A stretch of 64,000 nucleotides of DNA from positions 35,004-99,003 of the forward strand of contig CALXRP010000003.1 in the NCBI GenBank assembly GCA_944390885.1, given 5' to 3'. The translations under genes were made by a program, and so were the position numbers. This document shows positions 1 through 64,000 of the stretch, in pieces. The notes beneath the pieces were generated by a model. That model made no database searches. It was not told the origin of the DNA and saw nothing but the letters and a program-made list of their open reading frames with translations. Positions within the stretch are counted from its first letter, which is position 1. Every line of letters starts with the position of its first letter. The stretch is from an uncultured Alphaproteobacteria bacterium (GTDB taxonomy: Bacteria; Pseudomonadota; Alphaproteobacteria; RF32; CAG-239).

Positions 1-1714
1 TTCCTTTAAATCTCTTCTTGTCTTCGCGGGCAAAACGGTAAGTCGCACTTTCGGCCGGTGTGGCTTCCAGATTATACATATGCCCTGTTTCTTCCTGAAT
101 TTTTACCATTCTGTCGCGGATATGATTCAGGAATCTTTCGGCAAAATCTTGGCCCCATTCATCTGCAACATTGTGCTCGTCATTGGTAAAGTTGCGGATC
201 ATCTCGTTAATACCGTTAACGCCGAAAGTCGAGAAGTGGTTGCGCAAAGTGCCGAGATAACGTTTGGTATATGGGAACAAGCCGTTGTCAATGAGTCTTT
301 GGATAACTTTGCGTTTGATTTCCAGAGAAGTTTTGGCCAGTTCCAGCAACTCGTCAACGCGGTTCAACAAGGCATGTTCGTCACCCTTGTAAAGGTATCC
401 CAAACGGGCACAGTTAATGGTAACAACGCCGATTGAGCCCGTTTGTTCGGCAGAACCAAACAAGCCGTTTCCTTTGGCCAAAAGCTCGCGCAGGTCAAGC
501 TGCAGGCGGCAGCACATTGAGCGAATCTGTCCCGGTTTTAAGACGGAATTGATAAAGTTCTGGAAATAAGGCAGGCCGTATTTGGCTGTCATTTCAAACA
601 AGAGTTCGGTATTTTCATCTTCCCACGGAAAATCAGGAGTCATATTGTAAGTCGGAATCGGGAAGGTGAACGGACGGCCTTTGATATCGCCTTTCATCAT
701 AACCGAAATATATGCTTTGTTAATCATATGCATTTCTTCGGTCAGATCTCCGTAAGTGAAGTCTTGCTCAACACCGGCAATCATCGGATGTTTGTCGCGC
801 AGGTCTTCCGGGCATACCCAGTCGAACGTAAAGTTGGTAAACGGTGTTTGAGAACCCCAGCGGGACGGAACATTCAGGTTATAAATCAGTTCCTGGAAAG
901 ATTGCTCAACCTGCTCATAAGTCAAATGGTCTACGCGGACATACGGTGCAAGATATGTATCGACGGAAGAAAAAGCCTGAGCACCGGCCCATTCGTTTTG
1001 CAAAGTGCCCATAAAGTTAACCATCTGGCCGACTGCAGCAGACAGGTGTTTGGCCGGACCGGCTTCCGCTTTGCCCGGAACGCCGTTAAAGCCTTCATGC
1101 AACAGGTTTTTCAACGACCAACCGGCGCAATAAGCGGCCAACATATCCAAATCGTGAATATGGAAATCGCCGTTACGGTGTGCTTCGCCGACAGCCGCCG
1201 GATAAACATGGCTCAGCCAGTAGTTGGCCGTAACCTTGCCGGAAACGTTCAAAATCAATCCACCGTTAGAGTATCCCTGGTTGGCATTGGCATTAACGCG
1301 CCAGTCCAGTTTTTCCAGATATTCATTGATGGAGCTTTCAACATCGACCATGACTTTTTTATCAGAACGCATACGGTTGCGTTGGTCACGGTATAAAATA
1401 TAAGCTTTGGCCGTTGCAAAATAGTTGGCAGAGATCAGAACCTGCTCGACAATATCCTGAATTTGTTCAATGGAAGGAAGAGACTCCGTAAACTTATGCT
1501 TCATAACCTTTAAGACCTGAGCGGTCAAAAGCCAGCTTTCCTCTTCGCCGAACTCGCCCGTCGTCGTACCGGCCTTGTTAATAGCGTTAAAAATTCTGGT
1601 GTTGTCAAACGGGGCTAAGGTACCATCTCTTTTGGTGACACTGTCAAAAGGGATGTTCTCGGCAATCTTGCTCTGAGAAATTTCGTTATCGTTCACGGAC
1701 ATATCTTCGCTCAT
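1..1714 (-). CDS. nrdD: Anaerobic ribonucleoside-triphosphate reductase (class III RNR), 3' end truncated by window edge
   Basis: Minus-strand translation from ATG at 1712-1714 (RBS GAAGGA) gives MSEDMSVNDNEI... with an N-terminal ATP-cone (VTKRDGTLAPFDNTRI). Blocks align to E. coli NrdD: LAAYCAGWSLKNLLHEGFNG, SQTPFTNFTFDW, KGRPFTFPIPTYNM, IRSMCCRLQLD. The ORF runs off position 1, so the glycyl-radical C-terminus is missing. Plus-strand ORFs 80..436 and 728..1396 are antisense artefacts. Confidence 0.8.
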   Translation of the reverse strand, partial: MSEDMSVNDNEISQSKIAENIPFDSVTKRDGTLAPFDNTRIFNAINKAGTTTGEFGEEESWLLTAQVLKVMKHKFTESLPSIEQIQDIVEQVLISANYFATAKAYILYRDQRNRMRSDKKVMVDVESSINEYLEKLDWRVNANANQGYSNGGLILNVSGKVTANYWLSHVYPAAVGEAHRNGDFHIHDLDMLAAYCAGWSLKNLLHEGFNGVPGKAEAGPAKHLSAAVGQMVNFMGTLQNEWAGAQAFSSVDTYLAPYVRVDHLTYEQVEQSFQELIYNLNVPSRWGSQTPFTNFTFDWVCPEDLRDKHPMIAGVEQDFTYGDLTEEMHMINKAYISVMMKGDIKGRPFTFPIPTYNMTPDFPWEDENTELLFEMTAKYGLPYFQNFINSVLKPGQIRSMCCRLQLDLRELLAKGNGLFGSAEQTGSIGVVTINCARLGYLYKGDEHALLNRVDELLELAKTSLEIKRKVIQRLIDNGLFPYTKRYLGTLRNHFSTFGVNGINEMIRNFTNDEHNVADEWGQDFAERFLNHIRDRMVKIQEETGHMYNLEATPAESATYRFAREDKKRFKG

Positions 1715-2228
1715 TCCTTCGTTATTATTAGTTATAAAAAACAAAATTGTTTGTGTTATCACCTGATAACAAGCATACAATATATAGTATTAACAAAATG
1801 TAAATAAGACTAGATATAGTATGCACAGAAAAATTTTTTATTTCAAAACTCTTAACGCGTATCATCTTGAATATGCTGATATTCTGAGCGAAATATATGA
1901 TGCAAACAAGGGCAAAAAAATTCTTTTTCCGGCTTGACATTGCTATCTTGCTATAATTCCACTAAAAAAAATTTTTTTAATAGTGGATAAAAAGATTAAC
2001 CTTTCTTAACAAAAAAAATATCATTGTTTTTCAACGCCATAGATTCTTGACGTAATCAACATATTTGTACACAAGAGTCACAAAAAAAGCTTAAATTTAC
2101 AAAAACTATTTTCGGTTTCAGAATCTCATTCACAAGATATTGTGCTTTATGCGGATTCGAAATACAGAATCAGGAAAAAGACTCGGTCTTTTGGTAAAAG
2201 AAGCAAAATTTTTGAGAATCGATTGGTG

Positions 2229-2500
2229 TTTTTTCCTTATCTCTAAAATTCACTTTTTATTTATTATTCTTTTTCTTATTTCTTGTTTTTTATAATTTAT
2301 TTTTATTGTTACTTTTTGGGTGCAAAGAAGCTTTTTCTTACTTTTGCTTGACCAAAAGTAAGCAAAAGTCAATCCCAACCTCATTTTCTAAGCTTTCAGC
2401 CCAAAGTTAAAGTCGCTACGCTCCAATGCTCTGTACTTCACTATTACCCCTTTGGGCCAAAAGCTAAGAAATCATTCGGTAATCGGGCTGGTCAACTCCC
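2229..2500. repeat. MITE-like repeat, long copy, upstream of nrdD
   Basis: The ends (tttttccttatctctaaaattcacttttta ... aagaaatcattcggtaatcgggctggtcaactccc) recur almost exactly at 45249-45315. Here they are separated by an approximately 210-bp AT-rich core with a perfect hairpin (cttacttttg cttgac caaaagtaag). A GC hairpin cccctcaggcttgagggg lies at the right flank. Confidence 0.4.
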
Positions 2501-2613
2501 CCGCCCCTCAGGCTTGAGGGGAGAGGGGTTTCACTTTCGGTTTTTGCTCCAAAACCTAAGCTATTCGCAAAGGGCACCCAATCGTGCCGGATGAGGGATT
2601 GTGCATTAAAGTT

Positions 2614-3209
2614 TTGTCATTCTCGGGCTTGAAGTCGATAGTTGGTGAGAACGAGTGCAAATCTCTAGCTTCAGCTTAGATTTGTACGAAGTCTGAACCC
2701 TACGGGACGCAATTGCATTCGGCGTCGCGTGCCGCAGGCACTGGGACTGCCGGATAAAATCGCTGAGCTTGCGAAGTGCCAAGGGGCCCGCGTGCGGGAA
2801 TTTACACCCGAGAATCCACAGGCGACGGCCTGAGCGATCGGTTGTCGGAATTGTGCCCTGAGGATCGCGTTGCTCCATTGCTTTCCGCGGTTAAGATTGT
2901 GCTTTGAAGGGTGGATCCCCGGTATCTTTTTCTTACGTCATTGCCGGACTTGATCCGGCAATCCACGTTAATAAATTAGCTTTATTGTTGACCTGGATCC
3001 CCGGGTCACACCCTCAGGGTGACGCCAAATGGATCCCCGGGTCAAGCCCGGGGATGACATAATAAAAAACGCAGCCCGGGGATGACCTGCACGGCAGGCG
3101 CGCGGCAAGTTGACAGCACTGTACCACAGAGGCCGCGTTGCTATGGCGGGGTCTGTGAATGGCGTTGTGCTTTGAAGGGTGGATTGCCGGGTCGAAGCCC
3201 GGCAATGAC
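2614..3209. repeat. Cluster of GC-rich palindromic composite repeats (locus 1 of 3)
   Basis: Multiple copies of an approximately 29-nt palindrome, GTCATYSCCGGGCTTGACCCGGSRATSAC, are present in both orientations. Conserved modules also recur (ccacaggcgacggcctgagcgatcggttgtcggaattgtgccc; ctgcacggcaggcgcgcggc; ccgcgttgct..ggcgg..tgtgaatgg..ttgtgctttgaagggtggat). Near-identical modules occur at 19525-19855 and 59448-59872. Spurious ORFs 2606..2878, 2968..3234 and 3014..3247 lie inside. Confidence 0.6.
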
Positions 3210-3237
3210 ATAAAGAAAATAAGGCAGGATACAAAAG

Positions 3238-3285
3238 TTACTGCCAAGGATAGTCTTTAGCATCGATGAGTTTTCTTTCTACCAC
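3238..3285 (-). pseudogene. Duplicated 3'-terminal fragment of the 86-aa gene found intact at 59896..60156
   Basis: The minus-strand reading gives VVERKLIDAKDYPWQ-stop. About 41 of 45 nt match the 3' end of the intact gene (…MEIKLIDAKDYPWQ-stop). It sits immediately next to the GC-rich repeat cluster, as the intact gene does at locus 3. Confidence 0.5.
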
Positions 3286-3346
3286 CTAGACTATTTTCCT
3301 TAAAAATCAGCATAGAAAAAAGCACTCCGGAGAGTGCTTTTTTTGT

Positions 3347-5245
3347 TTAGTACCGCGGGCGGGTTTCTATTTCTTTGCCGATTTCACCGTTTGCAATGTA
3401 GTCATCAACACAATTTGCTCCGCGGCAGCGTTTCAGCACCGTGGCATTCCGGCCTTTGGTCAACCCTCTGACCTGCATTGACGGCACGTAGACTTCATCG
3501 ACAATAATCTTAAACGTAATGTAATTAACATTGCCGTACTCATCTATAATATAGACCTTCACATGATAGGTTCCGCCGTCTTTCGGCATCGGCGTTCCGT
3601 AGAACGTCATTGTTTTTTCATCGAAGGTCAGCCAATCCGGCAGCGGGCTGTCATCTATCAATCCGGCTTTAAATGTCAGGTTGCCGCGAGCATTGAGATC
3701 TTTCAGAGCATCTTCCGGAATGGTATAGAGATAATCCTGTCCGGTTTCCAGTTTTTGATCAGGAATGTCTTCCGTTGACAAATTAACCGGCGGACGTTTG
3801 GACGGCACATTCAACAGATACGGACGATTATCCGGCAGAAAATCGCCATCACGCCATTTTTCCAGCGTTGTATGCAGATAAACGGCAATTTTAGACGGTT
3901 TTTCACCCAACATATAATAAGGTAGTGCGTCAAGCCCCAGCGCAGCATAAAGGTTTCCGAGCGAGGCCTGTAGTTCGATATAGGCCTTAGAAGCTTTGAC
4001 CTCATCAGCAATGGCACGCGCGGCCTCCAACAAAGATTTCGAATCGCGGCTGCCCAGTTTTACCGTAATGTCTTCGGCAATGTCTTCCGATACGTTGGCG
4101 ATTTCAATATTAATCTGATAATCTTCCAGCGCCGACATATAAGCAGCCCAGCCGACATACAGCTGGCTTAAGACCAGGTTGGTCATCCGCTGGCGGCGCA
4201 AGGCTTCCAGCTCGCCTTCCCGCGGGTTTCTGACATCTTCAAAAACATGATAGCCGATTTCCTGAGCTTTGCGGCTCCAGACTTTGTTGTAATAGGAAGG
4301 GTTGCTTTGATAATCATTTTGAGTGGTGGATTTGAACTCCTGAATGGTAAACTCCAGGTTCTCGTCAATATTCACCATATCGCGCATTTTGAGTTCCGGG
4401 CGGTTGGTCAGAGCCAGCCATTCCATATCGGCCAGCGGCGTGCGAATATCCGGCAGGGCAAAATTGCCGTACAACTTGCCGACCAGTTTGTATTCCGTTG
4501 CCGGATGAAAACCCATTAAAGCGGCCAGTTTGGTCTCGGCCGTTTCCATTCCGCGTTTTAACTCGGACAAGTTTTTAACGGCTTCCATATATTCGCGCTT
4601 TAACACCAATTTATCTGTCGGCAGATACTGATTTAATTTTGCAAGGTCTTTGGCCTGAGCATTCAGCTCGTCAACCTCCAGCGTTAAGACCTCTATCATA
4701 TCATCAATCACCGGCAGCAGGCGCTGTGCCGTCAGAGCCTGCCAATAAAGCACGCGGGTTTCCTGCAGCAGGTTGTGAATAACTTTGCGGCTCTGCTCAA
4801 AAGCCAGATTTTTGCGGTATTCCTGATCGACGGTCTGATAATAAACCGTACTCATATCCAAAAGGTTCCAGGCCAGCCGGAGCTCGGAATTGGCATCGGA
4901 CAGAGAATCGGGGCTCAGGTATCCGGCCTGCCCCATAATCTCGGGGATTTGGTTGACCGGCGACTTTCCGGCCTTTATCAAACTTTCTTCATAACTGACA
5001 ACGCGGCGGGTAAAGTTATATTTCAAGGCCAGCGCCATTGTCATATACATATCTATCGGCTTTGAGATTTTGCGCGGCTGGTTTAAGTACATATTCTGCA
5101 TATCCACGTCGGCGCGGATTGCGCTGTCCCAATCGGAATAAGTCGCCGATGATACGGTTGTTTCACTAACGGAATATTCTTCGCGCGGGCCGCAAGAAAC
5201 AACAAAAAACATGCCAAAAACCAAACATGCCAATATTTTTTTCAT
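3347..5245 (-). CDS. TolC/NodT-family outer-membrane lipoprotein with C-terminal Ig-like (cadherin-like) domain
   Basis: Signal peptide with lipobox (FFVVSCG). Long coiled-coil-rich body with the two-repeat organisation typical of outer membrane efflux proteins. C-terminal approximately 90 aa (LPDWLTFDEKTMTFYGTPMPKDGGTYHVKVYIIDEYGNVN) resembles putative-Ig/dystroglycan-type domains. Terminator-like hairpin just downstream (about 3320-3345). Confidence 0.5.
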   Translation of the reverse strand: MKKILACLVFGMFFVVSCGPREEYSVSETTVSSATYSDWDSAIRADVDMQNMYLNQPRKISKPIDMYMTMALALKYNFTRRVVSYEESLIKAGKSPVNQIPEIMGQAGYLSPDSLSDANSELRLAWNLLDMSTVYYQTVDQEYRKNLAFEQSRKVIHNLLQETRVLYWQALTAQRLLPVIDDMIEVLTLEVDELNAQAKDLAKLNQYLPTDKLVLKREYMEAVKNLSELKRGMETAETKLAALMGFHPATEYKLVGKLYGNFALPDIRTPLADMEWLALTNRPELKMRDMVNIDENLEFTIQEFKSTTQNDYQSNPSYYNKVWSRKAQEIGYHVFEDVRNPREGELEALRRQRMTNLVLSQLYVGWAAYMSALEDYQINIEIANVSEDIAEDITVKLGSRDSKSLLEAARAIADEVKASKAYIELQASLGNLYAALGLDALPYYMLGEKPSKIAVYLHTTLEKWRDGDFLPDNRPYLLNVPSKRPPVNLSTEDIPDQKLETGQDYLYTIPEDALKDLNARGNLTFKAGLIDDSPLPDWLTFDEKTMTFYGTPMPKDGGTYHVKVYIIDEYGNVNYITFKIIVDEVYVPSMQVRGLTKGRNATVLKRCRGANCVDDYIANGEIGKEIETRPRY

Positions 5246-5386
5246 AATTTAAACCCTTTATAAAGATATGTACGGGTATAAATTATATCAATATTTCGGA
5301 GATTAACAGTATTTATTTGCTTTTATTCAACTCTGATGTATAAAATATTTGCATATTCTTGCGGCGCGAAAAGGTTTTGACAACTT

Positions 5387-6166
5387 ATGCTTGACATTTT
5401 TTATACCGTTTTTAAGTTCAAAGAAAAGGAAAGCCCTGACAAACTCGGGCTTTATCCCGAGCGCGCCCATACGCAGGCCATGCCGGAAAGACGGTATCTC
5501 TGGAGTTCCCGCATTTTGGTTATTTTAGCAGTAATCAGCATGAGCATAACAATGATGCTGGCGCTCACAATTTATCTGATGCTGCCGCAAAAAACCGTTT
5601 ATCCCCGTCTGTTGCAGATTAACAAATATTTTTCTCAGCTGGAGCTTGTGCAACCGGCCGAGCGCAGGATTTTGGTGACGGATCTGATTGCCGAGCAGCA
5701 TATTTCCGAATATATTACACTGCGCAATTCCATTACGTCTGATTATGATCAGCTGCTTTCCCGCTGGGGCGAAAGGCAGACGATATACTGGTATTCAGAA
5801 GCCAACGTATACAGCCGCTTTTACAATACCGACGTGAAATACAACCTGATACAATTTAAGAAAAACGCCCTGCAGCGCTATGTTAAAGTCGAATGGGTGC
5901 GGCCGTTGACGCTCGGCTTGTGGCAGGTGCAGTTTTTGACAATGGATATGACGCCGGATTCTGACAAGATTGATACCAAAATCTGGCGGGCAACACTGCG
6001 TATTACTTATATGAATCTGCCATTTAAGACCAAAGATGATGCAATGAAAAACCCGTTTGGATTTGTGGTAACCAATTATTCGCTCGGTTATGTCGGAACC
6101 CCGGAAACATCGCAACACTATCTGCAACGGGCAAGAGAACTGGCCGAAAGCGGACAAGGGGCATAA
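5387..6166 (+). CDS. VirB8-like bitopic inner-membrane protein (type IV secretion VirB8/DotI family candidate)
   Basis: About 45-aa cytoplasmic N-terminus, a single TM helix (ILVILAVISMSITMMLALTIYLML) and a periplasmic domain with a C-proximal NPFG motif (DDAMKNPFGFVVTNYSL) like the conserved NPxG of VirB8 homologues. The size of 259 aa is typical. Rho-independent terminator after it (ggggcataaaacagcccctttt). Confidence 0.4.
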   Translation: MLDIFYTVFKFKEKESPDKLGLYPERAHTQAMPERRYLWSSRILVILAVISMSITMMLALTIYLMLPQKTVYPRLLQINKYFSQLELVQPAERRILVTDLIAEQHISEYITLRNSITSDYDQLLSRWGERQTIYWYSEANVYSRFYNTDVKYNLIQFKKNALQRYVKVEWVRPLTLGLWQVQFLTMDMTPDSDKIDTKIWRATLRITYMNLPFKTKDDAMKNPFGFVVTNYSLGYVGTPETSQHYLQRARELAESGQGA

Positions 6167-6348
6167 AACAGCCCCTTTTGTTTTGGCGATTTCGCATAAA
6201 ATTACAACACCTGATGAAATTTACCCGGCAAGAAAGCATTGCTGATTTTTGTTAAAAAACTTTCCTCCTGTCTTGACTTTTGGAATATTATTCTTTATTT
6301 GAATGCATAAGGAATTTAATTTAACCGTTTTACGGAGAGAAGAATTCC

Positions 6349-7236
6349 TTGTTATGCATTAACTTAATAAAGGAGCGGAAAATGTTTGATAATCACAATT
6401 CCAATAACGGACAGCGGCCGACGCGCTGTAAATTCGGGTTAAAGTTTACGCCAAAGCCCGTAAATCCCGAACTTTCGGTTCAAGAGAACATAATGAATTT
6501 TATTAACGACTACCGCCAATGGGAAAAAGAAAATCAGCAACCGGATTATTCTCATCTGTCTACCAGAGAGGCGGTAAAGCAGATAGTTGATGATTTTCGC
6601 ACTCAGGAGCGGGAGGAAGAAGAGCAGAAGGCCAGACAGGCACAAATGCAGACGCCGTATGGTTCGGGGCAAACATCTTATGCGCCGGCGCAAAGCTCTT
6701 ACGGGACGCAACAGAATGCGAATATGTCATCGCAAGGAGCTTTCACTCCATCCGGTCAGGCAACATACGGTGCGACGGAACCAAACGGCGCGGCACAACA
6801 AGCTACAAGTTTTTGGGAAAGGTTTCGTACTCCTAAATCTTCTGTTTCAAAAGATTGGGGAAAATTGACAGAACAACATTTAAATGCCCATTTTCTTCAC
6901 GATCCCTATTATCCAGGCATAACTAACACCGGGCTAGTTGCTCCATTTAAAGATTTTATCAGAAACAAAACACAAATGGAGCAGGATGGATACATTGGAA
7001 ATGACAAATATTTTCATTGTAAGGGAAATTATCAGGCTGCTAAAAGAGGAGCTTGGGGAAAAGTTGTTGGCAGAACTTTAAGCTTCTTCAGAGAAGCTCC
7101 ATATGGGATTATAAAAGATGGTTTTCAAGCCAGTGCTGACGATTGGTATGCCAATCGCCAAGGTTGGGAAGGCGCAGCGAAAGGTCTTGACCTTGCTGAC
7201 GCTTGCTCAAGAAATCCTAGAGATTACTATAAATAA
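6349..7236 (+). CDS. Protein with C-terminal serum amyloid A (SAA)-like domain and Q/S/Y/T-rich low-complexity linker
   Basis: C-terminal block [39 protein letters not shown]...[33 protein letters not shown] aligns closely with vertebrate SAA ([23 protein letters not shown]...[20 protein letters not shown]). The central region is a Q/S/T/Y/G-rich linker. No signal peptide. RBS aaaggag 8 nt before the ATG. Confidence 0.65.
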   Translation: [295 protein letters not shown]

Positions 7237-7287
7237 GATTGACATTCAAGATAAAGCTTTTAATATAATCAAAGAAAAGGAGTATTT

Positions 7288-7617
7288 ATGAAAAAATTTT
7301 TATTAAAAGCTTTATCCTTTTTATTTTTTTTACTTGTGTTATCATATATTCTAAATGAAGGATATGATATTTACTCTTATACCCAAATGCCAACCTCGCT
7401 TATTGTACAGTTTACCTTAATTCTATTGTGCTTAATCATGCTGAATTTATTTTATATTATGTTTATAAAAATTACCTCTATTAACATAATCGGATTGGCT
7501 TTGCTCATTGGCGGATACATATTGTTAAGATTTTTTAATCCTGAAATTTCAACAGCTTTAGAATGTCAACAATGCTTGGAAACAACATATAACGCATGCT
7601 CAATATACTGTAAATGA
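7288..7617 (+). CDS. Small hydrophobic membrane protein (3 predicted TM), C-terminal Cys-rich tail
   Basis: Very AT-rich ORF with RBS aaaaggag. A near-consensus promoter lies upstream (ttgaca...tataat at about 7240-7275). Hydrophobic segments are visible. C-terminal CQQC...C...C. Confidence 0.4.
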   Translation: MKKFLLKALSFLFFLLVLSYILNEGYDIYSYTQMPTSLIVQFTLILLCLIMLNLFYIMFIKITSINIIGLALLIGGYILLRFFNPEISTALECQQCLETTYNACSIYCK

Positions 7618-7646
7618 GACAATCTTACTAAAAATTATTATAAAGG

Positions 7647-8210
7647 TTGTTCCTCTGGAGATTATCTTATGGCTGGTCTGATGAGCTTGAAGGTGTTCTC
7701 GGCGGGGTTGGATATGCCGTCGGCAGTCTTGTCCCCAGTTGGAATAAAAATAACGAAAGTATGTCTGAAGCATTTAAGCGGGGATATATAACCCACAGAG
7801 ATGAGGAAAGGCAAAAACTCGAACAAGCACGCCAAAATGCACCTGTTCTGACAGCTGTAGGTGAAATTGCCGGCGGAGCAGTCTCTCCATTTTCTAAATT
7901 GGTGCCAATGTCCGGCTCACCGTACATTAATACAACAAAAAAAATACCATTGAAAAATGTAGTAAAAGCAGGTACTATTTACGGAAGCGGAACCGCCGAA
8001 CACGAAAATACTGTTGACGAAACATTAGGAAACTATGCCGAGAATATTGGCAGTAGCATCGCTGCAAATAGAATTGCCAATCGCTTAGGTGAGAAAATTT
8101 TTGGCCGAGCTGCTTTTCCAATGACAAGAAATTTTGTTGAACAGGGCATCGGAACAGTTACTGAGAAAATCTATAATAACTTATACAAAAATAGGTATAA
8201 TAGCAAATAG
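7647..8210 (+). CDS. Hypothetical protein (TTG start in ORF track; first ATG gives about 150 aa starting MSEAFKRGY)
   Basis: Open frame with a Gly/Ala/Ser-rich middle. No recognisable domain. Start codon uncertain. Confidence 0.3.
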   Translation: MFLWRLSYGWSDELEGVLGGVGYAVGSLVPSWNKNNESMSEAFKRGYITHRDEERQKLEQARQNAPVLTAVGEIAGGAVSPFSKLVPMSGSPYINTTKKIPLKNVVKAGTIYGSGTAEHENTVDETLGNYAENIGSSIAANRIANRLGEKIFGRAAFPMTRNFVEQGIGTVTEKIYNNLYKNRYNSK

Positions 8211-8212
8211 TT

Positions 8213-8548
8213 ATGAAAGCGAAGGGGGGAATGGACAACAAAAGTACAATATTAACTAACAAAATAAAGGATGTAATAATTCTTATTCTAACATTGATAT
8301 ATTTTGTATTGACATGCCTTGTTATAATATTAAATGTTGTCGCCCCTCTCACTTTTTCTCTGATTATTTTTGATGTTTTATGGGCAACATATATTGTCAT
8401 TGAATATAATCTTTTTAATTTTCCTCGTGATCCAAGAAATGATACTTATCTTTTTTATATAGATATGATTTTGTTTTTTCTGTCTCTTATTATTTGTGCT
8501 CAGCATTGGGAGACTGTTAAGCTAATCTTACAGCGTTATTGGGGATAA
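8213..8548 (+). CDS. Small polytopic membrane protein, hypothetical
   Basis: Starts 3 nt after the previous ORF's stop (adjacent, possibly co-transcribed). Three hydrophobic helices. Extremely AT-rich. Confidence 0.35.
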   Translation: MKAKGGMDNKSTILTNKIKDVIILILTLIYFVLTCLVIILNVVAPLTFSLIIFDVLWATYIVIEYNLFNFPRDPRNDTYLFYIDMILFFLSLIICAQHWETVKLILQRYWG

Positions 8549-8673
8549 GGAAAATAATACAACCTCTTAAATACCCTAAAAAATGTTGGTGAAACAAGGC
8601 AACTAAAAGGCAAGATTTTTCTTGCCTTTTAGCTTATAGCAATGTACCCTTTCTAAGGAAGAAAGGCAAAGCA

Positions 8674-8877
8674 ATGGCAGAGGAACGGTTTAAAGAAACA
8701 TTTGAAAAGGTTATGCCTTATATCCGGGTTGGTTTTAAGCTGGCAGGATGGCTTTTATGTGCCATTATTCTTATCTATATGCTCATTGCCCCTTTTGCCG
8801 AAATGTTCGGATATGAGCCGCCGTTTGATTTCAGCAGGTTCGGCTTTATCCGTTGGCTTTATGACATTCCGAAATAA
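8674..8877 (+). CDS. Small membrane protein, hypothetical (67 aa)
   Basis: Single hydrophobic helix (WLLCAIILIYMLIAPF). RBS ggaag-aaagg upstream. Overlapping alternative ORF 8702..8914 is less plausible. Confidence 0.3.
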   Translation: MAEERFKETFEKVMPYIRVGFKLAGWLLCAIILIYMLIAPFAEMFGYEPPFDFSRFGFIRWLYDIPK

Positions 8878-8908
8878 AAAGGGAGAACTCTCGCCCTCCC
8901 CTTTTGTT

Positions 8909-10702
8909 TTATAGCTTTAATTTTTTATCAAGCCGTTCCAGCTCATCTATATAACCAGAAATCAGGCTCAGCCCTTTATTCCAAAATTCCGGACTCTTGG
9001 CATCCAGGCCGAAAGGTTTGAGCAGCTGGTCATATTTCTTGCTGCCGGTATGAGCCAGCATATCAAGATATTTGTCTTCAAAATTCTTAACCGAACCTTC
9101 CTGATAGACCTGATACAGAGAATTGACCAGGCAATCGGCAAAAGAATAGGCGTAGACATAAAATGGCAAAAAGAAGAAATGTCCGACCTGCGACCAGATA
9201 TGGGCAGAGTTCTCATCAACCACCACAGACGGGCCGAGGCAGGCTCTCATCTCCTCAACCCAGATTTGGCACAAGCGTTCATCGGAAAGTTCGCCGTTTT
9301 TGCGCTCATTATGGGCACGGGTTTCAAAAAAGTGAAAACTGATCTGGCGCAACGCGGTATTAATCATATCGTTTACTTTGCCGGCAATCAGACAGAGTTT
9401 GTCTTTGTCATCTTTGGTCTGGCGCAGCAGCGACTGGAAAGTGACCATTTCGCCAAAAACGGAAGCAACTTCCGCCAACGTCATCGGCATATCGTCGTTC
9501 AGAGCCCCCTGAGCCTTGCTCAGGCGCATATGGCAGCCGTGTCCGAGTTCGTGCGCCAAGGTCAGAACGTCGTTTTGTTTGCCGACAAAGTTCAAAAACA
9601 GGTACGGGTGCATTTCATTGGAGCAGGAATGCGCAAAGGCGCCGCTTCTTTTGCCGTCGCGCGGCGGAACGTCGATCCAGTCGTTTTTGAAAAAGTCAAC
9701 CGCCTGCGCATGGAGCTTGGGTGAAAATTCGTGATAAGCGTTCAGCACGGTATCAACAGCTTCTTTCCAGCTGTAATGCGTATCATGACAGAAAGGCAGC
9801 GGGGCGTTTCTGTCCCAGTACTGAATCTTTTTAACGCCGAGCCATTTGGCCTTGAGTTTGTAAAAGCGGTGCGAAATTTCGGCATATTTATTGCGCACGG
9901 ATTCAGCCAGTGCTTCAACCGCCGCGTCTTCCACATTCTCGGCCAGATTGCGTTCGGCTATCGGCGTTTTGAAACCGCGTTTGGCGTCTTCCGTTGCCTT
10001 ATCTTTAATGACCATATTGTAGATAAAGGAATACAGCGCAGAATTTTCTTTGCTGACGCGATTGAGCTCTTTTCCGGCTTTTTCCCTGACTTTCGGATCT
10101 TTATCCAGCAAAAGTTTGCTGATTTCGGCGTCGTTGTAATTTTTGCCGTCGACGGTATAAACCAGGCGCGACGAGCTTTCTTCATACAGCCGCACCCAGG
10201 CGCTGCCGGAGGTTAGTGATTTTTCCAGCAAAAGCTCTTCCAGTTCCTCAGAAAGCTCATATTTCTTAAAACGGCGGACGCGTTCCAGCCACGGTTTGTA
10301 AAAAGCAACGGCTTTGTCTTTCAACAGTTCTTTGACCTGAGTATCGGAAAGTTTGTTGATTTCCAGCGTAAAGAAAACAACCGGCTTGCCATAATCGGTA
10401 AGTTTTTCGCTGATGGTCTGATAAAAGGCCACGGCTTTGGCATTTTTCATCTGGGTATTCATATTCAGGCTGGCAAAGCTGGCCAGATTTTCCGCCCTGA
10501 TTACCATTTTTTCATAAGTTTGCAGCATTTTGGCAAATTCCGCTGCGCTTAATCCGGCGATTTTACCTTTGTATTTTTTGGCAAAAGACAAGTTGTCTTT
10601 TTGGTATTTTTCCAAGTCTTTTTCTATGGCCGGATCATCTATACCTTTATACAAATCGCTCAAGTCCCAGCCGGGTAATTTTTCTTTTTTCTCTGCCATC
10701 AA
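8909..10702 (-). CDS. pepF: Oligoendopeptidase F (M3B family zinc metallopeptidase)
   Basis: 597 aa with the HEXXH zinc motif (LAHELGHGCH) and overall M3 fold-length. Plus-strand ORFs across this span are antisense artefacts. Confidence 0.85.
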   Translation of the reverse strand: MMAEKKEKLPGWDLSDLYKGIDDPAIEKDLEKYQKDNLSFAKKYKGKIAGLSAAEFAKMLQTYEKMVIRAENLASFASLNMNTQMKNAKAVAFYQTISEKLTDYGKPVVFFTLEINKLSDTQVKELLKDKAVAFYKPWLERVRRFKKYELSEELEELLLEKSLTSGSAWVRLYEESSSRLVYTVDGKNYNDAEISKLLLDKDPKVREKAGKELNRVSKENSALYSFIYNMVIKDKATEDAKRGFKTPIAERNLAENVEDAAVEALAESVRNKYAEISHRFYKLKAKWLGVKKIQYWDRNAPLPFCHDTHYSWKEAVDTVLNAYHEFSPKLHAQAVDFFKNDWIDVPPRDGKRSGAFAHSCSNEMHPYLFLNFVGKQNDVLTLAHELGHGCHMRLSKAQGALNDDMPMTLAEVASVFGEMVTFQSLLRQTKDDKDKLCLIAGKVNDMINTALRQISFHFFETRAHNERKNGELSDERLCQIWVEEMRACLGPSVVVDENSAHIWSQVGHFFFLPFYVYAYSFADCLVNSLYQVYQEGSVKNFEDKYLDMLAHTGSKKYDQLLKPFGLDAKSPEFWNKGLSLISGYIDELERLDKKLKL

Positions 10703-11115
10703 ATATCCCCTTTCATTTCTTTTAAGCGGCGCATTGTTTCCCGCATATCGGGATGCGCCTGATAATATTCTTCCTGTCCGTCAAGATATTCGTCTTCTTC
10801 CGGAGCGGACAAATCGGGTGTAAAATAATAGTTGCTCCACGGGCGGGATTGTTCTCCCCGCAGCCACATGCCCAAACCATCGGCAATCACGTTTACATCA
10901 CAGCCGGCGCCGGAAAGGACAGCTCCCAATGTGCAAAAAAAACGATTTTGCGAACAATTTTGGATTTCATCAGCCATTTCTTCCGTACAACGACTAAAGC
11001 CCCTGCTCTGATTGTCGTGATGCGGTGCAAAAGCCACGATCATAAAGAAGACCAAGAACCAAAAGATTATCAGTCCGATGAATATTCCAAACCAGTATTG
11101 CTTCAAAAAATGCAT
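10699..11115 (-). CDS. Hypothetical membrane-anchored protein (start taken at internal ATG 11113-11115)
   Basis: The ORF track extends to 11202, but that would overlap the upstream gene by 88 nt. The ATG at 11115 overlaps the upstream stop (TAATG), giving MHFLKQYWFGIFIGLIIFWFLVFFMIVAF with one TM helix. A 4-nt overlap with pepF suggests an operon. Confidence 0.4.
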   Translation of the reverse strand: MHFLKQYWFGIFIGLIIFWFLVFFMIVAFAPHHDNQSRGFSRCTEEMADEIQNCSQNRFFCTLGAVLSGAGCDVNVIADGLGMWLRGEQSRPWSNYYFTPDLSAPEEDEYLDGQEEYYQAHPDMRETMRRLKEMKGDI

Positions 11116-11873
11116 TATTTTCCTTCTCGGGCATCTAAGTATTTTTCCAACAAAGCCAACTCTTCGCGGGTATTGGCCCCGGCAACTTCTTCCGCACTGC
11201 ATTCAACCACGCCGCATTTCATCCCGCGGCGGTTGGCAATGCTGACGACATCTGTTAAATAATACTCACCGGCAGCGTTTTCATTACTGACCGCCCCCAA
11301 AAGCTCAAACATTTCCGAACTGTCAAAACACATGCAGCCGGAATTGCAAAGGTTAATTTGACGCTGTTCTTCCGTTGCATCTTTATATTCGACAATTTCT
11401 TTCAGTTCATTACCGTGCATAATCAGCCGGCCATAGCGTGCCGGATCTTCGGGACGAAAGCCCAAAACAACAACGGCATAGCCTTCTCTGCGCTTTTTGA
11501 CCGCTTTTAAAAACGTTTCTTTGGTGATAATCGGATTATCCCCGAAGATAACCAGCACATCGCCTTCAAAACCGCAGAGATTTTTGCGGGCAGCCAATAC
11601 GGCATGACCGGTGCCGAGTTGTTTTTCCTGAACGGCCGTTTCATATGGCGCAACTTCTTTGGCAACCATTCGTCCGTCGGGAGAAACAACCGTAATAATT
11701 TTATCTACGCCCATACTTTCCAACGTATTTAAAATATGGCGAATCATCGGCTTGCCTTTTAACGGCATCATCACTTTCGGAAGATCCGACTTCATACGGG
11801 TTCCCTTGCCGGCACCCAGAATAATGGCGGCGATCTTTTTGCTGTTATTCATTATCTTTTGTCTCCAATTCAA
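11115..11873 (-). CDS. Sugar-1-phosphate nucleotidyltransferase resembling the N-terminal uridylyltransferase domain of GlmU, with no acetyltransferase domain
   Basis: AAIILGAGKGTRMKSDLPKVMMPL, EKQLGTGHAV, EYKDATEEQRQINL and GEYYLTDV match GlmU N-domain motifs (AAGKGTRMYSDLPKV, QLGTGHA, EHKDATDEQRQI, GEYYITD). At 252 aa it lacks the left-handed beta-helix domain. Confidence 0.65.
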   Translation of the reverse strand: MNWRQKIMNNSKKIAAIILGAGKGTRMKSDLPKVMMPLKGKPMIRHILNTLESMGVDKIITVVSPDGRMVAKEVAPYETAVQEKQLGTGHAVLAARKNLCGFEGDVLVIFGDNPIITKETFLKAVKKRREGYAVVVLGFRPEDPARYGRLIMHGNELKEIVEYKDATEEQRQINLCNSGCMCFDSSEMFELLGAVSNENAAGEYYLTDVVSIANRRGMKCGVVECSAEEVAGANTREELALLEKYLDAREGK

Positions 11874-11912
11874 AAATTATGATAATTTTAATAATTCATA
11901 CGATACAATAAC

Positions 11913-14030
11913 ATGTATATCTATTTGGTTAACATAAGGCATTATTTTATGAGAAAACTTTTTTTTGCAATATATTTCATTGCAGCAGCTTTGACTACGG
12001 TGCATAACTCTTATGCCGGCACGCAGGAAGTTATCTCTCTGGAAGAAGCAAACCGGGTTCGGCAAAGCAGTCTTTTGCCGGATAACAGCGGTGCGTCTTC
12101 CGAGGTTAGTTTTTCTTCACCCAAGCAAATGTTTAATTATATGAAAAACCGCTTGAAAGGTGCGATTGTAACCAAATATGATCCGGAAAGCGCTTCTAAC
12201 GGCAGTACGGCAACCAGCGTGGAAGAAGATCCTCTGCCCCAAGACATGGAAGCTGAGAAATCTACTTTTCAAAAAATTTATGAAGATGCCATCAAACGTA
12301 TTGAAAATGAGGACAAGGCTGCTGCCCGCTCTCCTGCACCAATTCCCCAAATTTCCGAGCCGACACAAAAATCTGCCTCTCAATCTTCCGCTGACACCAT
12401 TGACATTTTATTGCCACCGTTTAACCAGCGGGCACGGGTTCCTGCTTTTGAGCATATTCCTTATTTGTTCTCCCGGATTGAGGTCTTGCCCGACGGTCTG
12501 CTCAAAATTGAGGAAACAATCATTGTTATTGCTAACGGACAAAAGCTCAAATCGCCGGTTGTTCTTCCTGTGCCTGACAACATTGTTTCGCGGGACGGAA
12601 AAATCCGCCAAAATGATGTCAGCGTTATCAGCGTGACCATTAACGATATGCCGGTAGAATATAAAGTGGACAAACAGGGCGGCTCAACTCTTTTAATGCC
12701 GGTAAAGAATTTTCCGCTGGAAAACGGTGTTTATCGTTATGTTTTTACCTATGTTGTTGATCGACAGGTTTCTTATTATCCCGACTATGACGAGGTTTAT
12801 TGGAATGTCAGCGGCAGCGCTTGGAACTTGGTTATTGCCCGCGCGGGAGCCTCTATTGTTCTGCCCAAAGGAAGCGAGCCCATTACCCAGAGTTTGGCTA
12901 TCGGTTATCCGGGACGCTTAAATGTTGATGATGTTACCATTACAAAAGACGCTCCAAATGTTATCGGCTTTGTGGCGAAAGTTCCGCTCTTTTTGGCCGA
13001 AGGAATGCATGTGTCGGTACAAATTCCTAAAGGCGTAATTACCCCGCCGACGTTTTCCAACAAAATTGCCTGGGCAATTGCTGATTATGGCGACATTATT
13101 TTTGCATTTGTCTGTCTGCTAGTTGTTCTCGGGGCTTATCTTGCTTCATGGAGATATATTCAGAAAAATCCATCCAAGCCCTCATTTTCTCTCAGAAAGA
13201 CGCCGATGATGCTGCGTTACCTGGCTAAAGGGACTTATGATAAAATCAGTTTCGGCGCCTTTTTGCTTGACTTATTCAAGAAGAATATCATTGATATCCA
13301 AAATGCCGACGGAAATATTTTGTTGGTTAAAAAGACAGATAATCTGAGGGTTTTGAACAAAAACGAACAACGAGCCGTTAATGAATTGTTCGGGAAAAAA
13401 GATGCTGTTTTACAGGTTAAGGACAATATCCTCAAGCTTAAACGCGCTTCCCGCTATATTGCACAGGATATGAAGGGAAAATTTAATCTTTTTGCCCTCA
13501 AACTGAACGCAGGATATCTGTTCTTCAGCATCGGGATGTTGATTTTGACGGAATGGTTTATTGCTTTGCTGTCGCTTGATACGTCGGAAGTTTTTCTTTC
13601 TTTGCTGGCAACAACATTGTCTTTCGGCTTTTATCTGATCTTTTTCAATATTCGCTGGAAAAACAAAATCATTAATTTTTTATGTAAGGCCTTTGCCGTT
13701 TTGTTTATGCTGCTGAGTTTTGTGATCTTTTGCGCCAAAGTCAGTTTATGGTCGGCACTGCTGCTTTGTGCAACAATGATCATTATTCTGTTTTTCAGCA
13801 AAAAATATACGCAAAGAAGCGGGCTTTTGCAGGGTAATATTCAAGATGCACGCGGGTATGCCGATTATCTGGCGCAAAACAGCGAAAACATTATGCTCGG
13901 GAAAGACTTTTTGAATCAACAAGCTAATATTCTGGCGTTGGAAATTGACCGCCATTATGCAAAAAAGACGCCTAATATCAAAGATTTTTACAAGCTTGAT
14001 ATTGCAAAAGAAATTATCAGCAAAATGTAA
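11913..14030 (+). CDS. DUF2207-family membrane protein (signal peptide, extracytoplasmic domain, C-terminal TM helices)
   Basis: Probable true start is MRKLFFAIYFIAAALTTVHNSYA at about 11949. Segments RIEVLPDGLLKIEETIIVIANG, YRYVFTYVV and YDEVYWNVSGSAWNLVI fit the DUF2207 N-domain pattern. Several C-terminal TM helices. Confidence 0.5.
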   Translation: MYIYLVNIRHYFMRKLFFAIYFIAAALTTVHNSYAGTQEVISLEEANRVRQSSLLPDNSGASSEVSFSSPKQMFNYMKNRLKGAIVTKYDPESASNGSTATSVEEDPLPQDMEAEKSTFQKIYEDAIKRIENEDKAAARSPAPIPQISEPTQKSASQSSADTIDILLPPFNQRARVPAFEHIPYLFSRIEVLPDGLLKIEETIIVIANGQKLKSPVVLPVPDNIVSRDGKIRQNDVSVISVTINDMPVEYKVDKQGGSTLLMPVKNFPLENGVYRYVFTYVVDRQVSYYPDYDEVYWNVSGSAWNLVIARAGASIVLPKGSEPITQSLAIGYPGRLNVDDVTITKDAPNVIGFVAKVPLFLAEGMHVSVQIPKGVITPPTFSNKIAWAIADYGDIIFAFVCLLVVLGAYLASWRYIQKNPSKPSFSLRKTPMMLRYLAKGTYDKISFGAFLLDLFKKNIIDIQNADGNILLVKKTDNLRVLNKNEQRAVNELFGKKDAVLQVKDNILKLKRASRYIAQDMKGKFNLFALKLNAGYLFFSIGMLILTEWFIALLSLDTSEVFLSLLATTLSFGFYLIFFNIRWKNKIINFLCKAFAVLFMLLSFVIFCAKVSLWSALLLCATMIIILFFSKKYTQRSGLLQGNIQDARGYADYLAQNSENIMLGKDFLNQQANILALEIDRHYAKKTPNIKDFYKLDIAKEIISKM

Positions 14031-14161
14031 AAGGGAGGACAGAACCTCCCTCTTTGCACCAAATGTAGATGTTTCTCGGTGATAAGGCATCAGGCGGTTA
14101 TATCATCCTCTGGCTGTTAAAGAAAATCCCCAAACACCGGTTTGGGGACAAGAGCGCTAAC

Positions 14162-14983
14162 TTATTCATCCAAGGCGCGTGCTTCCGCATCTTCTGTTCG
14201 TTTGTTATCAAAGTAAACAAAGTACTGATACAAATGGGCATTGAATGACATTTTTACGGCCACATTCAAAAAAATAAGAATCAGGAATATGCCGGAAAAG
14301 ATCAGGCGCAAAACCAAACTGTCTGCCGCGATATTGCTGACAAACCCCAAAACCGTCATCAAAACGATTATCGGCAGGGTGATAACAATATTTCCCCAAA
14401 ATATCTTATTTGAATTTCCACGAGTGACTTCAAAAGATTTTTTTAGCGTCATATTTTCATTGTCCACCGCCGCGGCACTCAAAACCAGGCTTAAGCGTGA
14501 AAGCATTATCATTGCGATCAGAATTGCGACCAAAACCAACAAAAATATCTGTTTTGACATTACATCCTGATAAATATTGATATGCGCAGCCATGATCCCA
14601 ATAATCTGTCCGAAAATTACACCCGGGATCACATCTATCAATAACTGATACCCCAACACTTTGATTTCCCGTCCGCCAAAGCGCAAAGCAAACGGCCGCG
14701 GCGTATCTTTCAAAATTATAAACCGGGCAAATGCAACCATTACATAAACAGAAAAAAGCGTTGTCAAAGCCACGACGCCGATATAAGCCCCCTGCGTTGC
14801 CGTGCAGTTTTCCGTTTGTGTCAAAGAACAAAAAAGCGGCGTTCCAGCGACGGCTTCGTATCCGACAATCAAAACTCCCAGTATAATGATCGAAAATACG
14901 GTCTTTAAATTAACCAGAAAATATCCAAAACTCCGGCTCAGGCATTCCTGCCACGGCAAAATGATGATGTTTTCTTTATTCAT
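14162..14983 (-). CDS. Polytopic membrane protein, hypothetical
   Basis: 273-aa ORF with at least 6 hydrophobic helices. Overlaps the next ORF by 8 nt, suggesting an operon. Confidence 0.4.
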   Translation of the reverse strand: MNKENIIILPWQECLSRSFGYFLVNLKTVFSIIILGVLIVGYEAVAGTPLFCSLTQTENCTATQGAYIGVVALTTLFSVYVMVAFARFIILKDTPRPFALRFGGREIKVLGYQLLIDVIPGVIFGQIIGIMAAHINIYQDVMSKQIFLLVLVAILIAMIMLSRLSLVLSAAAVDNENMTLKKSFEVTRGNSNKIFWGNIVITLPIIVLMTVLGFVSNIAADSLVLRLIFSGIFLILIFLNVAVKMSFNAHLYQYFVYFDNKRTEDAEARALDE

Positions 14984-15845
14984 TGCATTTTTCTCCAGTT
15001 AAAAATAATTTCAGGCTATAGCTCAGTCCGGCCAGCCAGGCAGTTGCCATTAATATTAAAAAATCATAAATAAATTCTGACATAAAAGCAATATATAAAG
15101 GATGGGCTCCGGCTGTGCCGACATAACTTCCCGAAAGGCTGCCAGAAAGGTATACAAAAATCATCAGCATAAAAAACAATGAAATCAGAATTTTTAAATT
15201 ACTTCCGGAAGTCCGCCGCCAGATTTCCTTCCAACTCAAGCCGCTGCTTCCCAAAGCAGATTCTGCCAACAAAGACAACAGCCTGAGCCCAAAAAGCGGA
15301 ATAATAAACAGAACAAAGAAAAAAGCAAAAACCGTAACTTCTATCCGCCAATCCGGATTGGGCTGCCTTGATACCAGGTAGGAAAAAGAAATTATCGGGA
15401 AAATAAATAAACTCAAGAAACCGACAACCGTCAAAAATGTTTTGAAAAAACGACGTCCGGGTCTGAAGATAAGATTCAAGCTGAGCTTATCTCCGGAAAT
15501 CAGCCGCAGATAGCAGACCAAAAACCAAACACCTATGCCAAGTTTGAGTATAAAATCGGCAAGATAAAGACTGACAGAAGACGAACAATGAAAATCTCCC
15601 ACCTCGGATTGCAAAGTACAGATAAAATGGAAACCTGACAAGCAAGAAACAAGAGACATCAGACAACCAAATAAAAAAGCCAATCCGAGGAACCCGGAAA
15701 AAACATCTACAAAGAACCGATACGGATCCAGCAACAACGGCAAAAACTTTAACTTCGGCCAGCTTTTTTCGTTGGAATCTTTAGTTGATACAACCGGACA
15801 ACTTTGGCTGAACACAGAACAAAATTTGTTGAAAATATCTGCCAT
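14976..15845 (-). CDS. Polytopic membrane protein, hypothetical (possible paralogue of the previous)
   Basis: 289-aa ORF with multiple hydrophobic helices. Starts 2 nt after the dnaE stop. Confidence 0.4.
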   Translation of the reverse strand: MADIFNKFCSVFSQSCPVVSTKDSNEKSWPKLKFLPLLLDPYRFFVDVFSGFLGLAFLFGCLMSLVSCLSGFHFICTLQSEVGDFHCSSSVSLYLADFILKLGIGVWFLVCYLRLISGDKLSLNLIFRPGRRFFKTFLTVVGFLSLFIFPIISFSYLVSRQPNPDWRIEVTVFAFFFVLFIIPLFGLRLLSLLAESALGSSGLSWKEIWRRTSGSNLKILISLFFMLMIFVYLSGSLSGSYVGTAGAHPLYIAFMSEFIYDFLILMATAWLAGLSYSLKLFLTGEKCNE

Positions 15846-15846
15846 T

Positions 15847-18800
15847 TTACAGCTCCTTTACATAAGAAACACCCGGAAGCCCGCGGATTTTGCTCAAAAT
15901 ATCATTGGCAAAAGCGTAGCCTCCCGCCAGTTGGATACGGATATCCCAATCATTGTTTTCCGGTTTTAAATATATCTTATTAACGCCGTTTCTATCATGG
16001 CGCAGAATTTCTTTTAACGGCGCAACAGCCTCGACACTGTTCAGCCCGATGATCAGTCCGTTTACTCCGTCAGCAATTGCCTGATCCAGGGTTTCGACCG
16101 AATTAATCATAACCCGAGGGTTAGCGCCTTCTTCCTGCTTTTCAACCGTCACACCGACCAGAAGCGGCAGTCCTGAATTGATGGTGTCTTCATATTTTGC
16201 CAGCAAGTCAGAGAACAAAATTCCCTCAAAACCGCTGGATGCGTCCGACAAACCGAGAAAAGCATATTTGTTGCCGTTTTTGCTGATGCGCTTTTGAAAA
16301 GTAGTAACGCAGCCGGCCAGTTTGGCACGGACAGTGTCTCCGACCTTAACGCCGTTCATAACTTCCGCACAGCTTTTAACCCCCAAACGCTCCATGCCGG
16401 AACGATAGCTGTCTAACGGATGCGCCGAGAGGTAAAAGCCTACGGCCTCGGCCTCGAGTTTGAGTTTTTCCAATTCAGGCCAGTCGGGCTTTTCTGCCAG
16501 TTTGACTTTTGACTGGAGTTCTTCTGTCCCGAACAGAGAAGACTGCGAGCTGGTTTTCAGCTCATTGGCAGAAGAAATATGCTGCATAATCGTATCAACA
16601 TTGGCAAAAAGTTTGCCGCGGTTTTTCTCCAGGCAATCGAAAGCGCCGGCTTTAATCATATTTTCCAGCTGGCGGCGGTTGCTGTTGGCCAGCGGCATCC
16701 GGTGGATGAAATCAGAAATATCCTTAAACAGGCCGCCCTGTTTGCGGATCTCTTCAATTACTTTCATATTAGCCATACCCACGCCTTTAATCGCGGCCAG
16801 CGCATAACGAATATTACCGTCTTCCACCGTAAAGTCGGCGCCGGATTTATTGATGTCCGGCTGCAAAACCTTAATGCCCATTTTTTTACATTCTTCTTTG
16901 TAAAAAAGCAGCTTGTCGGTATTGGTGATATCAAACGCCATGATGGCGCACATAAACTCGACAGGATAATGCGCTTTCAGATAAGCGGTCTGGTATGAAA
17001 TCAGCGAATAGGCCGCGGCGTGAGATTTGTTAAAACCATAGGACGCAAATTTTTCCATCTGGTCAAAAATTTTGGTGGCGACGTCGGCGTCAATTCCTTT
17101 GGCAACGGCACCTTCGGTAAACATTTTGCGCTGTTTCGGAATCTCGTCGCGCATTTTTTTACCCATAACCTTACGCAGCTTATCCGCACCGCCCATCGTA
17201 TAGCCGCCCAGAGCCTGGGCAATTTTCATAACCTGTTCCTGATAAACCATAATGCCATAGGTTTCATCAAGAATCGGCGCAAGATCCGGGTGGAGATAAG
17301 TTATCTCTTCTTCGCCGTGCTTGCGGCGAATGTAGCTCGGAATATTGTCCATCGGCCCCGGGCGGTACAATGATACGATAGCGATCAAATCTTCAAAACG
17401 GTCCGGCTTGATTTGTTTGTGAACATCCTGCATACCGGCAGATTCAAACTGGAATACGCCGATTGTATCGCCCCGCTGCATCAGTTCATAAGTCGGCTTG
17501 TCATCAAGCGGAATATCACTCATAATCAGCTCGACGCCATAATCTTTTTTTACCCAATCGACGGCGCGCTGAATGACGGTGAGGGTTTTTAAGCCCAAGA
17601 AGTCAAACTTAATCAGGCCGGTTTCTTCAACAAATTTCATATCATACTGGGTAACCGGCATATCGGAGCGCGGATCTTTATACAGCGGTGTCAATTCTTC
17701 CAACGGACGGTCACCGATAACCACACCGGCGGCATGAACACCGGAGTGGCGGTATAAACCTTCCAATTTCATGGCGATGTCAAAAAGTTTGTTGACCTGC
17801 GGGTCGTTAACGCGCATTTCTTCCAATTCCGGCACCTGGTCGAGAGACTCCTGTAAGGTCGGATTTTTACCCTGAACGCCGGGAGGAATCATTTTACTGA
17901 TGCGGTCGGCCTGGGAATAAGGCATTTGCAAAACGCGGGCAACGTCGCGAATCACCGCCTTGGACTGTAGCTTACCGTAAGTAATAATCTGCGCGACATG
18001 ATCATAGCCGTATTTTTTTTGAACATATTCGATTGTTTTGCCGCGATTTTCCTGACAGAAGTCAACGTCAAAGTCCGGCATATTGACACGTTCCGGATTT
18101 AAGAAACGTTCAAACAGCAGGTTTAATTTTATCGGATCCAAGTCGGTAATCCGGAGCGACCAGGCAACAATTGAACCGGCACCGGAGCCACGTCCCGGCC
18201 CGACGGGAACGCCGTGGTCTTTTGACCATTGGATAAAGTCAGACACGATGAGAAAATATCCCGGGAAACCCATTTTTTTGATGACGCTTAACTCATATTC
18301 CAAGCGGGCGTAATATTCTTCATCAATTTTCTTGCGTTCTTCTTCCGTCATCTCCGGCGTATAAACCGTGGCTTCCATACGTTTCCGCAGTCCCAAATGC
18401 GCCTGTTCGTCAATATAGTCATCCTGGGTTTTGCCGTCCGGACATTCAAAAATCGGCAGCAGCGGGTTGACCTTTGAAGAAAGATAATTGCAGCGAATGG
18501 CAATGTTCACGGTATTTTGCACCGCTTCCGGCAGATCTTTGAACAGTTCAACCATTTCTTCCTGCGAGCGCAGGCGGTTGTTCGGCGAAAAACGTTTGCG
18601 GTTCGGGTTGGCAACAACTTCACCCGCGGCAATGCAAACCAGTGCGTCGTGCGCCTCGTACATGTCGGTATCAAAAAAGAAAGCCTCGTTGGTTGCCACC
18701 AGCGGAATATTGTATTTATAGGCCAAATCGATAAACGTATCTTCCGTCTTTTGTTCTTCTTCCAGGCCGATACGGGCTATTTCCATATATAAGCGGTCGC

Positions 18801-19317
18801 CGAAATATTTTTGCAATTCCAGCAGCGTGCTCTCCGCCTCCGGCGCGCGGTTTTCCAGCAGCAAACGGCCTATCGGGCCTTCGACGCCGCCGGTCAGCAT
18901 AATCAGCCCGGCATTGAATTTTTCCAGATCCGCCATGGTAATTTGCGGTTTTTCCTGCGGGTTCGGCAAATCAAGATAAGCCCGTTTCATCAGGTGCATA
19001 ATATTGCTATAGCCCTCGGCGTTCATAACCAGCAAAACAATCTTATCCGGTTCGACGATTTTTCCTTTGCATTTGAGCAAATCCTGCGAATCGGGATTGC
19101 GCAGATAGAACTGAGAACCGAGAATCGGTTTAACCCCTTCATCGGAAGCATATTTGGAAAAAGCTTTTCCGCCGAAAATATTGGCCGTATCGGTTACGGC
19201 AATTGCCGCCACGCCCTCATCATGAAGCCGGTGGATCAGTTTGGGCACAAGCATTGCGCCCTCAGACAAAGAATAAGCGGTATGCACCCGCAGATGTACA
19301 AATTTCGGTTCTGACAT
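15847..19317 (-). CDS. dnaE: DNA polymerase III alpha subunit
   Basis: 1156 aa. N-terminal PHP domain (KFVHLRVHTAYSLSEGA), the polymerase core and a C-terminal OB fold. Length and motifs are typical of DnaE. Confidence 0.95.
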   Translation of the reverse strand: MSEPKFVHLRVHTAYSLSEGAMLVPKLIHRLHDEGVAAIAVTDTANIFGGKAFSKYASDEGVKPILGSQFYLRNPDSQDLLKCKGKIVEPDKIVLLVMNAEGYSNIMHLMKRAYLDLPNPQEKPQITMADLEKFNAGLIMLTGGVEGPIGRLLLENRAPEAESTLLELQKYFGDRLYMEIARIGLEEEQKTEDTFIDLAYKYNIPLVATNEAFFFDTDMYEAHDALVCIAAGEVVANPNRKRFSPNNRLRSQEEMVELFKDLPEAVQNTVNIAIRCNYLSSKVNPLLPIFECPDGKTQDDYIDEQAHLGLRKRMEATVYTPEMTEEERKKIDEEYYARLEYELSVIKKMGFPGYFLIVSDFIQWSKDHGVPVGPGRGSGAGSIVAWSLRITDLDPIKLNLLFERFLNPERVNMPDFDVDFCQENRGKTIEYVQKKYGYDHVAQIITYGKLQSKAVIRDVARVLQMPYSQADRISKMIPPGVQGKNPTLQESLDQVPELEEMRVNDPQVNKLFDIAMKLEGLYRHSGVHAAGVVIGDRPLEELTPLYKDPRSDMPVTQYDMKFVEETGLIKFDFLGLKTLTVIQRAVDWVKKDYGVELIMSDIPLDDKPTYELMQRGDTIGVFQFESAGMQDVHKQIKPDRFEDLIAIVSLYRPGPMDNIPSYIRRKHGEEEITYLHPDLAPILDETYGIMVYQEQVMKIAQALGGYTMGGADKLRKVMGKKMRDEIPKQRKMFTEGAVAKGIDADVATKIFDQMEKFASYGFNKSHAAAYSLISYQTAYLKAHYPVEFMCAIMAFDITNTDKLLFYKEECKKMGIKVLQPDINKSGADFTVEDGNIRYALAAIKGVGMANMKVIEEIRKQGGLFKDISDFIHRMPLANSNRRQLENMIKAGAFDCLEKNRGKLFANVDTIMQHISSANELKTSSQSSLFGTEELQSKVKLAEKPDWPELEKLKLEAEAVGFYLSAHPLDSYRSGMERLGVKSCAEVMNGVKVGDTVRAKLAGCVTTFQKRISKNGNKYAFLGLSDASSGFEGILFSDLLAKYEDTINSGLPLLVGVTVEKQEEGANPRVMINSVETLDQAIADGVNGLIIGLNSVEAVAPLKEILRHDRNGVNKIYLKPENNDWDIRIQLAGGYAFANDILSKIRGLPGVSYVKEL

Positions 19318-19469
19318 TTATTATAAATTCCTTGCTCAGATAATAGCGATTTTAGCGAACGGACTCAATAAAAAAAAGCGCCGGTTTTGAAATATCAACA
19401 GGAGTGGTATTATTTTACTTTTATACCGTTTACTTTAGCCAAAATCCCCGCCCCATTTTTCAATATAGC

Positions 19470-19498
19470 TTGACACATACCTTTTGTTGTGCTATAGT
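19470..19498 (+). promoter_or_regulatory. Near-consensus sigma70 promoter (TTGACA-17-TATAGT) pointing into the repeat leader and the Cys-rich protein gene
   Basis: ttgaca at 19470-19475, a 17-nt spacer, then tatagt at 19493-19498. Confidence 0.45.
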
Positions 19499-19524
19499 AT
19501 CTTTATTGTCGTTCTTAAGCATCT

Positions 19525-19855
19525 GTCATCCCCGGGCTTTGACCCGGGGATCCACCTGCACGGCAGGCGCGCGGCGAATTGAATACACTGTGCTCAAGAG
19601 ACCGCGTTGCTATGACGGGGTTTGTGAATGACAAGGTGCTTTGAAATATTTGTCATTCTCGGGCTACTTGTTTTTCAAGTCATCCCCGGGCTTAACCCGG
19701 GGATCCAGAATGACAATAAAGCTAATTTATTTGACTTGGATTGCCGGGTCAAGCCCGGCAATGACAAGAAAGAAACAAGCCCGGGGATGACGAAAGAAAA
19801 AAAGAGCCCGGCAATGACTAAAAAAATAAAGCGCCCGGCAAAGACAAAGAAAAAA
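19525..19855. repeat. GC-rich palindromic composite repeat cluster (locus 2), forming the 5' leader of the Cys-rich protein gene
   Basis: Contains gtcatccccgggctttgacccggggatccac, gtcattctcggg, gtcatccccgggcttaacccggggatccag and ggattgccgggtcaagcccggcaatgac. It ends in 3-4 tandem half-sites, agcccggSRatgac plus an A-run. ORF 19628..19885 inside it is spurious. Confidence 0.6.
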
Positions 19856-19897
19856 GGACGACAATATAGAAAAGAATTTTTATAAGGGAGGAAGCCG

Positions 19898-21295
19898 ATG
19901 AAAAATTATAACACTATGCTACACATGAAACTTAACTCTGCGGTGTCGGTTCTTGCTGTTGCCGCTGCTTTTGCGGTCTTTCTCCCGCCTTCCAATGCTT
20001 CAGCTGGCATTTGTTTTCTGCCGGACTGTCAGGATGATGAGATTGTTCAGGGCGATATTAATATGAACATCAACTCCGATACCGAGTATTGCGAGGAGAA
20101 AGGCTATACCTATTATTCTTCCGGTGAATGTCCGCAATATCAAGCTGTTATCGGAACCTGTTCCCGTGATGATCATTACTTGAAATGTGATGCCGTTACC
20201 TGGTGTAAGAATAACGGGTATAATACACAAACCTGTTCTCTGCCGTCCTTTGTTAACGACCAATGTCCGAACGGCAAACCTTATTACAAAGGTTGTAAAG
20301 AAGACCGGCCGAGAGCCTGCCGTGAACAAGGCTATGTCAACTCTTGTTCTCCGGGACGGTTGTATAAATCGACAAACCGTTGTCCGTGGGATAGCTCTTA
20401 CGGCAAATGCTGTACTGCTTCGCCGTCGACAGGTTGTCCGTCTAATTATAAAGTAACTTGTGATTCTTCCCGCGGATCATCAGGAAGGGATACCTGCGGT
20501 TATACCTGTTACAGATGTTGTAATGATACCTGTCCGTCCGGGACTTCTAAAAACTATTCAGGTTCTATATCTTCTTATACAGAGTGCGGAACCGCTTGCC
20601 GGAGATGTAAAGACTGCACTACGGGAAGCCGCTCTTATACCGGTGCTTATGCCGGAACTTCAGAATGCGGTACTTGTTATAAATGTAATGACACATGTTC
20701 TTCCGGATCAAAAAGCTCTAGTTGCGGAAGCGGATATGAATCTTACCGCAGCGGTTCGACTGAATGCGGAAGTGCTTGCTACTCCTGCCGCAAACATACT
20801 CACTCTTACTCCTGCCCGAGCGGGTATCAATCCAGCTCTTGCGGATCAGGTTACACAACTTCCAGCACAAGATCTAAATCTTGTTCTTGTGGGGCAACTT
20901 ACGGTACCTGCTATAAATGCTCGAAAAATACTAATACCGGCAATAATAACAACAATAACTACACCGGTGGCGGAAATACCGGAAATAACAATAATAACAA
21001 CAATAACACCAATACAGGAACAACCACGCCTGCTGTTGATCCTGATGCTTGCAAATCAACTTATATTATTGGGGTAAGCTATGCAGGATGGTGTGACTGG
21101 TGTGATAAAGAAGGTGGACCTAAATGTATTTGGTGTAAAAGAGAACGGCGCTGTACAACCAACAGCGGTAAAGACAAATGGTTAAATGATGGATATTATA
21201 TTGCAAAAAGTGGTTATGATGGTGAAGTTAACTGCCAAGCAGCTCTTGCAGGTGGCGGCAAAAACTGCGATGAAGGTACAATTTATCCCGAATAA
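19898..21295 (+). CDS. Secreted cysteine-rich tandem-repeat protein with poly-Asn tract and PSI-like C-terminal domain
   Basis: RBS agggagg. Signal peptide MKLNSAVSVLAVAAAFAVFLPPSNASA. At least 4 tandem modules of about 30 aa (C.SG...S.S.Y.ECG.AC..C). A T/G/N-rich tract (NNNNNNYTGGGNTGNNNNNNNNTNTG). C-terminal CKSTYIIGVSYAGWCDWCDKEGGPKCIWCKRERRC. A terminator hairpin follows. Confidence 0.6.
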   Translation: MKNYNTMLHMKLNSAVSVLAVAAAFAVFLPPSNASAGICFLPDCQDDEIVQGDINMNINSDTEYCEEKGYTYYSSGECPQYQAVIGTCSRDDHYLKCDAVTWCKNNGYNTQTCSLPSFVNDQCPNGKPYYKGCKEDRPRACREQGYVNSCSPGRLYKSTNRCPWDSSYGKCCTASPSTGCPSNYKVTCDSSRGSSGRDTCGYTCYRCCNDTCPSGTSKNYSGSISSYTECGTACRRCKDCTTGSRSYTGAYAGTSECGTCYKCNDTCSSGSKSSSCGSGYESYRSGSTECGSACYSCRKHTHSYSCPSGYQSSSCGSGYTTSSTRSKSCSCGATYGTCYKCSKNTNTGNNNNNNYTGGGNTGNNNNNNNNTNTGTTTPAVDPDACKSTYIIGVSYAGWCDWCDKEGGPKCIWCKRERRCTTNSGKDKWLNDGYYIAKSGYDGEVNCQAALAGGGKNCDEGTIYPE

Positions 21296-21302
21296 ATTAA
21301 AT

Positions 21303-21342
21303 AAGATCTCTCTCCAGACTATGGAGAGAGATCTCTTTTTAA
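21303..21342. terminator. Bidirectional rho-independent terminator between the Cys-rich gene and prfA
   Basis: aagatctctctcc agactatgg agagagatctctt followed by ttttt; A/T runs on both sides. Confidence 0.5.
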
Positions 21343-21441
21343 GATAAGACGTTAGACTGATATTTTTTTGGAAGATTTTAAAAATATTACGCTTGTCCGG
21401 TGATTAATATTCTTCTTTACAAGCAACTGCCGGACTTTTTT

Positions 21442-22515
21442 CTAATCCAGTTCGGCCAGACGCTGTGCCTGATCTTCCATAACCAGCGCGTCAATAATCT
21501 CGTCCAGTGCATCGCCGGAAACGACCTCATCCAGCTTGTACAGCGTTAAGTTAATCCGGTGGTCGGTTACGCGTCCCTGCGGATAGTTATAGGTGCGAAT
21601 CCGTTCGCTGCGGTCGCCACTGCCGATTTGCAGTTTGCGTTTTTCCGAATAAGCGGAATCAATGCTTTCTTTTTGCATATCATATAATTTTGCCCGCAGG
21701 TGGTTCATGGCTTTTTCCTTATTTTTAAACTGCGAGCGGTCATCCTGGCACTGAACGACAACGCCGGTCGGAATATGAGTAATGCGTACTGCAGACTCCG
21801 TCCGGTTAACGTGTTGTCCGCCGGCGCCGGAGGCACGGTAAACATCAATCTTCAAATCGGCCGGATTGATATACATATCCACTTCTTCAATTTCCGGCAA
21901 AACGGCTACCGTGGCGGCGGAAGTATGGACGCGTCCCTGGGATTCCGTTACCGGAACGCGCTGAACACGGTGGGCGCCGGATTCAAATTTTAATTTTGCA
22001 AAAACATCTTTGCCGGTGATCTTAGCCGAGGCTTGCTTGTAACCGCCCAGACCGTTTTCATCGGCGTCAAGAATCTCAAATTTCCATCCTTGGGTTGCCG
22101 AATAACGCTGATACATTTCAAACAGCACGGCGGCAAACAAGGCGGCCTCATCACCACCGGTACCGGCGCGAACTTCAAGAATCGCATTTTTCTCGTCGTC
22201 CTCGTCTTTCGGCAACAGGGCAATTTTGATTTCTTTTTCCAATTCGGGAAGTTTTTCTTTCAGCTCATAAAACTCGGCTTCGGCCATTTCGCGCATTTCT
22301 TTGTCGAGCGACGAATCTTCCATCATCGCTTTGGCATCGTTCATATTGGCCTCGGCATGGTTATAATTGCGGATTTTTTCAACAACCGGCGCCAACTGTG
22401 AAATCTCTTTGTTCATTTTCACCAGCTCATCGGAACTTAATCCGGGACTGACGACCAGAGCCTCCAACTCATCGTAACGATTAACCACATTAGCGAGTTT
22501 TTCTGCAAAATTCAT
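21442..22515 (-). CDS. prfA: Peptide chain release factor 1
   Basis: 357 aa. Carries the GGQ motif (ASGAGGQHVNRTESAVRITH) and the PVT tripeptide (RVPVTESQGR) diagnostic of RF1 rather than the SPF of RF2. No frameshift site. Confidence 0.85.
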   Translation of the reverse strand: MNFAEKLANVVNRYDELEALVVSPGLSSDELVKMNKEISQLAPVVEKIRNYNHAEANMNDAKAMMEDSSLDKEMREMAEAEFYELKEKLPELEKEIKIALLPKDEDDEKNAILEVRAGTGGDEAALFAAVLFEMYQRYSATQGWKFEILDADENGLGGYKQASAKITGKDVFAKLKFESGAHRVQRVPVTESQGRVHTSAATVAVLPEIEEVDMYINPADLKIDVYRASGAGGQHVNRTESAVRITHIPTGVVVQCQDDRSQFKNKEKAMNHLRAKLYDMQKESIDSAYSEKRKLQIGSGDRSERIRTYNYPQGRVTDHRINLTLYKLDEVVSGDALDEIIDALVMEDQAQRLAELD

Positions 22516-22527
22516 ATTTTTCTTTTC

Positions 22528-23607
22528 CTAACTAACTTTACTTTCGACCAGACGAACCAATTCGTCGACAATGTTTTCACTTTTTACCTTATGAGAGGGC
22601 TTGCCGTCAACAAAAATCATATTATCGCCGCCTTTGCCTCCGCAAACGCCGAAATCGGCATGTCCGGCTTCGCCCGGGCCGTTGACCACACAGCCCATTA
22701 CGGCCAAAGTCAGAGGTTTGGCAATATGGGACAGGCGTTTTTCCAAAGTTTCGACCGTTTTTTGCACGTCATAGCCGCGACGGGCACAAGTCGGGCAAGA
22801 GATAATGCGAATGCCGCGGTGGCGCAAATCCAGCGCTTTCAGAATTTCGAAACCGGCTTTGACTTCTTCTTCCACGTCTGCCGTCAGCGAAACCCGCAAT
22901 GTATCGCCGATACCGGCCATCAGCAAAGCCCCGATCCCCATTGCCGACTTAATTGTGCCGGTTCGCAGGCCGCCGGCTTCGGTAACGCCCAAATGCAACG
23001 GATAATCACAGGCTGCTGCCAGCTTTTTGTAGGCATCAATCATCATCAACGTATCAGACGACTTGACGCTGATTTTGAACTCGCGAAAATCATTGTCCTC
23101 CAGCATTTTGGCCTGTTCCAAAGCGCTCTCTACCAAAGCGTCGGCACAGGGTTCGCCGTATTTTTCCAACAGTCGTTTGTCGAGCGAACCACCGTTAACG
23201 CCGATACGAATCGAGCAGCCGTAATCTTTGGCCGCTTTGACAACTGCTTTGACCCGATCCGCCCCGCCGATATTGCCGGGATTAATCCGCAGGCAGGCCG
23301 CACCGTTTTCCGCTGCCAAAATTCCCAGCCGGTAATCAAAATGGATATCAGCGACAACCGGAATGCTTACGGCTTTGGTGATTTCTTTTAACGCACGGGC
23401 GGAATCTTCATCCGGACAGGAACAACGAGTAATATCGCAGCCGACGGCTTCCTGACGCTGAATTTGCTCAATCGTGGCCTTAATATCCGAGGTCAGCGTA
23501 TTGGTCATTGATTGTACCGTTATCGGGGCATCACCGCCGACAGCAACGTTTCCGACCATAATTTTGCGCGATTTACGGCGGATAATTTGCGGAGTATGAT
23601 TTGTCAT
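22528..23607 (-). CDS. ispG: 4-hydroxy-3-methylbut-2-en-1-yl diphosphate synthase (flavodoxin)
   Basis: Start placed at the internal ATG ([36 protein letters not shown]), which aligns with the E. coli IspG N-terminus. The ORF track extends 15 codons upstream. Cys ligands CPTCAR and [21 protein letters not shown]. rodZ lies upstream, as in E. coli. Confidence 0.9.
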
Positions 23608-23687
23608 ATTTGTTCTTCCTTGTTGTAAAAACAAAAGAAAATAGCTTACCAAAGGCCAGCTATTTTCTTAATTAATTCTTTTACCGT

Positions 23688-24815
23688 CTAAAGTTTCCGG
23701 TTGACTTTTGCCAAAGCGGCTTCCAAGTCAATGTTCATTTTGCGGTCTTTCGGCAGAAAATCTACCGGTTTGCCGTCAATAAAGGTTTCTACCCCGTCAA
23801 AGCGCCCGACAGATACAATCAGACCTTTGGCTTTTGGCAACGTATAAGAATCGCCGGCATACAAAACCTTGCTCAAATAAAGCTTGTCTGCTGTCTTAAC
23901 CTCAATCCAGGTTTCTTTTTTTATCTCAAAAACAATGTTTGATTTTCCCGGAGCCGCGGGCTTGGCAGCTGCTTGGGGCTCTTGAACGGGCTCTGCAGCC
24001 GGAGTGATCTCTGCCGTCGGAGCAGCCGGTTCAGTAGCCGTTGTTTCCGGTTCTGGCTGCGGAGCGGCAGCAGGCTCTTCTTCAAAAGAGGCATCCGTCA
24101 CGTTGACCTGAGCACTTTCTTCAACCGGAGCTGGTTCAATAACCGGCAGATTTTCTTCTTGCGGAACCGGAGAAGAATCGCCTTCATTCATAGAAAAGTC
24201 TTCTACGACGAGCGGATATTGTGCCTCATCACCGGCAATTTCTTCGCTGATGCTTTCTTTTTCAGAATCTTCGGCATCAAGCGGCAGACTTTTATAACTG
24301 CTGTAAAAATGCCATGCCGCATATACGGCGATAATGGCCAGCAAGCTGATCATCAGATATTTTTTGCCCGGAACGGCGGCCTCAGACTGAGGCTCAGGAA
24401 CATAACCGGCATTCTCGTTTTCCGGTATTTCCGGTTCTGTTTCTTCTTTGTATTTTTGAATAATCAGCGAGCTGTTTAAACCTAAATACTCGGCATAAGA
24501 GCGGATAAAGCCTATACCGTACGGAAACTCGGGAATTTTATCATAATCATTGGCCTCAATTGCTTCCAGGTAGGCTTTGCGAATACATAAGACTTGTGCG
24601 ATATCCTGAATTTTTTTGCCCTTGCCAAGACGTGCCTGTTTTAAAATTCCGCCAATCTTATCTTCTGCGGGCTGGGCTGCTTCAGAAACGGTTTCGCCTT
24701 CAGCAGCTTTTTCTTCTTTTTTGATTTCTTCGGTCACAACTTTATCCTCTTGTTGGTGAATTTGGTTGATTGTTGCACATTTTTTAATAGATTTCAATAC
24801 CATGATCATAGGCAT
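23688..24815 (-). CDS. rodZ: Cytoskeleton protein RodZ (HTH-XRE, TM segment, acidic/Pro-rich linker, C-terminal DUF4115)
   Basis: HTH (KIQDIAQVLCIRKAYLEAIE), a TM helix (YLMISLLAIIAVYAAWHFY), a Pro/Ala/Glu-rich linker and a C-terminal beta domain (IVFEIKKETWIEVKTADKLYLSKVLYAGDSY...) aligning with the E. coli RodZ C-terminus. Conserved rodZ-ispG synteny. The start may be an internal Met. Confidence 0.75.
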   Translation of the reverse strand: MPMIMVLKSIKKCATINQIHQQEDKVVTEEIKKEEKAAEGETVSEAAQPAEDKIGGILKQARLGKGKKIQDIAQVLCIRKAYLEAIEANDYDKIPEFPYGIGFIRSYAEYLGLNSSLIIQKYKEETEPEIPENENAGYVPEPQSEAAVPGKKYLMISLLAIIAVYAAWHFYSSYKSLPLDAEDSEKESISEEIAGDEAQYPLVVEDFSMNEGDSSPVPQEENLPVIEPAPVEESAQVNVTDASFEEEPAAAPQPEPETTATEPAAPTAEITPAAEPVQEPQAAAKPAAPGKSNIVFEIKKETWIEVKTADKLYLSKVLYAGDSYTLPKAKGLIVSVGRFDGVETFIDGKPVDFLPKDRKMNIDLEAALAKVNRKL

Positions 24816-27048
24816 AGGAAATTAATTGCGGACGAACGCTCTTTTTGCCCGACTTCAGCAGCATCCGCACATAATCGGAAATCTCGGAAACGTTCAGGCT
24901 ACGAACCATGCTTTTGACACGCCCGAAAGATGAACCGGACATTGAGAGGTTTCGATATCCAAGCCCGATTAATGCCATAGCTTCGATCGGATTGCCCGCC
25001 ATTTCTCCGCAGACGGAACAGTAAACACCATATTTGGCAGCCTTGCTGACAATTAATTCCATCATGCTCAAAAACGGCCCGGACAGAACATCATAACGCT
25101 CTGTCAGGCGAGGATTGCCACGGTCACAGGCAAAAACAAACTGAGCCAGATCATTGGTTCCGATAGAAATGAAATCGGCTTTGGGAAGAATTTCATCCAA
25201 CTGGAAGACAATGGCCGGAACTTCTATCATCAGGCCGACATTTACCTTTTTTGGAACTTCATGTCCTTTGCGTTTTTCTTTTTCCAGTTCCAGCATAAGC
25301 GTTTCCCTGGCTTCTTCAAATTCGCTCAGGTTTGAGATCATCGGGAACATGACATTTAATTCTTTGCCGGCGGCCGCACGCAGAAAAGCTCTGACCTGTT
25401 TGCGCAGAATCGCCCGGCGGTCCAGCGTGATGCGAATCGATCGCCAGCCGATGGCCGGATTTTCTTCGCCCATATTGCTCCAGTAAGGAAGAAGTTTATC
25501 CGAGCCGACATCCAAACTGCGAAAGATGACCTTGCGCTCGCCGGCTTTGTCCATCAGCTCCCGATAATATCCTACCTGGCGCTCCACATTCGGCATATTC
25601 TCGGATGCCATAAAAGGAATCTCCGTCCGGTACAGCCCTATTCCATCGCAATTTGTCGACTCGATATAATCCAAGTCAAAAGATAAGCCGACGTTGATAT
25701 AAAGACTGATTTTTACGCCGTCCAGCGTTTCTGAAGGTTTGGCTTTCAGCTCCGATAGTTTTTGCTGAAGTTTTTGTTTTTCAAGAATTTTGGCCTTGAA
25801 TTTCTCCTGCACCTGCTGCGACGGATTGCGGTATACATATCCTTCGTTTCCGTCGACGGCAACCAGTTCTCCGGTTTTTATTTCCTCAAAAATGCCTTTT
25901 ATTTTGGCAACAACCGGGATTCCCAAAGCCTTGGCCACGATTGCCACATGCATGGTCGGTGTGCCGTCTTCAATTATCAAACCGCGGATTTTGGTATAAT
26001 CATAATCCATCAAATCGGCCGGACCCATTGTCTGAGCCACGACGATAATGTCATCGGAATCAACTTTTTCAACGGTTCCGAAATCACCGCTCAAATATGA
26101 CTGCAGGCGGTCGGACACATCTCTGAGATCATGCAGCCGCTCTTTCAGATAGGTATCGGTGGTGGCAGAAAGCCGGTTCCACATATCTTCATAAGCGCGT
26201 TCGATGGCTGCTTCGGCTGTTAAGCCCCCCTGAACATTGCCGGAGATTTTTTTATACCAGCCCTTATCCTGGGCAAACATTCGGTAAGCATCTAAAATTT
26301 CAACATGTTCCCCTATGCCGAGCTGGGTTGATGTGAATTTTTTCTCCAAATCATCATTCATCTGTCGGTAGGCAATTTCTAACCGGTGCAGTTCTTTGTC
26401 TTTGTCTTCGGCAAAAATTTTGGTAACAACGCGGCGGCGGCGATGGACAACGGCGGCCCCCATGCCATAGCCTTTACTCAGGCTCAAGCCTTTGCTCTTT
26501 TCTTTGTCAATAATCCCGCGCTCTTTTATCAGCATTTTTTTGTAATCTGACATTTCTTCAGAAGCAATCATCTCGCTTAAGACCATTGCGATTGTTTCCA
26601 TAATGTCAATTTCGAGCTGGGAATATTCATGGATTTCGCGGTTTTGAATCGTTAAAACGCCAATGGAACGGCTCCAACGGATCAGCGGAACGCCGAGGAA
26701 AGATTTGTAGTCTTCTTCCCCCATTTCTTGTTTATATGAAAATTTCGGATGTTTCCAGGCATCGGCTGCCGCAACATATCGGTTATTCTGTGCGACTTCG
26801 CCCACCAAACCTTCGCCAAAACGCATTGATATTTTGTGGGAAACCCCGCTATTGAAACCATATGATGCAAAAAGTTCTAACGTATAATCATCAACGGCAA
26901 CATAGCAGGCTGCAGCATCGGCACCCATTTTCTCGGCAATGATCTCTACAATTTTTTCAAGTTTTTCTGAAATTGAATCTTGTCCCTCGGTTACCTGTCT
27001 CAGTAACCTTAAGATATCCATTGCCTGGTTTACTACTGGTGATTGCAT
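24784..27048 (-). CDS. ptsP: Phosphoenolpyruvate-protein phosphotransferase PtsP (GAF domain plus Enzyme I; EI-Ntr)
   Basis: Start at ATG 27046-27048 (MQSPVVNQAMDILRLL...); the track's 44-aa N-terminal extension is unlikely. N-terminal GAF domain followed by the EI PEP-utilising, phospho-His and TIM-barrel domains (GGLTAEAAIERAYED..., TNDLAQF, CGEMAGNP). Confidence 0.85.
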   Translation of the reverse strand: MQSPVVNQAMDILRLLRQVTEGQDSISEKLEKIVEIIAEKMGADAAACYVAVDDYTLELFASYGFNSGVSHKISMRFGEGLVGEVAQNNRYVAAADAWKHPKFSYKQEMGEEDYKSFLGVPLIRWSRSIGVLTIQNREIHEYSQLEIDIMETIAMVLSEMIASEEMSDYKKMLIKERGIIDKEKSKGLSLSKGYGMGAAVVHRRRRVVTKIFAEDKDKELHRLEIAYRQMNDDLEKKFTSTQLGIGEHVEILDAYRMFAQDKGWYKKISGNVQGGLTAEAAIERAYEDMWNRLSATTDTYLKERLHDLRDVSDRLQSYLSGDFGTVEKVDSDDIIVVAQTMGPADLMDYDYTKIRGLIIEDGTPTMHVAIVAKALGIPVVAKIKGIFEEIKTGELVAVDGNEGYVYRNPSQQVQEKFKAKILEKQKLQQKLSELKAKPSETLDGVKISLYINVGLSFDLDYIESTNCDGIGLYRTEIPFMASENMPNVERQVGYYRELMDKAGERKVIFRSLDVGSDKLLPYWSNMGEENPAIGWRSIRITLDRRAILRKQVRAFLRAAAGKELNVMFPMISNLSEFEEARETLMLELEKEKRKGHEVPKKVNVGLMIEVPAIVFQLDEILPKADFISIGTNDLAQFVFACDRGNPRLTERYDVLSGPFLSMMELIVSKAAKYGVYCSVCGEMAGNPIEAMALIGLGYRNLSMSGSSFGRVKSMVRSLNVSEISDYVRMLLKSGKKSVRPQLISYAYDHGIEIY

Positions 27049-27145
27049 AATCTTCCGCCGCCAATATATTTTTATTCTTGCGCTTTTAGTTATATTGCCT
27101 ATATTGCTTTTCATCAAGTACAATTTTTTATCGGAGTATAAAATT

Positions 27146-27511
27146 ATGGCAAATTTATATAAACGCGGGCAAAAAGACACCCGCCCCTGGGGAACCTGGG
27201 AGGTTATTGAGGCCGGTGATGGCTTTTGCGTTAAGAGAATCCGCGTTACCCCGGGAAATATTCTTTCTTTGCAGCTTCATCATTATCGCGCAGAGCATTG
27301 GATTATTGTTAAAGGCGAGGCTTTAGTAACTTTGGGAGAAGACAAGATTCTTAAAAAAGCAAATGAATCGGTTTATATTCCTGCCGAAACCAAACACAGA
27401 ATCCAAAATAATACACAACAAGATATGGAGTTTATTGAGGTTCAGACCGGGGATAATTTGGATGAAAACGATATTGTCCGTTTTGAGGATTCTTACGGGA
27501 GGGTAAAATAG
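27146..27511 (+). CDS. Cupin-domain protein (mannose-6-phosphate isomerase type II C-terminal-like)
   Basis: 121 aa from the ATG at 27146. WGTWEVIEAGDGFCVKRIRVTPGNILSLQLHHYRAEHWIIVKGEALV is a cupin barrel motif. The ORF-track start at 26939 is an unlikely upstream extension. Divergent from ptsP. Confidence 0.6.
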   Translation: MANLYKRGQKDTRPWGTWEVIEAGDGFCVKRIRVTPGNILSLQLHHYRAEHWIIVKGEALVTLGEDKILKKANESVYIPAETKHRIQNNTQQDMEFIEVQTGDNLDENDIVRFEDSYGRVK

Positions 27512-27512
27512 A

Positions 27513-27536
27513 GGGAAACTCTTCCCTCCCTCTGAA
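27513..27536 (+). terminator. Hairpin terminator after the cupin gene
   Basis: gagggaaactcttccctccctc, a 6-7 bp GC stem, immediately after the stop. Confidence 0.4.
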
Positions 27537-27917
27537 TTCACTCTTTATTTATTATCCTCGGAAGTTTTTCTCTTTCCTTTTTTCCCTTTCTTTCTGTTTC
27601 TTACTTATGTTCTTTTCGCTACTTTTGTCATGCTACAAAAGGCCGGAGGCCGGCAGGCACAAAAGCAAAAAGCTAGCCCTGAACTCGTTTTCTAAGTCTT
27701 CGTGAAAAAGTTCAGGCCGTCTAAGCACAAGGCTAAGACGGCAAGAAGGCACATAGTGTTTTTAATTTTCTCTTTTTCACAAAGACTAAGAAGTACTCGT
27801 TAAAGGGCATTTCTAACGCCCCCTGTCCCCCTCTTAGCAAAGAGGGGGAATTGTTGTAATATGAAAATTCCCGGTTAAGGCCGGGAATTTTGAAACAAAA
27901 CCTCAGAAAAGACACTT

Positions 27918-27946
27918 TCTAGCTGTCGGCAGCTTTTTTAAATGGT
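27918..27946 (+). terminator. Hairpin plus T-run at the end of the hairpin-rich noncoding stretch
   Basis: ctagctgtcggcagctttttt on the plus strand. The upstream plus-strand gene already has its own terminator, so this may terminate an sRNA. Confidence 0.35.
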
Positions 27947-27959
27947 TCAACCGCTTTGT

Positions 27960-28508
27960 CTAGATGATATATTTACGGCTGATTTCTTTGTATACATCCG
28001 TGCCGGCTTTTTCCAGCCATTCAAAAAAGACCATTTCTGACGTTACGACATCCACCCCGTTACGCATCAGGCGCTGCAAAGCCATAATATTTTGCATAGG
28101 TTTGCGGGACGAACAAGCATTGGCCACAACAAAAACCTCGTATCCGAGCTCTTGTAAATGGAGTGCGGTTTGCAAAATGCAGATATGGGTTTCAATACCG
28201 GCGAGAATAATTTGTTTTTTGCCGTGTTTTTTTATCTCGTCATAAATTCCGCTGTTACAGGCGCAGGAAAACTCGAGTTTTTCATAATAACAAGCCTCAT
28301 CTCCCGCCTCTTTTCGTAAATCGACCATTGTCTGCCCCAGACCTTTGGGATATTGCTCGGTTATGATAAACGGGATTTTCAGCCGTTTGGCGACTCCGAT
28401 TAAATTTGCGCAGCCGTTAATGACTTCCCGCGGATTGTCCATGGCCGGCGCCAGGCGTTCCTGCACGTCAATAATCAGCAAAAGCGAAGCGTCTTTTTTG
28501 ATTAACAT
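27960..28508 (-). CDS. Isochorismatase-family cysteine hydrolase
   Basis: 182 aa. LLIIDVQERLAPAM, and a catalytic Cys in VVANACSSR. Fold-length typical of YcaC-like isochorismatase hydrolases. Confidence 0.8.
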   Translation of the reverse strand: MLIKKDASLLLIIDVQERLAPAMDNPREVINGCANLIGVAKRLKIPFIITEQYPKGLGQTMVDLRKEAGDEACYYEKLEFSCACNSGIYDEIKKHGKKQIILAGIETHICILQTALHLQELGYEVFVVANACSSRKPMQNIMALQRLMRNGVDVVTSEMVFFEWLEKAGTDVYKEISRKYII

Positions 28509-28599
28509 GTTTTTCTCCCATTTAGAAGTTGACTATCCGATATAAACTAAATAATATCTAAAAAATAAAAATTAACCAGAACTTTAAAGAAGAAATAAA

Positions 28600-29397
28600 A
28601 TGAATTTTCGTGATTTAGGATTAAGTGAAAAAACGCTTCAGGCTATTGATGAATTTGGTATTCAGGAGGCAACGACCGTTCAGAGCGACGTTATTCCTTC
28701 TATTTTGCAAGGAAAAGACGTGTTTACCATTGCTCCGCAGGGTTGCGGCAAAACAACTTCTTACGTTTTTCCGCTGATTGATATTATCAGCAACAAAAAA
28801 GCTGACAATATTTTAATTATTACGCCGGATTCCGAACAATCCGTCGTCGTTTCTGACCGGTTGGCCATTTTTAACAAATATCACGAAATCAACGAGGCTA
28901 CCATTAAAGACAAAGACGAAGACATTGACAACGAGGCCAATGTTATTATCGGTTCGCCTGACTTGCTGGTGGAGCTTGCCGATGACGGAAAAATCGATTT
29001 TAGCAAGATATCTATTCTGGTGGTGGATGACATTAATCTGATTAAGAAAAACAAACAGCTTGGAAATTTGGAAAAAATCCTTGAGATCCTGCCGGCGAAC
29101 AAGCAAAATATCGTCTATACCAACCGCCGGTCAAAAGAAACCCAATCTATTTTGGAAAAAATCTTAAAAGCACCGCAAGAGATTAAGGTCGATAAAGACA
29201 AAGAGCAGGAAGCTCAAATGAATGCCCAGGCTAAACCGGCGCAGAAGAAAAATGCATCGCAGCCGCGTTTTGCTCCGGCAAAAGAAGATCCGCAAGCGAT
29301 TGAACTGATGAAAAAATATAACAGTTTTCAAGGAAAAACACCGCAGTTTGTCTTGATTCAGGGTATTGTGGTTGAAACAGACAGTGCTGCAAATTAA
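28600..29397 (+). CDS. Degenerate DEAD-box helicase N-terminal (RecA-like domain 1) protein lacking the helicase C-domain
   Basis: Q-motif (FRDLGLSEKTLQAI...TVQ). Motif I degenerate (APQGCGKT). Motif II DEAD replaced by VVDD. No domain 2; instead a K/Q/A-rich C-terminal tail. Confidence 0.55.
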   Translation: MNFRDLGLSEKTLQAIDEFGIQEATTVQSDVIPSILQGKDVFTIAPQGCGKTTSYVFPLIDIISNKKADNILIITPDSEQSVVVSDRLAIFNKYHEINEATIKDKDEDIDNEANVIIGSPDLLVELADDGKIDFSKISILVVDDINLIKKNKQLGNLEKILEILPANKQNIVYTNRRSKETQSILEKILKAPQEIKVDKDKEQEAQMNAQAKPAQKKNASQPRFAPAKEDPQAIELMKKYNSFQGKTPQFVLIQGIVVETDSAAN

Positions 29398-29456
29398 AAA
29401 AAATAAAAAACCCGTTCTAAAAAATTAAGAGCGGATTTTTGTTTTTGGCCAGACGG

Positions 29457-29864
29457 CTATTTATCTTCCGGAACCGTGCCGATTTCATCAAAGACCAGCG
29501 TTTGGCCTTCCGTGGTTTCAATGGTCAGTTTTTTGCCGTCTAATTTATAAGATTTTACGGTGCCGAGGGCGCGAAGATATTTTTGCTCGGCTTCCATCAT
29601 TTCTTTCGGGCCAGCCATCATGGTTGAACCGGCCGGGCCGAACACCAGGTTACCACCGTCTAACGTATAATTTCCGAAATAACGGTTGACAGCAGATTTT
29701 CCGAAGTAGCGCGGTTTATCGGCAGCAAAACCCAATGTGATTTCGACACCAGGTTCCGTGCCCGTCAATTTGTATTCTTTGCCGGTGAAAGTTTCGGGTG
29801 TTGTTTTGCTGCAGGCTGCGGCCATAAAGATTGTGCCAAGCATCAGGCTTAACAGTTTTTTCAT
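29457..29864 (-). CDS. HslJ/META-domain lipoprotein
   Basis: Start at ATG 29862-29864 (RBS aaggag). MKKLLSLMLGTIFMAAACS lipobox. The body (KEYKLTG...YFGKSAVNRYFGNYTLDGGNLVFGPAGSTMMAGP...YLRAL...KSYKLDGKKLTI) matches the META/HslJ pattern. The ORF-track extension to 30053 is unlikely. Confidence 0.55.
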   Translation of the reverse strand: MKKLLSLMLGTIFMAAACSKTTPETFTGKEYKLTGTEPGVEITLGFAADKPRYFGKSAVNRYFGNYTLDGGNLVFGPAGSTMMAGPKEMMEAEQKYLRALGTVKSYKLDGKKLTIETTEGQTLVFDEIGTVPEDK

Positions 29865-30163
29865 TTTATTCTCCTTATTGTTTTTATTTGTGAAAGAATC
29901 GCAAAACGCTTTTGAAAATCTAAGATTTTTTGAGTTTTTCACGTTCTTCCTGCTGTTTTTTGCGTTTTTCAAGATTTTTCCGCAAAGCGGCGGCTTCTCG
30001 CTCAAAGCGTTGCTCTTTGCGGGTTTTGGAAAGTTTTTGGTCTTTATTTTCAAGTTTTTCAGACATATTTTTTTCTCTTTATAAAAAAAATTATGTATTT
30101 AGCATAATTCATACTTGATTTTATTTAAATGTTTATGTATGTTTCATTCACAGAATAACGAAC

Positions 30164-30238
30164 GCCGCTATAGCTCAGTGGTAGAGCACACCCTTGGTAA
30201 GGGTGGGGTCGTAAGTCCGATTCTTACTAGCGGCACCA
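30164..30238 (+). tRNA. tRNA-Thr (anticodon GGU)
   Basis: 75-nt cloverleaf. Acceptor gccgcta/tagcggc, D-arm gctc-agtggta-gagc, anticodon stem caccc/gggtg with loop ttGGTaa, T-arm gtaag-tccgatt-cttac, discriminator A, encoded CCA. Confidence 0.85.
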
Positions 30239-30961
30239 TTTATCAGTTTCTGGCGTTTTTAGTAGTTCATCGAATGGCTTAACTATTGAAAACGCTATAT
30301 TTTTTCCTTCAGTTTTGCAGTCCGATAATATTAATTTCAAAATGTCTCTTTTTTCAGAAATAATCGGACTTTTTAAGAATTTTCCTACATTTGCAGCTAT
30401 TTCCGCGATATTTGCTAGTATTTCATCAGTTTCAGCATCAATCTCAAGGTATTTATCCATATCTTTTTGTAGTTTTTCTTTTTCCATTTCAATTTCAGTT
30501 TTTAATTCATTATACATTTTTTCATCGCATTTGCCTCTCATATAGCCACGAAACAAGGTTTTGAGCTGTTCATCTAATTGATTTATCTTGAGAGTAATAT
30601 CACGTTTGAGAGTCGCTGTATTTACTCTTTCTTCTTTAAGCTGCTTTTTGACTTCGGCTTTAATATTTTTTAGCATATCGTCACTAACGGCAAGAGGTAA
30701 CGACAATTCTTTTTCAAGCTGGGCGAGGATTTTGGCTTCATTTAATGGTTTCTGACTGCATTTTGAACGTAATTTGTTGCATTTGAGATAATTATAAGAG
30801 TGTTTGTCATCTTTTACTTTGGTTTCACAAGTCATCAAGCTGCCGCAACAACCACATCTGACTAAACCGGTAACCTTCTTTCCGGCATAATCTTTCAACC
30901 CGTCCCATATAATCGGCAGAGGTGCTTGCGCTGTAATTATTTTCCAAAAGCCAGTTTTCAA
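30227..30961 (-). pseudogene. C-terminal remnant of a large serine recombinase (zinc-ribbon and coiled-coil region); no catalytic resolvase domain
   Basis: CGCCGSLMTCETKVKDDKHSYNYLKCNKLRSKCSQK resembles a recombinase zinc-beta-ribbon, followed by a long coiled coil (EQLKTLFRGYMRGKCDEKMYNELKTEIEMEKEKLQKDMDKYLE). There is no N-terminal catalytic Ser domain. Its 3' end overlaps the tRNA-Thr 3' end by 12 nt. Confidence 0.5.
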
Positions 30962-31404
30962 AATTCTTTAACATCTCAAATCTCCTTTATACCAAATTAG
31001 CCAATCAATACCGGTTCAGAAAACACAGCCACCATAACCCGCTGCAATCTTTTACACTCAGCCATGCAATCGCTAAAATATTGATAAGGTGTTGGAAGAA
31101 TTGTGTCATTAAGTTTTACATACCACATAGTTTTTTCCTTTCATAAATAGTGTTTTGCTCATTAACTATTTATATTATGCGGTATATTTTCCCATCCGCG
31201 AGCCCCTAAAACGCTAGTTGCCAACGACATTTTGCTACGATTTGGACGGGATTACTAAGGAACGGACAAAAATCCTTTAACTTTTCGGTAAATCAGAAAA
31301 GAAGTTTTGTATAAATGATGTTTTTGATGTGATATATTAATTTGTCCAAGCCTGAAATAAAAGTACTAAAACAAAAATTTCAATATTAAGGACTATGTAT
31401 TCCT

Positions 31405-32397
31405 CTATATTAAATCTGCATAAGGCAATGATTTGATATAGTCTTCCATATATTGCCAATCAGGATCACCCTTTTGCGTTATTGGCAAACGAATAGTCTC
31501 ATTACAAAATTTATTATAAAAAGCTTTTCTGCCAAATTGAAATTTATACTTATTTTTCTTCATAATTGTTGTTATAAACAATGCATTATATTTATTTAGT
31601 TTCTCGTTATGGAAACAGTATATTTCATCTGATGCTGTAAATTCATTTTCTACATAAAAAGCAGATGCAAATGTATTATATACTATGCAATTTTTTTCTA
31701 TAAAAAGAGGATTGCTAATCTGATCTGTTTGGCTATTGTTAAATTCGGAAGCTGAATAATAATCAATATCGCCACTAATTCGATCTTCAGCAATTAATCG
31801 TTGCCCATGTGTTATTCGTGTCCATAGTTTTTTATCTATAAAGGAAAATTCGCCCCATTTTTTTATATCTTTATAGCAAGTTGATATGTTTAAAGTTTCA
31901 ATAGGATTAAATTTTACATTTTTTGTTATATTATTTGTATAATTCTCCATATAATTCCAATCAGGAGCATTGTTTTTATCTACAGGAAGAAGGATATTTT
32001 CTCTTTCCAATCTACTATTACTTATCTCTCTTCCAAAATTATACTTATAACGTATTTTTTCAAAAACTGGCTTAAGATATAGAGCTATATTTTTTGTTAA
32101 CATTCTACCTTTAGGCCAAAAAACCGTAACATGATCGGATGCTATAAAATTATAATTATGATAAAAAAGATATCCGACACTACCACTATTGCTAATTGTT
32201 AAGCAATTATTATAGACAATTACTTTAGCTCCTTTTTTTGTTGTTAAAGGGGGTGCTACATAGTCATTAATGCCATTATTATCTTTAGAGGAAGAAACAT
32301 AAGGAATATCTCCTATAATATGCTCATCTTCTGTAAAGCGAACACCTCTTTTATAATCAAAAACCTCAGAAAAAGGAAAATATTTAAATTGCTTCAT
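31405..32397 (-). CDS. Restriction-modification specificity subunit with two tandem target-recognition domains (BcgIB-like)
   Basis: 330 aa. Two homologous halves each end ...FGR...LP....G.PDWxYMExY (NFGREISNSRLERENILLPVDKNNAPDWNYMENY and QFGRKAFYNKFCNETIRLPITQKGDPDWQYMEDY). 14-nt overlap with the upstream methylase-nuclease gene. Very AT-rich. Confidence 0.5.
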   Translation of the reverse strand: MKQFKYFPFSEVFDYKRGVRFTEDEHIIGDIPYVSSSKDNNGINDYVAPPLTTKKGAKVIVYNNCLTISNSGSVGYLFYHNYNFIASDHVTVFWPKGRMLTKNIALYLKPVFEKIRYKYNFGREISNSRLERENILLPVDKNNAPDWNYMENYTNNITKNVKFNPIETLNISTCYKDIKKWGEFSFIDKKLWTRITHGQRLIAEDRISGDIDYYSASEFNNSQTDQISNPLFIEKNCIVYNTFASAFYVENEFTASDEIYCFHNEKLNKYNALFITTIMKKNKYKFQFGRKAFYNKFCNETIRLPITQKGDPDWQYMEDYIKSLPYADLI

Positions 32398-34345
32398 TTT
32401 TATTTTCCTTATAATATGCGCTCAGAATATCAAGCATTTCGGCCTCTGACTTTTCTTCAAATAATATACCGATGTCTTTTTTAGCCTCAAATATCATATA
32501 TTCACGCACAGAATTAATAAAATCCTGTTCAGATAAATTAGAATAATCTGTTTTACTATGTGCATAAATAGTCCACTCATCTTTGGGTTTGATTTTTGTT
32601 TTTACATATATGATATCATCTGGTTTTTCACCATTATTTGTTCCTCTTATTATAGATAATAATTTTTTTTCAATGCTATTCCATTTATTGTAGATATCTG
32701 TTCTGCCTTTATTTTTAGCAAGAACAAAGCCATCGTCTCGCAAATCATAAAAAATTACTTCATCATTATTATAATCAAATGCCCTATTGGTTTCAAAAAT
32801 AGCTATAGCTGTATGAGTAGAAGCATTTGGTTGGAATAAATCCTTTGGCATATTTATTACTGCTTTTAATGTATGTTTTTTTAAGATGTTATCACGAATA
32901 GCTTCATCTTTAAAATACATACTTAGAGGAGCAATAACTATCCCATAACGAGAACAATTATCTAATAACTTTGTTAAAAATGTTATTTCCTTCGGTGTTG
33001 GATCTTCTTTATTTTCCTTGCCGCTGTAAGGAGGATTAATAAAACCAATAGTAGCTTTAAATTCATCTAGCTTTTCTTGTGCTCTACAATCTTTTATCGA
33101 ATCATAATTGTAAATAGATGATTTTCCATCGCCTCTAAACATCATACTTGATATAGCACATATATACATAGTAGGATTTATTTCAAAGCCAAGTAACTGT
33201 GTCTGTTTTACATTAGCAATGGCTTCTTGTTTATCTGTTCTATTGCTTTTTTCAATTTTATTTATAATAGCATTCATCCCAGCAATCAAAAAAGCTCCTG
33301 TTCCACAACATAAATCTACTATTTTATCATTTTCTTTCAAATCGATTAGTTTAGTGAAAAGGGTTGTAATATGGCGAGGAGTCAAAACAATACCTTTTTT
33401 TACATTAGAAACACCTGCATATTTTAAAAATTCTTCATAAAACCTTCCAATAATATCATAATTTGAAGATTTAGCAAAATTACCAGTAAGTAAAGGAATA
33501 ACATTATTTTTTAGTTCATCCAGAATCTGTTTTAAAATATCACTTGTTCTTAATGTAACATCCGTTTTCAAAAATGCTAATTCAGTATCTAATACTTCTA
33601 GCTTTTCAGCCGGAATTCCTTCGTTTTTTAAAACACGAGGAGCTTGAAGTAAGATATTATCCGCTAATGTGGTTGTATCCATAGTGCTATAAGTTGCGGA
33701 GAAAGATCCTGTATTTTTATTATGAAGACATATCATCAAAGCAGACAATAAAATTGGTCTTTTTTGCGAATCTATAGATCTAAGAAGATTATTTATTTTT
33801 TTACTTGAGGAACTTATTTTTGTAACAGCCTCTTCTTCATTCAAACTATTGAATAAAGCTAAAAAAGAGTCTTTATTTACAAAATTCGTAATCTGAGGAA
33901 CAGAAATAATCTTTTGCTCTCTATTGTCTAGCATAAAACAACTAAATTTATATTGATATTCTTTTAATAAATCCCCACTTACAGCAATACCTAAAATTCT
34001 CCATGATTTAAAAACATTTTTTTGAGAATTGTCTAAATTATTTTCTTGAAAACGACTTAAATACCATTTAATGCCACTTACAGCACCCTTTTCTATATCT
34101 TCTAAATCATGTTCTTTCATTGTGGGCTTTTCTTCAACAAGAATAAGCAGCTTATTCTTTCCATCGCAATAAATTCTATCCGGATAACCTTCACGCCCTG
34201 TTTGTCTCTTTGATGAGCAAGATAAAACTTTCTTAATATCATCAGTTAATTTGCTTTTAGAATCATCCCAATCCGCAACATTATATCCTAAATTCTGCAA
34301 AACAGTTGTAACAGATGGTGTTATATTCTTATCTTTCCTTGCCAT
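32384..34345 (-). CDS. Fused PD-ExK nuclease plus gamma-class N6-adenine DNA methyltransferase (BcgIA-like Type IIB R-M subunit)
   Basis: 653 aa. Putative PD-ExK near the N-terminus (YPDRIYCDGKNKLLILVEEKP). SAM motif I VDLCCGTGAFL precedes catalytic motif IV FINPPYSG, the gamma-class order. No hsdR in the vicinity. Size and gene order match BcgIA (637 aa)/BcgIB (341 aa). Confidence 0.6.
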   Translation of the reverse strand: MARKDKNITPSVTTVLQNLGYNVADWDDSKSKLTDDIKKVLSCSSKRQTGREGYPDRIYCDGKNKLLILVEEKPTMKEHDLEDIEKGAVSGIKWYLSRFQENNLDNSQKNVFKSWRILGIAVSGDLLKEYQYKFSCFMLDNREQKIISVPQITNFVNKDSFLALFNSLNEEEAVTKISSSSKKINNLLRSIDSQKRPILLSALMICLHNKNTGSFSATYSTMDTTTLADNILLQAPRVLKNEGIPAEKLEVLDTELAFLKTDVTLRTSDILKQILDELKNNVIPLLTGNFAKSSNYDIIGRFYEEFLKYAGVSNVKKGIVLTPRHITTLFTKLIDLKENDKIVDLCCGTGAFLIAGMNAIINKIEKSNRTDKQEAIANVKQTQLLGFEINPTMYICAISSMMFRGDGKSSIYNYDSIKDCRAQEKLDEFKATIGFINPPYSGKENKEDPTPKEITFLTKLLDNCSRYGIVIAPLSMYFKDEAIRDNILKKHTLKAVINMPKDLFQPNASTHTAIAIFETNRAFDYNNDEVIFYDLRDDGFVLAKNKGRTDIYNKWNSIEKKLLSIIRGTNNGEKPDDIIYVKTKIKPKDEWTIYAHSKTDYSNLSEQDFINSVREYMIFEAKKDIGILFEEKSEAEMLDILSAYYKENKNEAI

Positions 34346-34479
34346 AATATTTCCCCGTATAACTATATTTTTATAGTTATACTAATTTTTACACAATAAT
34401 ATAAAAATTTAGTTAATATTAACATTAATTTAATCTTTAGCCATTAACGACATCAAACAACGACTCGTTAAAAAGCTCA

Positions 34480-34590
34480 ACTTTTCTTATTAACCGCTTA
34501 AATTCATCATAATTTTCAGTCCGATAACTGCACAGTATCGCGCACCATTTATTGAAATTCCGCATCTATTGCGGATTTTTTGTTTTTAAA
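34480..34590. repeat. Cassette-flanking repeat, copy 1 (between the R-M genes and GNAT)
   Basis: cttttcttattaaccgcttaaattcatcataattttcagtccgataactgcacag...ttccgcatctattgcggatttttt. It ends in a hairpin plus T-run (ccgcatctattgcgg tttttt). Confidence 0.5.
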
Positions 34591-34764
34591 CAAAAGATTA
34601 TTTAGTCCGATTTTTGAGGTTTTGAAAAGAGCAATTTTGATAAATTGATATGAAATTTCAATTTTATTAGTAATTGATTATTAAGGGAAGGCTTGCAAAA
34701 TAGATCTTATTTGCTAGACTTAAATTATTCTGTTTTTTAATTAGGACTTATTGGGAAAATAGAC

Positions 34765-35301
34765 ATGGAATTAAATTCTGAATATTTAACAGAAAGATTA
34801 GAAATTAGGATTTTAGAAGCTCATTTTGATCTTGCTAAAAAATTGCTCAATTATGTTAAAAAGAATCAAGAGCATTTTTATTTTATGTATGGTTTTGTTG
34901 ATTATGATTCTGTGGAGGAAATGTATGATTTTCTAAAAAGAAGAAAGTTAACAAATAATCCTTTTTATGGTCTTTTTTTGAAAGGATCGGATGAATTAAT
35001 CGGTTCTATTTCAATGACCGGATATGATAAAAAAAACGGCAAAGCTGAAATTGGATATACATTGGATAAAAATTTTGTTCATCAAGGTTATATGACTGAA
35101 GCTGTTACTTTTTTTGCAGAAGAGGTGATGCGTCAGGGATGTCGCAAGTTGATTGCATATATTGATATTGAAAATGTAGATAGTCAAAAAGTTTGTGAAA
35201 GATGTGGATTTATTAAAGAGGCTAGGTTAATTAAAGAAAAATTTGATCGACATAAGAGTGAATTTGTTGATATTTGTCTTTATTGTAAGTTTGCCTCTTA
35301 A
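34765..35301 (+). CDS. GNAT-family N-acetyltransferase (RimJ/RimL-like)
   Basis: 178 aa. LEIRILEAHFDLAKKLLNYV..., motif A region IGSISMTGYDKKNGKAEIGYTLDKNFVHQGYMTEAVTFF, then RQGCRKLIAYIDIENVDSQKVCERCGF. Confidence 0.75.
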   Translation: MELNSEYLTERLEIRILEAHFDLAKKLLNYVKKNQEHFYFMYGFVDYDSVEEMYDFLKRRKLTNNPFYGLFLKGSDELIGSISMTGYDKKNGKAEIGYTLDKNFVHQGYMTEAVTFFAEEVMRQGCRKLIAYIDIENVDSQKVCERCGFIKEARLIKEKFDRHKSEFVDICLYCKFAS

Positions 35302-35329
35302 TAAACTCTCATAGCAAATTTTGCTTAAG

Positions 35330-35392
35330 AGGATTCATTTTCATATTCACCAGTCCCGATAACTGCACAGAAAAAGTGCAGCATTTAACACA
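35330..35392. repeat. Cassette-flanking repeat, copy 2 (short form)
   Basis: cagtcccgataactgcacagaaaaagtgcagcatttaacac shares the core with copies 1 and 3. Contains a perfect hairpin ctgcac-agaaaaa-gtgcag. Confidence 0.45.
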
Positions 35393-35427
35393 AAACCTTC
35401 TGATAGGGGGCTGATGTTGGAACGGAC

Positions 35428-36036
35428 TTATAATAGTTTGTGAATATCATATTCATCATAGCCTTCATAATAATAACTGACATTAATGCCTTTCATAAAG
35501 ATTTCTCGTTCATCAATTTTATCTGTCAGAGCATTTTTTAGGAGATGTTTTATTTCAATATCTTTAACAGGGCTTCTTTCCATTGCTGATAAATAATCTT
35601 CTTTATCAATTTTATTCCAATCAACAACTTTTTTAATTTCTTTCTTAAAGATTAAATCCAGCCAAATTCTTGTTGCGCGGCCGTTTCCTTCCCGGAAAGG
35701 ATGGGCAATATTCATTTCAACATATTTTTCAACAATTTCATCAAAAGTTGATTGAGGCATTTTATCTATATGTTTTAGGGCTTGCTCCAAATACATCACC
35801 GGAGCAAATCTGAAGTTGCCTTTTGATATGTTAACATCACGCATTTTTCCGGCAAAACCATAAATGTCTTCAAACAAATACTTATGAATCTGTTTTAATC
35901 CGGCAAATGTGCCTACTTTTATCTGATTGATTTTGCCACTATCAAAAAACTTTTTAGCCTTTTCTTTACTGAGTTTTTCTTCAATCTTATTCAATTCAAT
36001 TTGATTGGTAATATTCAATTTATTTTCTAAAACCAT
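35428..36036 (-). CDS. Class III Fic-family AMPylator (Fic motif plus C-terminal auto-inhibitory helix)
   Basis: Fic motif [12 protein letters not shown] (HxFx[DE]GNGRxxR). C-terminal [12 protein letters not shown] contains the [ST]xxxE[GN] inhibitory motif (S-YYY-E-G). About 200 aa, like the self-contained NmFic type. The start is likely an internal Met (MVLENK); the track starts at 36048. Confidence 0.75.
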
Positions 36037-36162
36037 TATAAAAATCATCTTTCATAAAAAATGCATTATATTTTGATAATAATATAAAATTGCTAAAATT
36101 TACATAATAAAATCAAATTGCCAACACTTCAGATTGTTGTTCCAAGCTATCTTCCAATGACT

Positions 36163-36270
36163 CCATTTTCTTGTTAATTGTTTAAGTTCATCATAAAATT
36201 CAGTCTGATAAACTACACAGCAAAAGCACAGCATTTTTTAAGATTTCCGCATTTATTACAGATTATTTGA
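36163..36270. repeat. Cassette-flanking repeat, copy 3
   Basis: ttttcttgttaattgtttaagttcatcataaaattcagtctgataaactacacagcaaaagcacagcattttttaagatttccgcatttattacagattatttg is about 80% identical to copy 1 over about 100 nt. ORF 36275..36514 next to it is probably spurious. Confidence 0.5.
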
Positions 36271-36516
36271 CTTTTTGATGTTTTTTAAGAACTCTGTAAA
36301 ATCTTTCGTTTGCTCAGGAGTAACATTTTTGTTTTCATATTTTTCCGGCGGGAAAAAGTATGTCCCTTGGGTCGGTTCCGGTCTAAATTACCTAAATAAA
36401 CGGACTTTTTATCATCCAACAGCAACATTTTGTGCTCAGTATTCTTTTTTTGCTTTTAATTTTTATATAATAAATTTATGCTGTGGGCATGGTCTTAACA
36501 ATTACGGAGGATAATT

Positions 36517-37341
36517 ATGACAAAAAGCGTGAAAAACAACGGCCTTTACACGGCCTCGCTTATTGACAGATTTTTTAGCTGGCTGAAAAAAACCGCTTAT
36601 AATAATTTTTTGGAAACAAACGAAAAATGGTTTACCAAAATTGGTTTGACATTGATGTATTTTATTGCCGTGATGTCTTTGCTGGTTGCTATTGTTTTTG
36701 TTTTGAAATATAATGCGTTAAGCACTTTTTATGTTTTGACTGCCGGAATCTGCGGCGTGTTTATTACAATTGTTTTTCAATATATTGCCGCCAAAACAAT
36801 TCCCTGCCTTAATACGTTGATCCATAATACGCCGGCAAAATTCTCTTCAACCGCCGTTTTAGAAGTTTTGGCCTTGGCTGCCGGGATTTGCGGTGTTATT
36901 GCCCTGATCGGCGGGCTGATCCTATCAATCAAAGCCAGCAGTCTTTACTTCTTTATTTCCGGTATTGCCATTTTTGTTATTTGTGAATACTGGATGGCCA
37001 TGGCTATGAAACCGGAGTTGCTCAATATTGAAATTGTAAAAAACATTTCTGCCGGAGAAGAATTTATCGGCTTATTGACATTTTTTGCCAAAGGTTCTTT
37101 GAAAATTATTCCGGTAATTTTCTGCGGCTGCATGATTTTTGCCGCTTATGACCTGATTGCCATGATGTTTGTTAAATATAATTATATCGGGGAAATTAAT
37201 CTGGAGGCCGGAATCGTTGCTTATGCAATGTGCGGTGCCCTGCTTCCGCTGTTTGGATATGTTTCATTCCTCGGTTATTATTTCACAATTGACATTGCAC
37301 GGGCAATTCTTTCAATCCCGGCAAAGCTGGATAAAAAATAA
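36517..37341 (+). CDS. Polytopic membrane protein, hypothetical
   Basis: 274 aa with RBS ggagg, 6-7 hydrophobic helices and a bidirectional terminator after it. Confidence 0.4.
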   Translation: MTKSVKNNGLYTASLIDRFFSWLKKTAYNNFLETNEKWFTKIGLTLMYFIAVMSLLVAIVFVLKYNALSTFYVLTAGICGVFITIVFQYIAAKTIPCLNTLIHNTPAKFSSTAVLEVLALAAGICGVIALIGGLILSIKASSLYFFISGIAIFVICEYWMAMAMKPELLNIEIVKNISAGEEFIGLLTFFAKGSLKIIPVIFCGCMIFAAYDLIAMMFVKYNYIGEINLEAGIVAYAMCGALLPLFGYVSFLGYYFTIDIARAILSIPAKLDKK

Positions 37342-37349
37342 TCATCCGG

Positions 37350-37387
37350 CACGAAATAAAAAAACTGTCCCGATTGTTTGGGACAGT
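37350..37387. terminator. Bidirectional rho-independent terminator
   Basis: aaaaaaactgtcccgattgtttgggacagtttttttt: an 8-bp stem flanked by A- and T-runs. Confidence 0.5.
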
Positions 37388-37392
37388 TTTTT

Positions 37393-37908
37393 TTATTTAT
37401 ACCCCGGCGCTTCCGCTTGAGCGATGGTTTCATAAATATTTTCCACATCCTTCAGGCTCATGCCCTTTTCACAACGGGCGGAAAAATATCCCGATTCAGC
37501 ACCAAAATACATTACATAAATCCAGTCATTGTCCTTTTTTAAGGTAACCGGTACACAATCGTGTAAGAGAATTTCCTCACACAACGGATAACTGCCATAG
37601 TCGCCGCTGATGTCTCCGCCATTGATCTCGCTTCCACATTTTCGAACAACAACTTCTCTGTTGCCGTCCAAGAAATAAGTAACTTCAATCATATTATTCA
37701 TTGCCCGGACGGAATATTCAGAAAGTTTTAACGGAAACGTAAAGCCTGCTTTTTGAGCCGCACAACCCAAATCTTTTCCACATTCAACCCACGGATTGGG
37801 AATGCCATACGGGGATTTGATGTTTTTTCCGGGACTACAACAGACACATGCCAAGCAAGCTGCTCCCAGCAACAAAAAATTTCCGGCTTTTACAATAATC
37901 TTTTTCAT
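37393..37908 (-). CDS. Secreted or lipoprotein, hypothetical
   Basis: Start at ATG 37906-37908 gives MKKIIVKAGNFLLLGAACLACVCCSPGK, a signal peptide with a possible lipobox. The track extension to 37995 is unlikely. Confidence 0.35.
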   Translation of the reverse strand: MKKIIVKAGNFLLLGAACLACVCCSPGKNIKSPYGIPNPWVECGKDLGCAAQKAGFTFPLKLSEYSVRAMNNMIEVTYFLDGNREVVVRKCGSEINGGDISGDYGSYPLCEEILLHDCVPVTLKKDNDWIYVMYFGAESGYFSARCEKGMSLKDVENIYETIAQAEAPGYK

Positions 37909-38022
37909 ATGAAGCTGTTTTATAATGTTAATAAAAAAATTACCATAATCATATTTTATCGTTTCTATCGATATCACCAAAAAATATTTTTTCAAGCAAA
38001 ATCCGGCGCAGCGGCTGAATTT

Positions 38023-39450
38023 TTACAGTTGATAATCATAAAATGACGGGTTTTTGTTAATGGTATAAATTTTTCCGGGGTTTGGATGATGATAATAAAT
38101 ATAGACAATATTATCCCGCGTGCCTTTTTTCCAGGCATTGAAGTGTCTTATTGTCTGAGCACGCAGATTGTCCCGGAAAACAGAACGCAGCGTATTATCC
38201 AAATTCATGGCAAAATCATCTCCGAAATTTGGTGAGGCAATTGCGTTCAACAGCAGAACGCCCCCTTCTTTTAAATTATTTTTAGCCCGTTCAAAATACT
38301 CTCTTGTTACAAGCTCCATCGGTATATATTGGCGGGAAGAATAAGTGTCGAGCACAATTACATCATATTTATCCCGGCTTTCTTTCAGAAACTGGTTGGC
38401 ATCTTGGACGACAAATTTTTTATTGGGCGTGAGCTTTTGTTTTAAAAAAGCTTCTTCCGTAATCCGCTTTAAATTTTTATCAACATCAACATAAACATAG
38501 TTATTGCGTGTATCATCAATTCCAACGGTAAAACCGCCTGCCCCGACGACCAGAATATCTTTTGTTTCAGTTTTCGGAATTGTCCGGATGAAATTGTCAT
38601 TGATAAAATTGATATAAGGAAAATTTAATTTATGTTCTTTTGATACTTTTGACGACATGGAGCCATTTACGACCAAAAGGCGTGATTTTCCGCCATCTGT
38701 TTTATGCACGCCAATTGTTGCCACGGCATTATTTTCAATAATCCCATAGGTATCTTTTAACAATTTATCCTGATTGAACAATACGGCGGCAAGCAAAATC
38801 GTCAACATTGCAACATAATTGCGCCGACGGGATAAAAAGAAAGACGCCGCCAAAGTGATTAACACAACAACCACAATCGTATGATTAACGCCAATAAACG
38901 GCATGATTATCAAGGTTGTAAACAATGAGCCGAGAACAGATCCTACCGTATCAACCGCCATGATTTTTCCGGTAAAGTTAGAATCCCGATAGTGCAGATA
39001 ACGGCTCAGCATGGCCGTTATTTTGCCAAAGAGATAAGGGCCGTAAGATAAAAACAGCAATGAATACAGGGCTGTTTGTATGATATTTGACGTAATGCCG
39101 ACCTCATTAAAAGCCATAAAATAAACATCTATCAAAATATATGAAGAGGCCAAAACAACCAGCACGGCAATAATCAGAAAATCGTTGGCAGCCTGATTGC
39201 GCAAGCTGAAACGACTTACGCTTTCAACGGAACCTTTATAATAGCCCCAAGACATAAATGCGAGAAATGATCCCATTACAATAGAAACGGTGATGGTGGT
39301 TGAGCCGACAAAACTGCTCAACTGGCGCAGAACGATCAGCTCCAGCGACAAACTGGAGTAACCGCCGACAAAAACCGCCAGCAATAACATCAATACAGCT
39401 TTTTGACCTATCAATTTGTACATTCTTTCCTCTTTAGCAAACTCTGGCAA
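38023..39450 (-). CDS. Spermidine-synthase-family aminopropyltransferase fused to an N-terminal polytopic membrane domain
   Basis: N-terminal approximately 220 aa with 6-7 TM helices. C-terminal SAM-dependent fold (ILVVGAGGFTVG, YDVIVLDTYS, GGVLLLNAI) typical of spermidine synthase-like proteins. Confidence 0.6.
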   Translation of the reverse strand: MPEFAKEERMYKLIGQKAVLMLLLAVFVGGYSSLSLELIVLRQLSSFVGSTTITVSIVMGSFLAFMSWGYYKGSVESVSRFSLRNQAANDFLIIAVLVVLASSYILIDVYFMAFNEVGITSNIIQTALYSLLFLSYGPYLFGKITAMLSRYLHYRDSNFTGKIMAVDTVGSVLGSLFTTLIIMPFIGVNHTIVVVVLITLAASFFLSRRRNYVAMLTILLAAVLFNQDKLLKDTYGIIENNAVATIGVHKTDGGKSRLLVVNGSMSSKVSKEHKLNFPYINFINDNFIRTIPKTETKDILVVGAGGFTVGIDDTRNNYVYVDVDKNLKRITEEAFLKQKLTPNKKFVVQDANQFLKESRDKYDVIVLDTYSSRQYIPMELVTREYFERAKNNLKEGGVLLLNAIASPNFGDDFAMNLDNTLRSVFRDNLRAQTIRHFNAWKKGTRDNIVYIYYHHPNPGKIYTINKNPSFYDYQL

Positions 39451-40150
39451 CGGTCAGCGCATCAACCGAGGCGGCTCCGGCTTTTTGCAAAACCAGCGCA
39501 CATTCTTTTAATGTTGAACCGGTTGTCATGACATCATCAATCAGGACAATCTTCTTATTGCGTATCTGTTCCGGATGCCTGACAAGAAATGCGCCTTTAA
39601 CATTTTTGATCCGCTCATGTCCGGAAAACTCAACCTGCGGGCGGGTCTTTTTGTGTCTGACGACGGAATTGTAATCAACCGGAATCAATACGAGCTTTTC
39701 CAGTTCTCCGGCCAACAGAGCCGATTGATTATAGCGGCGCTTGATCAGACGGGTATAGTGCAAAGGAACAGGCAACAGCAAATCTGCTCCCGCTGCCCAA
39801 ATATCGTGTCCGGCCTGAAATAAAAAACGTGCTAAAACACCGGCATTTTCCGTCTTATCCATAAACTTGAGCCCCAATATCAGATTCTTGGAAGCATCGT
39901 CATAATGGAAAGACGAACGGCACATTCTGAACGGCATTCCATCGCCTTTTATACAGGACGGGCAAAGCAGCTTTTCATCTGACGGCGCCTCGGCAAACGG
40001 ACGTCCGCACCTGGCGCAGTAAGGCCGGGAAATAAAGTTTATCTCGTTAAAACACTCCGGGCACAGACCCTCTTCTTCATTTAATATCTTTCCGCATAAG
40101 ATACAACGCGGCGGCAAAACGGAATTTAAAATTTTCTGCCAGACATTCAT
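39434..40150 (-). CDS. comF: ComF-family phosphoribosyltransferase-domain protein
   Basis: N-terminal Cys4 zinc finger (CILCGK...CPECF...CARCGRPF...CPSC) and a C-terminal PRTase motif (IVLIDDVMTTGSTL). Confidence 0.75.
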   Translation of the reverse strand: MNVWQKILNSVLPPRCILCGKILNEEEGLCPECFNEINFISRPYCARCGRPFAEAPSDEKLLCPSCIKGDGMPFRMCRSSFHYDDASKNLILGLKFMDKTENAGVLARFLFQAGHDIWAAGADLLLPVPLHYTRLIKRRYNQSALLAGELEKLVLIPVDYNSVVRHKKTRPQVEFSGHERIKNVKGAFLVRHPEQIRNKKIVLIDDVMTTGSTLKECALVLQKAGAASVDALTVARVC

Positions 40151-40152
40151 CT

Positions 40153-41034
40153 TTAGACCGCCGGAGATACCAGTTCCGATAATTTTTCGTGAATGGCATT
40201 AATATGGTTGACAACCGTAATCCCGGCGGCATTCATGGCATCTTTCTTATCCTGAACCGAGATACGGCCTTTGGTAATGATATCGCCGGCATATCCCATT
40301 TTATGCCCGAAAGGAACAGCTTCACCGGCCACAAAACCGATTATCGGCTTTTTATGTTTTAAAGACCGGTAATATTCCGCGGCATTTTCTTCAAATGTTC
40401 CGCCCAAGGCGCCAATCATCACCACGGCATCCGTTCCGTCATCTTCCATAAAACGTTTTAACACATCAACAAAATCTATGCCGAAAATCATATCATCGCC
40501 AAGACCGATAACCGTTGACTGTCCCATACCGGCACGTTTGGTTTCCACCACGGCCTCATAAGTCAGGGTTGATGAGCGTGAAACAATGCCGATACGGCCG
40601 GGACGATGAATATTTTCCGGAAAAATTCCCAACCTTGCGGCTCCGGGCGTGATGATTCCCGGCGTGTTCGGACCGATTAATTTTGTCCGGCTGCCTTTTA
40701 AAATATTTTTGATTTCTATCATATCATGAATCGGCACACCGTCGGCAATGCAGACCACCAGTTCCAATCCGGCTTCCGCAGCCTCCCGAACGGCTTCTTT
40801 GACCGAGCGGGCAGGAACGTACATGACGCTTGAGTTTACGCCTGTTTCGGCCACAGCCTCTTTGACCGTATTGAAAACCGGCAGTCCCAGATGAGTATTT
40901 CCGCCTTTTCCCGGGGTTACGCCGGCGACGACGTTTGTTCCGTAATCCAACGAACGCCGGATATGGAAAGTGGCCTGGGTACCGGTAATACCCTGACAAA
41001 GAACCCGGGAATTTTTATCAACCAGAATTGACAT
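40153..41034 (-). CDS. sucD: Succinyl-CoA synthetase alpha subunit
   Basis: CoA-binding N-terminus (VLCQGITGTQATFH), phospho-His loop region (GHAGA-like MGYAGDIITKG), 293 aa. Confidence 0.9.
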   Translation of the reverse strand: MSILVDKNSRVLCQGITGTQATFHIRRSLDYGTNVVAGVTPGKGGNTHLGLPVFNTVKEAVAETGVNSSVMYVPARSVKEAVREAAEAGLELVVCIADGVPIHDMIEIKNILKGSRTKLIGPNTPGIITPGAARLGIFPENIHRPGRIGIVSRSSTLTYEAVVETKRAGMGQSTVIGLGDDMIFGIDFVDVLKRFMEDDGTDAVVMIGALGGTFEENAAEYYRSLKHKKPIIGFVAGEAVPFGHKMGYAGDIITKGRISVQDKKDAMNAAGITVVNHINAIHEKLSELVSPAV

Positions 41035-42237
41035 TTAATCGCTCTCCTCTACGGCTTTTATCAGCGTATCTACTGCTTCCTGCATATCATTTGCAATTAC
41101 CAACGGCAATTTTGAATGTTCCAAAATCTCTTTGGCCTCGTCTTTGTTCGTTCCTTCAAAGCGGACAACCAACGGCACATTCAGCCCGACATCATGCGCG
41201 GCAGAAATAATGCCCTCAGCAATCAAGTTACACCGCAGAAAACCGCCGAGAATGTTAATCAATATTCCCTCGACGCGCGGATTGGTCATGATTATTTTTA
41301 TACCAGAGGCAATTTTTTCTTTATCGACACCACCTTTGACGTTCAAAAAACAAGCCGTTCCGACTCCTTTTGACCGCAGCAGATCCATTGCAGCCAGCGC
41401 AATACCGTCGCCGTTAACAATACAGCCGATATTGCCGTCAAATTCACTGTAATTAAAGCCGAATTTTTTGGCCTGGATTTCATAATCGTCTTCTTCATAC
41501 TCGTCTTCCAGGCGGCGAATTTCCGGATGGCGGTAGAGTGCATTTTCATCAAAAGACATTTTGGCATCCAGAGCAATTAATTCACCGTTGCGCATCACCC
41601 CGACCGGCGTTACCTCTATCATTGTGGCATCATAATCTTTAAAAGCTTTGTGCATTCCGTTGATAAATGTTTCCAAACTGCGGGCACTGCGCGGTTTTAA
41701 GCTCAGAAAAGACATTACCTCATGGATTTGAGACGGAGAAGCCCCTTTATTCAGATCAAGCCGGATTTTTAAGATCTTTTCAGGATGTTCCAGGGCCACT
41801 CCGGTTATATTTTCCGGGCTGACCTCGGCAATTAACAGCGTTACGGCCGGGATCATCCGATCTATGACCAAACCGGCATAAAAAATGCGGCTGACTTTGC
41901 AATAGGCTTCTACATACAGGCGACTGACCAATTTTCCTTTCGGGCCGGTCTGTTCGGTAACCAGCGTAGACCCCAGCATTTTTTCTGCTTCTCGAACAAT
42001 TTCGCGACGATGTTTTATCAGTCGTATTCCGCCGCCTTTGCCGGCTTTTTTCTCCAGAAAATGCCCTCTGTTGCGTGCTCCGGACTGAATTTGGGATTTG
42101 AGCATCCACGGGCCGCGAAACGAAACTCTGCCCGCTACGTTTTTGGCCTCTGTCGGCGTATAGGCAATGCCGCCTTTCGGAATATTGATTCCGTATTGGC
42201 TTAAGATTTTTTTGGCCTGATACTCGTGAATGTTCAT
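41035..42237 (-). CDS. sucC: Succinyl-CoA synthetase beta subunit (ATP-grasp), somewhat divergent
   Basis: MNIHEYQAKKILSQYGI..., ATP-grasp fold and CoA-ligase domain. 400 aa. Stop is adjacent to the sucD start. Confidence 0.8.
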   Translation of the reverse strand: MNIHEYQAKKILSQYGINIPKGGIAYTPTEAKNVAGRVSFRGPWMLKSQIQSGARNRGHFLEKKAGKGGGIRLIKHRREIVREAEKMLGSTLVTEQTGPKGKLVSRLYVEAYCKVSRIFYAGLVIDRMIPAVTLLIAEVSPENITGVALEHPEKILKIRLDLNKGASPSQIHEVMSFLSLKPRSARSLETFINGMHKAFKDYDATMIEVTPVGVMRNGELIALDAKMSFDENALYRHPEIRRLEDEYEEDDYEIQAKKFGFNYSEFDGNIGCIVNGDGIALAAMDLLRSKGVGTACFLNVKGGVDKEKIASGIKIIMTNPRVEGILINILGGFLRCNLIAEGIISAAHDVGLNVPLVVRFEGTNKDEAKEILEHSKLPLVIANDMQEAVDTLIKAVEESD

Positions 42238-42246
42238 TTTTAACCC

Positions 42247-42657
42247 TTATAATGTCGCGGCATACCAGCGGATTTTCTCAGCCATCGAAGCCAGACCGTT
42301 ACGGCGGCTGGGGCTTAAATGGTCTTGTAATCCCAGTTTAGCAAAAATATTTTCAACTGCAATTTCTTTAATTTCCTGCGGCGTTTTATGTGCAAAAATT
42401 ATCAGGATTATCGCCACAATTCCCCTTACAATCGCAGCATCACTGTCGCCCTGAAAATCCAGATACTTCTGTCCGTTTTCCATTGTGACCGACGGTACCA
42501 GCCAAACCTGCGACTGACAGCCGTGGACTTTCCAATCATCGGTTTTCAGATTTTCCGGCAGAGGATCCATCCGGGCGCCCAAGTCAATGATATAGCGATA
42601 TTTATCCTCCCAATCGTCCAACAAATCAAAATTTTCAATCAGCTCATCTATTGTCAT
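42247..42657 (-). CDS. sufE: Cysteine desulfuration protein SufE
   Basis: 136 aa. YRYIIDLG...HGCQSQVWL, with the conserved Cys in a loop. Typical SufE length. Confidence 0.8.
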   Translation of the reverse strand: MTIDELIENFDLLDDWEDKYRYIIDLGARMDPLPENLKTDDWKVHGCQSQVWLVPSVTMENGQKYLDFQGDSDAAIVRGIVAIILIIFAHKTPQEIKEIAVENIFAKLGLQDHLSPSRRNGLASMAEKIRWYAATL

Positions 42658-43507
42658 CTTTTTTCTCTTTATAACTTTTGGCCGCTTTTACAAATTCTTC
42701 AAATATTGCGGCGGCGGCTTTATCTTTTTGATACAAATATTCAGGGTGCCACTGGACACCGAGCACAAAACGTTCTCCCTGGTTTTCAACCGCTTCGGCC
42801 AAATTGTCGGAGGAAACAGCAACTATCCGCAAGCCCTCAAGCGCTGACGAATCATTTACAACACCTTCGCCGTGCACGGAATTGACGCTCAGTTTTTCCA
42901 TTCCCGTCCACTTATGCAGCCGGCTGTCCGAAACAACAGCAACATCGTGGGCTATTTTGTCTTTTGGTTCTTTATGCGGCAGTGCGCCCGGCAGTTCATC
43001 TTTCAGGCAGGCATACATTTTAGCACCGGCCATTCCGGCAAGCATCTGAAATCCGGCGCAAATTCCCAATACCGGCGTTTGGTTTTCATTTGCATAGTCA
43101 ATGGCATAAATATAAGCCAGCGAGCGCGGGCTGAGGCGGTGTTCCGGCGGCAGGCGTTCCGGTTCCAGATAAAATTCAGCAGGAGAATCGAAACATCCGC
43201 CCGGCAGCAGGAAAGCATCAGGCTTTAAATATTCCAATTGAGAATCGACATCTTCATAATGAATGAATGTCAGATCAGCACCGGCGGCAAGCAAGGCTTC
43301 AACGTAATTTTTATCAATCGCATAATCTTCTTTTTCCAGCCCGAGAATCACGGCGACCAAAGGCTTATCTTTATCTCTCCGGCTGTGCGGCAGGCGGATG
43401 CAAAAAGCCTCGTCTTCCGCCAATGCCCGGTCTACTTCTTGCGGCGAAAGGAGATAGTAAACGCTGCCGGGTTCAGGGTCTTTAAGATATAAAACCTTTT
43501 CTGCCAT
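42644..43507 (-). CDS. Class I glutamine amidotransferase (peptidase C26 / gamma-glutamyl-GABA hydrolase PuuD-like) embedded in the suf operon
   Basis: Catalytic Cys in GICAGFQML and His in VQWHPEY; 287 aa. Overlaps sufE by 14 nt. Confidence 0.65.
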   Translation of the reverse strand: MAEKVLYLKDPEPGSVYYLLSPQEVDRALAEDEAFCIRLPHSRRDKDKPLVAVILGLEKEDYAIDKNYVEALLAAGADLTFIHYEDVDSQLEYLKPDAFLLPGGCFDSPAEFYLEPERLPPEHRLSPRSLAYIYAIDYANENQTPVLGICAGFQMLAGMAGAKMYACLKDELPGALPHKEPKDKIAHDVAVVSDSRLHKWTGMEKLSVNSVHGEGVVNDSSALEGLRIVAVSSDNLAEAVENQGERFVLGVQWHPEYLYQKDKAAAAIFEEFVKAAKSYKEKKDDNR

Positions 43508-43516
43508 AGCCTTCTC

Positions 43517-43990
43517 CTAAAACATTTCAAACATCATTTTCGCTTCGTCGCTCATCCGCTCAAAAGTCCAAGCCGGCTCCCAAACTAACTTGACCTCAGC
43601 CTCTCCGACACCTTTGACTGCGGCAACGGCTTCCGCCGCCTGTCCGGGCAAAACGCCGGCAACCGGACAAGTCGGCGCGGTTACCGTCATTTCGATAAAA
43701 ACATTGCCGTTTTCTTTGATATCAATATTGTAAATCAGCCCCATGTCCCAGACGTTTATCATAATTTCCGGATCAGACACGGTTTTTAACGCTGCGATTA
43801 TATCTTCTCGAGAGGCAGGCTTTTCCCCTTCGGGCAGCGGTTTTCCGGCTTTTGCCACATAATCAAGAAGTTTCATCTGTTCCGCCATTGCGGCCAACAG
43901 CTGTTTTTCCGTATCTTCCGCCGTCAGGGCGCTTTCTTTTTCTTCAGACATACTTATCCCTTTACTAAACCTGCTTCTTTTATAAGACAA
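43517..43990 (-). CDS. sufT: SufT/DUF59 (MIP18-family) Fe-S assembly protein
   Basis: VSDPEIMINVWDMGLIYNIDI...TVTAPTCPVAG is the DUF59 signature. Start is probably the internal Met at about 43951. Confidence 0.6.
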   Translation of the reverse strand: MSYKRSRFSKGISMSEEKESALTAEDTEKQLLAAMAEQMKLLDYVAKAGKPLPEGEKPASREDIIAALKTVSDPEIMINVWDMGLIYNIDIKENGNVFIEMTVTAPTCPVAGVLPGQAAEAVAAVKGVGEAEVKLVWEPAWTFERMSDEAKMMFEMF

Positions 43991-44031
43991 GTTTATTAAT
44001 AAAACAAGCCGGAGCGCAATAATTATTCACG

Positions 44032-45273
44032 TTAAAAGAAAGTCTTTGCCTTTTGCAGGGCGTTGATGAAAATGTCAATGTCTTCCCGGGTGGAATAAAG
44101 CCCCAAAGAAGCACGAGCCAGCGACGTGTATCCCATTCTTTCCACCAGCGGCTGGGCGCAATGGTGCCCGGTGCGGACAGATACACCCTCTTTATCCAGA
44201 ATAAAGGCCACATCTTGCGGATGAATCCCTTCCAAAACAAAAGAAAAAACACCGCCTTTGCCTTCTGCCGTGCCGATTTCCTTAAATCCGCCGACTTCCG
44301 AAAAACGGCCGCGGGCATAAGCCGTCAGCTCCGTTTCATGCGCCGTAATGTTTTCCATTCCCAAATCTGCCATATATTGCAAGGCACGTCCCAGGCCGAT
44401 GGCTTGAACCATGGCCGGCGTTCCGGCTTCAAAACGGGCGGGAACTTCATCAAAAGTTGTTTTTTCATAAGTTACTTTTTCGACCATATCGCCGCCAAAC
44501 TGATAAGGCGGCATCGAATCGAGCAAGGCATATTTGCCGTACAAAACGCCAATGCCGCTCGGGCCGTAAGTTTTGTGTCCGGAAAAAGCAAGAAAATCGC
44601 AGTCTATGGCCTGAACATCCAATGCCTGATGAACAATAGCCTGGCAGGCATCAACCAGAATTACGGCACCGGCCTTATGCGCCTGCTCCGCCATTTTGCG
44701 CACCGGAAAGATCGTTCCCAGCACGTTGGACATTGCGGTTACGGCAACTATTTTGGTTTGCGGGCCAAGCAGCTTTAAATATTCTTCTTCCAGATAGCTG
44801 CCGTCATCGCCGATTTTAAAAATTTTCAAGACAGCGCCGGTTTCGGCCGCAATCATTTGCCACGGGATCAGATTGGCATGATGTTCGGCCTGGGAGATTA
44901 AGATTTCATCTCCCGGTTTTAAGAATTTTCGTCCCCAGCAGGCGGCAACCAGATTGATTGCTTCCGTAGCGTTACGGGTAAAAATAATTTCCCGGTTATC
45001 AGCGGCATTAATAAAATTTTGCACAATTTTACGGGCGTTTTCATATTCCAGCGTCATATGCTCGGACAGATAGTAAGCGCCGCGGTGGACATTGGCATAA
45101 CAAGTCGAGTAAAGGCGGGTTATGGTATCAATAACGCATTGGGGCTTTTGCGCCGAAGCGGCAGAATCGAGAAATGTATTCGGCTTGCCGTTTATTTTTT
45201 GCGCCAATACCGGAAAATCCTGACGAATTTTATATACATCGTACATAATTTTTTCCTTATCTCTAAAATTCAA
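44032..45273 (-). CDS. sufS: Cysteine desulfurase SufS (class V aminotransferase, group II)
   Basis: PLP-lysine region (AFSGHKTYGPSGIGVLYG), catalytic Cys loop (RTGHHCAQP), 413 aa. The track starts at TTG; the ATG is 9 codons in. Confidence 0.9.
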   Translation of the reverse strand: MNFRDKEKIMYDVYKIRQDFPVLAQKINGKPNTFLDSAASAQKPQCVIDTITRLYSTCYANVHRGAYYLSEHMTLEYENARKIVQNFINAADNREIIFTRNATEAINLVAACWGRKFLKPGDEILISQAEHHANLIPWQMIAAETGAVLKIFKIGDDGSYLEEEYLKLLGPQTKIVAVTAMSNVLGTIFPVRKMAEQAHKAGAVILVDACQAIVHQALDVQAIDCDFLAFSGHKTYGPSGIGVLYGKYALLDSMPPYQFGGDMVEKVTYEKTTFDEVPARFEAGTPAMVQAIGLGRALQYMADLGMENITAHETELTAYARGRFSEVGGFKEIGTAEGKGGVFSFVLEGIHPQDVAFILDKEGVSVRTGHHCAQPLVERMGYTSLARASLGLYSTREDIDIFINALQKAKTFF

Positions 45274-45315
45274 TTTTTAAGAAATCATTCGGTAATCTGC
45301 CTCATCAACCCTTCT
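45249..45315. repeat. MITE-like repeat, short copy, in the sufD-sufS spacer (overlaps the sufS start)
   Basis: tttttccttatctctaaaattcaattttta immediately joined to agaaatcattcggtaatctgcctcatcaaccc. These are the two ends of the 2229-2500 element with no internal core. Confidence 0.4.
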
Positions 45316-45368
45316 GGCCATTGCCCTTTTACCAAAGAGGAAACTTAAATTTTTCCTTACGCGTAAAA

Positions 45369-46652
45369 TCAGAGCATGGATTTCAGCCAGTTTCGGACGG
45401 GTTCCGAATCCACTTTCAGCAAAACGTCATCCAGAAAAGCCTCAACCAAAATCTGTCTGGCCTCATCTTCATCTATTCCGCGGGAGCGCATATAAAACAG
45501 CTGCTCTTCATCCAGTTCTCCGCTGGCCGCGCCATGCGAGCACTTCACATCATCGGCAAAAATTTCCAGCTCCGGCTTACAATCGATTTCTGCCGTATCC
45601 GACAGTAACAGCGCCTTATGCAGCTGTCTTCCTTCCGTATGAACGGCGTTCGGCGCAATATGGATTTTGCCCTGGAATACGCCTTTTGCCTCACCGTCCA
45701 CAACGCCTTTTACCAATTGTTCCGAATAAGTTTCCGGAGAAATGTGCTCAATCAGCGTTGTTGTATCGAGCGTTGCCCAGCCGGACATTTTGTAAGCGGC
45801 ATCGACGCGAGTTTCCGCTCCTCTATCCAACAATTTTACCCGGACTTCGTCCCGTCCCAAATCGGCTCCTTTTTGCAGGCAGAAATGATGATACTTTCCG
45901 CCGGCCTTGACCTGCACGGCAGACAAAGACACATGCGCGGCCTTAAACGCCTCATCCTGCAGCTTGTAATGCCGCAGCTGAGCGTTCTTCCCGACCATAA
46001 CTTCATTTACGATATTGGCAAAATAACGGGATTTTTCAATGCCGGAATAATGAAAATATTCAACAATTTCTGCCTCAGCACCGCTTTCCAAAACAATCAG
46101 ATTGCGCAGGTTATAAAACAAATTGCTCTCTCCGGCGCAGGTATGGCTGATTATGGCCAGAGGCTTGTCCAGCTTTACGCCGCGCTCAATGCAGACAAAA
46201 ACGCCGTTTTCCAAATAAGCCGTATTCAAAGCGGCAAAAGGCGCGTTTTCCATGTCGGCAATTTTGCCCATCCAGCGGCGGCAGATTTCATTATCGGCAA
46301 TTGCTTCATCCAGCGGCAAAACCGTAACGCCTTCCGGCAAATGATTATGTTCATGCTGCCAAAAGCCGTTTTCAAAACGAATCTGATAAGCCTCAAAAGG
46401 CAAGTTTTGTTTGCAGTAGCAGTCTTCTCCGTCATGATGCCGGCAACCGCAGGAACATTCGTGTGCAGCCGGCGTTTCAGGCCAAACAAAATCATCCGCG
46501 TTCAAAATCCGGGGCTTGGTATATTTCCAGTCCTCCACTTTTGCTCCCGGAACGCCCAAGCGCCGGAAAATATCAGCGCCTTTTTCACGCAGAGCGCAGA
46601 GCCAGGGGATATCTTCCCCGAAAAGTTTTTTATCTTGCAGCAATCCCGGCAT
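45369..46652 (-). CDS. sufD: Fe-S cluster assembly protein SufD with Cys-rich insertion
   Basis: 427 aa with the SufBD beta-helix C-terminus. Unusual N-proximal insert HECSCGCRHHDGEDCYCKQN. 1-nt overlap with sufC. Confidence 0.85.
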   Translation of the reverse strand: MPGLLQDKKLFGEDIPWLCALREKGADIFRRLGVPGAKVEDWKYTKPRILNADDFVWPETPAAHECSCGCRHHDGEDCYCKQNLPFEAYQIRFENGFWQHEHNHLPEGVTVLPLDEAIADNEICRRWMGKIADMENAPFAALNTAYLENGVFVCIERGVKLDKPLAIISHTCAGESNLFYNLRNLIVLESGAEAEIVEYFHYSGIEKSRYFANIVNEVMVGKNAQLRHYKLQDEAFKAAHVSLSAVQVKAGGKYHHFCLQKGADLGRDEVRVKLLDRGAETRVDAAYKMSGWATLDTTTLIEHISPETYSEQLVKGVVDGEAKGVFQGKIHIAPNAVHTEGRQLHKALLLSDTAEIDCKPELEIFADDVKCSHGAASGELDEEQLFYMRSRGIDEDEARQILVEAFLDDVLLKVDSEPVRNWLKSML

Positions 46653-47407
46653 TATTTTTCTCTCACAAAATCGGCATAGCCTTTTTCTTCCAGCTCCAGC
46701 GCCAGATTTTTATCACCGGATTTTACGATATGACCGTCGGCGAAAATATGAACATAGTCCGGAACAATATAGTTCAGCAGGCGCTGATAATGAGTAATGA
46801 CCAGCATTGAACGCTTGCCGTCACGCAAAGCGTTGACCCCACCGGCAACAACTTTTAACGCATCTATATCCAGTCCGGAATCGGCTTCATCAAGAATCGA
46901 CAAGTCGGGTTTCAAGATTGACATCTGGAGCGTTTCCAGCCTTTTCTTTTCTCCGCCGGAAAAACCGACATTGACCGGACGTTTTATCATCTCATTGCCA
47001 ATTCCGAGTTTTTGTCCTTCTTCCCGGACCAGTTTTAAAAATTCAAACGTATCCATTTCCGGCAGATTTTGGTGTTTGCGCACGGCATTGACGGCATGTT
47101 TCAGAAAAGTGGCGGTTGGCACGCCGGGAATCTCAACCGGATACTGCATACAGAGAAAGATACCTTCCCGGGCACGCTCTTCCGTTGACATAGCGGTTAA
47201 ATCTTTTCCCTTAAAACGTACGGAGCCGGAAGTGATTTCGTATCCGGGCTTGCCGGTCAAGACATAAGACAAGGTAGACTTTCCGGCACCGTTCGGCCCC
47301 ATAACGGCGTGAACCTCGCCTTCATTTATCGTCAGGTTAAAGCCTTTAATAATTTCCTTATCGCCAACGCGGGCATGTAAATCTTCAATTTCCAAAAGCG
47401 GCGTCAT
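46652..47407 (-). CDS. sufC: Fe-S cluster assembly ATPase SufC
   Basis: Walker A GPNGAGKST, ABC signature FSGGEKKR, Walker B ILDEADSGLD; 251 aa. Confidence 0.9.
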   Translation of the reverse strand: MTPLLEIEDLHARVGDKEIIKGFNLTINEGEVHAVMGPNGAGKSTLSYVLTGKPGYEITSGSVRFKGKDLTAMSTEERAREGIFLCMQYPVEIPGVPTATFLKHAVNAVRKHQNLPEMDTFEFLKLVREEGQKLGIGNEMIKRPVNVGFSGGEKKRLETLQMSILKPDLSILDEADSGLDIDALKVVAGGVNALRDGKRSMLVITHYQRLLNYIVPDYVHIFADGHIVKSGDKNLALELEEKGYADFVREK

Positions 47408-47462
47408 TTTCTTCTCTCAAATTTTGATTTTGTAACTTTAGTTTTATATATAGAGTATTTTT

Positions 47463-48194
47463 TTACATTTTCCAAGCAATCTTTACACGAGCCAGTTCAC
47501 GCCCGTCATTCAGGGAGCAAATGCGGTGCAGCGATATCTGTCCGTTTCGCTCGGTTTCTACAATAACCTTTTCTCCCAGGCGGCATTCTTTTTCAAACGC
47601 GACTTCAATTTCTTCCGGCGTGTGGGCGGTACGAAAATCTGCTCCGACGGCTTCTGCCGCCCATAACGGATAGACAGCATTGTTCACATGCTTGTTGAAA
47701 TCGATATCGTCAAAACGGACGTTGAACTCCATCCGGCAGTCAACGCGAGAAACATCGGCGATTTTCGGGAAATCAGTTTGCAGCGCGCGTTCGGGAATAA
47801 CCTGATATGCCGGCAATCCCTCTCGGGAAACAAGCGGACGTTTTTTGTGAAAATCTATCAGAATCCACTGGCTGGAAGCCGTTATGATATTTTCTCCGCA
47901 GCTGTCTGCCACAATAAAATCCCGGATTTTACCCAGTTTCTTTTCTGCCGACGGCCAGGTCTGAACCGTAATTTTTTCATGAAATTTCGGCAGGCGGTCA
48001 ATGTGAATATGATAATTCGTTCCGACCCAGGCAAGCCCCTGTTCCCGGCAAAAATCAAGCCCGAGTCCCATATCTGCGATATGGTTGTCCGCAATGTCCT
48101 GAAAAATATTCATTAACGTGATCAAGCGCAGTTCGCCGTTTTTATCACATTCATAACTGCGAATCAGATAGTCTTTTTTGAGCTTTTTCAGCAT
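47463..48194 (-). CDS. Acyl-ACP thioesterase-family protein
   Basis: 243 aa double hot-dog pattern (IRSYECDKNGELRLITLMNIFQDIA...; second half RMEFNVRFDDIDFNKHVNNAVY). Confidence 0.55.
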   Translation of the reverse strand: MLKKLKKDYLIRSYECDKNGELRLITLMNIFQDIADNHIADMGLGLDFCREQGLAWVGTNYHIHIDRLPKFHEKITVQTWPSAEKKLGKIRDFIVADSCGENIITASSQWILIDFHKKRPLVSREGLPAYQVIPERALQTDFPKIADVSRVDCRMEFNVRFDDIDFNKHVNNAVYPLWAAEAVGADFRTAHTPEEIEVAFEKECRLGEKVIVETERNGQISLHRICSLNDGRELARVKIAWKM

Positions 48195-49683
48195 TACAGA
48201 TTTCCTTCTCCAACCGATGCCGAATCATTTTGAACTTTCTCCGACACCGTTTTTTGCTGATGGTTCGCTTTAAGAACCCCAATCCAGACGTCGGTTTTTG
48301 TGCGACTTCGGTCAATTTTTGAGCGGGGTCATCATAACTAACGACCAGCCATTTCGCAACATTGTCGGTGATTTTTACACATTCCCGGTTTGAAATTTTG
48401 AAAATATTGCCGTTTAACGGCGTTTGAGCCGGCAGCTTTATTCCAAGCAGCGGCGCAAGCTCCCGGAAATAATCCGTTACATAGGCCGGACAATGGGTCG
48501 GAATCAGCAGCGGCGCCTGCAAAATCTTGTTCATTTTCACAATATCGCCGAGAAAACCGTGGCCATAACCCTGCAAAAGCGGCTCGTCCACGACGCTGGT
48601 AAATTTGATGCCGTGCAGATTCAGTTGTCCGCGCAGCGGGTTGAAAAACGTTCTGGCCGTGATGACGGCAAAACTGTCTTTCCGGCGGATGGAAAACTCA
48701 CGGCCGATATGGTTATATGTTCCGATAACAACATAATTATCTCCCAATTCTTCCAAACCGAAATCAGGGTGATAAATGACCTTTATCCGATTTTGAGCCA
48801 GCTTTCTGAAATCCAGACCGTATTCTATCATCAGATTGAGGTAGATATAAAAATCGCGCGTGCCGTAAAAGACAACATTTTTTTTGAGTTTTAGCGCCAC
48901 CAGAAATGCAATGACATACATTTCGGGATGGGTCGGATAAACCGGAATGAATATTTTAGGCTTGCCGCTTTTGCGCACAAGCTCCGCCATTTTTTTGAAA
49001 GTATCGCTTTCTTTCGGAGCAAAGCCATCATCCATCAGACGGCAGCAATCGGTAACCATACAATCAACTTTTCCGGACAACTCAGCCAGACGAGAAAAAT
49101 CCGTCGGTCGGCGGAAATAAATGCTGTCATCGGCTTTGAAATCTCCGGTATGATAAACCGTTCCGTTTGCCGATTTGATGATAAAGCCCAGAGAATCAAA
49201 ACAGGTATGCGAGGCTGCAACGGCCTCAACCGTCATGCTTCCGATTGTTATGACGTCACGCGGACAAATCTCTACAATTTGCGGGCAGGCTGAAGAAGGA
49301 ATCTCAAAATCTTTCAGCAGGTCTTCAAAGATCATCCGGGTATAACGGCTCATATAAACCGGCGGAAAGCGGTAGCCAAGCTTCAGATAATGCGCCAGGC
49401 CGTTTAAATGATCGGGATGGGAATGGGTGATAAAAACCGCGGAAATCGCCTGAGGAGAAGGCGGCAAAAATTCGCGAATGTCCGGAACTGCGGTATTGGC
49501 ACAGGGAACGCCGAGAGCTGAGTAGTTATCGTATTTTCCGACGTCAATAAGAATACTGCAGGTTCGGATTCCGGACGCAGAACGGGTGCAATCGATATAT
49601 CTGTAACAATGGCCGCTGATCTGGTCAACATTATTGCCGCCGAGAGGCTGCCAATACAGGCCTATATCTTTACACCCGTTCAC
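48151..49683 (-). CDS. Metallo-beta-lactamase-fold hydrolase, RNase J-like
   Basis: HSHPDH motif (FITHSHPDHLNGL), a downstream HTGDFK and a basic C-terminal tail. 510 aa. The 3' end overlaps the next ORF's start by 44 nt, so one of the boundaries is uncertain. Confidence 0.5.
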   Translation of the reverse strand: MNGCKDIGLYWQPLGGNNVDQISGHCYRYIDCTRSASGIRTCSILIDVGKYDNYSALGVPCANTAVPDIREFLPPSPQAISAVFITHSHPDHLNGLAHYLKLGYRFPPVYMSRYTRMIFEDLLKDFEIPSSACPQIVEICPRDVITIGSMTVEAVAASHTCFDSLGFIIKSANGTVYHTGDFKADDSIYFRRPTDFSRLAELSGKVDCMVTDCCRLMDDGFAPKESDTFKKMAELVRKSGKPKIFIPVYPTHPEMYVIAFLVALKLKKNVVFYGTRDFYIYLNLMIEYGLDFRKLAQNRIKVIYHPDFGLEELGDNYVVIGTYNHIGREFSIRRKDSFAVITARTFFNPLRGQLNLHGIKFTSVVDEPLLQGYGHGFLGDIVKMNKILQAPLLIPTHCPAYVTDYFRELAPLLGIKLPAQTPLNGNIFKISNRECVKITDNVAKWLVVSYDDPAQKLTEVAQKPTSGLGFLKRTISKKRCRRKFKMIRHRLEKEICNAEKAQKRLSDSQL

Positions 49684-49699
49684 AGTCCTTGTTTTCTAT

Positions 49700-50461
49700 C
49701 TAATATTGTTTGTTCTGACGGTACTCTTCCAATTTTGCTTCCCGCCATGCTTTGGAATCCGCAATCAAACGGGCTTCACGCTCGGCATTTGCCGGGATTG
49801 CCCGGAGAGTTTGCGGTCTTTTTCGAACGGCGGCCTTCAATTGTCTGTTTTCCGGAGCAGACATTGACGCCAGCTTTTTAAGTTCCATCGTATTATGTGC
49901 CTGTTTTACTTTTTCATAAGCAGACACCAGTTTGTTTTTGTAACGCAAAGCCTTTTTAGGAACACTGGAATGATAAGCCATTGCGGCCTTAATCCAGTCG
50001 TTATCGCGGCTCTCATACAGGTTTTTCAAAAATTTTGCGGCATATTCGGCATTTTTATACGGATCAAAAGCCTCATCAAGATTTTTGAAAGCATCCGGGT
50101 GATACGCCAGATTAATTTGCATACAGCCGACATCTATGCTTCTGACACCCTGCGCCTGAAGTTTTTTGACGGCGCGAATTGCCTCTGCTTTGGTTTTGTA
50201 ATAGGTTCCCTTTCCTTGGGAGTTTACAGTCCAGGGCCAAGCAAGGCTCTGCTGCATTTTTGCATTCCAACGCCCTGTTTCAACACTGGAGATTGTGGTC
50301 AGCAAATGTTCTTTGATCTGATATTTTTCTTCTAATTTCGTGGTGGCGTTCAGGCAGGCAAGAGCATCGTCAGCAACAGCTTTCTCAACGGCTTTTGCCT
50401 GTACGGGCTGAATCAACATCAGCACAATTAAAAAAAACATTAAAAATTTTGACACGCTCAA
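49700..50461 (-). CDS. Secreted lytic transglycosylase (SLT domain, VirB1/IagB-like)
   Basis: Signal peptide MFFLIVLMLIQPVQA. Catalytic Glu context SSVETGRWNA, then AWPWTVNSQGKG and VGCMQIN. Confidence 0.7.
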   Translation of the reverse strand: MSVSKFLMFFLIVLMLIQPVQAKAVEKAVADDALACLNATTKLEEKYQIKEHLLTTISSVETGRWNAKMQQSLAWPWTVNSQGKGTYYKTKAEAIRAVKKLQAQGVRSIDVGCMQINLAYHPDAFKNLDEAFDPYKNAEYAAKFLKNLYESRDNDWIKAAMAYHSSVPKKALRYKNKLVSAYEKVKQAHNTMELKKLASMSAPENRQLKAAVRKRPQTLRAIPANAEREARLIADSKAWREAKLEEYRQNKQY

Positions 50462-50723
50462 ACGTATCCCTCTTTTCCCTCAAAACGCCACAAATATCCC
50501 TCGCCTGCAGTAAAGCAGTCAATTTCAATCTGCTAACGGCATGATGTAAGTTTGATAACTATCTATTTTGAGGTTGGTTAAAAAACTTAAGTATAAACTC
50601 CTATTTGTTATCTATAACGCCGCAAACATATCAAACAAGCGGCATGCAATATACAAAATAAAGCAACTTAACGCTTACCATATAAACAAGATAAGCTCAA
50701 AAACAAGGGTGGTTATAGCATTA

Positions 50724-51629
50724 TTATTTCGGAGAGTCTAGCAAAAATTTTCCAAGGGATATCAAAGACTCGCAGACGTCGTCGCTAACTTTCTGAAAAT
50801 TCTTTGTTTTTTTATACACATTTTCATCCATGTAAAGACGTCTGTTTATCTCTAATTGCAATGTATAAATGTTTTTTCTTGGCTGGCAATAATTAAAAGT
50901 TATATATGCCCCGGCGTATGGACGGTTGTATTCTGCCCGGTACCCTTTTTGGGCAAATGCCTCATACAGTCTGGAAGATATGCGCGGCGGGCAGCTTTCA
51001 TCAAAAAGCGTACAAAGGCAAAATTCCACCGGCCGCTCCTCCGTCATAATCCGGCAGATTTTAGACGGCATGGAATGACAGTCTACCAAAAGGCAAAAAC
51101 CAAATTTTTTGGTACAGCGGTCTACCAGCTGCTTTAACTTTTTATGATAGACATCATATACATTCTTTATACGATCCTGCACTTCATCATAAGACAGCAA
51201 ACCGTCATAAATATTTTTGTTTTGGGCAACGATGCGATGAACAACGCCGAGCCCTACCCTGCAGCGACGACTGCCACCAATATTATTTTGCGGCTGCGGA
51301 TGGTTGAAATACATTGTATCGTCAATTTCAATCTTATCCCGATTGACATCAATAAATGTCCGGGGAATGTTCATGGCGATCATCGGCATGCCTGCTTCAG
51401 ACGCCCCGCGCACCAGTTCATCGACAAAACAGTCTTCCGACATGCGGAGTTCATCTTCGCTCAGGATACTGTGTGCCAAAAATTCCGGCGGGAAATCATG
51501 TCCGCTGTGCGGCGATGACAAAACAACCGGATACGTAAAATCTTTGGTATTGTATTCGGTAAAGATTTTTAGTTTGGAATAGTCTACTTTGAAATCCAGT
51601 TTTTTTACGGCCACAGTTTGTCCTTTCAT
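50724..51629 (-). CDS. N-formylglutamate amidohydrolase-family protein
   Basis: 301 aa with SSPHSGHDFP and CLLVDCHSMP. The pattern is consistent with the HutG/FGase zinc-hydrolase family. Confidence 0.5.
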   Translation of the reverse strand: MKGQTVAVKKLDFKVDYSKLKIFTEYNTKDFTYPVVLSSPHSGHDFPPEFLAHSILSEDELRMSEDCFVDELVRGASEAGMPMIAMNIPRTFIDVNRDKIEIDDTMYFNHPQPQNNIGGSRRCRVGLGVVHRIVAQNKNIYDGLLSYDEVQDRIKNVYDVYHKKLKQLVDRCTKKFGFCLLVDCHSMPSKICRIMTEERPVEFCLCTLFDESCPPRISSRLYEAFAQKGYRAEYNRPYAGAYITFNYCQPRKNIYTLQLEINRRLYMDENVYKKTKNFQKVSDDVCESLISLGKFLLDSPK

Positions 51630-51781
51630 TGTTTGAGTGTTTATTGTTGCAAAAAATCATTAAATTTTTGATAACATGTCTTAAAAAAGCTGAGGAAGGC
51701 CAAATTTTGAGAGATTTTAAATTTTATAAAAAAATTTCTTGCCTTTTTATTTTTCATCCTTTATATATCTTGGGTATTAAC

Positions 51782-51856
<75 letters not shown>

Positions 51857-51865
51857 ATTCTTAAA

Positions 51866-51897
51866 GAACAGCCTGTCCGGACAGGCTGTTTTTTTCT
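51866..51897 (+). terminator. Rho-independent terminator after tRNA-Val
   Basis: acagcctgtccggacaggctgt followed by ttttttt. Confidence 0.6.
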
Positions 51898-51956
51898 TGC
51901 CCGGGGAATCGCTTTGTGATATAGTGAAATGAACAGCAACCGGCAGGAGCCTATTT

Positions 51957-53909
51957 ATGATTTCGCGACAAGAAGCTTTACAAAACTGGCAGGAAAACGG
52001 AATGGACGAGATTGTCTGCCATATTGCGCAGGGCAGTTTTTATGCCGGCCGCAATCCGGCTTCTTTGAATTTTGAAGAAAAAACCGAGTGCAGAAACTTT
52101 TCTGAAAAAACAGCAAATATTTTATATAATTTGGGATTTGAAGACTTTTTCAGAAAAGAGCAAATTTCCAAAAGAGATATTCATACTTTTAGCGGCCGCA
52201 ATACTTATCTGACTTTGATTAATTTATATGATAAAGAGTTGACTGCCCGCTGTCTGAAATATTCAAAAGCTTACGGAAAGCTGCAGCAGAAATATCATTT
52301 TGACGACAGTTACAGAGATTTGGCCGGAGAAATTTTGCCCGGTGTTTCAAAATGTGCCGACTTTTTATGTCCTGAAAAGCCGGAGATGCTTTTTGAAAAT
52401 GCTTTATCGACATTGAACAAATTTGTCAATCGGGGGGATGATGCCGAAGAGATATCTTCTCTTATGGGTAATGTTTATAGTGTAGATTACGAAAACGGCC
52501 GTAATTTTAAGGCCATGCAGCTAAAATACCTGCAAGAAATGTTGAGGCGCAATATTAATACGGATCTCTTAAAGGTTCTTAACTCGGCCTTTTACACAAT
52601 CTATTCCGACCGGCCCCAGCGCCTGAGCGAAACAACTTATCCGGGGTTGTTGCAAAACGTGCTTTCCGAAGCTATTTCCAATCCTAACTCGTTGTTTTGT
52701 AAGCAGACCAATATGTACGGGACGCAAAATCATACTTACGGAATCGGGGATTATACATATCAGGCTTATACCAGCAGGGTTACTCCGGAAAATCTTCATG
52801 AGCTAAAAACCATCGCCAAAGAACTTCCGGCTACGGATTTTGACATTTTTCAAAGCAATCGACAGGACGGTATTGCCCTGAGCCGCACATACGGCGGACT
52901 GCGAGATTTGATTCACGATGAAATCCGCGGCGTTAATGAAGTTATTGACCAAATGGTTGCTTTTTATGACAGCCACGGCAATGCGCCGACAGATAAAATT
53001 ATTAAAGCCCTGGGAAAAAGCAATGCCGCACTTGAGCTTCAGAGTTATGATAAGGTTATTACTTATAAAAACAGAGAGAAAAAGGAAATTTCAGAGAGCA
53101 ATATTGCCATTTTACGACGGTTGCAAAAAAACATGCAGCAAAGCAGAGGAAAATGTCCGAAAGTTCAAGACGAAACGCAGCCGTTGATTGATGAGATTGA
53201 GAACAGCAAATATGTTCCGGGCGAGGCACTTCAGAAGCTGCTGACCGGATTTAACCAGAAAATTGAAAACAAAATGACGCGCAGAGAAATCGGCATTGCC
53301 CCGCAAGAAATTGACTTTATCAACTGGGCAGACAAGAAAGCCCAGCAGTATCTTAATGATATGAGCTTTGAAGAACAATGCGGCTTTTATAAGACCCCGT
53401 TATGTTATGAAATTTTAAAGTTTAATGAATTGACCAACAGTCCGGCGACAGAGTTCTCGGCGGCAGAATTTGATCATTTTTATCTTACACAAGTTTTTCA
53501 TGCCCCGACAATGCGCCAGGCCTACCAAAATATTGCCGGCAGACAAAACAGAAATATGTTCGGGCTGATGGAAAAATACGAAAAAATTGCCGAGAAGAAC
53601 CGCTTGCAGGCAAAGCTTATTTTCTCGGATCCGAATGTTTCTTACAGCGAAGATTTTAAATCTTCTTCTTTTGACGATATTGAGCAACAAAAGCGTGAAC
53701 GAATTGCCGGCATTGCTTCCGGAAACTGTATGAAAGCGCTGCAAAACCTGACTCAATATAAGGAGGCTTCCAGCGATATCGGCGCCCGTTACCGCAAAGA
53801 GCTGGAAGCTACCGATCCGCTGCGCCGCGATTTTGATATTTTGCTTACTGACATGAACAAAAAGGGGATTGATCTTTCCGTCCGTTTTAGAGGCAGAGAA
53901 AGAAACTAA
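51957..53909 (+). CDS. Large hypothetical protein (650 aa), no recognisable domain; possible effector or island cargo next to tRNA-Val
   Basis: Long open frame, hydrophilic, no TM segments or signal peptide visible. The promoter region is AT-rich. Confidence 0.45.
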   Translation: MISRQEALQNWQENGMDEIVCHIAQGSFYAGRNPASLNFEEKTECRNFSEKTANILYNLGFEDFFRKEQISKRDIHTFSGRNTYLTLINLYDKELTARCLKYSKAYGKLQQKYHFDDSYRDLAGEILPGVSKCADFLCPEKPEMLFENALSTLNKFVNRGDDAEEISSLMGNVYSVDYENGRNFKAMQLKYLQEMLRRNINTDLLKVLNSAFYTIYSDRPQRLSETTYPGLLQNVLSEAISNPNSLFCKQTNMYGTQNHTYGIGDYTYQAYTSRVTPENLHELKTIAKELPATDFDIFQSNRQDGIALSRTYGGLRDLIHDEIRGVNEVIDQMVAFYDSHGNAPTDKIIKALGKSNAALELQSYDKVITYKNREKKEISESNIAILRRLQKNMQQSRGKCPKVQDETQPLIDEIENSKYVPGEALQKLLTGFNQKIENKMTRREIGIAPQEIDFINWADKKAQQYLNDMSFEEQCGFYKTPLCYEILKFNELTNSPATEFSAAEFDHFYLTQVFHAPTMRQAYQNIAGRQNRNMFGLMEKYEKIAEKNRLQAKLIFSDPNVSYSEDFKSSSFDDIEQQKRERIAGIASGNCMKALQNLTQYKEASSDIGARYRKELEATDPLRRDFDILLTDMNKKGIDLSVRFRGRERN

Positions 53910-54085
53910 TTTCAGTATTTTTAATTAGTTTCGAGTGTTACAAATTTAATATGTGTGTATAAAAATTGTGTGTAAAAAAGTTTTGGTTCGGCAGATATTT
54001 TATATTGCATAAAACGCTTCTCTATTGATTCTCCGTAAAATTGGCTGTAAATTGAGGCCAAAACTTATTCAACGAAGGGAATGTC

Positions 54086-54769
54086 ATGACGGAAAATGCA
54101 GCGGGAAAAACAAGAAAAAACCAGAAAAAGACACGGCGAAAAAAAGAAAACATTTTCAAAAATTCTCGACAGACAGAATCGAAACCTAAAAGAATCTTAG
54201 AGACAGAAAGAAGAGCAAAAGCTCAACCGCGCGTATCGGCAGCATCTCTTTCTGAGCCTTGCTCTTCCTGCTTAAAGCCTTATGAAATTTATATTATTGT
54301 TGCCGTTTTGGCTCTTTTGGCTTTGATTGCTTATACAATCAGCCAAAGCTCTCTGCCTGAAAAAACAGATTTGCCCCCAAATGAAACAACGGAAACAGAA
54401 GAAAGCGAAATGCCGGCGGGACCAGTCAGTATTCTTGGTTTTACTGAACTGAAAGATCAGTACGCTCTTTGTGCCAATTTGTTGTTTCAAGCCCAATATG
54501 ATACAGGGAATATCGCCGGCAGTATGGAGATTTTACAAATTGCCAATCAGAAATATCAGCGTCTGACAGGGGAGCTGATTGAACAAAATCCGGCCATGCA
54601 GGCAGAAGAAATAGAAATTTTACGGCAAATTATTCATGATGCAGAACATCCGGAGGCCAAGCAGCACCTTATTGAGGACTGTACCGAAGCTATTACGATT
54701 TTTGAAGAAATGTATAATCGGCAAGAAATGATTGATTTTAACGCTGCCAAAGAAAATGCCGGAGATTAA
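54086..54769 (+). CDS. Hypothetical single-pass membrane protein with highly basic N-terminus
   Basis: K/R-rich N-terminus (KTRKNQKKTRRKKEN), one TM helix (IYIIVAVLALLALIAYTI), acidic C-terminal domain. Confidence 0.4.
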   Translation: MTENAAGKTRKNQKKTRRKKENIFKNSRQTESKPKRILETERRAKAQPRVSAASLSEPCSSCLKPYEIYIIVAVLALLALIAYTISQSSLPEKTDLPPNETTETEESEMPAGPVSILGFTELKDQYALCANLLFQAQYDTGNIAGSMEILQIANQKYQRLTGELIEQNPAMQAEEIEILRQIIHDAEHPEAKQHLIEDCTEAITIFEEMYNRQEMIDFNAAKENAGD

Positions 54770-54784
54770 CTTCGGCATTTATTG

Positions 54785-55762
54785 TCAGCAAATTACATCG
54801 AATTCGCTTTTCAGATCTCTTTCAAACATAGACTTCAAAACGCTTTTAATATCGGCTTTTTCATATACGGCTTTATAAAGCGCCTGACAGATCGGCATAT
54901 CTATTCCCTGTTCGTCAGCAATTAACTTTACCGCTTTTAATGTAGCCACACCTTCGGCCAGTTTGCCAAAGTTCTCTCCTCTTGCAAACATTTCGCCGAA
55001 TTTGCGATTATGGCTATGCGGAGAGAATAAGGTTGCCTCATAATCGCCCAAATGAGCCAAGCCATAGGCATTTTGCGGATTGCCGCCAAAATGTTTGATA
55101 AAACGTCCGACTTCTATCGGAGCGCGTGCCATTAATGCGCCTTTCAAACCGTACCATTCCAAACCATCTAAAATGCCGGCAGCAATACCGACGACATTTT
55201 TTAAGGCTGCGCCAATCTGATTGCCGATCATATCTGTTCCGTAATAAAAACGTATCAGATCACTTGACAGGAGTTTGATCAGACGGTCTTTGGTTTCCGG
55301 CTCGTAGCTGTCAATCACGGCGCAGGATGGAACACCTTTCATATAATCTTGTACATGACCCGGGCCGACAATAATTGCGACATGAATATCTTGCCGTATT
55401 TCTTCCTGAAATACCTGCTGTAAAGTTTTGGCACTCGGTTCTTCCAGCCCTTTCATTGCCAAAAGAAAGGTTTTTCCGGACAAATCATACCCATTCAGCT
55501 GACGTGCCAATGAACGCAGATGCTGGCAGCCGATAGAAACGATGATTATATCATTTTGTAAAACTTCCGCAACATCCTCGTGCAGTACCATATTGTCGGA
55601 AAGTTTAAGATAGGCATTTTTACGGGTATCACGGAGTTCGATAAAATTCGGCGAAGTCGGAATATCATACATATCGACTTGTTCAAAACCGGCATAGTTT
55701 CCGGCATACCAGCCCAGAAACGTTCCCCAGCGTCCGCATCCGATTAATGAAATTTTCTTCAT
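54785..55762 (-). CDS. gpsA: NAD(P)H-dependent glycerol-3-phosphate dehydrogenase
   Basis: Rossmann start (KISLIGCGRWGT), catalytic region and C-terminal helical domain; 325 aa. Confidence 0.85.
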   Translation of the reverse strand: MKKISLIGCGRWGTFLGWYAGNYAGFEQVDMYDIPTSPNFIELRDTRKNAYLKLSDNMVLHEDVAEVLQNDIIIVSIGCQHLRSLARQLNGYDLSGKTFLLAMKGLEEPSAKTLQQVFQEEIRQDIHVAIIVGPGHVQDYMKGVPSCAVIDSYEPETKDRLIKLLSSDLIRFYYGTDMIGNQIGAALKNVVGIAAGILDGLEWYGLKGALMARAPIEVGRFIKHFGGNPQNAYGLAHLGDYEATLFSPHSHNRKFGEMFARGENFGKLAEGVATLKAVKLIADEQGIDMPICQALYKAVYEKADIKSVLKSMFERDLKSEFDVIC

Positions 55763-55875
55763 GGCTTGTCCTTTGCAAAAGTTCGGGAATTGTAATAGTT
55801 ATTTTATAAGATATTCTGAAAAGATTGGCAAACGCTTTATTGACTTATTGTCAAAAAATGGAGAGATGAAGAATT

Positions 55876-56250
55876 TTAAGACAGGCTGCTTTTTTTGGCA
55901 AGCTGCCGGTTGATGATGGCGCCTACATAGTCAAACTCTTCAAAAGACCGGTAGGCAACATCATGACGTTTTTTATCATAATCATAAAAGACTTTGTTGG
56001 CCAGGCTGTCTATTGCCTCATCTATTTTCTGAAAAGCAGCATTATAGTCATTATTGTAGTGATTACGAGATTTTTTCTTGACGATTTCATGATAGGCGGA
56101 GATGACTTTTAAAGTTTCGTCGGCTGAGTTTGCATAGCCTTTTTGTTCAAAGTCATGCATAATTTTTGCGGTTGTCTGATAGAAACATTTATTGGTTAAT
56201 ATGCTTCTTTGTTTTTTATTGTTACCATCAATAATCATTACACCATCCAT
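55876..56250 (-). CDS. Hypothetical protein (124 aa)
   Basis: ORF only; no domain recognised. Confidence 0.3.
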   Translation of the reverse strand: MDGVMIIDGNNKKQRSILTNKCFYQTTAKIMHDFEQKGYANSADETLKVISAYHEIVKKKSRNHYNNDYNAAFQKIDEAIDSLANKVFYDYDKKRHDVAYRSFEEFDYVGAIINRQLAKKSSLS

Positions 56251-56368
56251 GGTTTCAAATTATAATAATGATGTAGCATAAACTTTCGGATTTTTCAACA
56301 GTAAAATAAAAAAAACGGCGGAACATAAGGGAAAACCTTATTTCCGCCGTGGGATAAATCAGGCCCGA

Positions 56369-57307
56369 CTATTCAACATTTCCAAAAGGATTAACGTTTT
56401 TAGCGGCTTCCTGAGTTTTGCGCAAATCAAACAAATTCAGGATAACGGCCGAAACATAAATAGAAGAATATGTTCCGACAACCACACCCCAAACGATTGT
56501 GAACGAGAAACTGCGCAAAGTGTCTCCGCCAAAAATCAGCAAAGACAATGCAGCAAAGATTGTGCTCAACCCTGTCAGCAAAGTTCTGGAAAAAATATCA
56601 TTGATACTTTTATTTAACAGAGCTTCTTGCGGCATTTTGGTAAATTTGTGCAGGTTTTCCCGAATACGATCATAGGTCACTACGGTATCATTTACCGAAT
56701 AACCGGCCAATGTCAGAATTGCGGCAATGGTTGTCAGGCTGAAATCCATTCCGAAGAGGGATAACAAGCCCAAAGTAATGATAATATCATGAAACAGACC
56801 GAGCAAAGCCCCTAATGCAAACTGCCATTCAAACCGTATCCAGATATAAGCAGAAATGGCAAGGATGGCTATCAGAGAAGCTACGGCACCGTCAATTTTC
56901 AACTCATTACCGACCTGGGGGCCTACGGTTTCAATCCGGCGATATTCAACATCACTGCCCAAAACTTCTTTGATGTTTTTGACTGCAATGCGCTGCGCTT
57001 CCTCGTCCAGATTATCGGCCTCGGCACGAATCATCAATTCGTCCCCTTTATCGCCGATTGTCTGCAAATTGACTTCGCCGATATTAACACTTTCCAGCTT
57101 GTTTCTGATCTCTGTTAAATCAAAAGGCTGCTCGCTTTTTATCTCCATCAAAATGCCGCCGGAAAAGTCAATGCCAAAATTAAAGCCCTTTACGGCAATC
57201 AAGGCAACAGACAAGACAAAGCTGACAATAGAGATGCCATAAGTCAGTTTTTTGGCGCCCATAAAATTGATGTTTGTGTCTTTGGTAATCCAACTAAAAA
57301 TTCTCAT
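56369..57307 (-). CDS. secF: Protein translocase subunit SecF
   Basis: 312 aa, 6-TM SecDF family. Immediately downstream of secD. Confidence 0.9.
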   Translation of the reverse strand: MRIFSWITKDTNINFMGAKKLTYGISIVSFVLSVALIAVKGFNFGIDFSGGILMEIKSEQPFDLTEIRNKLESVNIGEVNLQTIGDKGDELMIRAEADNLDEEAQRIAVKNIKEVLGSDVEYRRIETVGPQVGNELKIDGAVASLIAILAISAYIWIRFEWQFALGALLGLFHDIIITLGLLSLFGMDFSLTTIAAILTLAGYSVNDTVVTYDRIRENLHKFTKMPQEALLNKSINDIFSRTLLTGLSTIFAALSLLIFGGDTLRSFSFTIVWGVVVGTYSSIYVSAVILNLFDLRKTQEAAKNVNPFGNVE

Positions 57308-57319
57308 TTTTCTTATTCC

Positions 57320-58870
57320 TTACATAATCGGCAATTTGGTCGGCTTAGCCTTATTCAGCCAAGTAGAAATGATAACACGGGTAACGGTTACCGACGTAAA
57401 CATCGATGTTGCAATACCGATTGCCAGCGTTACAGCAAATCCACGCACAGGTCCGGTTCCAAAATAGAACAGAACTATCGCCGCGACCAAGGTCGTGAGG
57501 TTGGAATCCACAATTGTCGTCCAAGCTTCGGTAAACCCGGCATCGGCTGCATCACGCGGCGTGCGACCGGCCTTGACTTCTTCACGCATACGTTCAAAAA
57601 TCAAGACATTGGCATCTACCGCCATACCAATGGTCAGGATAATACCGGCAATTCCCGGCAATGTCAGGGTGGCACCGATCAGGCTCAAAACCCCAAGCAT
57701 TAAAAACAGGTTGGTAAAGACGGCAATTGTCGTAAATACACCAAACAATCCGTAAGCCGCAATCATAAAGGCAACTACCGCAATCAAACCAATAACGCAG
57801 GCAATTTCACCGGCACGAATAGAATCGGCGCCCAATCCGGCTCCTACGGTTCGCTCTTCCAAAACTTCCAGCGGCGCAGGCAAAGCACCGGAACGCAGCA
57901 ACAAAGCTAAATCATTGGCTGATTCTACCGAAAAGCTGCCGCTGATGATTCCGTTGCCGCCCAAAATGGCACTTTGAATTGTCGGCGCAGAAATGACTTC
58001 ATTATCCAAAACAATTGCCAAACGTTCACCAATATTGTTTTTGGTCACTTCACCAAACTTTTTGCCACCGGCCGTATCAAATCTGAAGCTGACAACCGGC
58101 TCGTTGTCTTGGTACGTTGCCTGAGCATCGACCAGATGTTCTCCCGTTACAATGGCTTTGCGCCCCAAAACATAGGTTTCACCTTCCGCGCCTTTTACCA
58201 GCTTAGAGGTGTTAGAGATCATTCCACGGCGGGCATCGGCGGCAGAGCTGCGGCTATCAACAAGATGAAAGCTCAATTTAGCCGTTTTGCCCAGCAAAGT
58301 TTTTACATATTCCGGATTTTGCAATCCTGGCAGCTGAACAACTATACGATCCATACCTTGGCGTTGAATAACCGGTTCTTTAGTTCCCAGCTCATCAATA
58401 CGACGGCGGACAATTTCAATAGACTGGTCAACCGTTTTGCTTTTTAAGGCGTTTAATGCCATTTCGTTATAAGCAATTGTTAAAGTACCGTCAGCTGTTT
58501 CCGTAACCTCATAATCCCGGTCTAATTTGCGAAACAAAGACGCGGCCTTATTGCGGGAGTTCAGATTTTCGATTTTAACCTGAACATTTTCCGGCGTGGC
58601 TTTTAAGCTCTGATAGCGGATTTTATTTTCGCGTAAAGTTTGGCGGACATTGTCCTCTATCATATCCATCCGCTCTTTTAACACATCGCTGATTTTGACT
58701 TCCAAAAGCAGGTTGGAACCGCCTTGCAAATCAAGTCCCAAGTTTACCGGCTGCCACCATTTTGGAAATGAGGCTGCTTTATCCGGCATCAGATTGGGAA
58801 TCGAAAAGAAAATTCCCAAAAGGCAGATGCCGATGATAATCATTATTCTGGTTCGTGACAATTTATACAT
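57320..58870 (-). CDS. secD: Protein translocase subunit SecD
   Basis: 516 aa. N-terminal TM helix, large periplasmic domain and a C-terminal 5-TM bundle. yajC-secD-secF order as in E. coli. Confidence 0.9.
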   Translation of the reverse strand: MYKLSRTRIMIIIGICLLGIFFSIPNLMPDKAASFPKWWQPVNLGLDLQGGSNLLLEVKISDVLKERMDMIEDNVRQTLRENKIRYQSLKATPENVQVKIENLNSRNKAASLFRKLDRDYEVTETADGTLTIAYNEMALNALKSKTVDQSIEIVRRRIDELGTKEPVIQRQGMDRIVVQLPGLQNPEYVKTLLGKTAKLSFHLVDSRSSAADARRGMISNTSKLVKGAEGETYVLGRKAIVTGEHLVDAQATYQDNEPVVSFRFDTAGGKKFGEVTKNNIGERLAIVLDNEVISAPTIQSAILGGNGIISGSFSVESANDLALLLRSGALPAPLEVLEERTVGAGLGADSIRAGEIACVIGLIAVVAFMIAAYGLFGVFTTIAVFTNLFLMLGVLSLIGATLTLPGIAGIILTIGMAVDANVLIFERMREEVKAGRTPRDAADAGFTEAWTTIVDSNLTTLVAAIVLFYFGTGPVRGFAVTLAIGIATSMFTSVTVTRVIISTWLNKAKPTKLPIM

Positions 58871-58882
58871 ATCGCTGCCTTC

Positions 58883-59275
58883 TTATTTTTTTACTTTTTT
58901 ATTAGAATTTGCTGCTTTATCAAGCATTTTTGATTTAGCCTCGAGAGCGGCCTTCAGCAGTTCTGCCGTCAAAACCTCGCGAACAGTAGCGCGATTGATA
59001 ACAACATTCACCCCTTCAGCAATTTCAACAGTCAAATCCATCGGATCATCAGCTTTAACAACTTTTGCATAGATTCCGCCGCCGGTGATGATGTGGTCGC
59101 CTTTCTTCAAAGCTCCGACCATCGCTTCATGCTGCTTAATCTTTTTTTGCTGCGGACGAATCAGCAGAAAATAAAAAATCAAAAAGATTAAACCAAGCTG
59201 GATAATTGTTCCGGCTATTGAGCCCGTTGGGGCAGCAGCTCCGGAAACCTGAGCAAAAGCTTCACTAATGAACAT
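58883..59275 (-). CDS. yajC: Preprotein translocase subunit YajC
   Basis: TM helix IIQLGLIFLIFYFLLIRPQQKK plus the conserved GDxVxTxGGixG motif (KGDHIITGGGIYAKVV). Confidence 0.85.
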   Translation of the reverse strand: MFISEAFAQVSGAAAPTGSIAGTIIQLGLIFLIFYFLLIRPQQKKIKQHEAMVGALKKGDHIITGGGIYAKVVKADDPMDLTVEIAEGVNVVINRATVREVLTAELLKAALEAKSKMLDKAANSNKKVKK

Positions 59276-59447
59276 TGTTTTCTCCTATTTATCAAAATTT
59301 TGCGTGCTTACTATACACCAAATAACACTTTTCTCAACCATAAAAATAGAGAAATTCAAAATTTTCAAGATTCTTCCTGTTTCTCATTTCTTGTTTTATA
59401 AATTTATTTATTGTTTGGGAAAACAAACAAGTTCTTTTCTTACTTTT

Positions 59448-59872
59448 CCCGGCGGGGGATGTGAAGGGTTTTGTGCTTTGAAGGGTGGATTGCCGGTATC
59501 TTTTTCTTACGTCATTGCTGGGCTTGACCCGGCAATCCACGTTAATAAAAATGCCTTATGATTGACTTGGATCCCCGGGTCAAGCCCGGGGATGACTTTA
59601 AAAAAATAAAAAGCCGGGGATGACCGGTACGACCGGTGGCGCTCAATCTGTAACATTATGCTGCAGAGACCGCGTTGCTCCGGCGGAGTTTGTGGAGGTT
59701 TTTGTGCTTTGAAGTTTATGTCATTCTCGGGCTTGACCCGAGAATCCACAGGCGACGGCCTGAACGGTCAGTTGTCGGAATTGTGCCCCGTACCCCGCGT
59801 TGCTCCGGCATTTTCTGTGAATGGCTTTGTGCTTTGAAGGGTGGATTGCCGGATCAAGTCCGGCAATGACAT
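59448..59872. repeat. GC-rich palindromic composite repeat cluster (locus 3), abutting the intact 86-aa gene
   Basis: Modules match locus 1 (ttgtgctttgaagggtggattgccgg; gtcattgctgggcttgacccggcaatccac; ttgacttggatccccgggtcaagcccggggatgac; ccacaggcgacggcctgaacggtcagttgtcggaattgtgcccc; ccgcgttgctccggc). ORFs 59268..59561, 59507..59749 and 59675..59869 inside it are spurious. Confidence 0.6.
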
Positions 59873-59895
59873 AAGGAAAATGATTGCAAAAAATA

Positions 59896-60156
59896 TTACT
59901 GCCAAGGATAGTCTTTGGCGTCGATGAGTTTTATTTCCATGACCTTATCCAGGAATGAAAACAGATATACATATTCTTCCATTCTCACATGGCAGGTGTT
60001 TCTTCTCAATTTTTCTATCCGCCCTTCCATGAAGCTTATATGGTTGGACAATTCGCTGCTGGTCAGCCCTCTTTCCGTTATTATCCGGTCTAACTCCGCA
60101 TTGCAATAACTTCGGAAAGTCTTAAACCATTCTTTTCTGTATTTTCTTGATAGCAT
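59896..60156 (-). CDS. Small hypothetical protein (86 aa); its 3' end is duplicated at 3238-3285
   Basis: Intact ORF MLSRKYRKEWFKTF...MEIKLIDAKDYPWQ with 4 Cys/His residues (C18, H39, C55, H56). Flanked by the repeat cluster. Confidence 0.45.
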   Translation of the reverse strand: MLSRKYRKEWFKTFRSYCNAELDRIITERGLTSSELSNHISFMEGRIEKLRRNTCHVRMEEYVYLFSFLDKVMEIKLIDAKDYPWQ

Positions 60157-60292
60157 TTCTTTCGCTCCTTAAATTTGTTAAAACAAAATCCGCCTAAAAA
60201 CAGGCGGATGGAACTCAAAAACTGCGATAAATCAGTCACCGTTATTCGTTACGCAAGCGCACTTATTTCCGGTACTCCGCCTAAGCGGATTT

Positions 60293-61243
60293 TTATCCTA
60301 AATAAGATTTCGGATTAACGGCTTTTTTGCCTTGGCGGATTTCAAAATGCAGCTGCGGCGAAGCAACGCCCCCGGTTGTTCCGACTGTTGATATTTTTTC
60401 TCCGCGAGCAACCCGTTGGCCTTTTTTAACCAATATTTTTTCATTATGGGCATAAGCCGTTACCCAGCCGTCATCATGCTTTATCAGGATCAGATTGCCA
60501 AAGCCTTTCAGCTCGTTTCCGGCATAAGCAACCGTTCCTTTATCTGCTGCGCGGACTGCCGTTCCTTTGGCGGCTTTGATATTAATACCGTCATTGTTCC
60601 GGCCTTTGGCAATCGGCCCGAAATTTGATATAACCGGCCCTTTAACCGGCCAGAGGAATTTGCTTTTGCGATTTTTAGAAGGCGGGGTATAAGTGTTTTT
60701 GGCCACTTTTGTTTTTGTTGTTGTGGTTTTCTTTTTGACCGTTTTAGAAGAAGAGGCTGCTTTTGATGTTGTTTTCTTTGATGTCTGTGCTTTGCGTGCC
60801 GAAGTCTGAGAAACGGAAGCAATCTGGGTTTCTCCGCCAACGATACTGTCCGGAAGCTGCAGGCGCTGTCCGACGGCTAAAGTATAGGGCGGGCGGAGGT
60901 CATTGGCCTTGCTCAGAGAATTGATGTTTACATTATAGCGTTTGGAAATATTGTATAATGTATCGCCTTTGGCAACAACATGGTAGCGGGCGCTTGGCAA
61001 ACGCACAACCTGTCCGATACGCAGACTGTAAGGAGGCTTTAAGCCGTTTAGTTCAATAATCTCGCGCAGCGGCAGATCATAGCGGCGGGAGATGCTGTAT
61101 AGCGTATCGCCCTTTTGAACAACAACCGAAGATGGCGCAGGGCCGCCCCAAAGATTGTAATTGAACAGCTGTATACGGCCGCTGTCATAAGAACAGCCGC
61201 TTAACATTGTCAACATTAATGTCAAAAGCACAAACTTTTTCAT
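60293..61243 (-). CDS. nlpD: LysM-domain M23 peptidase lipoprotein (NlpD/EnvC-like murein hydrolase activator)
   Basis: Lipobox LSGCS, two LysM repeats (VVQKGDTLYSISRRY; VVAKGDTLYNISKRY), a T/K/S-rich linker, and a C-terminal M23 domain (YAHNEKILVKKGQRVARGEKISTVGTTG). Confidence 0.8.
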   Translation of the reverse strand: MKKFVLLTLMLTMLSGCSYDSGRIQLFNYNLWGGPAPSSVVVQKGDTLYSISRRYDLPLREIIELNGLKPPYSLRIGQVVRLPSARYHVVAKGDTLYNISKRYNVNINSLSKANDLRPPYTLAVGQRLQLPDSIVGGETQIASVSQTSARKAQTSKKTTSKAASSSKTVKKKTTTTKTKVAKNTYTPPSKNRKSKFLWPVKGPVISNFGPIAKGRNNDGINIKAAKGTAVRAADKGTVAYAGNELKGFGNLILIKHDDGWVTAYAHNEKILVKKGQRVARGEKISTVGTTGGVASPQLHFEIRQGKKAVNPKSYLG

Positions 61244-61350
61244 ATCTTAACTCCTAGCATAAGATAGTTAATTTTTGTTTACATTCAGAAAAAGCTTGAT
61301 TTCCTGCATTCCGGGAGTATCTTTATGAGTCCCGGCTTAAGGAGAAAAAT

Positions 61351-63177
61351 GTGCCAAAGTTTAAAAATGACATTGAAAACAGCAATTTGCTCGGACAGGA
61401 CGCAAAATGTGTTATTTTTCATATTCTGGGATGGAGAGAATCGAAAAAAGCCCTGAATATTCTGAAAGATTTTCGTGCCGATATTGCCTTAAAAGATATT
61501 TTTGATTTTGCTGGAAACAAAAGCCTTTATGTGGCTGATAATTTTAGCGAATATAAAAAAATTTTTGATTTTATTGCGGCAGAATCTCCTGTTTTTTCTC
61601 GGTATACTCAAGAAGCCGTTGAGTGTGCCAACCGGGGAAAAGAACTTTCGCAGATTATTTTACCGCTGGTTTCCGAGCGGCATGACGCTTTTTCCTCCAC
61701 ACATATAGCGGCATTGGCAGACGGCTGGTGTTATGAGCCCGATATACGCTCCGAGCTGATCTGCGATTTTATTCGGCAAGATAAAAATCCGACAGAGAGC
61801 GCTAAAGTTATCGGAACGGCCCTTACAAATATCCGCCACAAAACAAGTAATCCTTTTGTTAAAACCGTTACCCGGGCTTTTATGGATAAAAATTCGCAGA
61901 ATGAAGCTTGTATAAATATTTTCAGTGATTGTCTGCTGGCCTCGCCGAGTTCTGATCTTTCCGAACAAATGCCTGACAAAAACGTTACGGACGATTTTAA
62001 GAAAGAAATCAGGAAAATTTCTGATGAAAAAGCGCGGGAAATGGCATTTTTAGCTTTGGAGGGAACGGGGTCTCCGAAAGCTGAAAAACTTTATCATAAT
62101 GACTATTTTTCCCACTCTGCCGAAAAGGTTATTGAATTTGTCAGCGCCCAGACCGATGTCCGTCCCGATTTTCTGCCGCAGGCGGCTCTAACATTGCAAA
62201 ACACGGCTCAAGAATCGCTTAATCAAAAACACCGCGGCGTTTTTATTCACTTATCGTCGGCCTTGTCCAAACGCCCGGCACTGGCCGAAAAACTTTTGCC
62301 TTTTTATGAAGATGCCGGGAAATTGCCTTTTGAATATGTCGGAATGCTTTTCTTTACGGCTCTGAAAACGCCGACATTGAAGCGTCGGATTATGAGGCTT
62401 TTGAAAAAATCCATCCGGTCATCTGCTTTTTCTTCCAAAGAGCCTCTTTTTAACCTTAATCCGGTTTGTCATATTCTGCAGCCGGATAATATTCAGACCC
62501 CGGAAGCTTTTGAGCTGATATATACTTATCTTAACGATGCGGTTTCTGATATGAATCAGATGCATGTTTTTTGCAAAGACTGTTTGGACAAGCTCGGCCC
62601 CAATGATACCGGCCGCCCGGAAATATTCAATATTATCAGGACAATGCACCGCAATAAAATGCTGCGTTCGAATCCAAAAGATTTCAGCCTTTTTATGGCT
62701 GATCTTGAAAGCTTTAGAATCGAAAATGCTTATCACGGCCCGCTTAACGATTATATTAACGGACTGAAAGAAAAAACACCGCTTAAACTCACGGTTTATA
62801 TCGGGCAGATTTTGAAAAACTCTTTGGATTATAAAAAAAGGTTCGGGCATTTTAAAAGAAAATTTTCTACCCTTACGGATATTGACGATGACTATGTCTG
62901 CCGACAGCCGGAAAAACACCAAAGAATGACATTGAATGAGGTGGGAAAACAATTGAACAATGCCCGGCTAACCCTGCTTGAAAAAACAAAAATTTTTTTG
63001 CAGCTGAAAAAATTTGAATATCTTGCTTTGCCGGAAAACCGGGAATACTGCAGAGAAGTGGCAAAAAGCTTGTCTTTGAATCCGTTTTATGCTAAAAGTG
63101 TGGCGTTTGCAAAATTTAATATTTTAGACGGCGGGAAGCAAACCCTAAGGAAAGTTTGGAATAAAAATGAACGATAA
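61351..63177 (+). CDS. Large hypothetical protein (608 aa) translationally coupled to sufB
   Basis: RBS aaggagaaaa before the ATG. No recognisable domain. Its stop overlaps the sufB ATG by 11 nt. Confidence 0.5.
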
Positions 63178-64000
63178 ACAGACACAAATCATTGATGAGA
63201 GCGGCGATAAATATAAATACGGCTTTGTAACCGATATTGCGGCCGATACGGCGCCAAAAGGATTAAACGCCGATATTATCCGGCTGATTTCCGCAAAGAA
63301 AGGCGAACCGGAATGGCTGCTCGACTGGCGGCTGAAAGCTTTTGAATTCTGGCAGACGATGACCGAACCGACCTGGGCAAAACTGGTTTATGACAAGATT
63401 GATTATCAGGATTTGTATTATTACTCCGCGCCGGTGCAAAAAGCCGCGCCGAAAAGCCTGGACGAAGTTGACCCCGAGCTGTTGGATACTTATGCCAAAC
63501 TCGGCATTCCGCTGAAAGAACAAGAGGCTTTGGCCGGCGTGGTGGCCGTGGACGCCGTGTTTGACAGCGTTTCGGTGGCAACAACTTATCGTGCCAAACT
63601 GGCCGAACAGGGGATTATTTTCTGCTCCATCTCCGAGGCCGTGAAAGAACATCCCGAGCTGGTGCAGAAATATCTCGGTTCCGTTGTTCCTTACACCGAC
63701 AATTTTTTTGCCTGCCTGAATTCGGCCGTATTTACCGACGGGTCGTTTGTTTATATTCCGAAAGGCGTGCGCTGTCCGATGGAACTTTCGACTTATTTTC
63801 GTATTAATGCCAAGAATACCGGGCAATTTGAGCGTACGTTGATTATTGCCGATGATGAGAGTTATGTGTCTTATCTGGAAGGCTGTACAGCGCCGCAGCG
63901 CGATGAGAATCAGCTGCATGCCGCTATTGTGGAGATTGTTGTCAATAAAGACGCCGAAGTTAAATATTCCACCGTTCAGAACTGGTATCCCGGCGATAAG
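63167..64000 (+). CDS. sufB: Fe-S cluster assembly protein SufB, 5' portion (continues beyond window)
   Basis: ATG at 63167; [20 protein letters not shown]... Block [127 protein letters not shown] is nearly collinear with E. coli SufB. Not in the ORF track because it has no stop inside the window. Confidence 0.85.

What the first reader, a model, noticed from the sequence alone, without database searches (positions are those of the whole stretch)
31405..34345. BcgI-like Type IIB restriction-modification system (nuclease-methylase A subunit plus two-TRD specificity B subunit)
The 653-aa protein combines an N-terminal putative PD-ExK site (YPDRIY...ILVEEKP) with a gamma-class N6-adenine methylase (motif I DLCCGTGAF before motif IV NPPY). 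It is followed, with a 14-nt overlap, by a 330-aa protein made of two homologous target-recognition halves. No HsdR-type helicase-nuclease is present. Sizes and order (A then B) mirror BcgI (637 and 341 aa). Type IIB enzymes cut on both sides of their site, so this would be a rare example outside Firmicutes and Bacteroidetes.
Basis: partly seen in the sequence, partly recalled or inferred. Interest (0 to 1): 0.55.

Follow-up and report, generated by a model that had tools for sequence, protein, structure and literature searches.

The report
BcgI-type two-gene restriction-modification cassette
Two overlapping genes encode an ordinary member of a widespread family of combined DNA-cutting and DNA-methylating defence enzymes with a separate sequence-recognition subunit, carried on a small mobile DNA cassette inserted next to a tRNA gene in a gut alphaproteobacterium.

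Summary
On the minus strand, 32384..34345 encodes a 653-aa protein (A) and 31405..32397 a 330-aa protein (B), with a 14-nt overlap. A has four parts: an N-terminal PD-(D/E)XK nuclease (P55-D56...E71-x-K73), a helical connector, an HsdM-like N6-adenine methylase (DLCCGTGAF, NPPY) and a C-terminal tail. The nuclease motif is invariant in relatives down to 26% identity. B consists of two homologous target-recognition domains.

No helicase or HsdR gene lies in the 64-kb window or within 10 kb of the cassette in any other genome. A and B are homologous over their full lengths to Sau42I of Staphylococcus phage phi-42, published as a BcgI-like system. They also match phage genes annotated bcgIA and bcgIB.

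The core interpretation therefore holds: an ATP-independent RM+S enzyme of the BcgI type (Type IIB/IIG/IIH). [quoted passage not shown]

The rarity claim is wrong. Close relatives (48-71% identity) occur across many bacterial phyla and a DPANN archaeon, and more distant ones on plasmids and phages.

The genes sit in a 3.6-kb low-GC cassette that is at least 99% identical in three genomic contexts. Here it lies in a 4.3-kb strain-variable insert at the 3' end of tRNA-Thr(GGT). This is a new member of a known kind and of low interest.

The parts
32384..34345 (-). Gene A: 653-aa (74.4 kDa) fused restriction endonuclease and N6-adenine methyltransferase (RM subunit)
   Evidence: ORF. Pfam N6_Mtase at residues 295-541, E 4e-27. 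Full-length PADLOC REase_MTase_IIG matches, E about 1e-50. 29% identity over 638 columns to the Sau42I RM protein, E 3e-53. AF2 model pLDDT 81.8.
33881..34345 (-). A residues 1-155: PD-(D/E)XK nuclease domain
34127..34183 (-). Catalytic motif P55-D56-x14-E71-E72-K73 (PDRIYCDGKNKLLILVEEK)
   Evidence: Translation verified. G53, E71 and K73 are invariant, P55 is nearly invariant, and position 56 is D or E in 31 relatives at 26-62% identity. P55, D56, E71, E72 and K73 are invariant in 68 closer relatives. The D-x14-E-x-K spacing equals that of the BsaXI catalytic residues D90, E105 and K107 (PMC11997821).
33464..33874 (-). A residues 158-294: multi-helical connector between the nuclease and the methylase
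   Evidence: All-helical in the AF2 model, H158-H293. It corresponds to the R-H-M layout described for BcgI-type RM subunits in PMC11997821.
32696..33463 (-). A residues 295-550: gamma-class (HsdM-like) N6-adenine methyltransferase domain, with motif I DLCCGTGAF (33290..33316) and motif IV NPPY (33026..33037)
   Evidence: Pfam PF02384. PDB sequence hits to Type I HsdM subunits, E down to 4e-9. Foldseek top hits are HsdM structures. Motifs verified and invariant in homologues.
32384..32695 (-). A residues 551-653: C-terminal region with two long helices, a candidate contact surface for subunit B (inferred)
   Evidence: Helices 606-625 and 634-650 in the AF2 model. In about 820-aa relatives a single TRD is fused directly after this region.
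31405..32397 (-). Gene B: 330-aa (39.0 kDa) specificity subunit. TRD1 = 31978..32397, conserved region 1 = 31858..31977, TRD2 = 31483..31857, conserved region 2 = 31405..31482
   Evidence: Pfam Methylase_S in two stretches, E 5e-25. PADLOC Specificity_II, E 7e-31. The halves are 34% identical, E 9e-23. 32% identity over 340 columns to the Sau42I S protein, E 4e-39. TRD2 is mosaic between lineages, as expected for a specificity subunit.
32384..32397 (-). 14-nt overlap of the A stop and the B start (translational coupling inferred)
   Evidence: In most related two-gene loci the B start likewise lies inside the 3' end of A.
30934..34549 (-). 3.6-kb low-GC cassette carrying A and B, with about 200 bp upstream and 470 bp downstream
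   Evidence: At least 99% nucleotide identity to loci in three different genomic contexts. In other genomes it is flanked by direct repeats of about 40 nt.
30244..34541 (.). Strain-variable insertion relative to an otherwise 99%-identical strain (L053), bounded by an 11-bp direct repeat GCACCATTTAT at the 3' end of tRNA-Thr
   Evidence: blastn against the empty site in L053. Junction sequences read directly. G+C is 30% against 45-46% in the flanks.
30164..30238 (+). tRNA-Thr(GGT), the integration target next to the insert
   Evidence: ARAGORN and Rfam tRNA at 70 bits. The same tRNA lies beside the cassette-bearing element in L040.

Best explanation
A and B form a BcgI/Sau42I-type restriction-modification enzyme (Type II, subtypes IIB/IIG/IIH).

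Proposed mechanism:
- One B subunit carries two target-recognition domains and reads a bipartite, probably asymmetric, DNA sequence.
- Two A subunits dock on it, one per half-site.
- Each A uses its HsdM-like domain and S-adenosylmethionine to make N6-methyladenine in its half-site. This protects host DNA.
- On unmethylated DNA the N-terminal PD-(D/E)XK domain of each A cuts at a fixed short distance outside the site, with Mg2+. There is no ATP-driven translocation, because no helicase module exists.
- With one nuclease on each side, the site is expected to be excised by two double-strand breaks.

Shown here: the domain composition, intact catalytic motifs, homology to Sau42I, absence of hsdR, and the obligate A-B linkage.

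Inferred from BcgI biochemistry: the A2B stoichiometry, two-sided cleavage, the need for SAM and the need for two sites.

The system was acquired horizontally on a 3.6-kb cassette in a tRNA-Thr-associated variable island.
For: 1. Architecture. The nuclease domain fold is supported. The catalytic P-(D/E)-x14-E-x-K motif is invariant down to 26% identity. The N6_Mtase domain has motifs I and IV. B has two Methylase_S TRDs.

2. Family. PADLOC gives full-length matches to REase_MTase_IIG and Specificity_II models. A is 29% identical to Sau42I RM and B 32% identical to Sau42I S over their full lengths. Sau42I is published as BcgI-like (title cited in PMC6532042 and PMC2853133). PMC2853133 states that a Type IIG RM gene plus a Type I-like S gene, 'such as BcgI or Sau42I', is a known system type. 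A is also 27% identical to a gene that depositors named bcgIA.

3. Linkage. In 36 of the 37 GTDB loci that hold a relative of A at 48% identity or more, A is followed by a B gene (intact or split) or is fused to a single TRD. TRD2 of B is swapped between lineages.

4. No translocase. Helicase and ResIII domains are absent from A, from every Pfam-scanned ORF of 400 aa or more in the window, and from +/-10 kb in 8 other places that carry the identical A.

5. Size. A is 74.4 kDa and B 39.0 kDa. BcgI is 71.5 and 39.2 kDa (PMC3592466).

6. Fold of whole A. It aligns over about 700 columns with the RM-fusion enzymes BsaXI, BpuSI and DrdV.
Against: - No biochemical or methylome data exist for this locus, so two-sided cleavage is not shown.
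- A review describes the nearest characterised relative, Sau42I, only as cutting outside an asymmetric site ('type IIS', PMC6532042).
- BcgIA and BcgIB themselves could not be aligned.
- Public annotations of relatives call them only 'N-6 DNA methylase' or 'HsdM family methyltransferase'. Those names ignore the N-terminal domain rather than contradict it.
- BsaXI is matched only at fold level, not by sequence.
- The conserved regions of B are short, so the geometry and spacer length cannot be predicted.
Confidence: 0.8

Rival explanations
1. A and B are the M and S subunits of a Type I system. Its HsdR translocase-nuclease would be encoded elsewhere in the genome, and cleavage would be ATP-dependent and distant from the site.
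For: The methylase domain's best sequence and fold matches are Type I HsdM subunits. B matches the Pfam Type I specificity domain. Public sources name relatives 'type I restriction-modification system DNA methylase subunit'. The genome outside the 64-kb window was not seen.
Against: A carries about 290 extra N-terminal residues that HsdM lacks. They fold as a PD-(D/E)XK nuclease with invariant catalytic residues. The two genes move as a self-contained 3.6-kb cassette into three unrelated contexts, none with a helicase or ResIII gene within 10 kb. There is no hsdR in the window. The conserved regions of B are short, about 25-40 aa. PADLOC scores A best against RM-fusion models, E 1e-50 to 5e-51, against 6e-40 for the best Type I methylase model.
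Confidence: 0.04
2. The pair is now only a methyltransferase (M+S). The N-terminal nuclease-like domain would be inactive or repurposed for DNA binding or regulation, so the system modifies DNA without restricting it.
For: No functional data exist. Orphan or 'solitary' methylases derived from RM systems are common (general knowledge). The BcgI nuclease is tightly controlled and inactive at single sites (PMC3177199), so loss of cleavage could be tolerated.
Against: G53, E71 and K73 are invariant and position 56 is always acidic in relatives at 26-62% identity. S45-K46, P55, H79 and S123 are kept in at least 90% of them. That is the pattern expected of an active site under selection. Both ORFs are intact in all 8 places that were examined. 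The low-GC cassette is spreading between genomes, as active RM modules do.
Confidence: 0.08
3. It is an RM+S enzyme as in the best explanation, but it cuts on one side only (Type IIG/IIS behaviour) instead of excising its site.
For: Type IIB is defined by behaviour, not by sequence. The review PMC6532042 files the relative Sau42I under Type IIS. PMC4027205 shows that Type IIB enzymes differ markedly in how completely they make the second break (TstI).
Against: The characterised enzymes with a separate two-TRD S subunit that are named in the literature I read (BcgI, BsaXI, CspCI) are all listed as Type IIB (PMC4081073). The (RM)2S assembly places one nuclease on each side of the site (BsaXI cryo-EM, PMC11997821). 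The two halves of B are homologous and each ends in the same PDW-YME motif. Each half could therefore dock one A.
Confidence: 0.12

Closest known systems
Sau42I of Staphylococcus aureus phage phi-42 (GenBank X94423; published as a BcgI-like RM system, Dempsey et al. 2005)
   Same: Two genes in the same order, with RM (639 aa) overlapping S (337 aa) by 20 nt. Full-length homology: A 29% identical, E 3e-53, and B 32% identical, E 4e-39. It has the same SK..G..P(D/E)...VE(D/E)K nuclease motif, the same methylase motifs and two TRDs. It is also carried on a mobile element.
   Different: Only about 30% identity. The first acidic residue is Glu (PE) in Sau42I and Asp (PD) here. Sau42I is phage-borne in a Firmicute, while this one is a tRNA-linked chromosomal cassette in an alphaproteobacterium. 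The TRDs, and hence the recognition sequence, differ.
BcgI of Bacillus coagulans (archetypal Type IIB, A2B)
   Same: A has a PD...EXK nuclease plus an N6-adenine methylase in one chain, and B is an S-like subunit. Masses are similar: 74.4 and 39.0 kDa here against 71.5 and 39.2 kDa (PMC3592466). There is no translocase. The R-H-M domain layout matches that described for the BcgI AlphaFold model (PMC11997821).
   Different: The BcgI properties have not been tested for this system: CGA N6 TGC, 10/12 cuts on both sides, SAM-dependent cleavage, the need for two sites, and maintenance-only methylation.
BsaXI (Type IIB, (RM)2S; cryo-EM 8W0P, 8W2P, 8W2Q)
   Same: A separate S subunit with two TRDs. 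The RM subunit has an N-terminal PD-(D/E)XK nuclease with the same D-x14-E-x-K spacing, then a helical connector and a methylase. Whole-chain fold match, Foldseek E 7.5e-12 over 728 columns.
   Different: BsaXI RM is about 915 residues, with extra 'knob' and 'paddle' domains (PMC11997821). A is 653 aa and has no detectable sequence similarity to BsaXI.
Type IIG/IIL single-chain enzymes (BpuSI, MmeI, DrdV)
   Different: Those enzymes carry one TRD in the same polypeptide and cut on one side. Here both TRDs are on a separate subunit. Relatives of about 820 aa in 17 of 39 loci do carry one fused TRD.
Type I HsdM/HsdS
   Same: Homologous methylase domain and TRD fold, with overlapping M-S genes.
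   Different: There is no HsdR. The nuclease is fused to M, and the conserved regions of S are short.

Membership tests
BcgI/Sau42I-type two-subunit RM+S systems | One polypeptide with an N-terminal PD...EXK nuclease and a gamma-class N6-adenine methyltransferase | tested here: met
   The nuclease fold and an invariant P-(D/E)-x14-E-x-K motif are present, together with N6_Mtase motifs I and IV.
BcgI/Sau42I-type two-subunit RM+S systems | A separate S-like subunit of about 39 kDa with two target-recognition domains, encoded immediately downstream | tested here: met
   The adjacency is conserved in related loci.
BcgI/Sau42I-type two-subunit RM+S systems | Sequence homology of both subunits to a characterised member | tested here: met
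   Against Sau42I RM and S: E 3e-53 and 4e-39 over the full length. Against a phage gene annotated bcgIA: E 1e-53.
BcgI/Sau42I-type two-subunit RM+S systems | Direct sequence homology to BcgIA and BcgIB themselves | not testable with these tools
The BcgI sequences are in none of the searchable collections. There is only indirect support.
BcgI/Sau42I-type two-subunit RM+S systems | A2B stoichiometry, and SAM required for cleavage | not testable with these tools
   These are biochemical properties (PMC3592470, PMC3592466).
Type IIB restriction enzymes (behavioural subtype) | [quoted passage not shown] | not testable with these tools
   Only inferred, from the two-TRD B subunit together with a nuclease-bearing A subunit.
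Type IIB restriction enzymes (behavioural subtype) | Restriction and modification activities in the same protein, with no ATP-dependent translocation module | tested here: met
Type I RM systems | An HsdR subunit with an SF2 helicase/translocase and a nuclease | tested here: not met
   There is no helicase or ResIII gene in the 64-kb window or within 10 kb in 8 other places. The nuclease is part of A.
Type I RM systems | HsdM-type methylase and HsdS-type TRDs | tested here: met
   This feature is shared with Type IIB and IIG enzymes, so it does not discriminate between the families.
BsaXI-like Type IIB | 'Knob' and 'paddle' domains C-terminal to the methylase, with an RM subunit of about 800-915 aa | tested here: not met
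   A is 653 aa. BsaXI gives no sequence hit at E <= 1, and the similarity is at fold level only. The domains are described in PMC11997821.
Type IIG/IIL single-chain (MmeI/BpuSI) | The TRD is fused in the same polypeptide as R and M | tested here: not met
   A ends after the C-terminal helices and both TRDs are in B. Fused relatives do exist.

The most novel reading that the evidence does not exclude
The 3.6-kb A-B cassette may be a recombinase-less mobile module. It would move between genomes, and between sites near tRNA-Thr, by recombination at its roughly 40-nt tRNA-3'-end-like direct repeats, using integrases supplied in trans. It may also specify a Type IIB recognition sequence not yet in REBASE.
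Probability: 0.3. Interest if true: 0.35.

Novelty: new member of a known kind. Interest (0 to 1): 0.2.

Why it matters
The value is mainly in annotation. Public records call this family 'N-6 DNA methylase' or 'HsdM family methyltransferase' and miss the nuclease. As a result, a complete, self-contained restriction system is under-called in gut Alphaproteobacteria and many other lineages.

If expressed, the enzyme would probably have a new bipartite specificity. Type IIB enzymes are used for 2b-RAD-type reduced-representation sequencing.

The strain-to-strain comparison also gives a clean example of an RM cassette with an empty site and junctions at a tRNA gene. None of this changes current understanding of RM systems.

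Tried and rejected
1. Direct alignment with BcgIA and BcgIB was not possible. Their sequences are absent from the phage, plasmid and E. coli collections.

3. B against PDB sequences gave no meaningful hit.

4. The promoter and terminator scan of the cassette was no better than shuffled sequence: 27 sites against 27.5 expected. No promoter is claimed.

5. Looking for hsdR among large ORFs found none.

6. The look-up of encoding contigs with the 475-aa neighbour failed because the exact sequence is not on record. The ComF-like neighbour worked instead.

7. I considered that the cassette sits in three 'unrelated' contexts. At least two of them share a tRNA-Thr(GGT) neighbour. Part of that diversity is therefore the same integration target in different species.

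8. Rfam found nothing in the island except the tRNA.
Full report
**Observation**

The two ORFs are real and lie on the minus strand. A is 32384..34345 (653 aa) and B is 31405..32397 (330 aa). The B start codon lies 14 nt inside the end of A.

The quoted motifs were verified by translation:
- PDRIYCDGKNKLLILVEEK at 34127..34183.
- DLCCGTGAF at 33290..33316.
- NPPY at 33026..33037.

The genes are 28-29% G+C, against 45-46% in the flanking chromosome. Frames of this length in such AT-rich DNA cannot be chance.

**What A is**

Pfam finds only the N6_Mtase (HsdM-like) domain, at residues 295-541. PDB sequence hits are Type I M subunits over the same stretch. The first 290 residues are not covered by any Pfam model.

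PADLOC matches A over its whole length to restriction-methylase fusion models: REase_MTase_IIG, query 37-630 against model positions 33-631 of 637, E 1e-50.

The conservation pattern is consistent across two alignments.
- In 68 close homologues, P55, D56, E71, E72 and K73 are invariant, together with the methylase motifs.
- In 31 cluster representatives at only 26-62% identity, G53, E71 and K73 are invariant and P55 is nearly so. Position 56 is always Asp or Glu. S45-K46, H79 and S123 are kept in at least 90% of them, and Y95 and G124 in all.

An AlphaFold2 model of the whole protein (pLDDT 81.8) shows four parts:
- a small alpha/beta domain (residues 1-150);
- an all-helical connector (158-293);
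- the methylase (295-550);
- a helical tail.

Individual family members give weak Pfam hits to VRR_NUC (9 of 30) and HSDR_N_2 (7 of 30), both PD-(D/E)XK families.

D56 sits immediately before one strand and E71-x-K73 at the end of the next, which is the canonical geometry. The D-x14-E-x-K spacing equals that of the BsaXI catalytic residues D90, E105 and K107 (PMC11997821).

A is therefore a nuclease-methylase fusion with the R-H-M layout that the same paper describes for BcgI-type subunits.

**What B is**

B gives two Methylase_S matches and a PADLOC Specificity_II match. Its halves are 34% identical to each other. Each half ends in PDW-YME-Y.

Among B homologues from related loci, TRD1 is 48-65% identical to the window's TRD1 in all but the most distant locus. 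TRD2 is 74-84% identical in three loci and only 17-40% in the others. This is the mosaic pattern expected of exchangeable recognition domains.

**Linkage and the absence of a translocase**

Of the 39 loci recovered from species-representative genomes, 37 hold a relative of A at 48% identity or more. In 36 of these, A is followed by a B gene (intact or split) or is fused to a single TRD in a protein of about 820 aa.

No ORF of 400 aa or more in the window is a plausible HsdR. Ten were scanned against Pfam and gave no helicase or ResIII match. The others were identified from their translations and from Pfam annotation of near-identical loci. No ResIII or helicase gene lies within 10 kb of the identical A protein in 8 other places.

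**Link to characterised systems**

A tblastn search of phage genomes found two informative groups of hits.
- Staphylococcus phage phi-42, record X94423, 'restriction modification system'. [quoted passage not shown]
- Staphylococcal phages whose homologous gene pair depositors named bcgIA and bcgIB.

BLASTP results:

| Comparison | Identity | Aligned columns | E-value |
|---|---|---|---|
| A vs Sau42I RM | 29% | 638 | 3e-53 |
| B vs Sau42I S | 32% | 340 | 4e-39 |
| A vs the annotated bcgIA | 27% | 637 | 1e-53 |

The A alignment includes the nuclease motif.

[quoted passage not shown] The masses also agree with BcgI: 74.4 and 39.0 kDa here, against 71.5 and 39.2 kDa (PMC3592466).

I could not align BcgI itself. 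[quoted passage not shown] Many relatives have P-E at positions 51-57. Glu53 therefore probably corresponds to D56 here. This is an inference.

**Mechanism**

By analogy with BcgI (A2B) and with the BsaXI (RM)2S cryo-EM structure:
- B reads a bipartite site.
- One A docks per half-site.
- A methylates one adenine per half-site with SAM.
- On unmodified DNA, A cuts at a fixed short distance with Mg2+ and without ATP.

Two nuclease-bearing subunits placed symmetrically predict excision of the site. This two-sided cutting, the SAM dependence and the two-site requirement are inferred, not shown. A review files Sau42I merely as cutting outside an asymmetric site (PMC6532042).

**Rarity**

Relatives at 48-71% identity occur in the following groups:
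- Lachnospiraceae, Muribaculaceae, Prevotellaceae and Flavobacteriaceae;
- Elusimicrobiaceae, Endomicrobium, Melainabacteria and Planctomycetaceae;
- an Opitulatrix MAG, Fusobacterium and Pasteurellaceae (Caviibacterium, Conservatibacter);
- Mycoplasma and Spirochaetia;
- several other MAGs labelled Alphaproteobacteria and one labelled Gammaproteobacteria;
- a Pacearchaeota archaeon.

Relatives are also found on mobile replicons.
- Plasmids: for example Alkalihalophilus pseudofirmus pBpOF4-01, at 50% identity with an adjacent S gene.
- Phages: Mycoplasma phage MGyu-2021a at 57% identity.

The family is not huge. The N-terminal 292 residues find 95 cluster representatives at 50% clustering. But it is taxonomically broad, and it is routinely annotated only as a methylase.

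**Context**

The host is an uncultured gut-type alphaproteobacterium.

The identical A protein occurs in at least three genomic neighbourhoods. The shared DNA is a 3.6-kb cassette, window 30934..34549, at 99% identity or more.

Strains of the window's own species share 98-99.7% identical flanks. In them, the stretch between a 274-aa membrane-protein gene and tRNA-Thr(GGT) is hypervariable.
- One strain (L053) has only Fic and GNAT there.
- Others add Ank-repeat, NERD, HNH, DUF4379, Peptidase_S51 or a 739-aa N6_Mtase gene.

Relative to L053, the window carries a 4.3-kb insert (30244..34541). It lies exactly at the 3' end of tRNA-Thr (30164..30238) and is bounded by an 11-bp direct repeat, GCACCATTTAT.

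The insert consists of the cassette plus the C-terminal fragment of a large serine recombinase (30227..30961).

In other genomes the cassette is flanked on both sides by a repeat of about 40 nt that resembles a tRNA 3' end. There it again lies near tRNA-Thr(GGT). RM units integrated at tRNA genes are a described phenomenon (PMC2853133).

**Verdict**

The core interpretation is supported at the level of architecture and homology. Two-sided cleavage is untested, and the rarity claim is refuted. This is a new member of a known kind, and interest is low.

Noticed in passing
window 30164..30238 (+) and 30244..37400: tRNA-Thr(GGT) borders a low-GC, strain-hypervariable island. Strains with 98-99.7% identical flanks carry different gene sets between the 274-aa membrane-protein gene and the tRNA. 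These include Fic and GNAT only, or additionally Ank-repeat, NERD, HNH_3, DUF4379, Peptidase_S51, or AraC/HbpS with a 739-aa N6_Mtase.
   Followed up: partly
window 30243..30253 and 34542..34552; also 34507..34534, 34604..34615 and 30314..30328: The 4.3-kb insert is bounded by an 11-bp direct repeat, GCACCATTTAT, which is the tRNA 3' end plus 5 nt. Several further remnants resembling a tRNA T-loop or 3' end lie at the island edges. They look like footprints of repeated site-specific integrations.
   Followed up: partly
window 30934..34549; L040 9797-13413, L046 3110-6787: The A-B cassette is at least 99% identical in nucleotide sequence in three contexts, including two GTDB species representatives (L001, L002). 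In L040, L041, L042, L044, L045 and L001 it is flanked by direct repeats of about 40 nt, with core TTATCGGACTRAARATTATGAKGA, 3627 bp apart (3592 and 3565 bp in L044 and L045). The window keeps only the upstream copy, at 34507..34534. The cassette contains no recombinase gene.
   Followed up: partly
window 30227..30961 (-): A 244-aa ORF matches only the zinc-ribbon and C-terminal part of large serine recombinases (Pfam Zn_ribbon_recom; aligned to CcrB positions 296-463). The catalytic N-terminal domain is missing. The cassette edge at 30934 lies 28 nt inside the 5' end of this ORF, so it looks like a truncated remnant.
   Followed up: partly
window 30996..31127 and about 30875..30973 (-): Two small ORFs lie downstream of B and are conserved within the cassette (a 43-aa ORF in L040 and L043). 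The second begins MLKNFENWLLENNYSASTSADY. It continues differently in each context (56 aa in L040, 85 aa in L046). It resembles the N-terminal core-binding segment of tyrosine recombinases; that resemblance is from memory and was not tested.
   Followed up: no
window 34358..34381: A perfect 10-bp inverted repeat with a 4-nt spacer (TATAACTATA-AAAA-TATAGTTATA) lies immediately upstream of the ribosome-binding site of gene A. It is a possible operator. No controller (C) protein gene is present.
   Followed up: no
window 35428..36048 (-) and 34765..35301 (+): A Fic protein adenylyltransferase (NCBIfam NmFic equivalog, E 1e-95) also matches the PADLOC candidate defence family PDC-S04 (E 2e-106). 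It lies next to a GNAT acetyltransferase. This pair is present in nearly all of the strains examined.
   Followed up: no
L003, L011-L016, L018-L020, L029, L031, L032, L034, L036: About 40% of related loci encode a protein of about 810-870 aa in which A is fused to a single TRD ending in the same PDW-FME-YIKSLPY motif, with no separate B gene. This suggests a homodimeric enzyme for symmetric bipartite sites. Split and fused forms interconvert within one family at 60-70% identity.
   Followed up: partly
L041 14671-21504, L045 6274-13107: In some genomes the cassette is followed by a 579-aa tyrosine integrase (DUF6538 plus Phage_integrase), an Mrr_cat restriction-like protein, a resolvase and a KAP NTPase-like gene. 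Together these form a larger defence and mobility island.
   Followed up: no
family-wide: Public annotations of this family are 'N-6 DNA methylase', 'SAM-dependent methyltransferase', 'HsdM family methyltransferase', or even 'UbiE'. The conserved N-terminal nuclease domain has no Pfam model, so complete RM systems are recorded as lone methylases.
   Followed up: yes

What the first reader, a model, noticed from the sequence alone, without database searches (positions are those of the whole stretch)
34346..36270. Gene-cassette-like array: GNAT and class III Fic genes each bracketed by copies of an approximately 60-110 bp repeat
Three copies of a repeat (34480-34590, 35330-35392, 36163-36270) bracket two single-gene units on opposite strands. 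One is a GNAT acetyltransferase and the other a Fic AMPylator; both enzyme classes are used as toxins. The shared core is ttcatcataaWWttcagtcYgataaMtRcacag-N-gcacMgcattt..ttccgcatYtatt. Copies 1 and 3 are about 80% identical over about 100 nt, and each contains hairpins. The layout resembles integron cassettes with attC-like sites, or REP-bounded accretion, and may mark a cassette-shuffling system. No IntI is visible.
Basis: seen in the sequence. Interest (0 to 1): 0.6.

Follow-up and report, generated by a model that had tools for sequence, protein, structure and literature searches.

The report
Serine-recombinase gene-cassette array at tRNA-Thr
The repeats around the GNAT and Fic genes are recombination-site scars of a large serine recombinase that stacks small gene cassettes, many of them phage-defence genes, one after another behind a tRNA-Thr gene in uncultured gut Alphaproteobacteria; the layout resembles an integron but uses a different enzyme and a different kind of site.

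Summary
The three repeats are real. Copies 1 and 3 are about 80% identical; copy 2 is shorter and decayed. They mark the borders of three cassettes stacked behind tRNA-Thr(GGT): 30239-34547 (recombinase remnant plus a BcgI-like restriction-modification system), 34548-35383 (GNAT) and 35384-36233 (NmFic-type Fic). In other strains and about 80 related gut alphaproteobacterial MAGs the same slot holds different cassettes. I found 243 repeat copies; 118 of 119 scored next to a tRNA-Thr share its strand and lie downstream. Median spacing is 944 bp, and 177 cassettes fall into 114 clusters.

The repeat is not an attC. It has no long bulged hairpin, and no IntI was found. Its left arm encodes the C-terminal tail of a large serine recombinase (LSR) whose gene reads across its own attP. 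Its core mimics the tRNA 3' end, with the T-loop-like motif 5 bp further out, as expected for LSR attP versus attB half-sites. Its right arm carries a terminator for the tRNA.

Intact LSRs sit beside the tRNA in other genomes. Recombinase-less single-gene cassettes differ between strains with about 99% identical flanks. Mobilisation in trans is inferred, not shown.

Verdict: cassette array supported, integron reading rejected; a new LSR-driven, tRNA-anchored variant related in logic to SCC composite islands.

The parts
30164..30238 (+). tRNA-Thr(GGT), intact. Its 3' end (T-loop AGTCCGAT ... GCACCA) is the chromosomal left half of the attachment site and the anchor of the array.
   Evidence: ARAGORN; Rfam 70 bits. 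51 tRNA-Thr(GGT) genes sit at the head of arrays in related loci.
30239..34547 (.). Cassette 1 (4,309 bp). It is a strain-specific insertion exactly at the CCA end of the tRNA, bounded on both sides by GCACCATTTAT.
   Evidence: Window versus L013: flanks are 99.2-99.6% identical and the insertion lies between tRNA...GGCACCA|TTTAT and ...GCGCACCA|TTTAT. GC is 28-30% against 42-48% in the flanks.
30227..30961 (-). Remnant of the large serine recombinase gene: zinc-ribbon, coiled-coil and C-terminal parts only; the N-terminal roughly 270 residues are missing. The ORF ends ...TDKWCR* inside the tRNA 3' end.
   Evidence: Pfam Zn_ribbon_recom; translation; 102 homologues, up to 93% identical; intact 514-551 aa relatives.
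30319..30370 (.). Inverted pair AGTCCGAT-N36-ATCGGACT inside the recombinase 3' coding region (codes KSPII...LSDC). The same pair is kept in many recombinase-less right arms.
   Evidence: 70 distinct right arms carry a terminator plus the full pair.
31405..34345 (-). Cargo of cassette 1: a BcgI-like restriction-modification pair, with the RM subunit at 32384-34345 (653 aa) and the specificity subunit at 31405-32397 (330 aa).
   Evidence: Pfam N6_Mtase and Methylase_S. PADLOC REase_MTase_IIG covers profile positions 33-631 of 637, plus Specificity_II.
34437..34547 (+). On the minus strand it encodes an orphan recombinase tail, WCAILCSYRTENYDEFKRLIRKVELFNESLFDVVNG*. AGTCCGAT lies at 34518-34525 and GCACCA ends at 34547.
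34548..34640 (+). Right arm (P') at the start of the GNAT cassette. It holds an intrinsic terminator (stem 34559-34575 plus a T run) that serves the tRNA when the cassette is first in line, then a half palindrome (AGTCCGAT 34604-34611).
   Evidence: the only terminator-like site in 34300-36550. The identical sequence follows the real tRNA in L013.
34765..35301 (+). Cargo of cassette 2 (34548-35383): a GNAT acetyltransferase, Acetyltransf_3/RimL-like.
   Evidence: The cassette cluster has 14 members with 7 different upstream neighbours, counting the tRNA.
35322..35383 (+). The core is CCCGATAACTGCACAGAAAAAGTGCAGCA.
   Evidence: In L016 another cassette sits exactly here.
35428..36048 (-). Cargo of cassette 3 (35384-36233): a class III Fic AMP-transferase of the NmFic type.
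   Evidence: NCBIfam NF046029, 318 bits against a cutoff of 230; PADLOC PDC-S04 at 1.6e-106.
36100..36233 (+). On the minus strand it gives a 44-aa ORF with a degraded tail, ..VVYQTEFYDELKQLTRKW...
36234..36270 (+). Distal end of the array: a decayed copy of the terminator-type right arm (TTTTTTAAGATTTCCGCATTTATTACAGATTATTTG). It is probably either the original sequence downstream of the tRNA or the start of a lost cassette.
   Evidence: Alignment with the right arms. GC content rises to the genome level after about 36500.

Best explanation
The GNAT and Fic genes are the two oldest, distal cassettes of an array built at the 3' end of tRNA-Thr(GGT) by a large serine recombinase (LSR). Each mobile unit is, in order: a right arm P', the cargo, and a left arm P. 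The LSR recombines the joined P-P' site of a circular unit with the tRNA end. The crossover falls within GCACCA|TTTAT. The new unit lands directly behind the tRNA and pushes older units outward. Every border therefore reads: P arm of the proximal unit, then the core, then P' arm of the distal unit. The P arm carries AGTCCGAT 16 nt before GCACCA, whereas the tRNA T-loop carries it 11 nt before. This is the 5-bp outward shift that distinguishes LSR attP from attB half-sites. The P arm also encodes about 30 C-terminal residues of the LSR, because the LSR gene reads across its own attP. Next to the tRNA the protein ends ...KWCR*. In a circle, or behind another unit, it gains the tail AILCSYRTNxYDDFKxLSRKIE.... 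Most units have no LSR gene. Instead of the LSR 3' end they have a related, shorter P' arm that supplies a terminator for the tRNA. I infer that these units are captured and moved in trans, as integron cassettes and recombinase-less SCC-like cassettes are. Shown here: the site anatomy, the link to the LSR, insertion polymorphism at the exact site, and the distribution. Inferred: catalysis by this LSR, mobilisation in trans, the role of the tail, and how a tRNA|P' junction (formally attL) can act as a target again.
For: (1) In other strains the slot between the tRNA/META gene and the 274-aa gene holds different genes: Ank, HNH_3, NERD, DUF4379, Peptidase_S51, N6_Mtase, AraC, Elm1. GNAT+Fic alone is the minimum. 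The repeat sits at the borders, always in the same orientation. (2) Aligning 47 distinct copies shows the core and right arm are homologous to the tRNA-Thr 3' end and its downstream terminator, and the real tRNA replaces the left arm at the head of each array. (3) The left arm reads as a conserved peptide on the minus strand. The frame is open for at least 24 codons in 88 of 92 distinct copies, third positions are the most variable, and pN/pS is about 0.5. (4) That peptide is the C-terminus of LSR homologues: P0018, P0034 and P0060 end ...KWCAILCSYRT..., as do intact 543-571 aa LSRs in L121, L126 and L140. LSRs beside the tRNA end ...KWCR*. The intact proteins have Resolvase, Recombinase and Zn_ribbon_recom domains. 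(5) The window differs from L013 by a clean 4,309-bp insertion at the CCA end, flanked by GCACCATTTAT. Other strains with about 99% identical flanks carry other, LSR-less insertions at the same nucleotide. (6) The consensus P arm is AGTCCGATAAttGCA.AgTATcgCGCACCA, against GTCGtAAGTCCGATTCTTactAGCGGCACCA for the tRNA; the motif is shifted by 5 bp. This matches the attP/attB rule of Rutherford et al. 2013 (PMC3783163). Arrays also occur at tRNA-Leu(TAA) and tRNA-Thr(CGT), which share GCACCA and the T-loop spacing. (7) There are 243 cores in 119 loci. 118 of 119 scored next to a tRNA-Thr share its strand and lie downstream, and the median spacing is 944 bp. 65% of 998 homology breakpoints fall within 150 nt of a core (9% of the bases), with a peak at -5 to +10 of the CCA end. 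(8) LSR-less units behave as units. The same 845-871-nt cassette is first behind the tRNA in L007 and lies between GNAT and Fic in L016. In L126 an LSR-less 202-aa cassette sits between the tRNA and an intact LSR that takes its tail from that cassette's P arm. About 168 of 253 distinct right arms are of the terminator type, with compensatory stem changes.
Against: No recombination assay exists, and no circular cassette or empty tRNA site was recovered. The six contigs tested for terminal overlap had none. The window's own LSR is truncated, and no intact LSR was seen in the arrays of this species. The right half-site shows no inverted ZD-type motif at the expected distance. Canonical LSRs do not recombine attP with attL, so repeated entry at tRNA|P' needs a relaxed or unusual site logic. 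The core in front of the Fic cassette stays the same behind three different P arms; a single fixed crossover point does not predict this. All comparison sequences are metagenome assemblies, where repeats of 130-200 bp could cause misjoins. However, independent assemblies agree with each other.
Confidence: 0.8

Rival explanations
1. The array was made by the same LSR family, but each cassette is the eroded stump of a separate full-size LSR island. Recombinase-less cassettes were never mobile on their own. The layout is a graveyard of deletions, not a capture system.
For: LSR genes in the arrays are mostly fragments of many different lengths, 127-401 aa. The terminator-type right arms are recognisably derived from the LSR 3' end: same inverted pair, 22-24 nt shorter. 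Full islands of 7-9 kb exist in tandem in L021.
Against: Independent deletions should leave right arms with random end points. Instead about 168 of 253 distinct right arms share one derived architecture: a terminator hairpin straight after the crossover, with compensatory stem variants. Single-gene units with both arms intact are polymorphic at the exact tRNA end between strains with about 99% identical flanks. One unit occurs at two array positions. One LSR-less unit lies between the tRNA and an intact LSR. Median spacing is only 944 bp.
Confidence: 0.13
2. Cassettes are swapped purely by homologous recombination after DNA uptake. The conserved repeats and the flanking core genes serve as portable homology, as in Neisseria minimal mobile elements, and no site-specific enzyme acts today.
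For: Flanks are highly conserved between strains. Repeats of 100-200 bp at 80-95% identity could support RecA-dependent exchange. The constant core upstream of Fic behind different P arms looks like gene conversion.
Against: This does not explain why the repeat is a tRNA-end mimic fused to LSR tail codons. It also does not explain why insertions start at the same nucleotide after CCA, why orientation agrees in 118 of 119 cases, or why intact LSR genes abut the tRNA with their stop codon inside it. Homologous recombination probably reshuffles the arrays secondarily.
Confidence: 0.04
3. This is an integron remnant: a cluster of attC sites lacking an integrase (CALIN).
For: Small cassettes, mostly of one gene, separated by a species-typical repeat in one orientation. 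The cargo types (GNAT, NUDIX, toxin-like and restriction genes) resemble those of chromosomal integrons.
Against: Neither strand forms an R''-L''/L'-R' imperfect hairpin; only a 6-bp terminator stem forms, and copies 2 and 3 have z-scores of -0.5 to +0.6. No IntI or Phage_integrase hit appeared in the ORFs tested. The repeat contains protein-coding LSR tail codons and a tRNA mimic. Genes lie on both strands.
Confidence: 0.02
4. The repeats are ordinary intergenic elements, such as REP/BIME-like elements or shared terminators, with no role in gene movement.
For: Copy 1 contains a good intrinsic terminator.
Against: The repeat occurs only in the tRNA-linked array within the 64-kb window. In about 80 genomes it is tied to tRNA-Thr or tRNA-Leu. 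Homology breakpoints pile up on it. Copies 2 and 3 have no terminator.
Confidence: 0.01

Closest known systems
SCC / SCCmec composite islands and tandem SCC-like defence cassettes of staphylococci (Ccr large serine recombinases); also the Enterococcus cassette chromosome
   Same: LSR-driven integration at the 3' end of one conserved gene. Tandem arrays are delimited by repeated att sequences. Recombinase-less cassettes are mobilised in trans and enriched in phage-defence genes (PMC11470126; PMC6222049).
   Different: The target here is a tRNA 3' end, not rlmH. There is one LSR, not CcrAB or CcrC. Cassettes are far smaller (median about 0.9 kb, often one gene). The LSR gene reads across attP and changes its C-terminus on integration. 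Each cassette brings a terminator for the target tRNA. The host is an uncultured gut alphaproteobacterial clade.
tRNA-targeting genomic islands in tandem arrays (Islander/TIGER islands; Prochlorococcus tycheposons)
   Same: New elements enter at the tRNA and push older ones inward. Remnants and repeated tRNA-like att sites are scattered through the island (10.1101/2020.12.28.424599; PMC7192596).
   Different: Those use tyrosine integrases almost exclusively and leave true displaced tRNA fragments. Here the enzyme is an LSR. The repeat is only a mimic of the tRNA end, with a 5-nt longer spacer. The crossover lies at or after the CCA, so the tRNA is never split. Use of a tRNA gene by a serine integrase was called previously unreported in 2020 and 'not known' in 2014.
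Integrons (sedentary chromosomal integrons, CALINs)
   Same: A fixed entry site next to which small cassettes accumulate in one orientation, newest first. The cassette repertoire is very diverse (114 clusters among 177) and includes defence genes, GNAT and NUDIX.
   Different: There is no IntI tyrosine recombinase and no folded single-stranded attC. Double-stranded LSR-type half-sites are used, the entry site is a tRNA end rather than attI, and cargo lies on both strands with its own signals.
Mx8 IntP/attP and SSV-type integrases (attP inside the integrase gene)
   Same: The recombinase ORF extends across attP, so integration changes the protein's C-terminus (Mx8) or splits the gene (SSV). Both are cited in the Islander paper.
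   Different: Those are tyrosine recombinases. Here it is a serine recombinase, and the alternative tail is supplied by whichever cassette lies in front of the gene.
CIMEs and accretion-mobilisation in streptococcal ICEs (from my own knowledge, not checked in a paper here)
   Same: Non-autonomous elements bounded by att sites sit in tandem with an autonomous element that uses the same site.
   Different: CIMEs are sporadic decay products of tyrosine-integrase ICEs. They do not form a large family of single-gene cassettes with conserved arms.

Membership tests
Integron / CALIN | attC sites fold as single strands into an imperfect R''-L''/L'-R' hairpin with extrahelical bases | tested here: not met
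   DNA folds of copies 1-3 on both strands show only a 6-bp terminator stem in copy 1 (z = -3.1 and -2.6). Copies 2 and 3 have z from -0.5 to +0.6.
Integron / CALIN | IntI tyrosine recombinase next to attI and a Pc promoter (absent in CALINs) | tested here: not met
   No Phage_integrase hit among 30 window ORFs or in the Pfam lists of flanking genes in 20 related loci. Five large window ORFs were not scanned.
Integron / CALIN | Cassettes are mostly promoterless and co-oriented | tested here: not met
   GNAT is on the plus strand; Fic and the R-M genes are on the minus strand. Related arrays also have mixed strands.
Large serine recombinase (serine integrase) attachment system | Recombinase with Resolvase catalytic domain, Recombinase domain and zinc-ribbon/coiled-coil domain | tested here: met
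   The window copy has only the Zn_ribbon_recom part. Intact relatives of 514-551 aa have all three domains and the ARVSSEEQ serine motif.
Large serine recombinase (serine integrase) attachment system | The distal (ZD) motif lies 5 bp closer to the crossover in attB than in attP half-sites | tested here: met
   For the left half-site, AGTCCGAT starts 30 nt before the end of CCA in 170 distinct P arms and 25 nt before it in 81 distinct tRNA ends. The rule is from PMC3783163. For the right half-site, no matching inverted motif was found at the expected distance.
Large serine recombinase (serine integrase) attachment system | Short (2-bp) crossover with no need for long attP-attB identity; the reaction is attP x attB only, and excision needs a directionality factor | not testable with these tools
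   The shared string at the insertion borders is 11 nt, GCACCATTTAT. The exact dinucleotide, the substrate rules and any directionality factor need experiments. Arrays such as L021 and L126 imply entry at a tRNA|P' junction.
SCC elements | ccrAB or ccrC recombinases and integration in the 3' end of rlmH (orfX) | tested here: not met
   The target is tRNA-Thr, tRNA-Leu or tRNA-Thr(CGT). There is a single LSR gene per element.
Classical tRNA-integrating genomic island (Islander type) | Tyrosine integrase, and a displaced true fragment of the tRNA gene at the far end | tested here: not met
   The enzyme is an LSR. The far-end repeat matches the tRNA only in AGTCCGAT and GCACCA, with a 5-nt longer and different spacer. 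The tRNA is not split.
Class III Fic (NmFic type) | Fic motif HxFx(D/E)GNGRxxR plus a C-terminal inhibitory helix (S/T)xxxE(G/N) | tested here: met
   [12 protein letters not shown] and a C-terminal SYYYEG are in the translation. NF046029 scores 318 bits against a cutoff of 230.
GNAT toxin of a type II toxin-antitoxin pair (TacT/AtaT type) | A small GNAT paired with an adjacent RHH-type antitoxin gene | tested here: not met
   The best matches are RimL-like or Acetyltransf_3, below the curated cutoffs. There is no PADLOC hit. The cassette holds no partner ORF. Activity was not tested.

The most novel reading that the evidence does not exclude
This is a working, integron-like gene-capture platform run by a large serine recombinase. 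The tRNA 3' end plays the part of attI. Hundreds of recombinase-less single-gene cassettes carry a bipartite double-stranded site (P' with a tRNA terminator, and P with spare recombinase tail codons). The recombinase's C-terminal tail is swapped by its own reaction, acting as a built-in switch between the 'just integrated' and 'free or internal' states. The enzyme would also accept a tRNA|P' junction as a fresh target, which breaks the canonical attP x attB-only rule.
Probability: 0.4. Interest if true: 0.85.

Novelty: new variant of a known kind. Interest (0 to 1): 0.72.

Why it matters
This would be a second, mechanistically independent route to integron-scale cassette arrays. It would be based on a serine recombinase and double-stranded sites rather than IntI and folded attC.

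It would also document a well-populated family of serine integrases that target tRNA genes. The mapping literature called this unknown in 2014 and unproven in 2020.

The system stores restriction-modification, NERD, HNH, Fic and many unknown genes in an uncultured clade of human and animal gut Alphaproteobacteria. It is therefore a compact hunting ground for new defence genes.

A tRNA-end-specific LSR with clearly readable half-sites, and a possible tail-swap switch, could interest people who engineer serine integrases.

Tried and rejected
- **attC test:** I folded all three copies on both strands. There was no long hairpin.
- **Known RNA families:** Rfam at gathering threshold on the whole window, and at E <= 1 on 34300-36500, found only the two tRNAs.
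- **Small minus-strand ORFs as genes:** the 42 and 44 aa ORFs (34437-34565 and 36100-36234) might have been independent genes or a class I Fic antitoxin. I rejected this. They lack the (S/T)xxxE(G/N) motif, lack a conserved start in most copies, and are the tail codons of the LSR.
- **Repeat as a displaced tRNA fragment:** rejected, because the spacer differs and is 5 nt longer.
- **Crossover at the AGTCCGAT motif:** rejected for junctions that carry an LSR. Internal LSR junctions carry the non-tRNA spacer, not the tRNA spacer.
- **Crossover at the centre of the AGTCCGAT-N36-ATCGGACT pair:** rejected, because homology breaks do not fall there.
- **Prophage or satellite origin:** the core pattern has no match in the viral contig collection.
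- **Solved structures:** phmmer of an intact LSR against PDB sequences found nothing at E <= 0.001.
- **Circular contigs:** no terminal overlaps in six candidate contigs.
- **Literature:** searches found no description of this system.
Full report
**Observation.** The repeat is real.
- Copies 1 and 3 share an 83% identical 46-nt ungapped stretch.
- Their 25-nt core occurs twice in the window, against none in 100 shuffles.
- A profile of the two finds them at 34470-34599 and 36154-36283 with E about 1e-33. It finds copy 2 at 35322-35387 with E = 1e-4.
- Copy 2 has a 21-nt deletion and an extra C but shares CCGATAACTGCACAG with copy 1.
- The genes between the repeats are a GNAT (34765-35301, plus strand) and a Fic (35428-36048, minus strand). 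The Fic is an NmFic equivalog with the C-terminal SYYYEG of class III.

**Setting.** The repeats lie in a 6-kb stretch of 28-30% GC inside a 42-48% GC genome. This stretch begins at the 3' end of tRNA-Thr(GGT), 30164-30238. From the tRNA outward the order is:
- a truncated large serine recombinase (LSR) ORF, 30227-30961, minus strand (Zn_ribbon_recom only);
- a BcgI-like restriction-modification pair, 31405-34345;
- copy 1, GNAT, copy 2, Fic, copy 3;
- core genes.

**Strain comparison.** I looked up the exact Fic and GNAT proteins in public assemblies and obtained 20 loci with the same flanking genes. The slot between the tRNA/META gene and the 274-aa membrane protein gene is hypervariable.
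- Some strains carry only GNAT+Fic.
- Others add HNH_3, NERD, DUF4379, Peptidase_S51, an N6 methylase, AraC, Elm1, ankyrin genes or unknowns.
- One strain lacks GNAT.
- The repeat profile hits almost every border between these gene blocks, always in one orientation.

**Anatomy of the repeat.** Aligning 47 distinct copies shows three parts.
- *Core and right part.* These are homologous to the tRNA-Thr 3' end and what follows it. The tRNA reads gtaAGTCCGATtcttactagCGGCACCAttt. The repeat reads ttcAGTCCGATaactgcacagtatcGCGCACCAttt. At the head of every array the real tRNA takes the place of the left arm.
- *Right arm.* In most copies this is a terminator hairpin with compensatory stem variants (TTCCGCAT/ATGCGGAA, GCACC/GGTGC, CCGCC/GGCGG) plus a T run. 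About 20 nt further on lies AGTCCGAT-N36-ATCGGACT.
- *Left arm (about 75 nt).* On the minus strand it reads as a conserved peptide, WC[AE]ILC[NSD]YRT[NEK]xY[DE][DE]FKxL[ST]RKIE..., followed by a stop. The frame is open for at least 24 codons in 88 of 92 distinct copies. Third codon positions carry the most variation (summed entropies 16.8, 13.5 and 22.6 for positions 1, 2 and 3). pN/pS is 0.5-0.6.

**Link to the recombinase.** The window's LSR remnant ends ...TDKWCR*, with its stop codon inside the tRNA. A protein search found 102 close homologues, all of them fragments.
- Some end in antisense readings of tRNA 3' ends.
- Others (P0018, P0034, P0060) continue ...KWCAILCSYRTNEYEEFKRLIRKIELF..., which is the left-arm peptide.
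- A metagenome scan with a 503-aa relative found many intact genes. Forms of 514-534 aa abut tRNA-Thr or tRNA-Leu. Forms of 543-571 aa carry the tail and are followed by a P arm (L121, L126, L140).
- The intact proteins have Resolvase, Recombinase and Zn_ribbon_recom domains.

So the LSR gene reads across its own attP. The left arm of the repeat holds the protein's alternative last 30 or so codons.

**Crossover and half-sites.** The window and L013 are 99.2-99.6% identical on both sides of a clean 4,309-bp insertion (30239-34547). The insertion is bordered by GCACCATTTAT on each side. Other strains with about 99% identical flanks have different, LSR-less insertions at the same nucleotide. Internal junctions that precede an LSR gene carry the non-tRNA spacer, which puts the crossover in or next to GCACCA|TTT. 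In the consensus of 170 distinct P arms, AGTCCGAT lies 5 bp further from the CCA than in 81 distinct tRNA ends. This is the attP-versus-attB shift of the zinc-ribbon-domain motif described for serine integrases (PMC3783163). Arrays also occur at tRNA-Leu(TAA) and tRNA-Thr(CGT). These share GCACCA and a GTTCGA T-loop at the same distance. I found no matching inverted motif in the right half-site. Only TTTNTNA(A/G) is shared.

**Distribution.** The core pattern matches 96 stretches in one-genome-per-species bacterial and archaeal assemblies. All those listed are uncultured gut Alphaproteobacteria from humans, ruminants, horse and mouse. From my own knowledge these are RF32-type; the tool output shows only the record titles.
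- Across 119 loci there are 243 cores.
- 118 of 119 scored next to a tRNA-Thr(GGT) share its strand and lie downstream.
- Median spacing is 944 bp.
- 65% of 998 homology breakpoints between loci fall within 150 nt of a core (9% of the sequence), peaking at -5 to +10 of the CCA end.
- 177 cassettes fall into 114 clusters.
- Cargo is mixed: restriction-modification genes, NERD, HNH, Fic, GNAT, DUF4379, NUDIX, Ham1, reverse transcriptase with HTH, HTH with M78 peptidase, and many proteins with no family.

**Are recombinase-less cassettes mobile?** Four observations say they behave as units.
- They share one derived right-arm design, a terminator straight after the crossover, in about 168 of 253 distinct right arms. 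They do not show random deletion end points.
- They are insertion polymorphisms at the exact tRNA end between near-identical strains.
- The same 845-871-nt cassette is first behind the tRNA in L007 but lies between GNAT and Fic in L016.
- In L126 an LSR-less one-gene cassette lies between the tRNA and an intact LSR, which takes its tail from that cassette.

This favours capture in trans but does not prove it. No circular form was recovered.

**Integron hypothesis.** Rejected as to mechanism.
- There is no attC-like fold.
- There is no Rfam match.
- No tyrosine recombinase appeared in the ORFs and flanks tested.
- Cargo lies on both strands.

**Model.** A circular unit (P'-cargo-P) recombines with the tRNA end through the LSR. 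The unit's P' arm then supplies the tRNA's terminator, and older units move outward. GNAT and Fic are the oldest units. They are present in nearly all strains, and their sites (copies 2 and 3) are decayed. The LSR/BcgI unit is a recent arrival, and its P arm (copy 1) is intact.

Open points:
- how a tRNA|P' junction is reused as a target;
- the role of the tail;
- the role of the AGTCCGAT-N36-ATCGGACT pair and of an ATCGGACT upstream of the LSR start;
- why the core in front of Fic is constant behind three different P arms (note 5).

**Comparison and novelty.** The closest system in logic is the SCC family: LSR, 3' end of one gene, tandem recombinase-less defence cassettes (PMC11470126). tRNA-linked tandem islands such as tycheposons share the 'push inward' growth but use tyrosine integrases. 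An ORF running across attP is known for Mx8 and SSV tyrosine integrases. Use of tRNA genes by serine integrases was described as not known or not previously reported and needing proof. I found no description of this system. I rate it a new variant of a known kind.

**Caveats.** All comparison data are metagenome assemblies. Enzyme activity, the crossover dinucleotide and mobilisation in trans are inferences.

Noticed in passing
window 30319-30370; also L011, L012, L014, L016, L021, L022, L126 right arms: A perfect 8-bp inverted pair, AGTCCGAT-N36-ATCGGACT, lies 56-80 nt beyond the crossover. It occurs inside the recombinase 3' coding region and in recombinase-less right arms whose spacers have diverged. 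It looks like a conserved extra binding site of attP size (52 bp).
   Followed up: partly
L021 18489-18496; L120 5969-5999; L121 4384-4414: An ATCGGACT motif, in a context like the P arm, sits about 30 nt upstream of the recombinase start codon. The enzyme may bind its own promoter region.
   Followed up: no
window 36275-36450; L012 11498-13171, L014 9951-11621, L015 11492-13192: A 556-566 aa ankyrin-repeat gene lies between copy 3 and the 274-aa core gene in many strains. It is absent from the window, L013 and L017, and no att-like site was detected at its borders.
   Followed up: partly
L090, L113 (tRNA-Leu TAA); L096 (tRNA-Thr CGT); L145: The same cassette arrays and recombinase also occur behind other tRNAs that end in GCACCA, so the family has more than one chromosomal entry site.
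   Followed up: partly
window copy 2 (35352-35383); L016 and L001 equivalents: The core AACTGCACAG(A/C)AAAAGTGCAGCA in front of the Fic cassette is the same behind three different left arms. This hints at gene conversion or a second exchange point.
   Followed up: partly
window 5387-6163 and 6349-7233: A VirB8-domain protein gene lies next to a gene whose product matches the serum amyloid A domain (PF00277, 1.6e-13). This is an unusual domain for a bacterium. The local GC dips to 39%.
   Followed up: no
window 28600-29397: A 265-aa ORF has only the DEAD-box helicase N-terminal domain. It is conserved at this length in all related strains, just upstream of the META gene and the tRNA.
   Followed up: no
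L022 12407-13694: One array carries a reverse-transcriptase (RVT_1) gene with an adjacent HTH gene, a layout typical of retron or DRT-type defence cassettes.
   Followed up: no

Follow-up and report, generated by a model that had tools for sequence, protein, structure and literature searches.

The closest described counterpart of the locus analyzed here is the canonical sufBCDS(E/T) operon, in which sufB is followed by sufC and sufD on one strand. The canonical operons that we retrieved, including those of the closest relatives (L012, L013 and L014), encode the same set of proteins, namely, SufB, SufC, SufD, SufS, a SufT-like protein and SufE, and the closest of them have in common with the present locus both nlpD as the left neighbor and intergenic sequence. 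Split SUF systems are known from organelles and eukaryotes; for example, sufB is encoded in the plastid or apicoplast, and sufC and sufD are encoded elsewhere. Among helical-repeat proteins, MMS19 is a HEAT protein of the eukaryotic CIA targeting complex. Here, we describe a locus of uncultured Alphaproteobacteria that differs from the canonical operon in that it is cut between sufB and sufC, with sufB becoming the second gene of a new two-gene unit, behind the gene for a 608-aa protein that we denote X.

The X-sufB locus and its conservation

The window is a stretch of 64,000 nucleotides from the genome of an uncultured alphaproteobacterium. Close to its right end, on the plus strand, the 608-aa ORF (X, 61351-63177) starts with a GTG codon, with a Shine-Dalgarno sequence, AAGGAG (61339-61344), 7 nt upstream. 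The X stop codon (TAA, 63175-63177) lies downstream of the sufB ATG (63167), confirming the 11-nt overlap between the two frames (63167-63177) that was pointed out in the preliminary description. The first 278 codons of sufB (63167-64000, plus strand) are within the window and match the Pfam domains SufBD_N and SUFBD_core; the gene continues past the window end. Its full-length version, in a 99%-identical contig, encodes 482 aa (L008:11817-13262) and scores 905.6 bits against NCBIfam NF008773 (cut-off 717) and 647 bits against TIGR01980 (cut-off 346). The gene downstream of X is a genuine sufB. On the other side of X, a nlpD-like LysM/peptidase-M23 gene (60293-61243, minus strand) is transcribed divergently, across an intergenic region of 107 bp (61244-61350, in the plus-strand direction).

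The detached remainder of the suf operon (42247-47407) is located 16 kb away from sufB, on the minus strand. It consists of sufC (46652-47407), sufD (45369-46652), sufS (44032-45273), a FeS_assembly_P/sufT-like gene (43517-43990), and a Peptidase_C26/GATase gene (42644-43507), all with Pfam matches, followed by sufE (42247-42657), an ORF carrying the GCQS motif (HGCQSQVWL). Directly upstream of sufC, on the same strand, is a gene with a Pfam match to acyl-ACP thioesterase (47463-48194), and the derived junction between the two genes (47408-48194) includes a spacer of 55 nt ahead of the sufC ATG. The Pfam matches and ORFs thus bear out the gene order, strand and distance given in the preliminary description, as well as the upstream thioesterase gene.

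Downstream of sufB, the X-bearing relatives have a convergent flavin-reductase/rubredoxin gene (flr), with a single small cupin gene between the two in one case (L093), and flr is followed by slyX in most of the lineages. In L008, sufB and flr are separated by a terminator-like hairpin, GC-rich and with a T-run. No suf gene is present 3' of sufB in these genomes, so sufB is indeed detached; the second copy of sufC or sufD that might have been located beyond the window end is missing from all the X-bearing relatives that were read. None of the X-bearing loci shows the canonical order of sufB, sufC and sufD on one strand.

Homologues of X were sought by exact-sequence look-up and by a word-indexed search among 5.8 billion proteins. 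The word-indexed search yielded seven X clusters only, all of them full length and with identities of 55-99%. When an X profile was run against 1.84 billion representative proteins in a filter-only HMM scan, it produced four X clusters in total, among them two new, divergent ones and a fragment. The divergent members, P0036 (628 aa) and P0037 (622 aa), are 27-28% identical to X. Altogether, the family includes 10 full-length members, all within the narrow range of 606-628 aa, and the related records come from the rumen and the human gut. The layout is uniform among the X-containing contigs that we read: (secD-)yajC-nlpD are encoded on the minus strand, X overlaps sufB on the plus strand, and flr is again on the minus strand. 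The X/sufB overlap amounts to 11 nt in the window and P0004 groups and in L002-L011, to 20 nt in L093, and to 23 nt in L092, so that the sufB start precedes the X stop in all cases, as in translationally coupled gene pairs. The arrangement is not a chance one, given that all the loci read, from five lineages, have this gene order and an overlap. The co-conservation of X with sufB proposed in the preliminary description accordingly holds within the clade, in every context read.

The sufC side of the break is conserved as well. The thioesterase-sufC junction is common to three lineages of the clade, represented by the window, L094 (P0004 lineage), and L096, which comes from the same sample as L093, a contig of the P0037 lineage. 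L094 has the order FGase-SLT-MBL-thioesterase-sufC-sufD-sufS-sufT-GATase-sufE-sucC, and the order in L096 is identical. In the distant relatives L097, L099 and L100, this junction is absent, and unrelated genes follow the thioesterase gene.

X-sufB is a derived two-gene unit

To place these loci among their relatives, one genome per species was scanned for SufB, which gave 80 other loci, and the neighboring genes were read by tblastn. X was found in none of the 80 species loci. In 79 of these, sufB is followed by sufC and then, usually, by sufD, sufS and sufT; the exception is L088, where the contig ends about 0.5 kb past sufB. The nearest loci outside the clade are L012, L013 and L014, with SufB proteins that are 92, 88 and 87% identical, respectively, and without X. 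In all three, nlpD is located to the left of a canonical sufB-sufC-sufD(-sufS) array. This is the situation that, according to the preliminary description, would speak against a dedicated X-SufB relationship, and it is found just outside the clade. L012 combines gpsA-secF-secD-yajC, one unrelated ORF of 538 aa, and nlpD with a contiguous sufB-sufC-sufD-sufS-...-sufE-sucC array, in which a GATase-like ORF precedes sufT, unlike the order in the window. In L013, nlpD and sufB are separated by about 190 bp, and in L012 and L014, a minus-strand PAS-GGDEF gene is inserted between them.

In a SufB neighbor-joining tree, the X-bearing loci form one group that is sister to L012; being a single-gene tree without bootstrap, for a gene that shows signs of recombination, it is indicative only. 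Given that the relatives without X are canonical and that the X-bearing loci form one clade, both X and the operon split are derived features. X-sufB is thus a derived unit that was formed by an insertion before sufB and a break behind it and has been vertically inherited in one clade. A single inversion of about 16 kb, from the thioesterase gene to sufB, would explain the split and predicts that flr and slyX are found beside the thioesterase gene in unsplit relatives; in the distant L097, L099 and L100, other genes occupy this position.

Independently of the presence of X, nlpD is a conserved left neighbor of sufB, seen in relatives with and without X.

The nlpD-X spacer contains several conserved elements in the alignment of five lineages. 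Two blocks are invariant, GTTAATTTTTGTTTACA (61267-61283) and CTTGATTT. A promoter-like pair is formed by TTGATT (61296-61301) and TATCTT (61318-61323), with a spacing of 16 nt; the second hexamer differs in L092 (TAAACT) and L093 (TAAATT), where the spacing is 17 nt, so that TTGATT is followed after 16-17 nt by a TAnnnT hexamer throughout the alignment. With only 8 of the 12 consensus positions, this pair was missed by a simple scan. Approximately 60 nt of the nlpD-X spacer can be aligned with the sequence between nlpD and sufB in L013, a locus without X. We infer that the insertion of X took place on the downstream side of the ancestral divergent nlpD/suf control region, making X the first gene of the present sufB transcript, with a putative promoter upstream of X. 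The conserved blocks could equally well serve nlpD. By-eye comparison of the conserved intergenic block with the IscR, Fur and PerR motifs quoted in PMC11475020 gave no convincing match.

The 55-nt spacer upstream of sufC contains TTGGAA and TATATA at a distance of 17 nt, along with GAGAGAAG, and this pair is a possible candidate for a new promoter. When the interior of X and the region upstream of sufC were scanned for consensus promoters and terminators, the counts equaled or only modestly exceeded those for shuffled sequences, with no convincing candidate, and a search of the X 3' end for the ancestral sufB leader returned only short matches at the chance level. At the X/sufB junction, AAGG-type Shine-Dalgarno-like motifs are present 3-15 nt upstream of the sufB start, and predicted RNA folds show no extra stability compared with shuffles (z from -0.9 to +0.9). 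The X 3' end is highly similar at the nucleotide level between the window and L002, with a single difference in about 55 nt.

Sequence, predicted structure and evolution of X

X is a 70 kDa, all-alpha protein with a pI of 8.9, and its C-terminal 30 residues carry a net charge of +5. It has no hydrophobic N-terminus or transmembrane segment (the maximum 19-residue hydropathy is 0.9), and is accordingly predicted to be soluble. The GC3 of the gene is 40% compared with 46-55% in the core neighbor genes. In agreement with the preliminary description, the protein lacks recognizable domains: no match was detected in Pfam or NCBIfam (E<=0.01), including the Pfam HEAT, ARM and TPR models, and none of the homologues P0003, P0004, P0036 and P0037 scored above the Pfam gathering threshold in a search at E<=1. 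Parvo_NS1, PP2C_C and similar domains were discarded because their scores fell below the cut-offs and they were inconsistent between homologues. Neither did X match PADLOC, PHROGs (all E>=0.07), PDB sequences (best E 0.63), or any model for the known SUF/ISC accessory families (SufA, SufE, SufU, SufT, SufR, IscR, NfuA and others). Another orphan in the window, of 650 aa (51957-53909), was compared with X as a possible paralogue and rejected, there being no similarity.

An AlphaFold model of X is a HEAT-like alpha-solenoid (pLDDT 84, pTM 0.78). By this structural criterion, the predicted protein belongs to the HEAT/ARM-type alpha-solenoids, an assignment that concerns the fold class only. A Foldseek comparison of the model with the PDB gave no match at E<=0.001, and the structural neighbors are generic, with TM-scores of at most 0.26 and sequence identity of 5-13%. 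The structure prediction thus points to a generic solenoid with no specific structural relative. MMS19 appears among these neighbors and was considered as a lead to Fe-S delivery but was rejected: ranking 30th to 51st among generic solenoids, it matches X no better than many unrelated solenoids do and so provides no evidence for an Fe-S role.

The cysteines of X, which the preliminary description read as several CxxC-type pairs, fare only partly as described. HVFCKDCL (C408/C411) is a true CxxC motif, but GWCYEPD...LICDF contains two cysteines that are 11 residues apart. C20, C92, C408 and C411 are invariant among the close homologues only and are replaced in P0036 and P0037. Across the family, C567 is the sole invariant cysteine, and H433 and H523 are the invariant histidines; no conserved set of Cys/His ligands, such as a CxxC motif, that would indicate binding of an Fe-S cluster or another metal is present.

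X evolves roughly ten times faster than its neighbors. Between lineages, SufB is 96, 93 and 91% identical and NlpD 85, 76 and 73%, compared with 57, 28 and 28% for X; even in the deepest members, at 27-28% identity in X and 91-93% in SufB, the reading frame and the length of X are preserved. The overall dN/dS of X is 0.20-0.24, compared with 0.02-0.05 for sufB and 0.05-0.15 for nlpD, and is below 0.4 in all 50-codon windows with measurable dS. These values mark X as a real gene, on which selection is purifying but relaxed. Within the protein, residues 1-80 and the last third are the most conserved, and residues 81-360 the least, with 15-29% identity in deep pairs. The alleles are mosaic: P0002 is the same as the window protein at residues 1-95 and 360-608 and only 32-72% identical in between. 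Similarly, when the window lineage is compared with L010, nucleotide identity is 64-81% up to a point about 190 nt short of the X stop, where it climbs to 99%, and it remains high across sufB. In SufB itself, just 5 positions are fixed specifically in the X-bearing clade, compared with 6-29 on the comparison branches tested. Judging by these substitution counts, SufB has undergone neither a clade-specific burst of change nor compensatory change.

Possible roles of X and comparison with known systems

The history of the locus starts from a canonical arrangement, with nlpD on the minus strand and sufB-sufC-sufD-sufS-...-sufE on the plus strand. In the ancestor of this narrow clade of gut and rumen bacteria, X became located in front of sufB, behind the nlpD/suf intergenic control region, and a rearrangement split the operon between sufB and sufC, placing the sufCDS...E genes behind the acyl-ACP thioesterase gene. 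The outcome is the two-gene unit X-sufB, with frames overlapping by 11-23 nt, that ends at the hairpin before the convergent flr. This unit probably has its promoter at the conserved promoter-like site ahead of X, in which case SufB synthesis would require that transcripts extend through X and, probably, that ribosomes arrive from X. The dependence of SufB on X transcription alone would suffice to preserve the linkage.

The preliminary description took the overlap to imply a partnership of X and SufB in Fe-S assembly. The overlap stands, but the step from overlap to partnership is not supported. SufB is nearly identical in canonical operons that lack X, X has no conserved ligands, it evolves fast, and SufB shows no compensation; on these four grounds, X does not appear to be a core Fe-S assembly factor, which favors a lineage-specific scaffold. 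Nor is there RNA structure at the junction that would enforce coupling. The other suggestion made there was of an effector that has captured the promoter; a gene that has moved in behind this promoter accounts for the data no less well. Most likely, X would be a lineage-specific scaffold that binds proteins in the cytoplasm and is not required for the core SUF mechanism, a passenger under suf control (iron or oxidative stress) rather than a component of Fe-S assembly or delivery. We favor this explanation, that X is a lineage-specific scaffold or passenger between the old suf promoter region and sufB, linked to the latter through the dependence of sufB, tentatively, giving it slightly less than an even chance of being correct. 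Several features of the locus do not sit easily with a passenger. Overlapping frames that are kept down to 27-28% identity of X are a classic signature of functional linkage; the gain of X and the separation of sufB from sufCD map to the same branch, which would make sense if X compensates for separate synthesis of SufB; the C-terminal part of X, beside sufB, is among its better-conserved regions; and X is intact under purifying selection in every lineage seen.

The same features are what one would expect if X were a dedicated partner of SufB, a HEAT-like holdase or adaptor made in step with it that either keeps SufB soluble and competent until it meets SufC2D or docks the SUF scaffold to sulfur donors or clients. 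The bicistronic layout with its overlap of 11-23 nt in all five lineages, the coincidence of the X gain with the sufB|sufC split on one branch, the protein-binding scaffold function of HEAT-like solenoids, the better conservation of the N-terminal 80 aa and the C-terminal third, and the purifying selection on X are all compatible with such a role, which we consider somewhat unlikely but a serious competitor of the passenger explanation. More specifically, X might be a bacterial HEAT-repeat SUF adaptor that arose or was recruited when sufB and sufCD were separated, a prokaryotic functional analogue of MMS19-type scaffolds; by this analogy, which we deem unlikely, X may hold on to freshly synthesized SufB or connect the scaffold with its partners or clients. 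A very different possibility is that X is a fast-evolving interaction protein, perhaps an exported one, aimed at a variable target in a host, protist, phage or competitor, with the suf promoter providing a stress or iron cue. The very high divergence of X, especially in its poorly conserved middle part, the mosaic alleles with a recombination breakpoint inside X, the low GC3, the ankyrin-repeat proteins encoded near X in L008 that suggest a eukaryote-associated lifestyle, and the apparent status of the nlpD-sufB gap as an insertion hot spot, given the PAS-GGDEF gene there in L012 and L014, are in line with this role. However, X lacks a segment resembling a signal peptide or a transmembrane helix, scanning of window ORFs revealed no genes for a secretion system, positive selection is not evident at the 50-codon resolution, and neither PADLOC nor PHROGs contain a match. 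We regard an interaction of this kind as distinctly unlikely.

Very unlikely, in our assessment, is the use of X as a regulator or sensor of sufB expression, either as a long leader ORF or through feedback on the suf promoter. X is promoter-proximal, as sufR and iscR are in other operons of the suf/isc type; initiation at sufB would, because of the overlap, be sensitive to the translation of X; and the nucleotide conservation of the X 3' end is unusual. However, X has no helix-turn-helix or other known regulator domain and no conserved set of Fe-S-sensing cysteines, a 608-aa HEAT-like solenoid does not resemble the suf regulators known so far, shuffled sequences fold as stably as the junction RNA, and promoter-like matches inside X are at the chance level. 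Finally, the absence of a domain, the GTG start, and the AT-richness of X relative to its neighbors might suggest a chance ORF or mis-annotation. This has a practically negligible probability, and the conservation pattern already refutes it: orthologues that are full length (606-628 aa) and have an undisrupted frame are found in five lineages, down to 27% identity, the dN/dS is about 0.2, and the AlphaFold model is confident.

The implications differ between the readings. If X is a true partner of SufB, it would be a new, lineage-specific part of a machine that was thought to be fully catalogued in bacteria and would show how a multi-subunit scaffold copes with uncoupled genes. If X is a passenger, which we think more likely, an orphan gene would have become wedged between a promoter and an essential gene and locked in place, and a conserved operon would be splittable without a visible change in its proteins. 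The general impact is modest because the phenomenon is limited to one small clade of uncultured gut Alphaproteobacteria.

The Fe-S genes of this locus are ordinary; what is new is the combination of the operon split with an orphan leader gene, confined to a few uncultured species. We found no report in the literature of a helical-repeat gene attached to sufB. Like the genes for SufR, IscR and SufA, X comes first in its transcription unit, ahead of a scaffold gene, but it lacks sequence or domain similarity to these proteins, a DNA-binding domain and conserved cluster-ligating cysteines, is about four times larger, at 608 aa, and occurs in one small clade only. With the HEAT/ARM solenoids, such as the PP2A A subunit, TOG domains, the HEAT subunits of condensin and cohesin, and MMS19, the likeness is in fold class only. 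The split SUF systems of organelles are similar in that sufB belongs to a transcription unit separate from those of sufC and sufD; here, however, both parts reside on one bacterial chromosome, 16 kb apart, and sufB has gained a new upstream gene.

The conserved 3' end of the X gene and the surroundings of sufB

The gene for X, the 608-aa orphan helical-repeat protein that overlaps the start of sufB, is not uniformly conserved. Over its last ~190 nt (62984-63177), nucleotide conservation is on par with that of sufB: this segment is 99% identical between the window and L010, another X-bearing contig, whereas the remainder of the gene is 64-81% identical, and comparison with L002, an X-bearing contig of the P0004 lineage, shows one difference in ~55 nt of the 3' end. 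The conserved end could be a recombination tract in common with sufB; alternatively, the DNA or RNA itself could contain an element at this place.

In the closest relatives without X, which have a canonical sufBCDS operon, the nlpD-sufB gap contains a minus-strand ORF in L012 (8775-9845), where it is identified as PAS-GGDEF, and in L014 (8858-9862), but is empty in L013. Different genes have thus invaded this site repeatedly. Where the window has yajC-secDF left of nlpD, L002 carries instead, immediately left of nlpD (6111-8351), a flavodiiron-type (ODP/flavodoxin) gene, a Fur-family regulator and rubrerythrin; together with a flavin-reductase/rubredoxin gene right of sufB, oxidative-stress genes are thus clustered around X-sufB in the P0004 lineage. 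The contig L008, which is 99% identical to the window and extends past its end, encodes two ankyrin-repeat proteins (15097-16950) a few kilobases beyond sufB; they hint at a eukaryote-associated lifestyle of the bacterium.

Insertions and tRNA-adjacent regions in the window

The yajC-nlpD spacer of the window contains ~870 bp of inserted sequence (59410-60283), compared with 76 bp in L008. This insertion includes a cluster of REP-like palindromes of the GTCATTGCCGGGCTTGACCCGGCAATCCAC type (59460-59880) and a minus-strand 86-aa ORF (59896-60156) that has no Pfam match. Palindrome cores resembling the same type are also present near 2955-3181 and 19738-19745.

The region at 30000-37000, with a GC content of 28-34% against 40-50% elsewhere, is probably an integrated island; a tRNA-Thr (30164-30238) is located at its start, and it carries, on the minus strand, the specificity subunit (31405-32397) and the methylase (32384-34345) of a type I restriction-modification system. 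Just past a tRNA-Val (51782-51856), two domain-less ORFs of 650 aa (51957-53909) and 227 aa (54086-54769) are encoded on the plus strand. The 650-aa protein has a counterpart with 65% identity in L094, a P0004-lineage contig, and is unrelated to X.

Additional genes within the suf cluster

In the window, sufT and sufE are separated by a gene for a Peptidase_C26 or class-I glutamine amidotransferase-like protein (42644-43507, minus strand). The gene holds the same position in L094 and in L096, a contig from the same sample as a P0037-lineage contig, and the canonical relative L012 has a 296-aa ORF between sufS and sufT. The amidotransferase-like gene is a conserved, unusual passenger of the suf operon. 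In L094, a 98-aa GIY-YIG ORF (8827-9123) is inserted between sufD and sufS, an interval that in the window is only a 95-bp gap.
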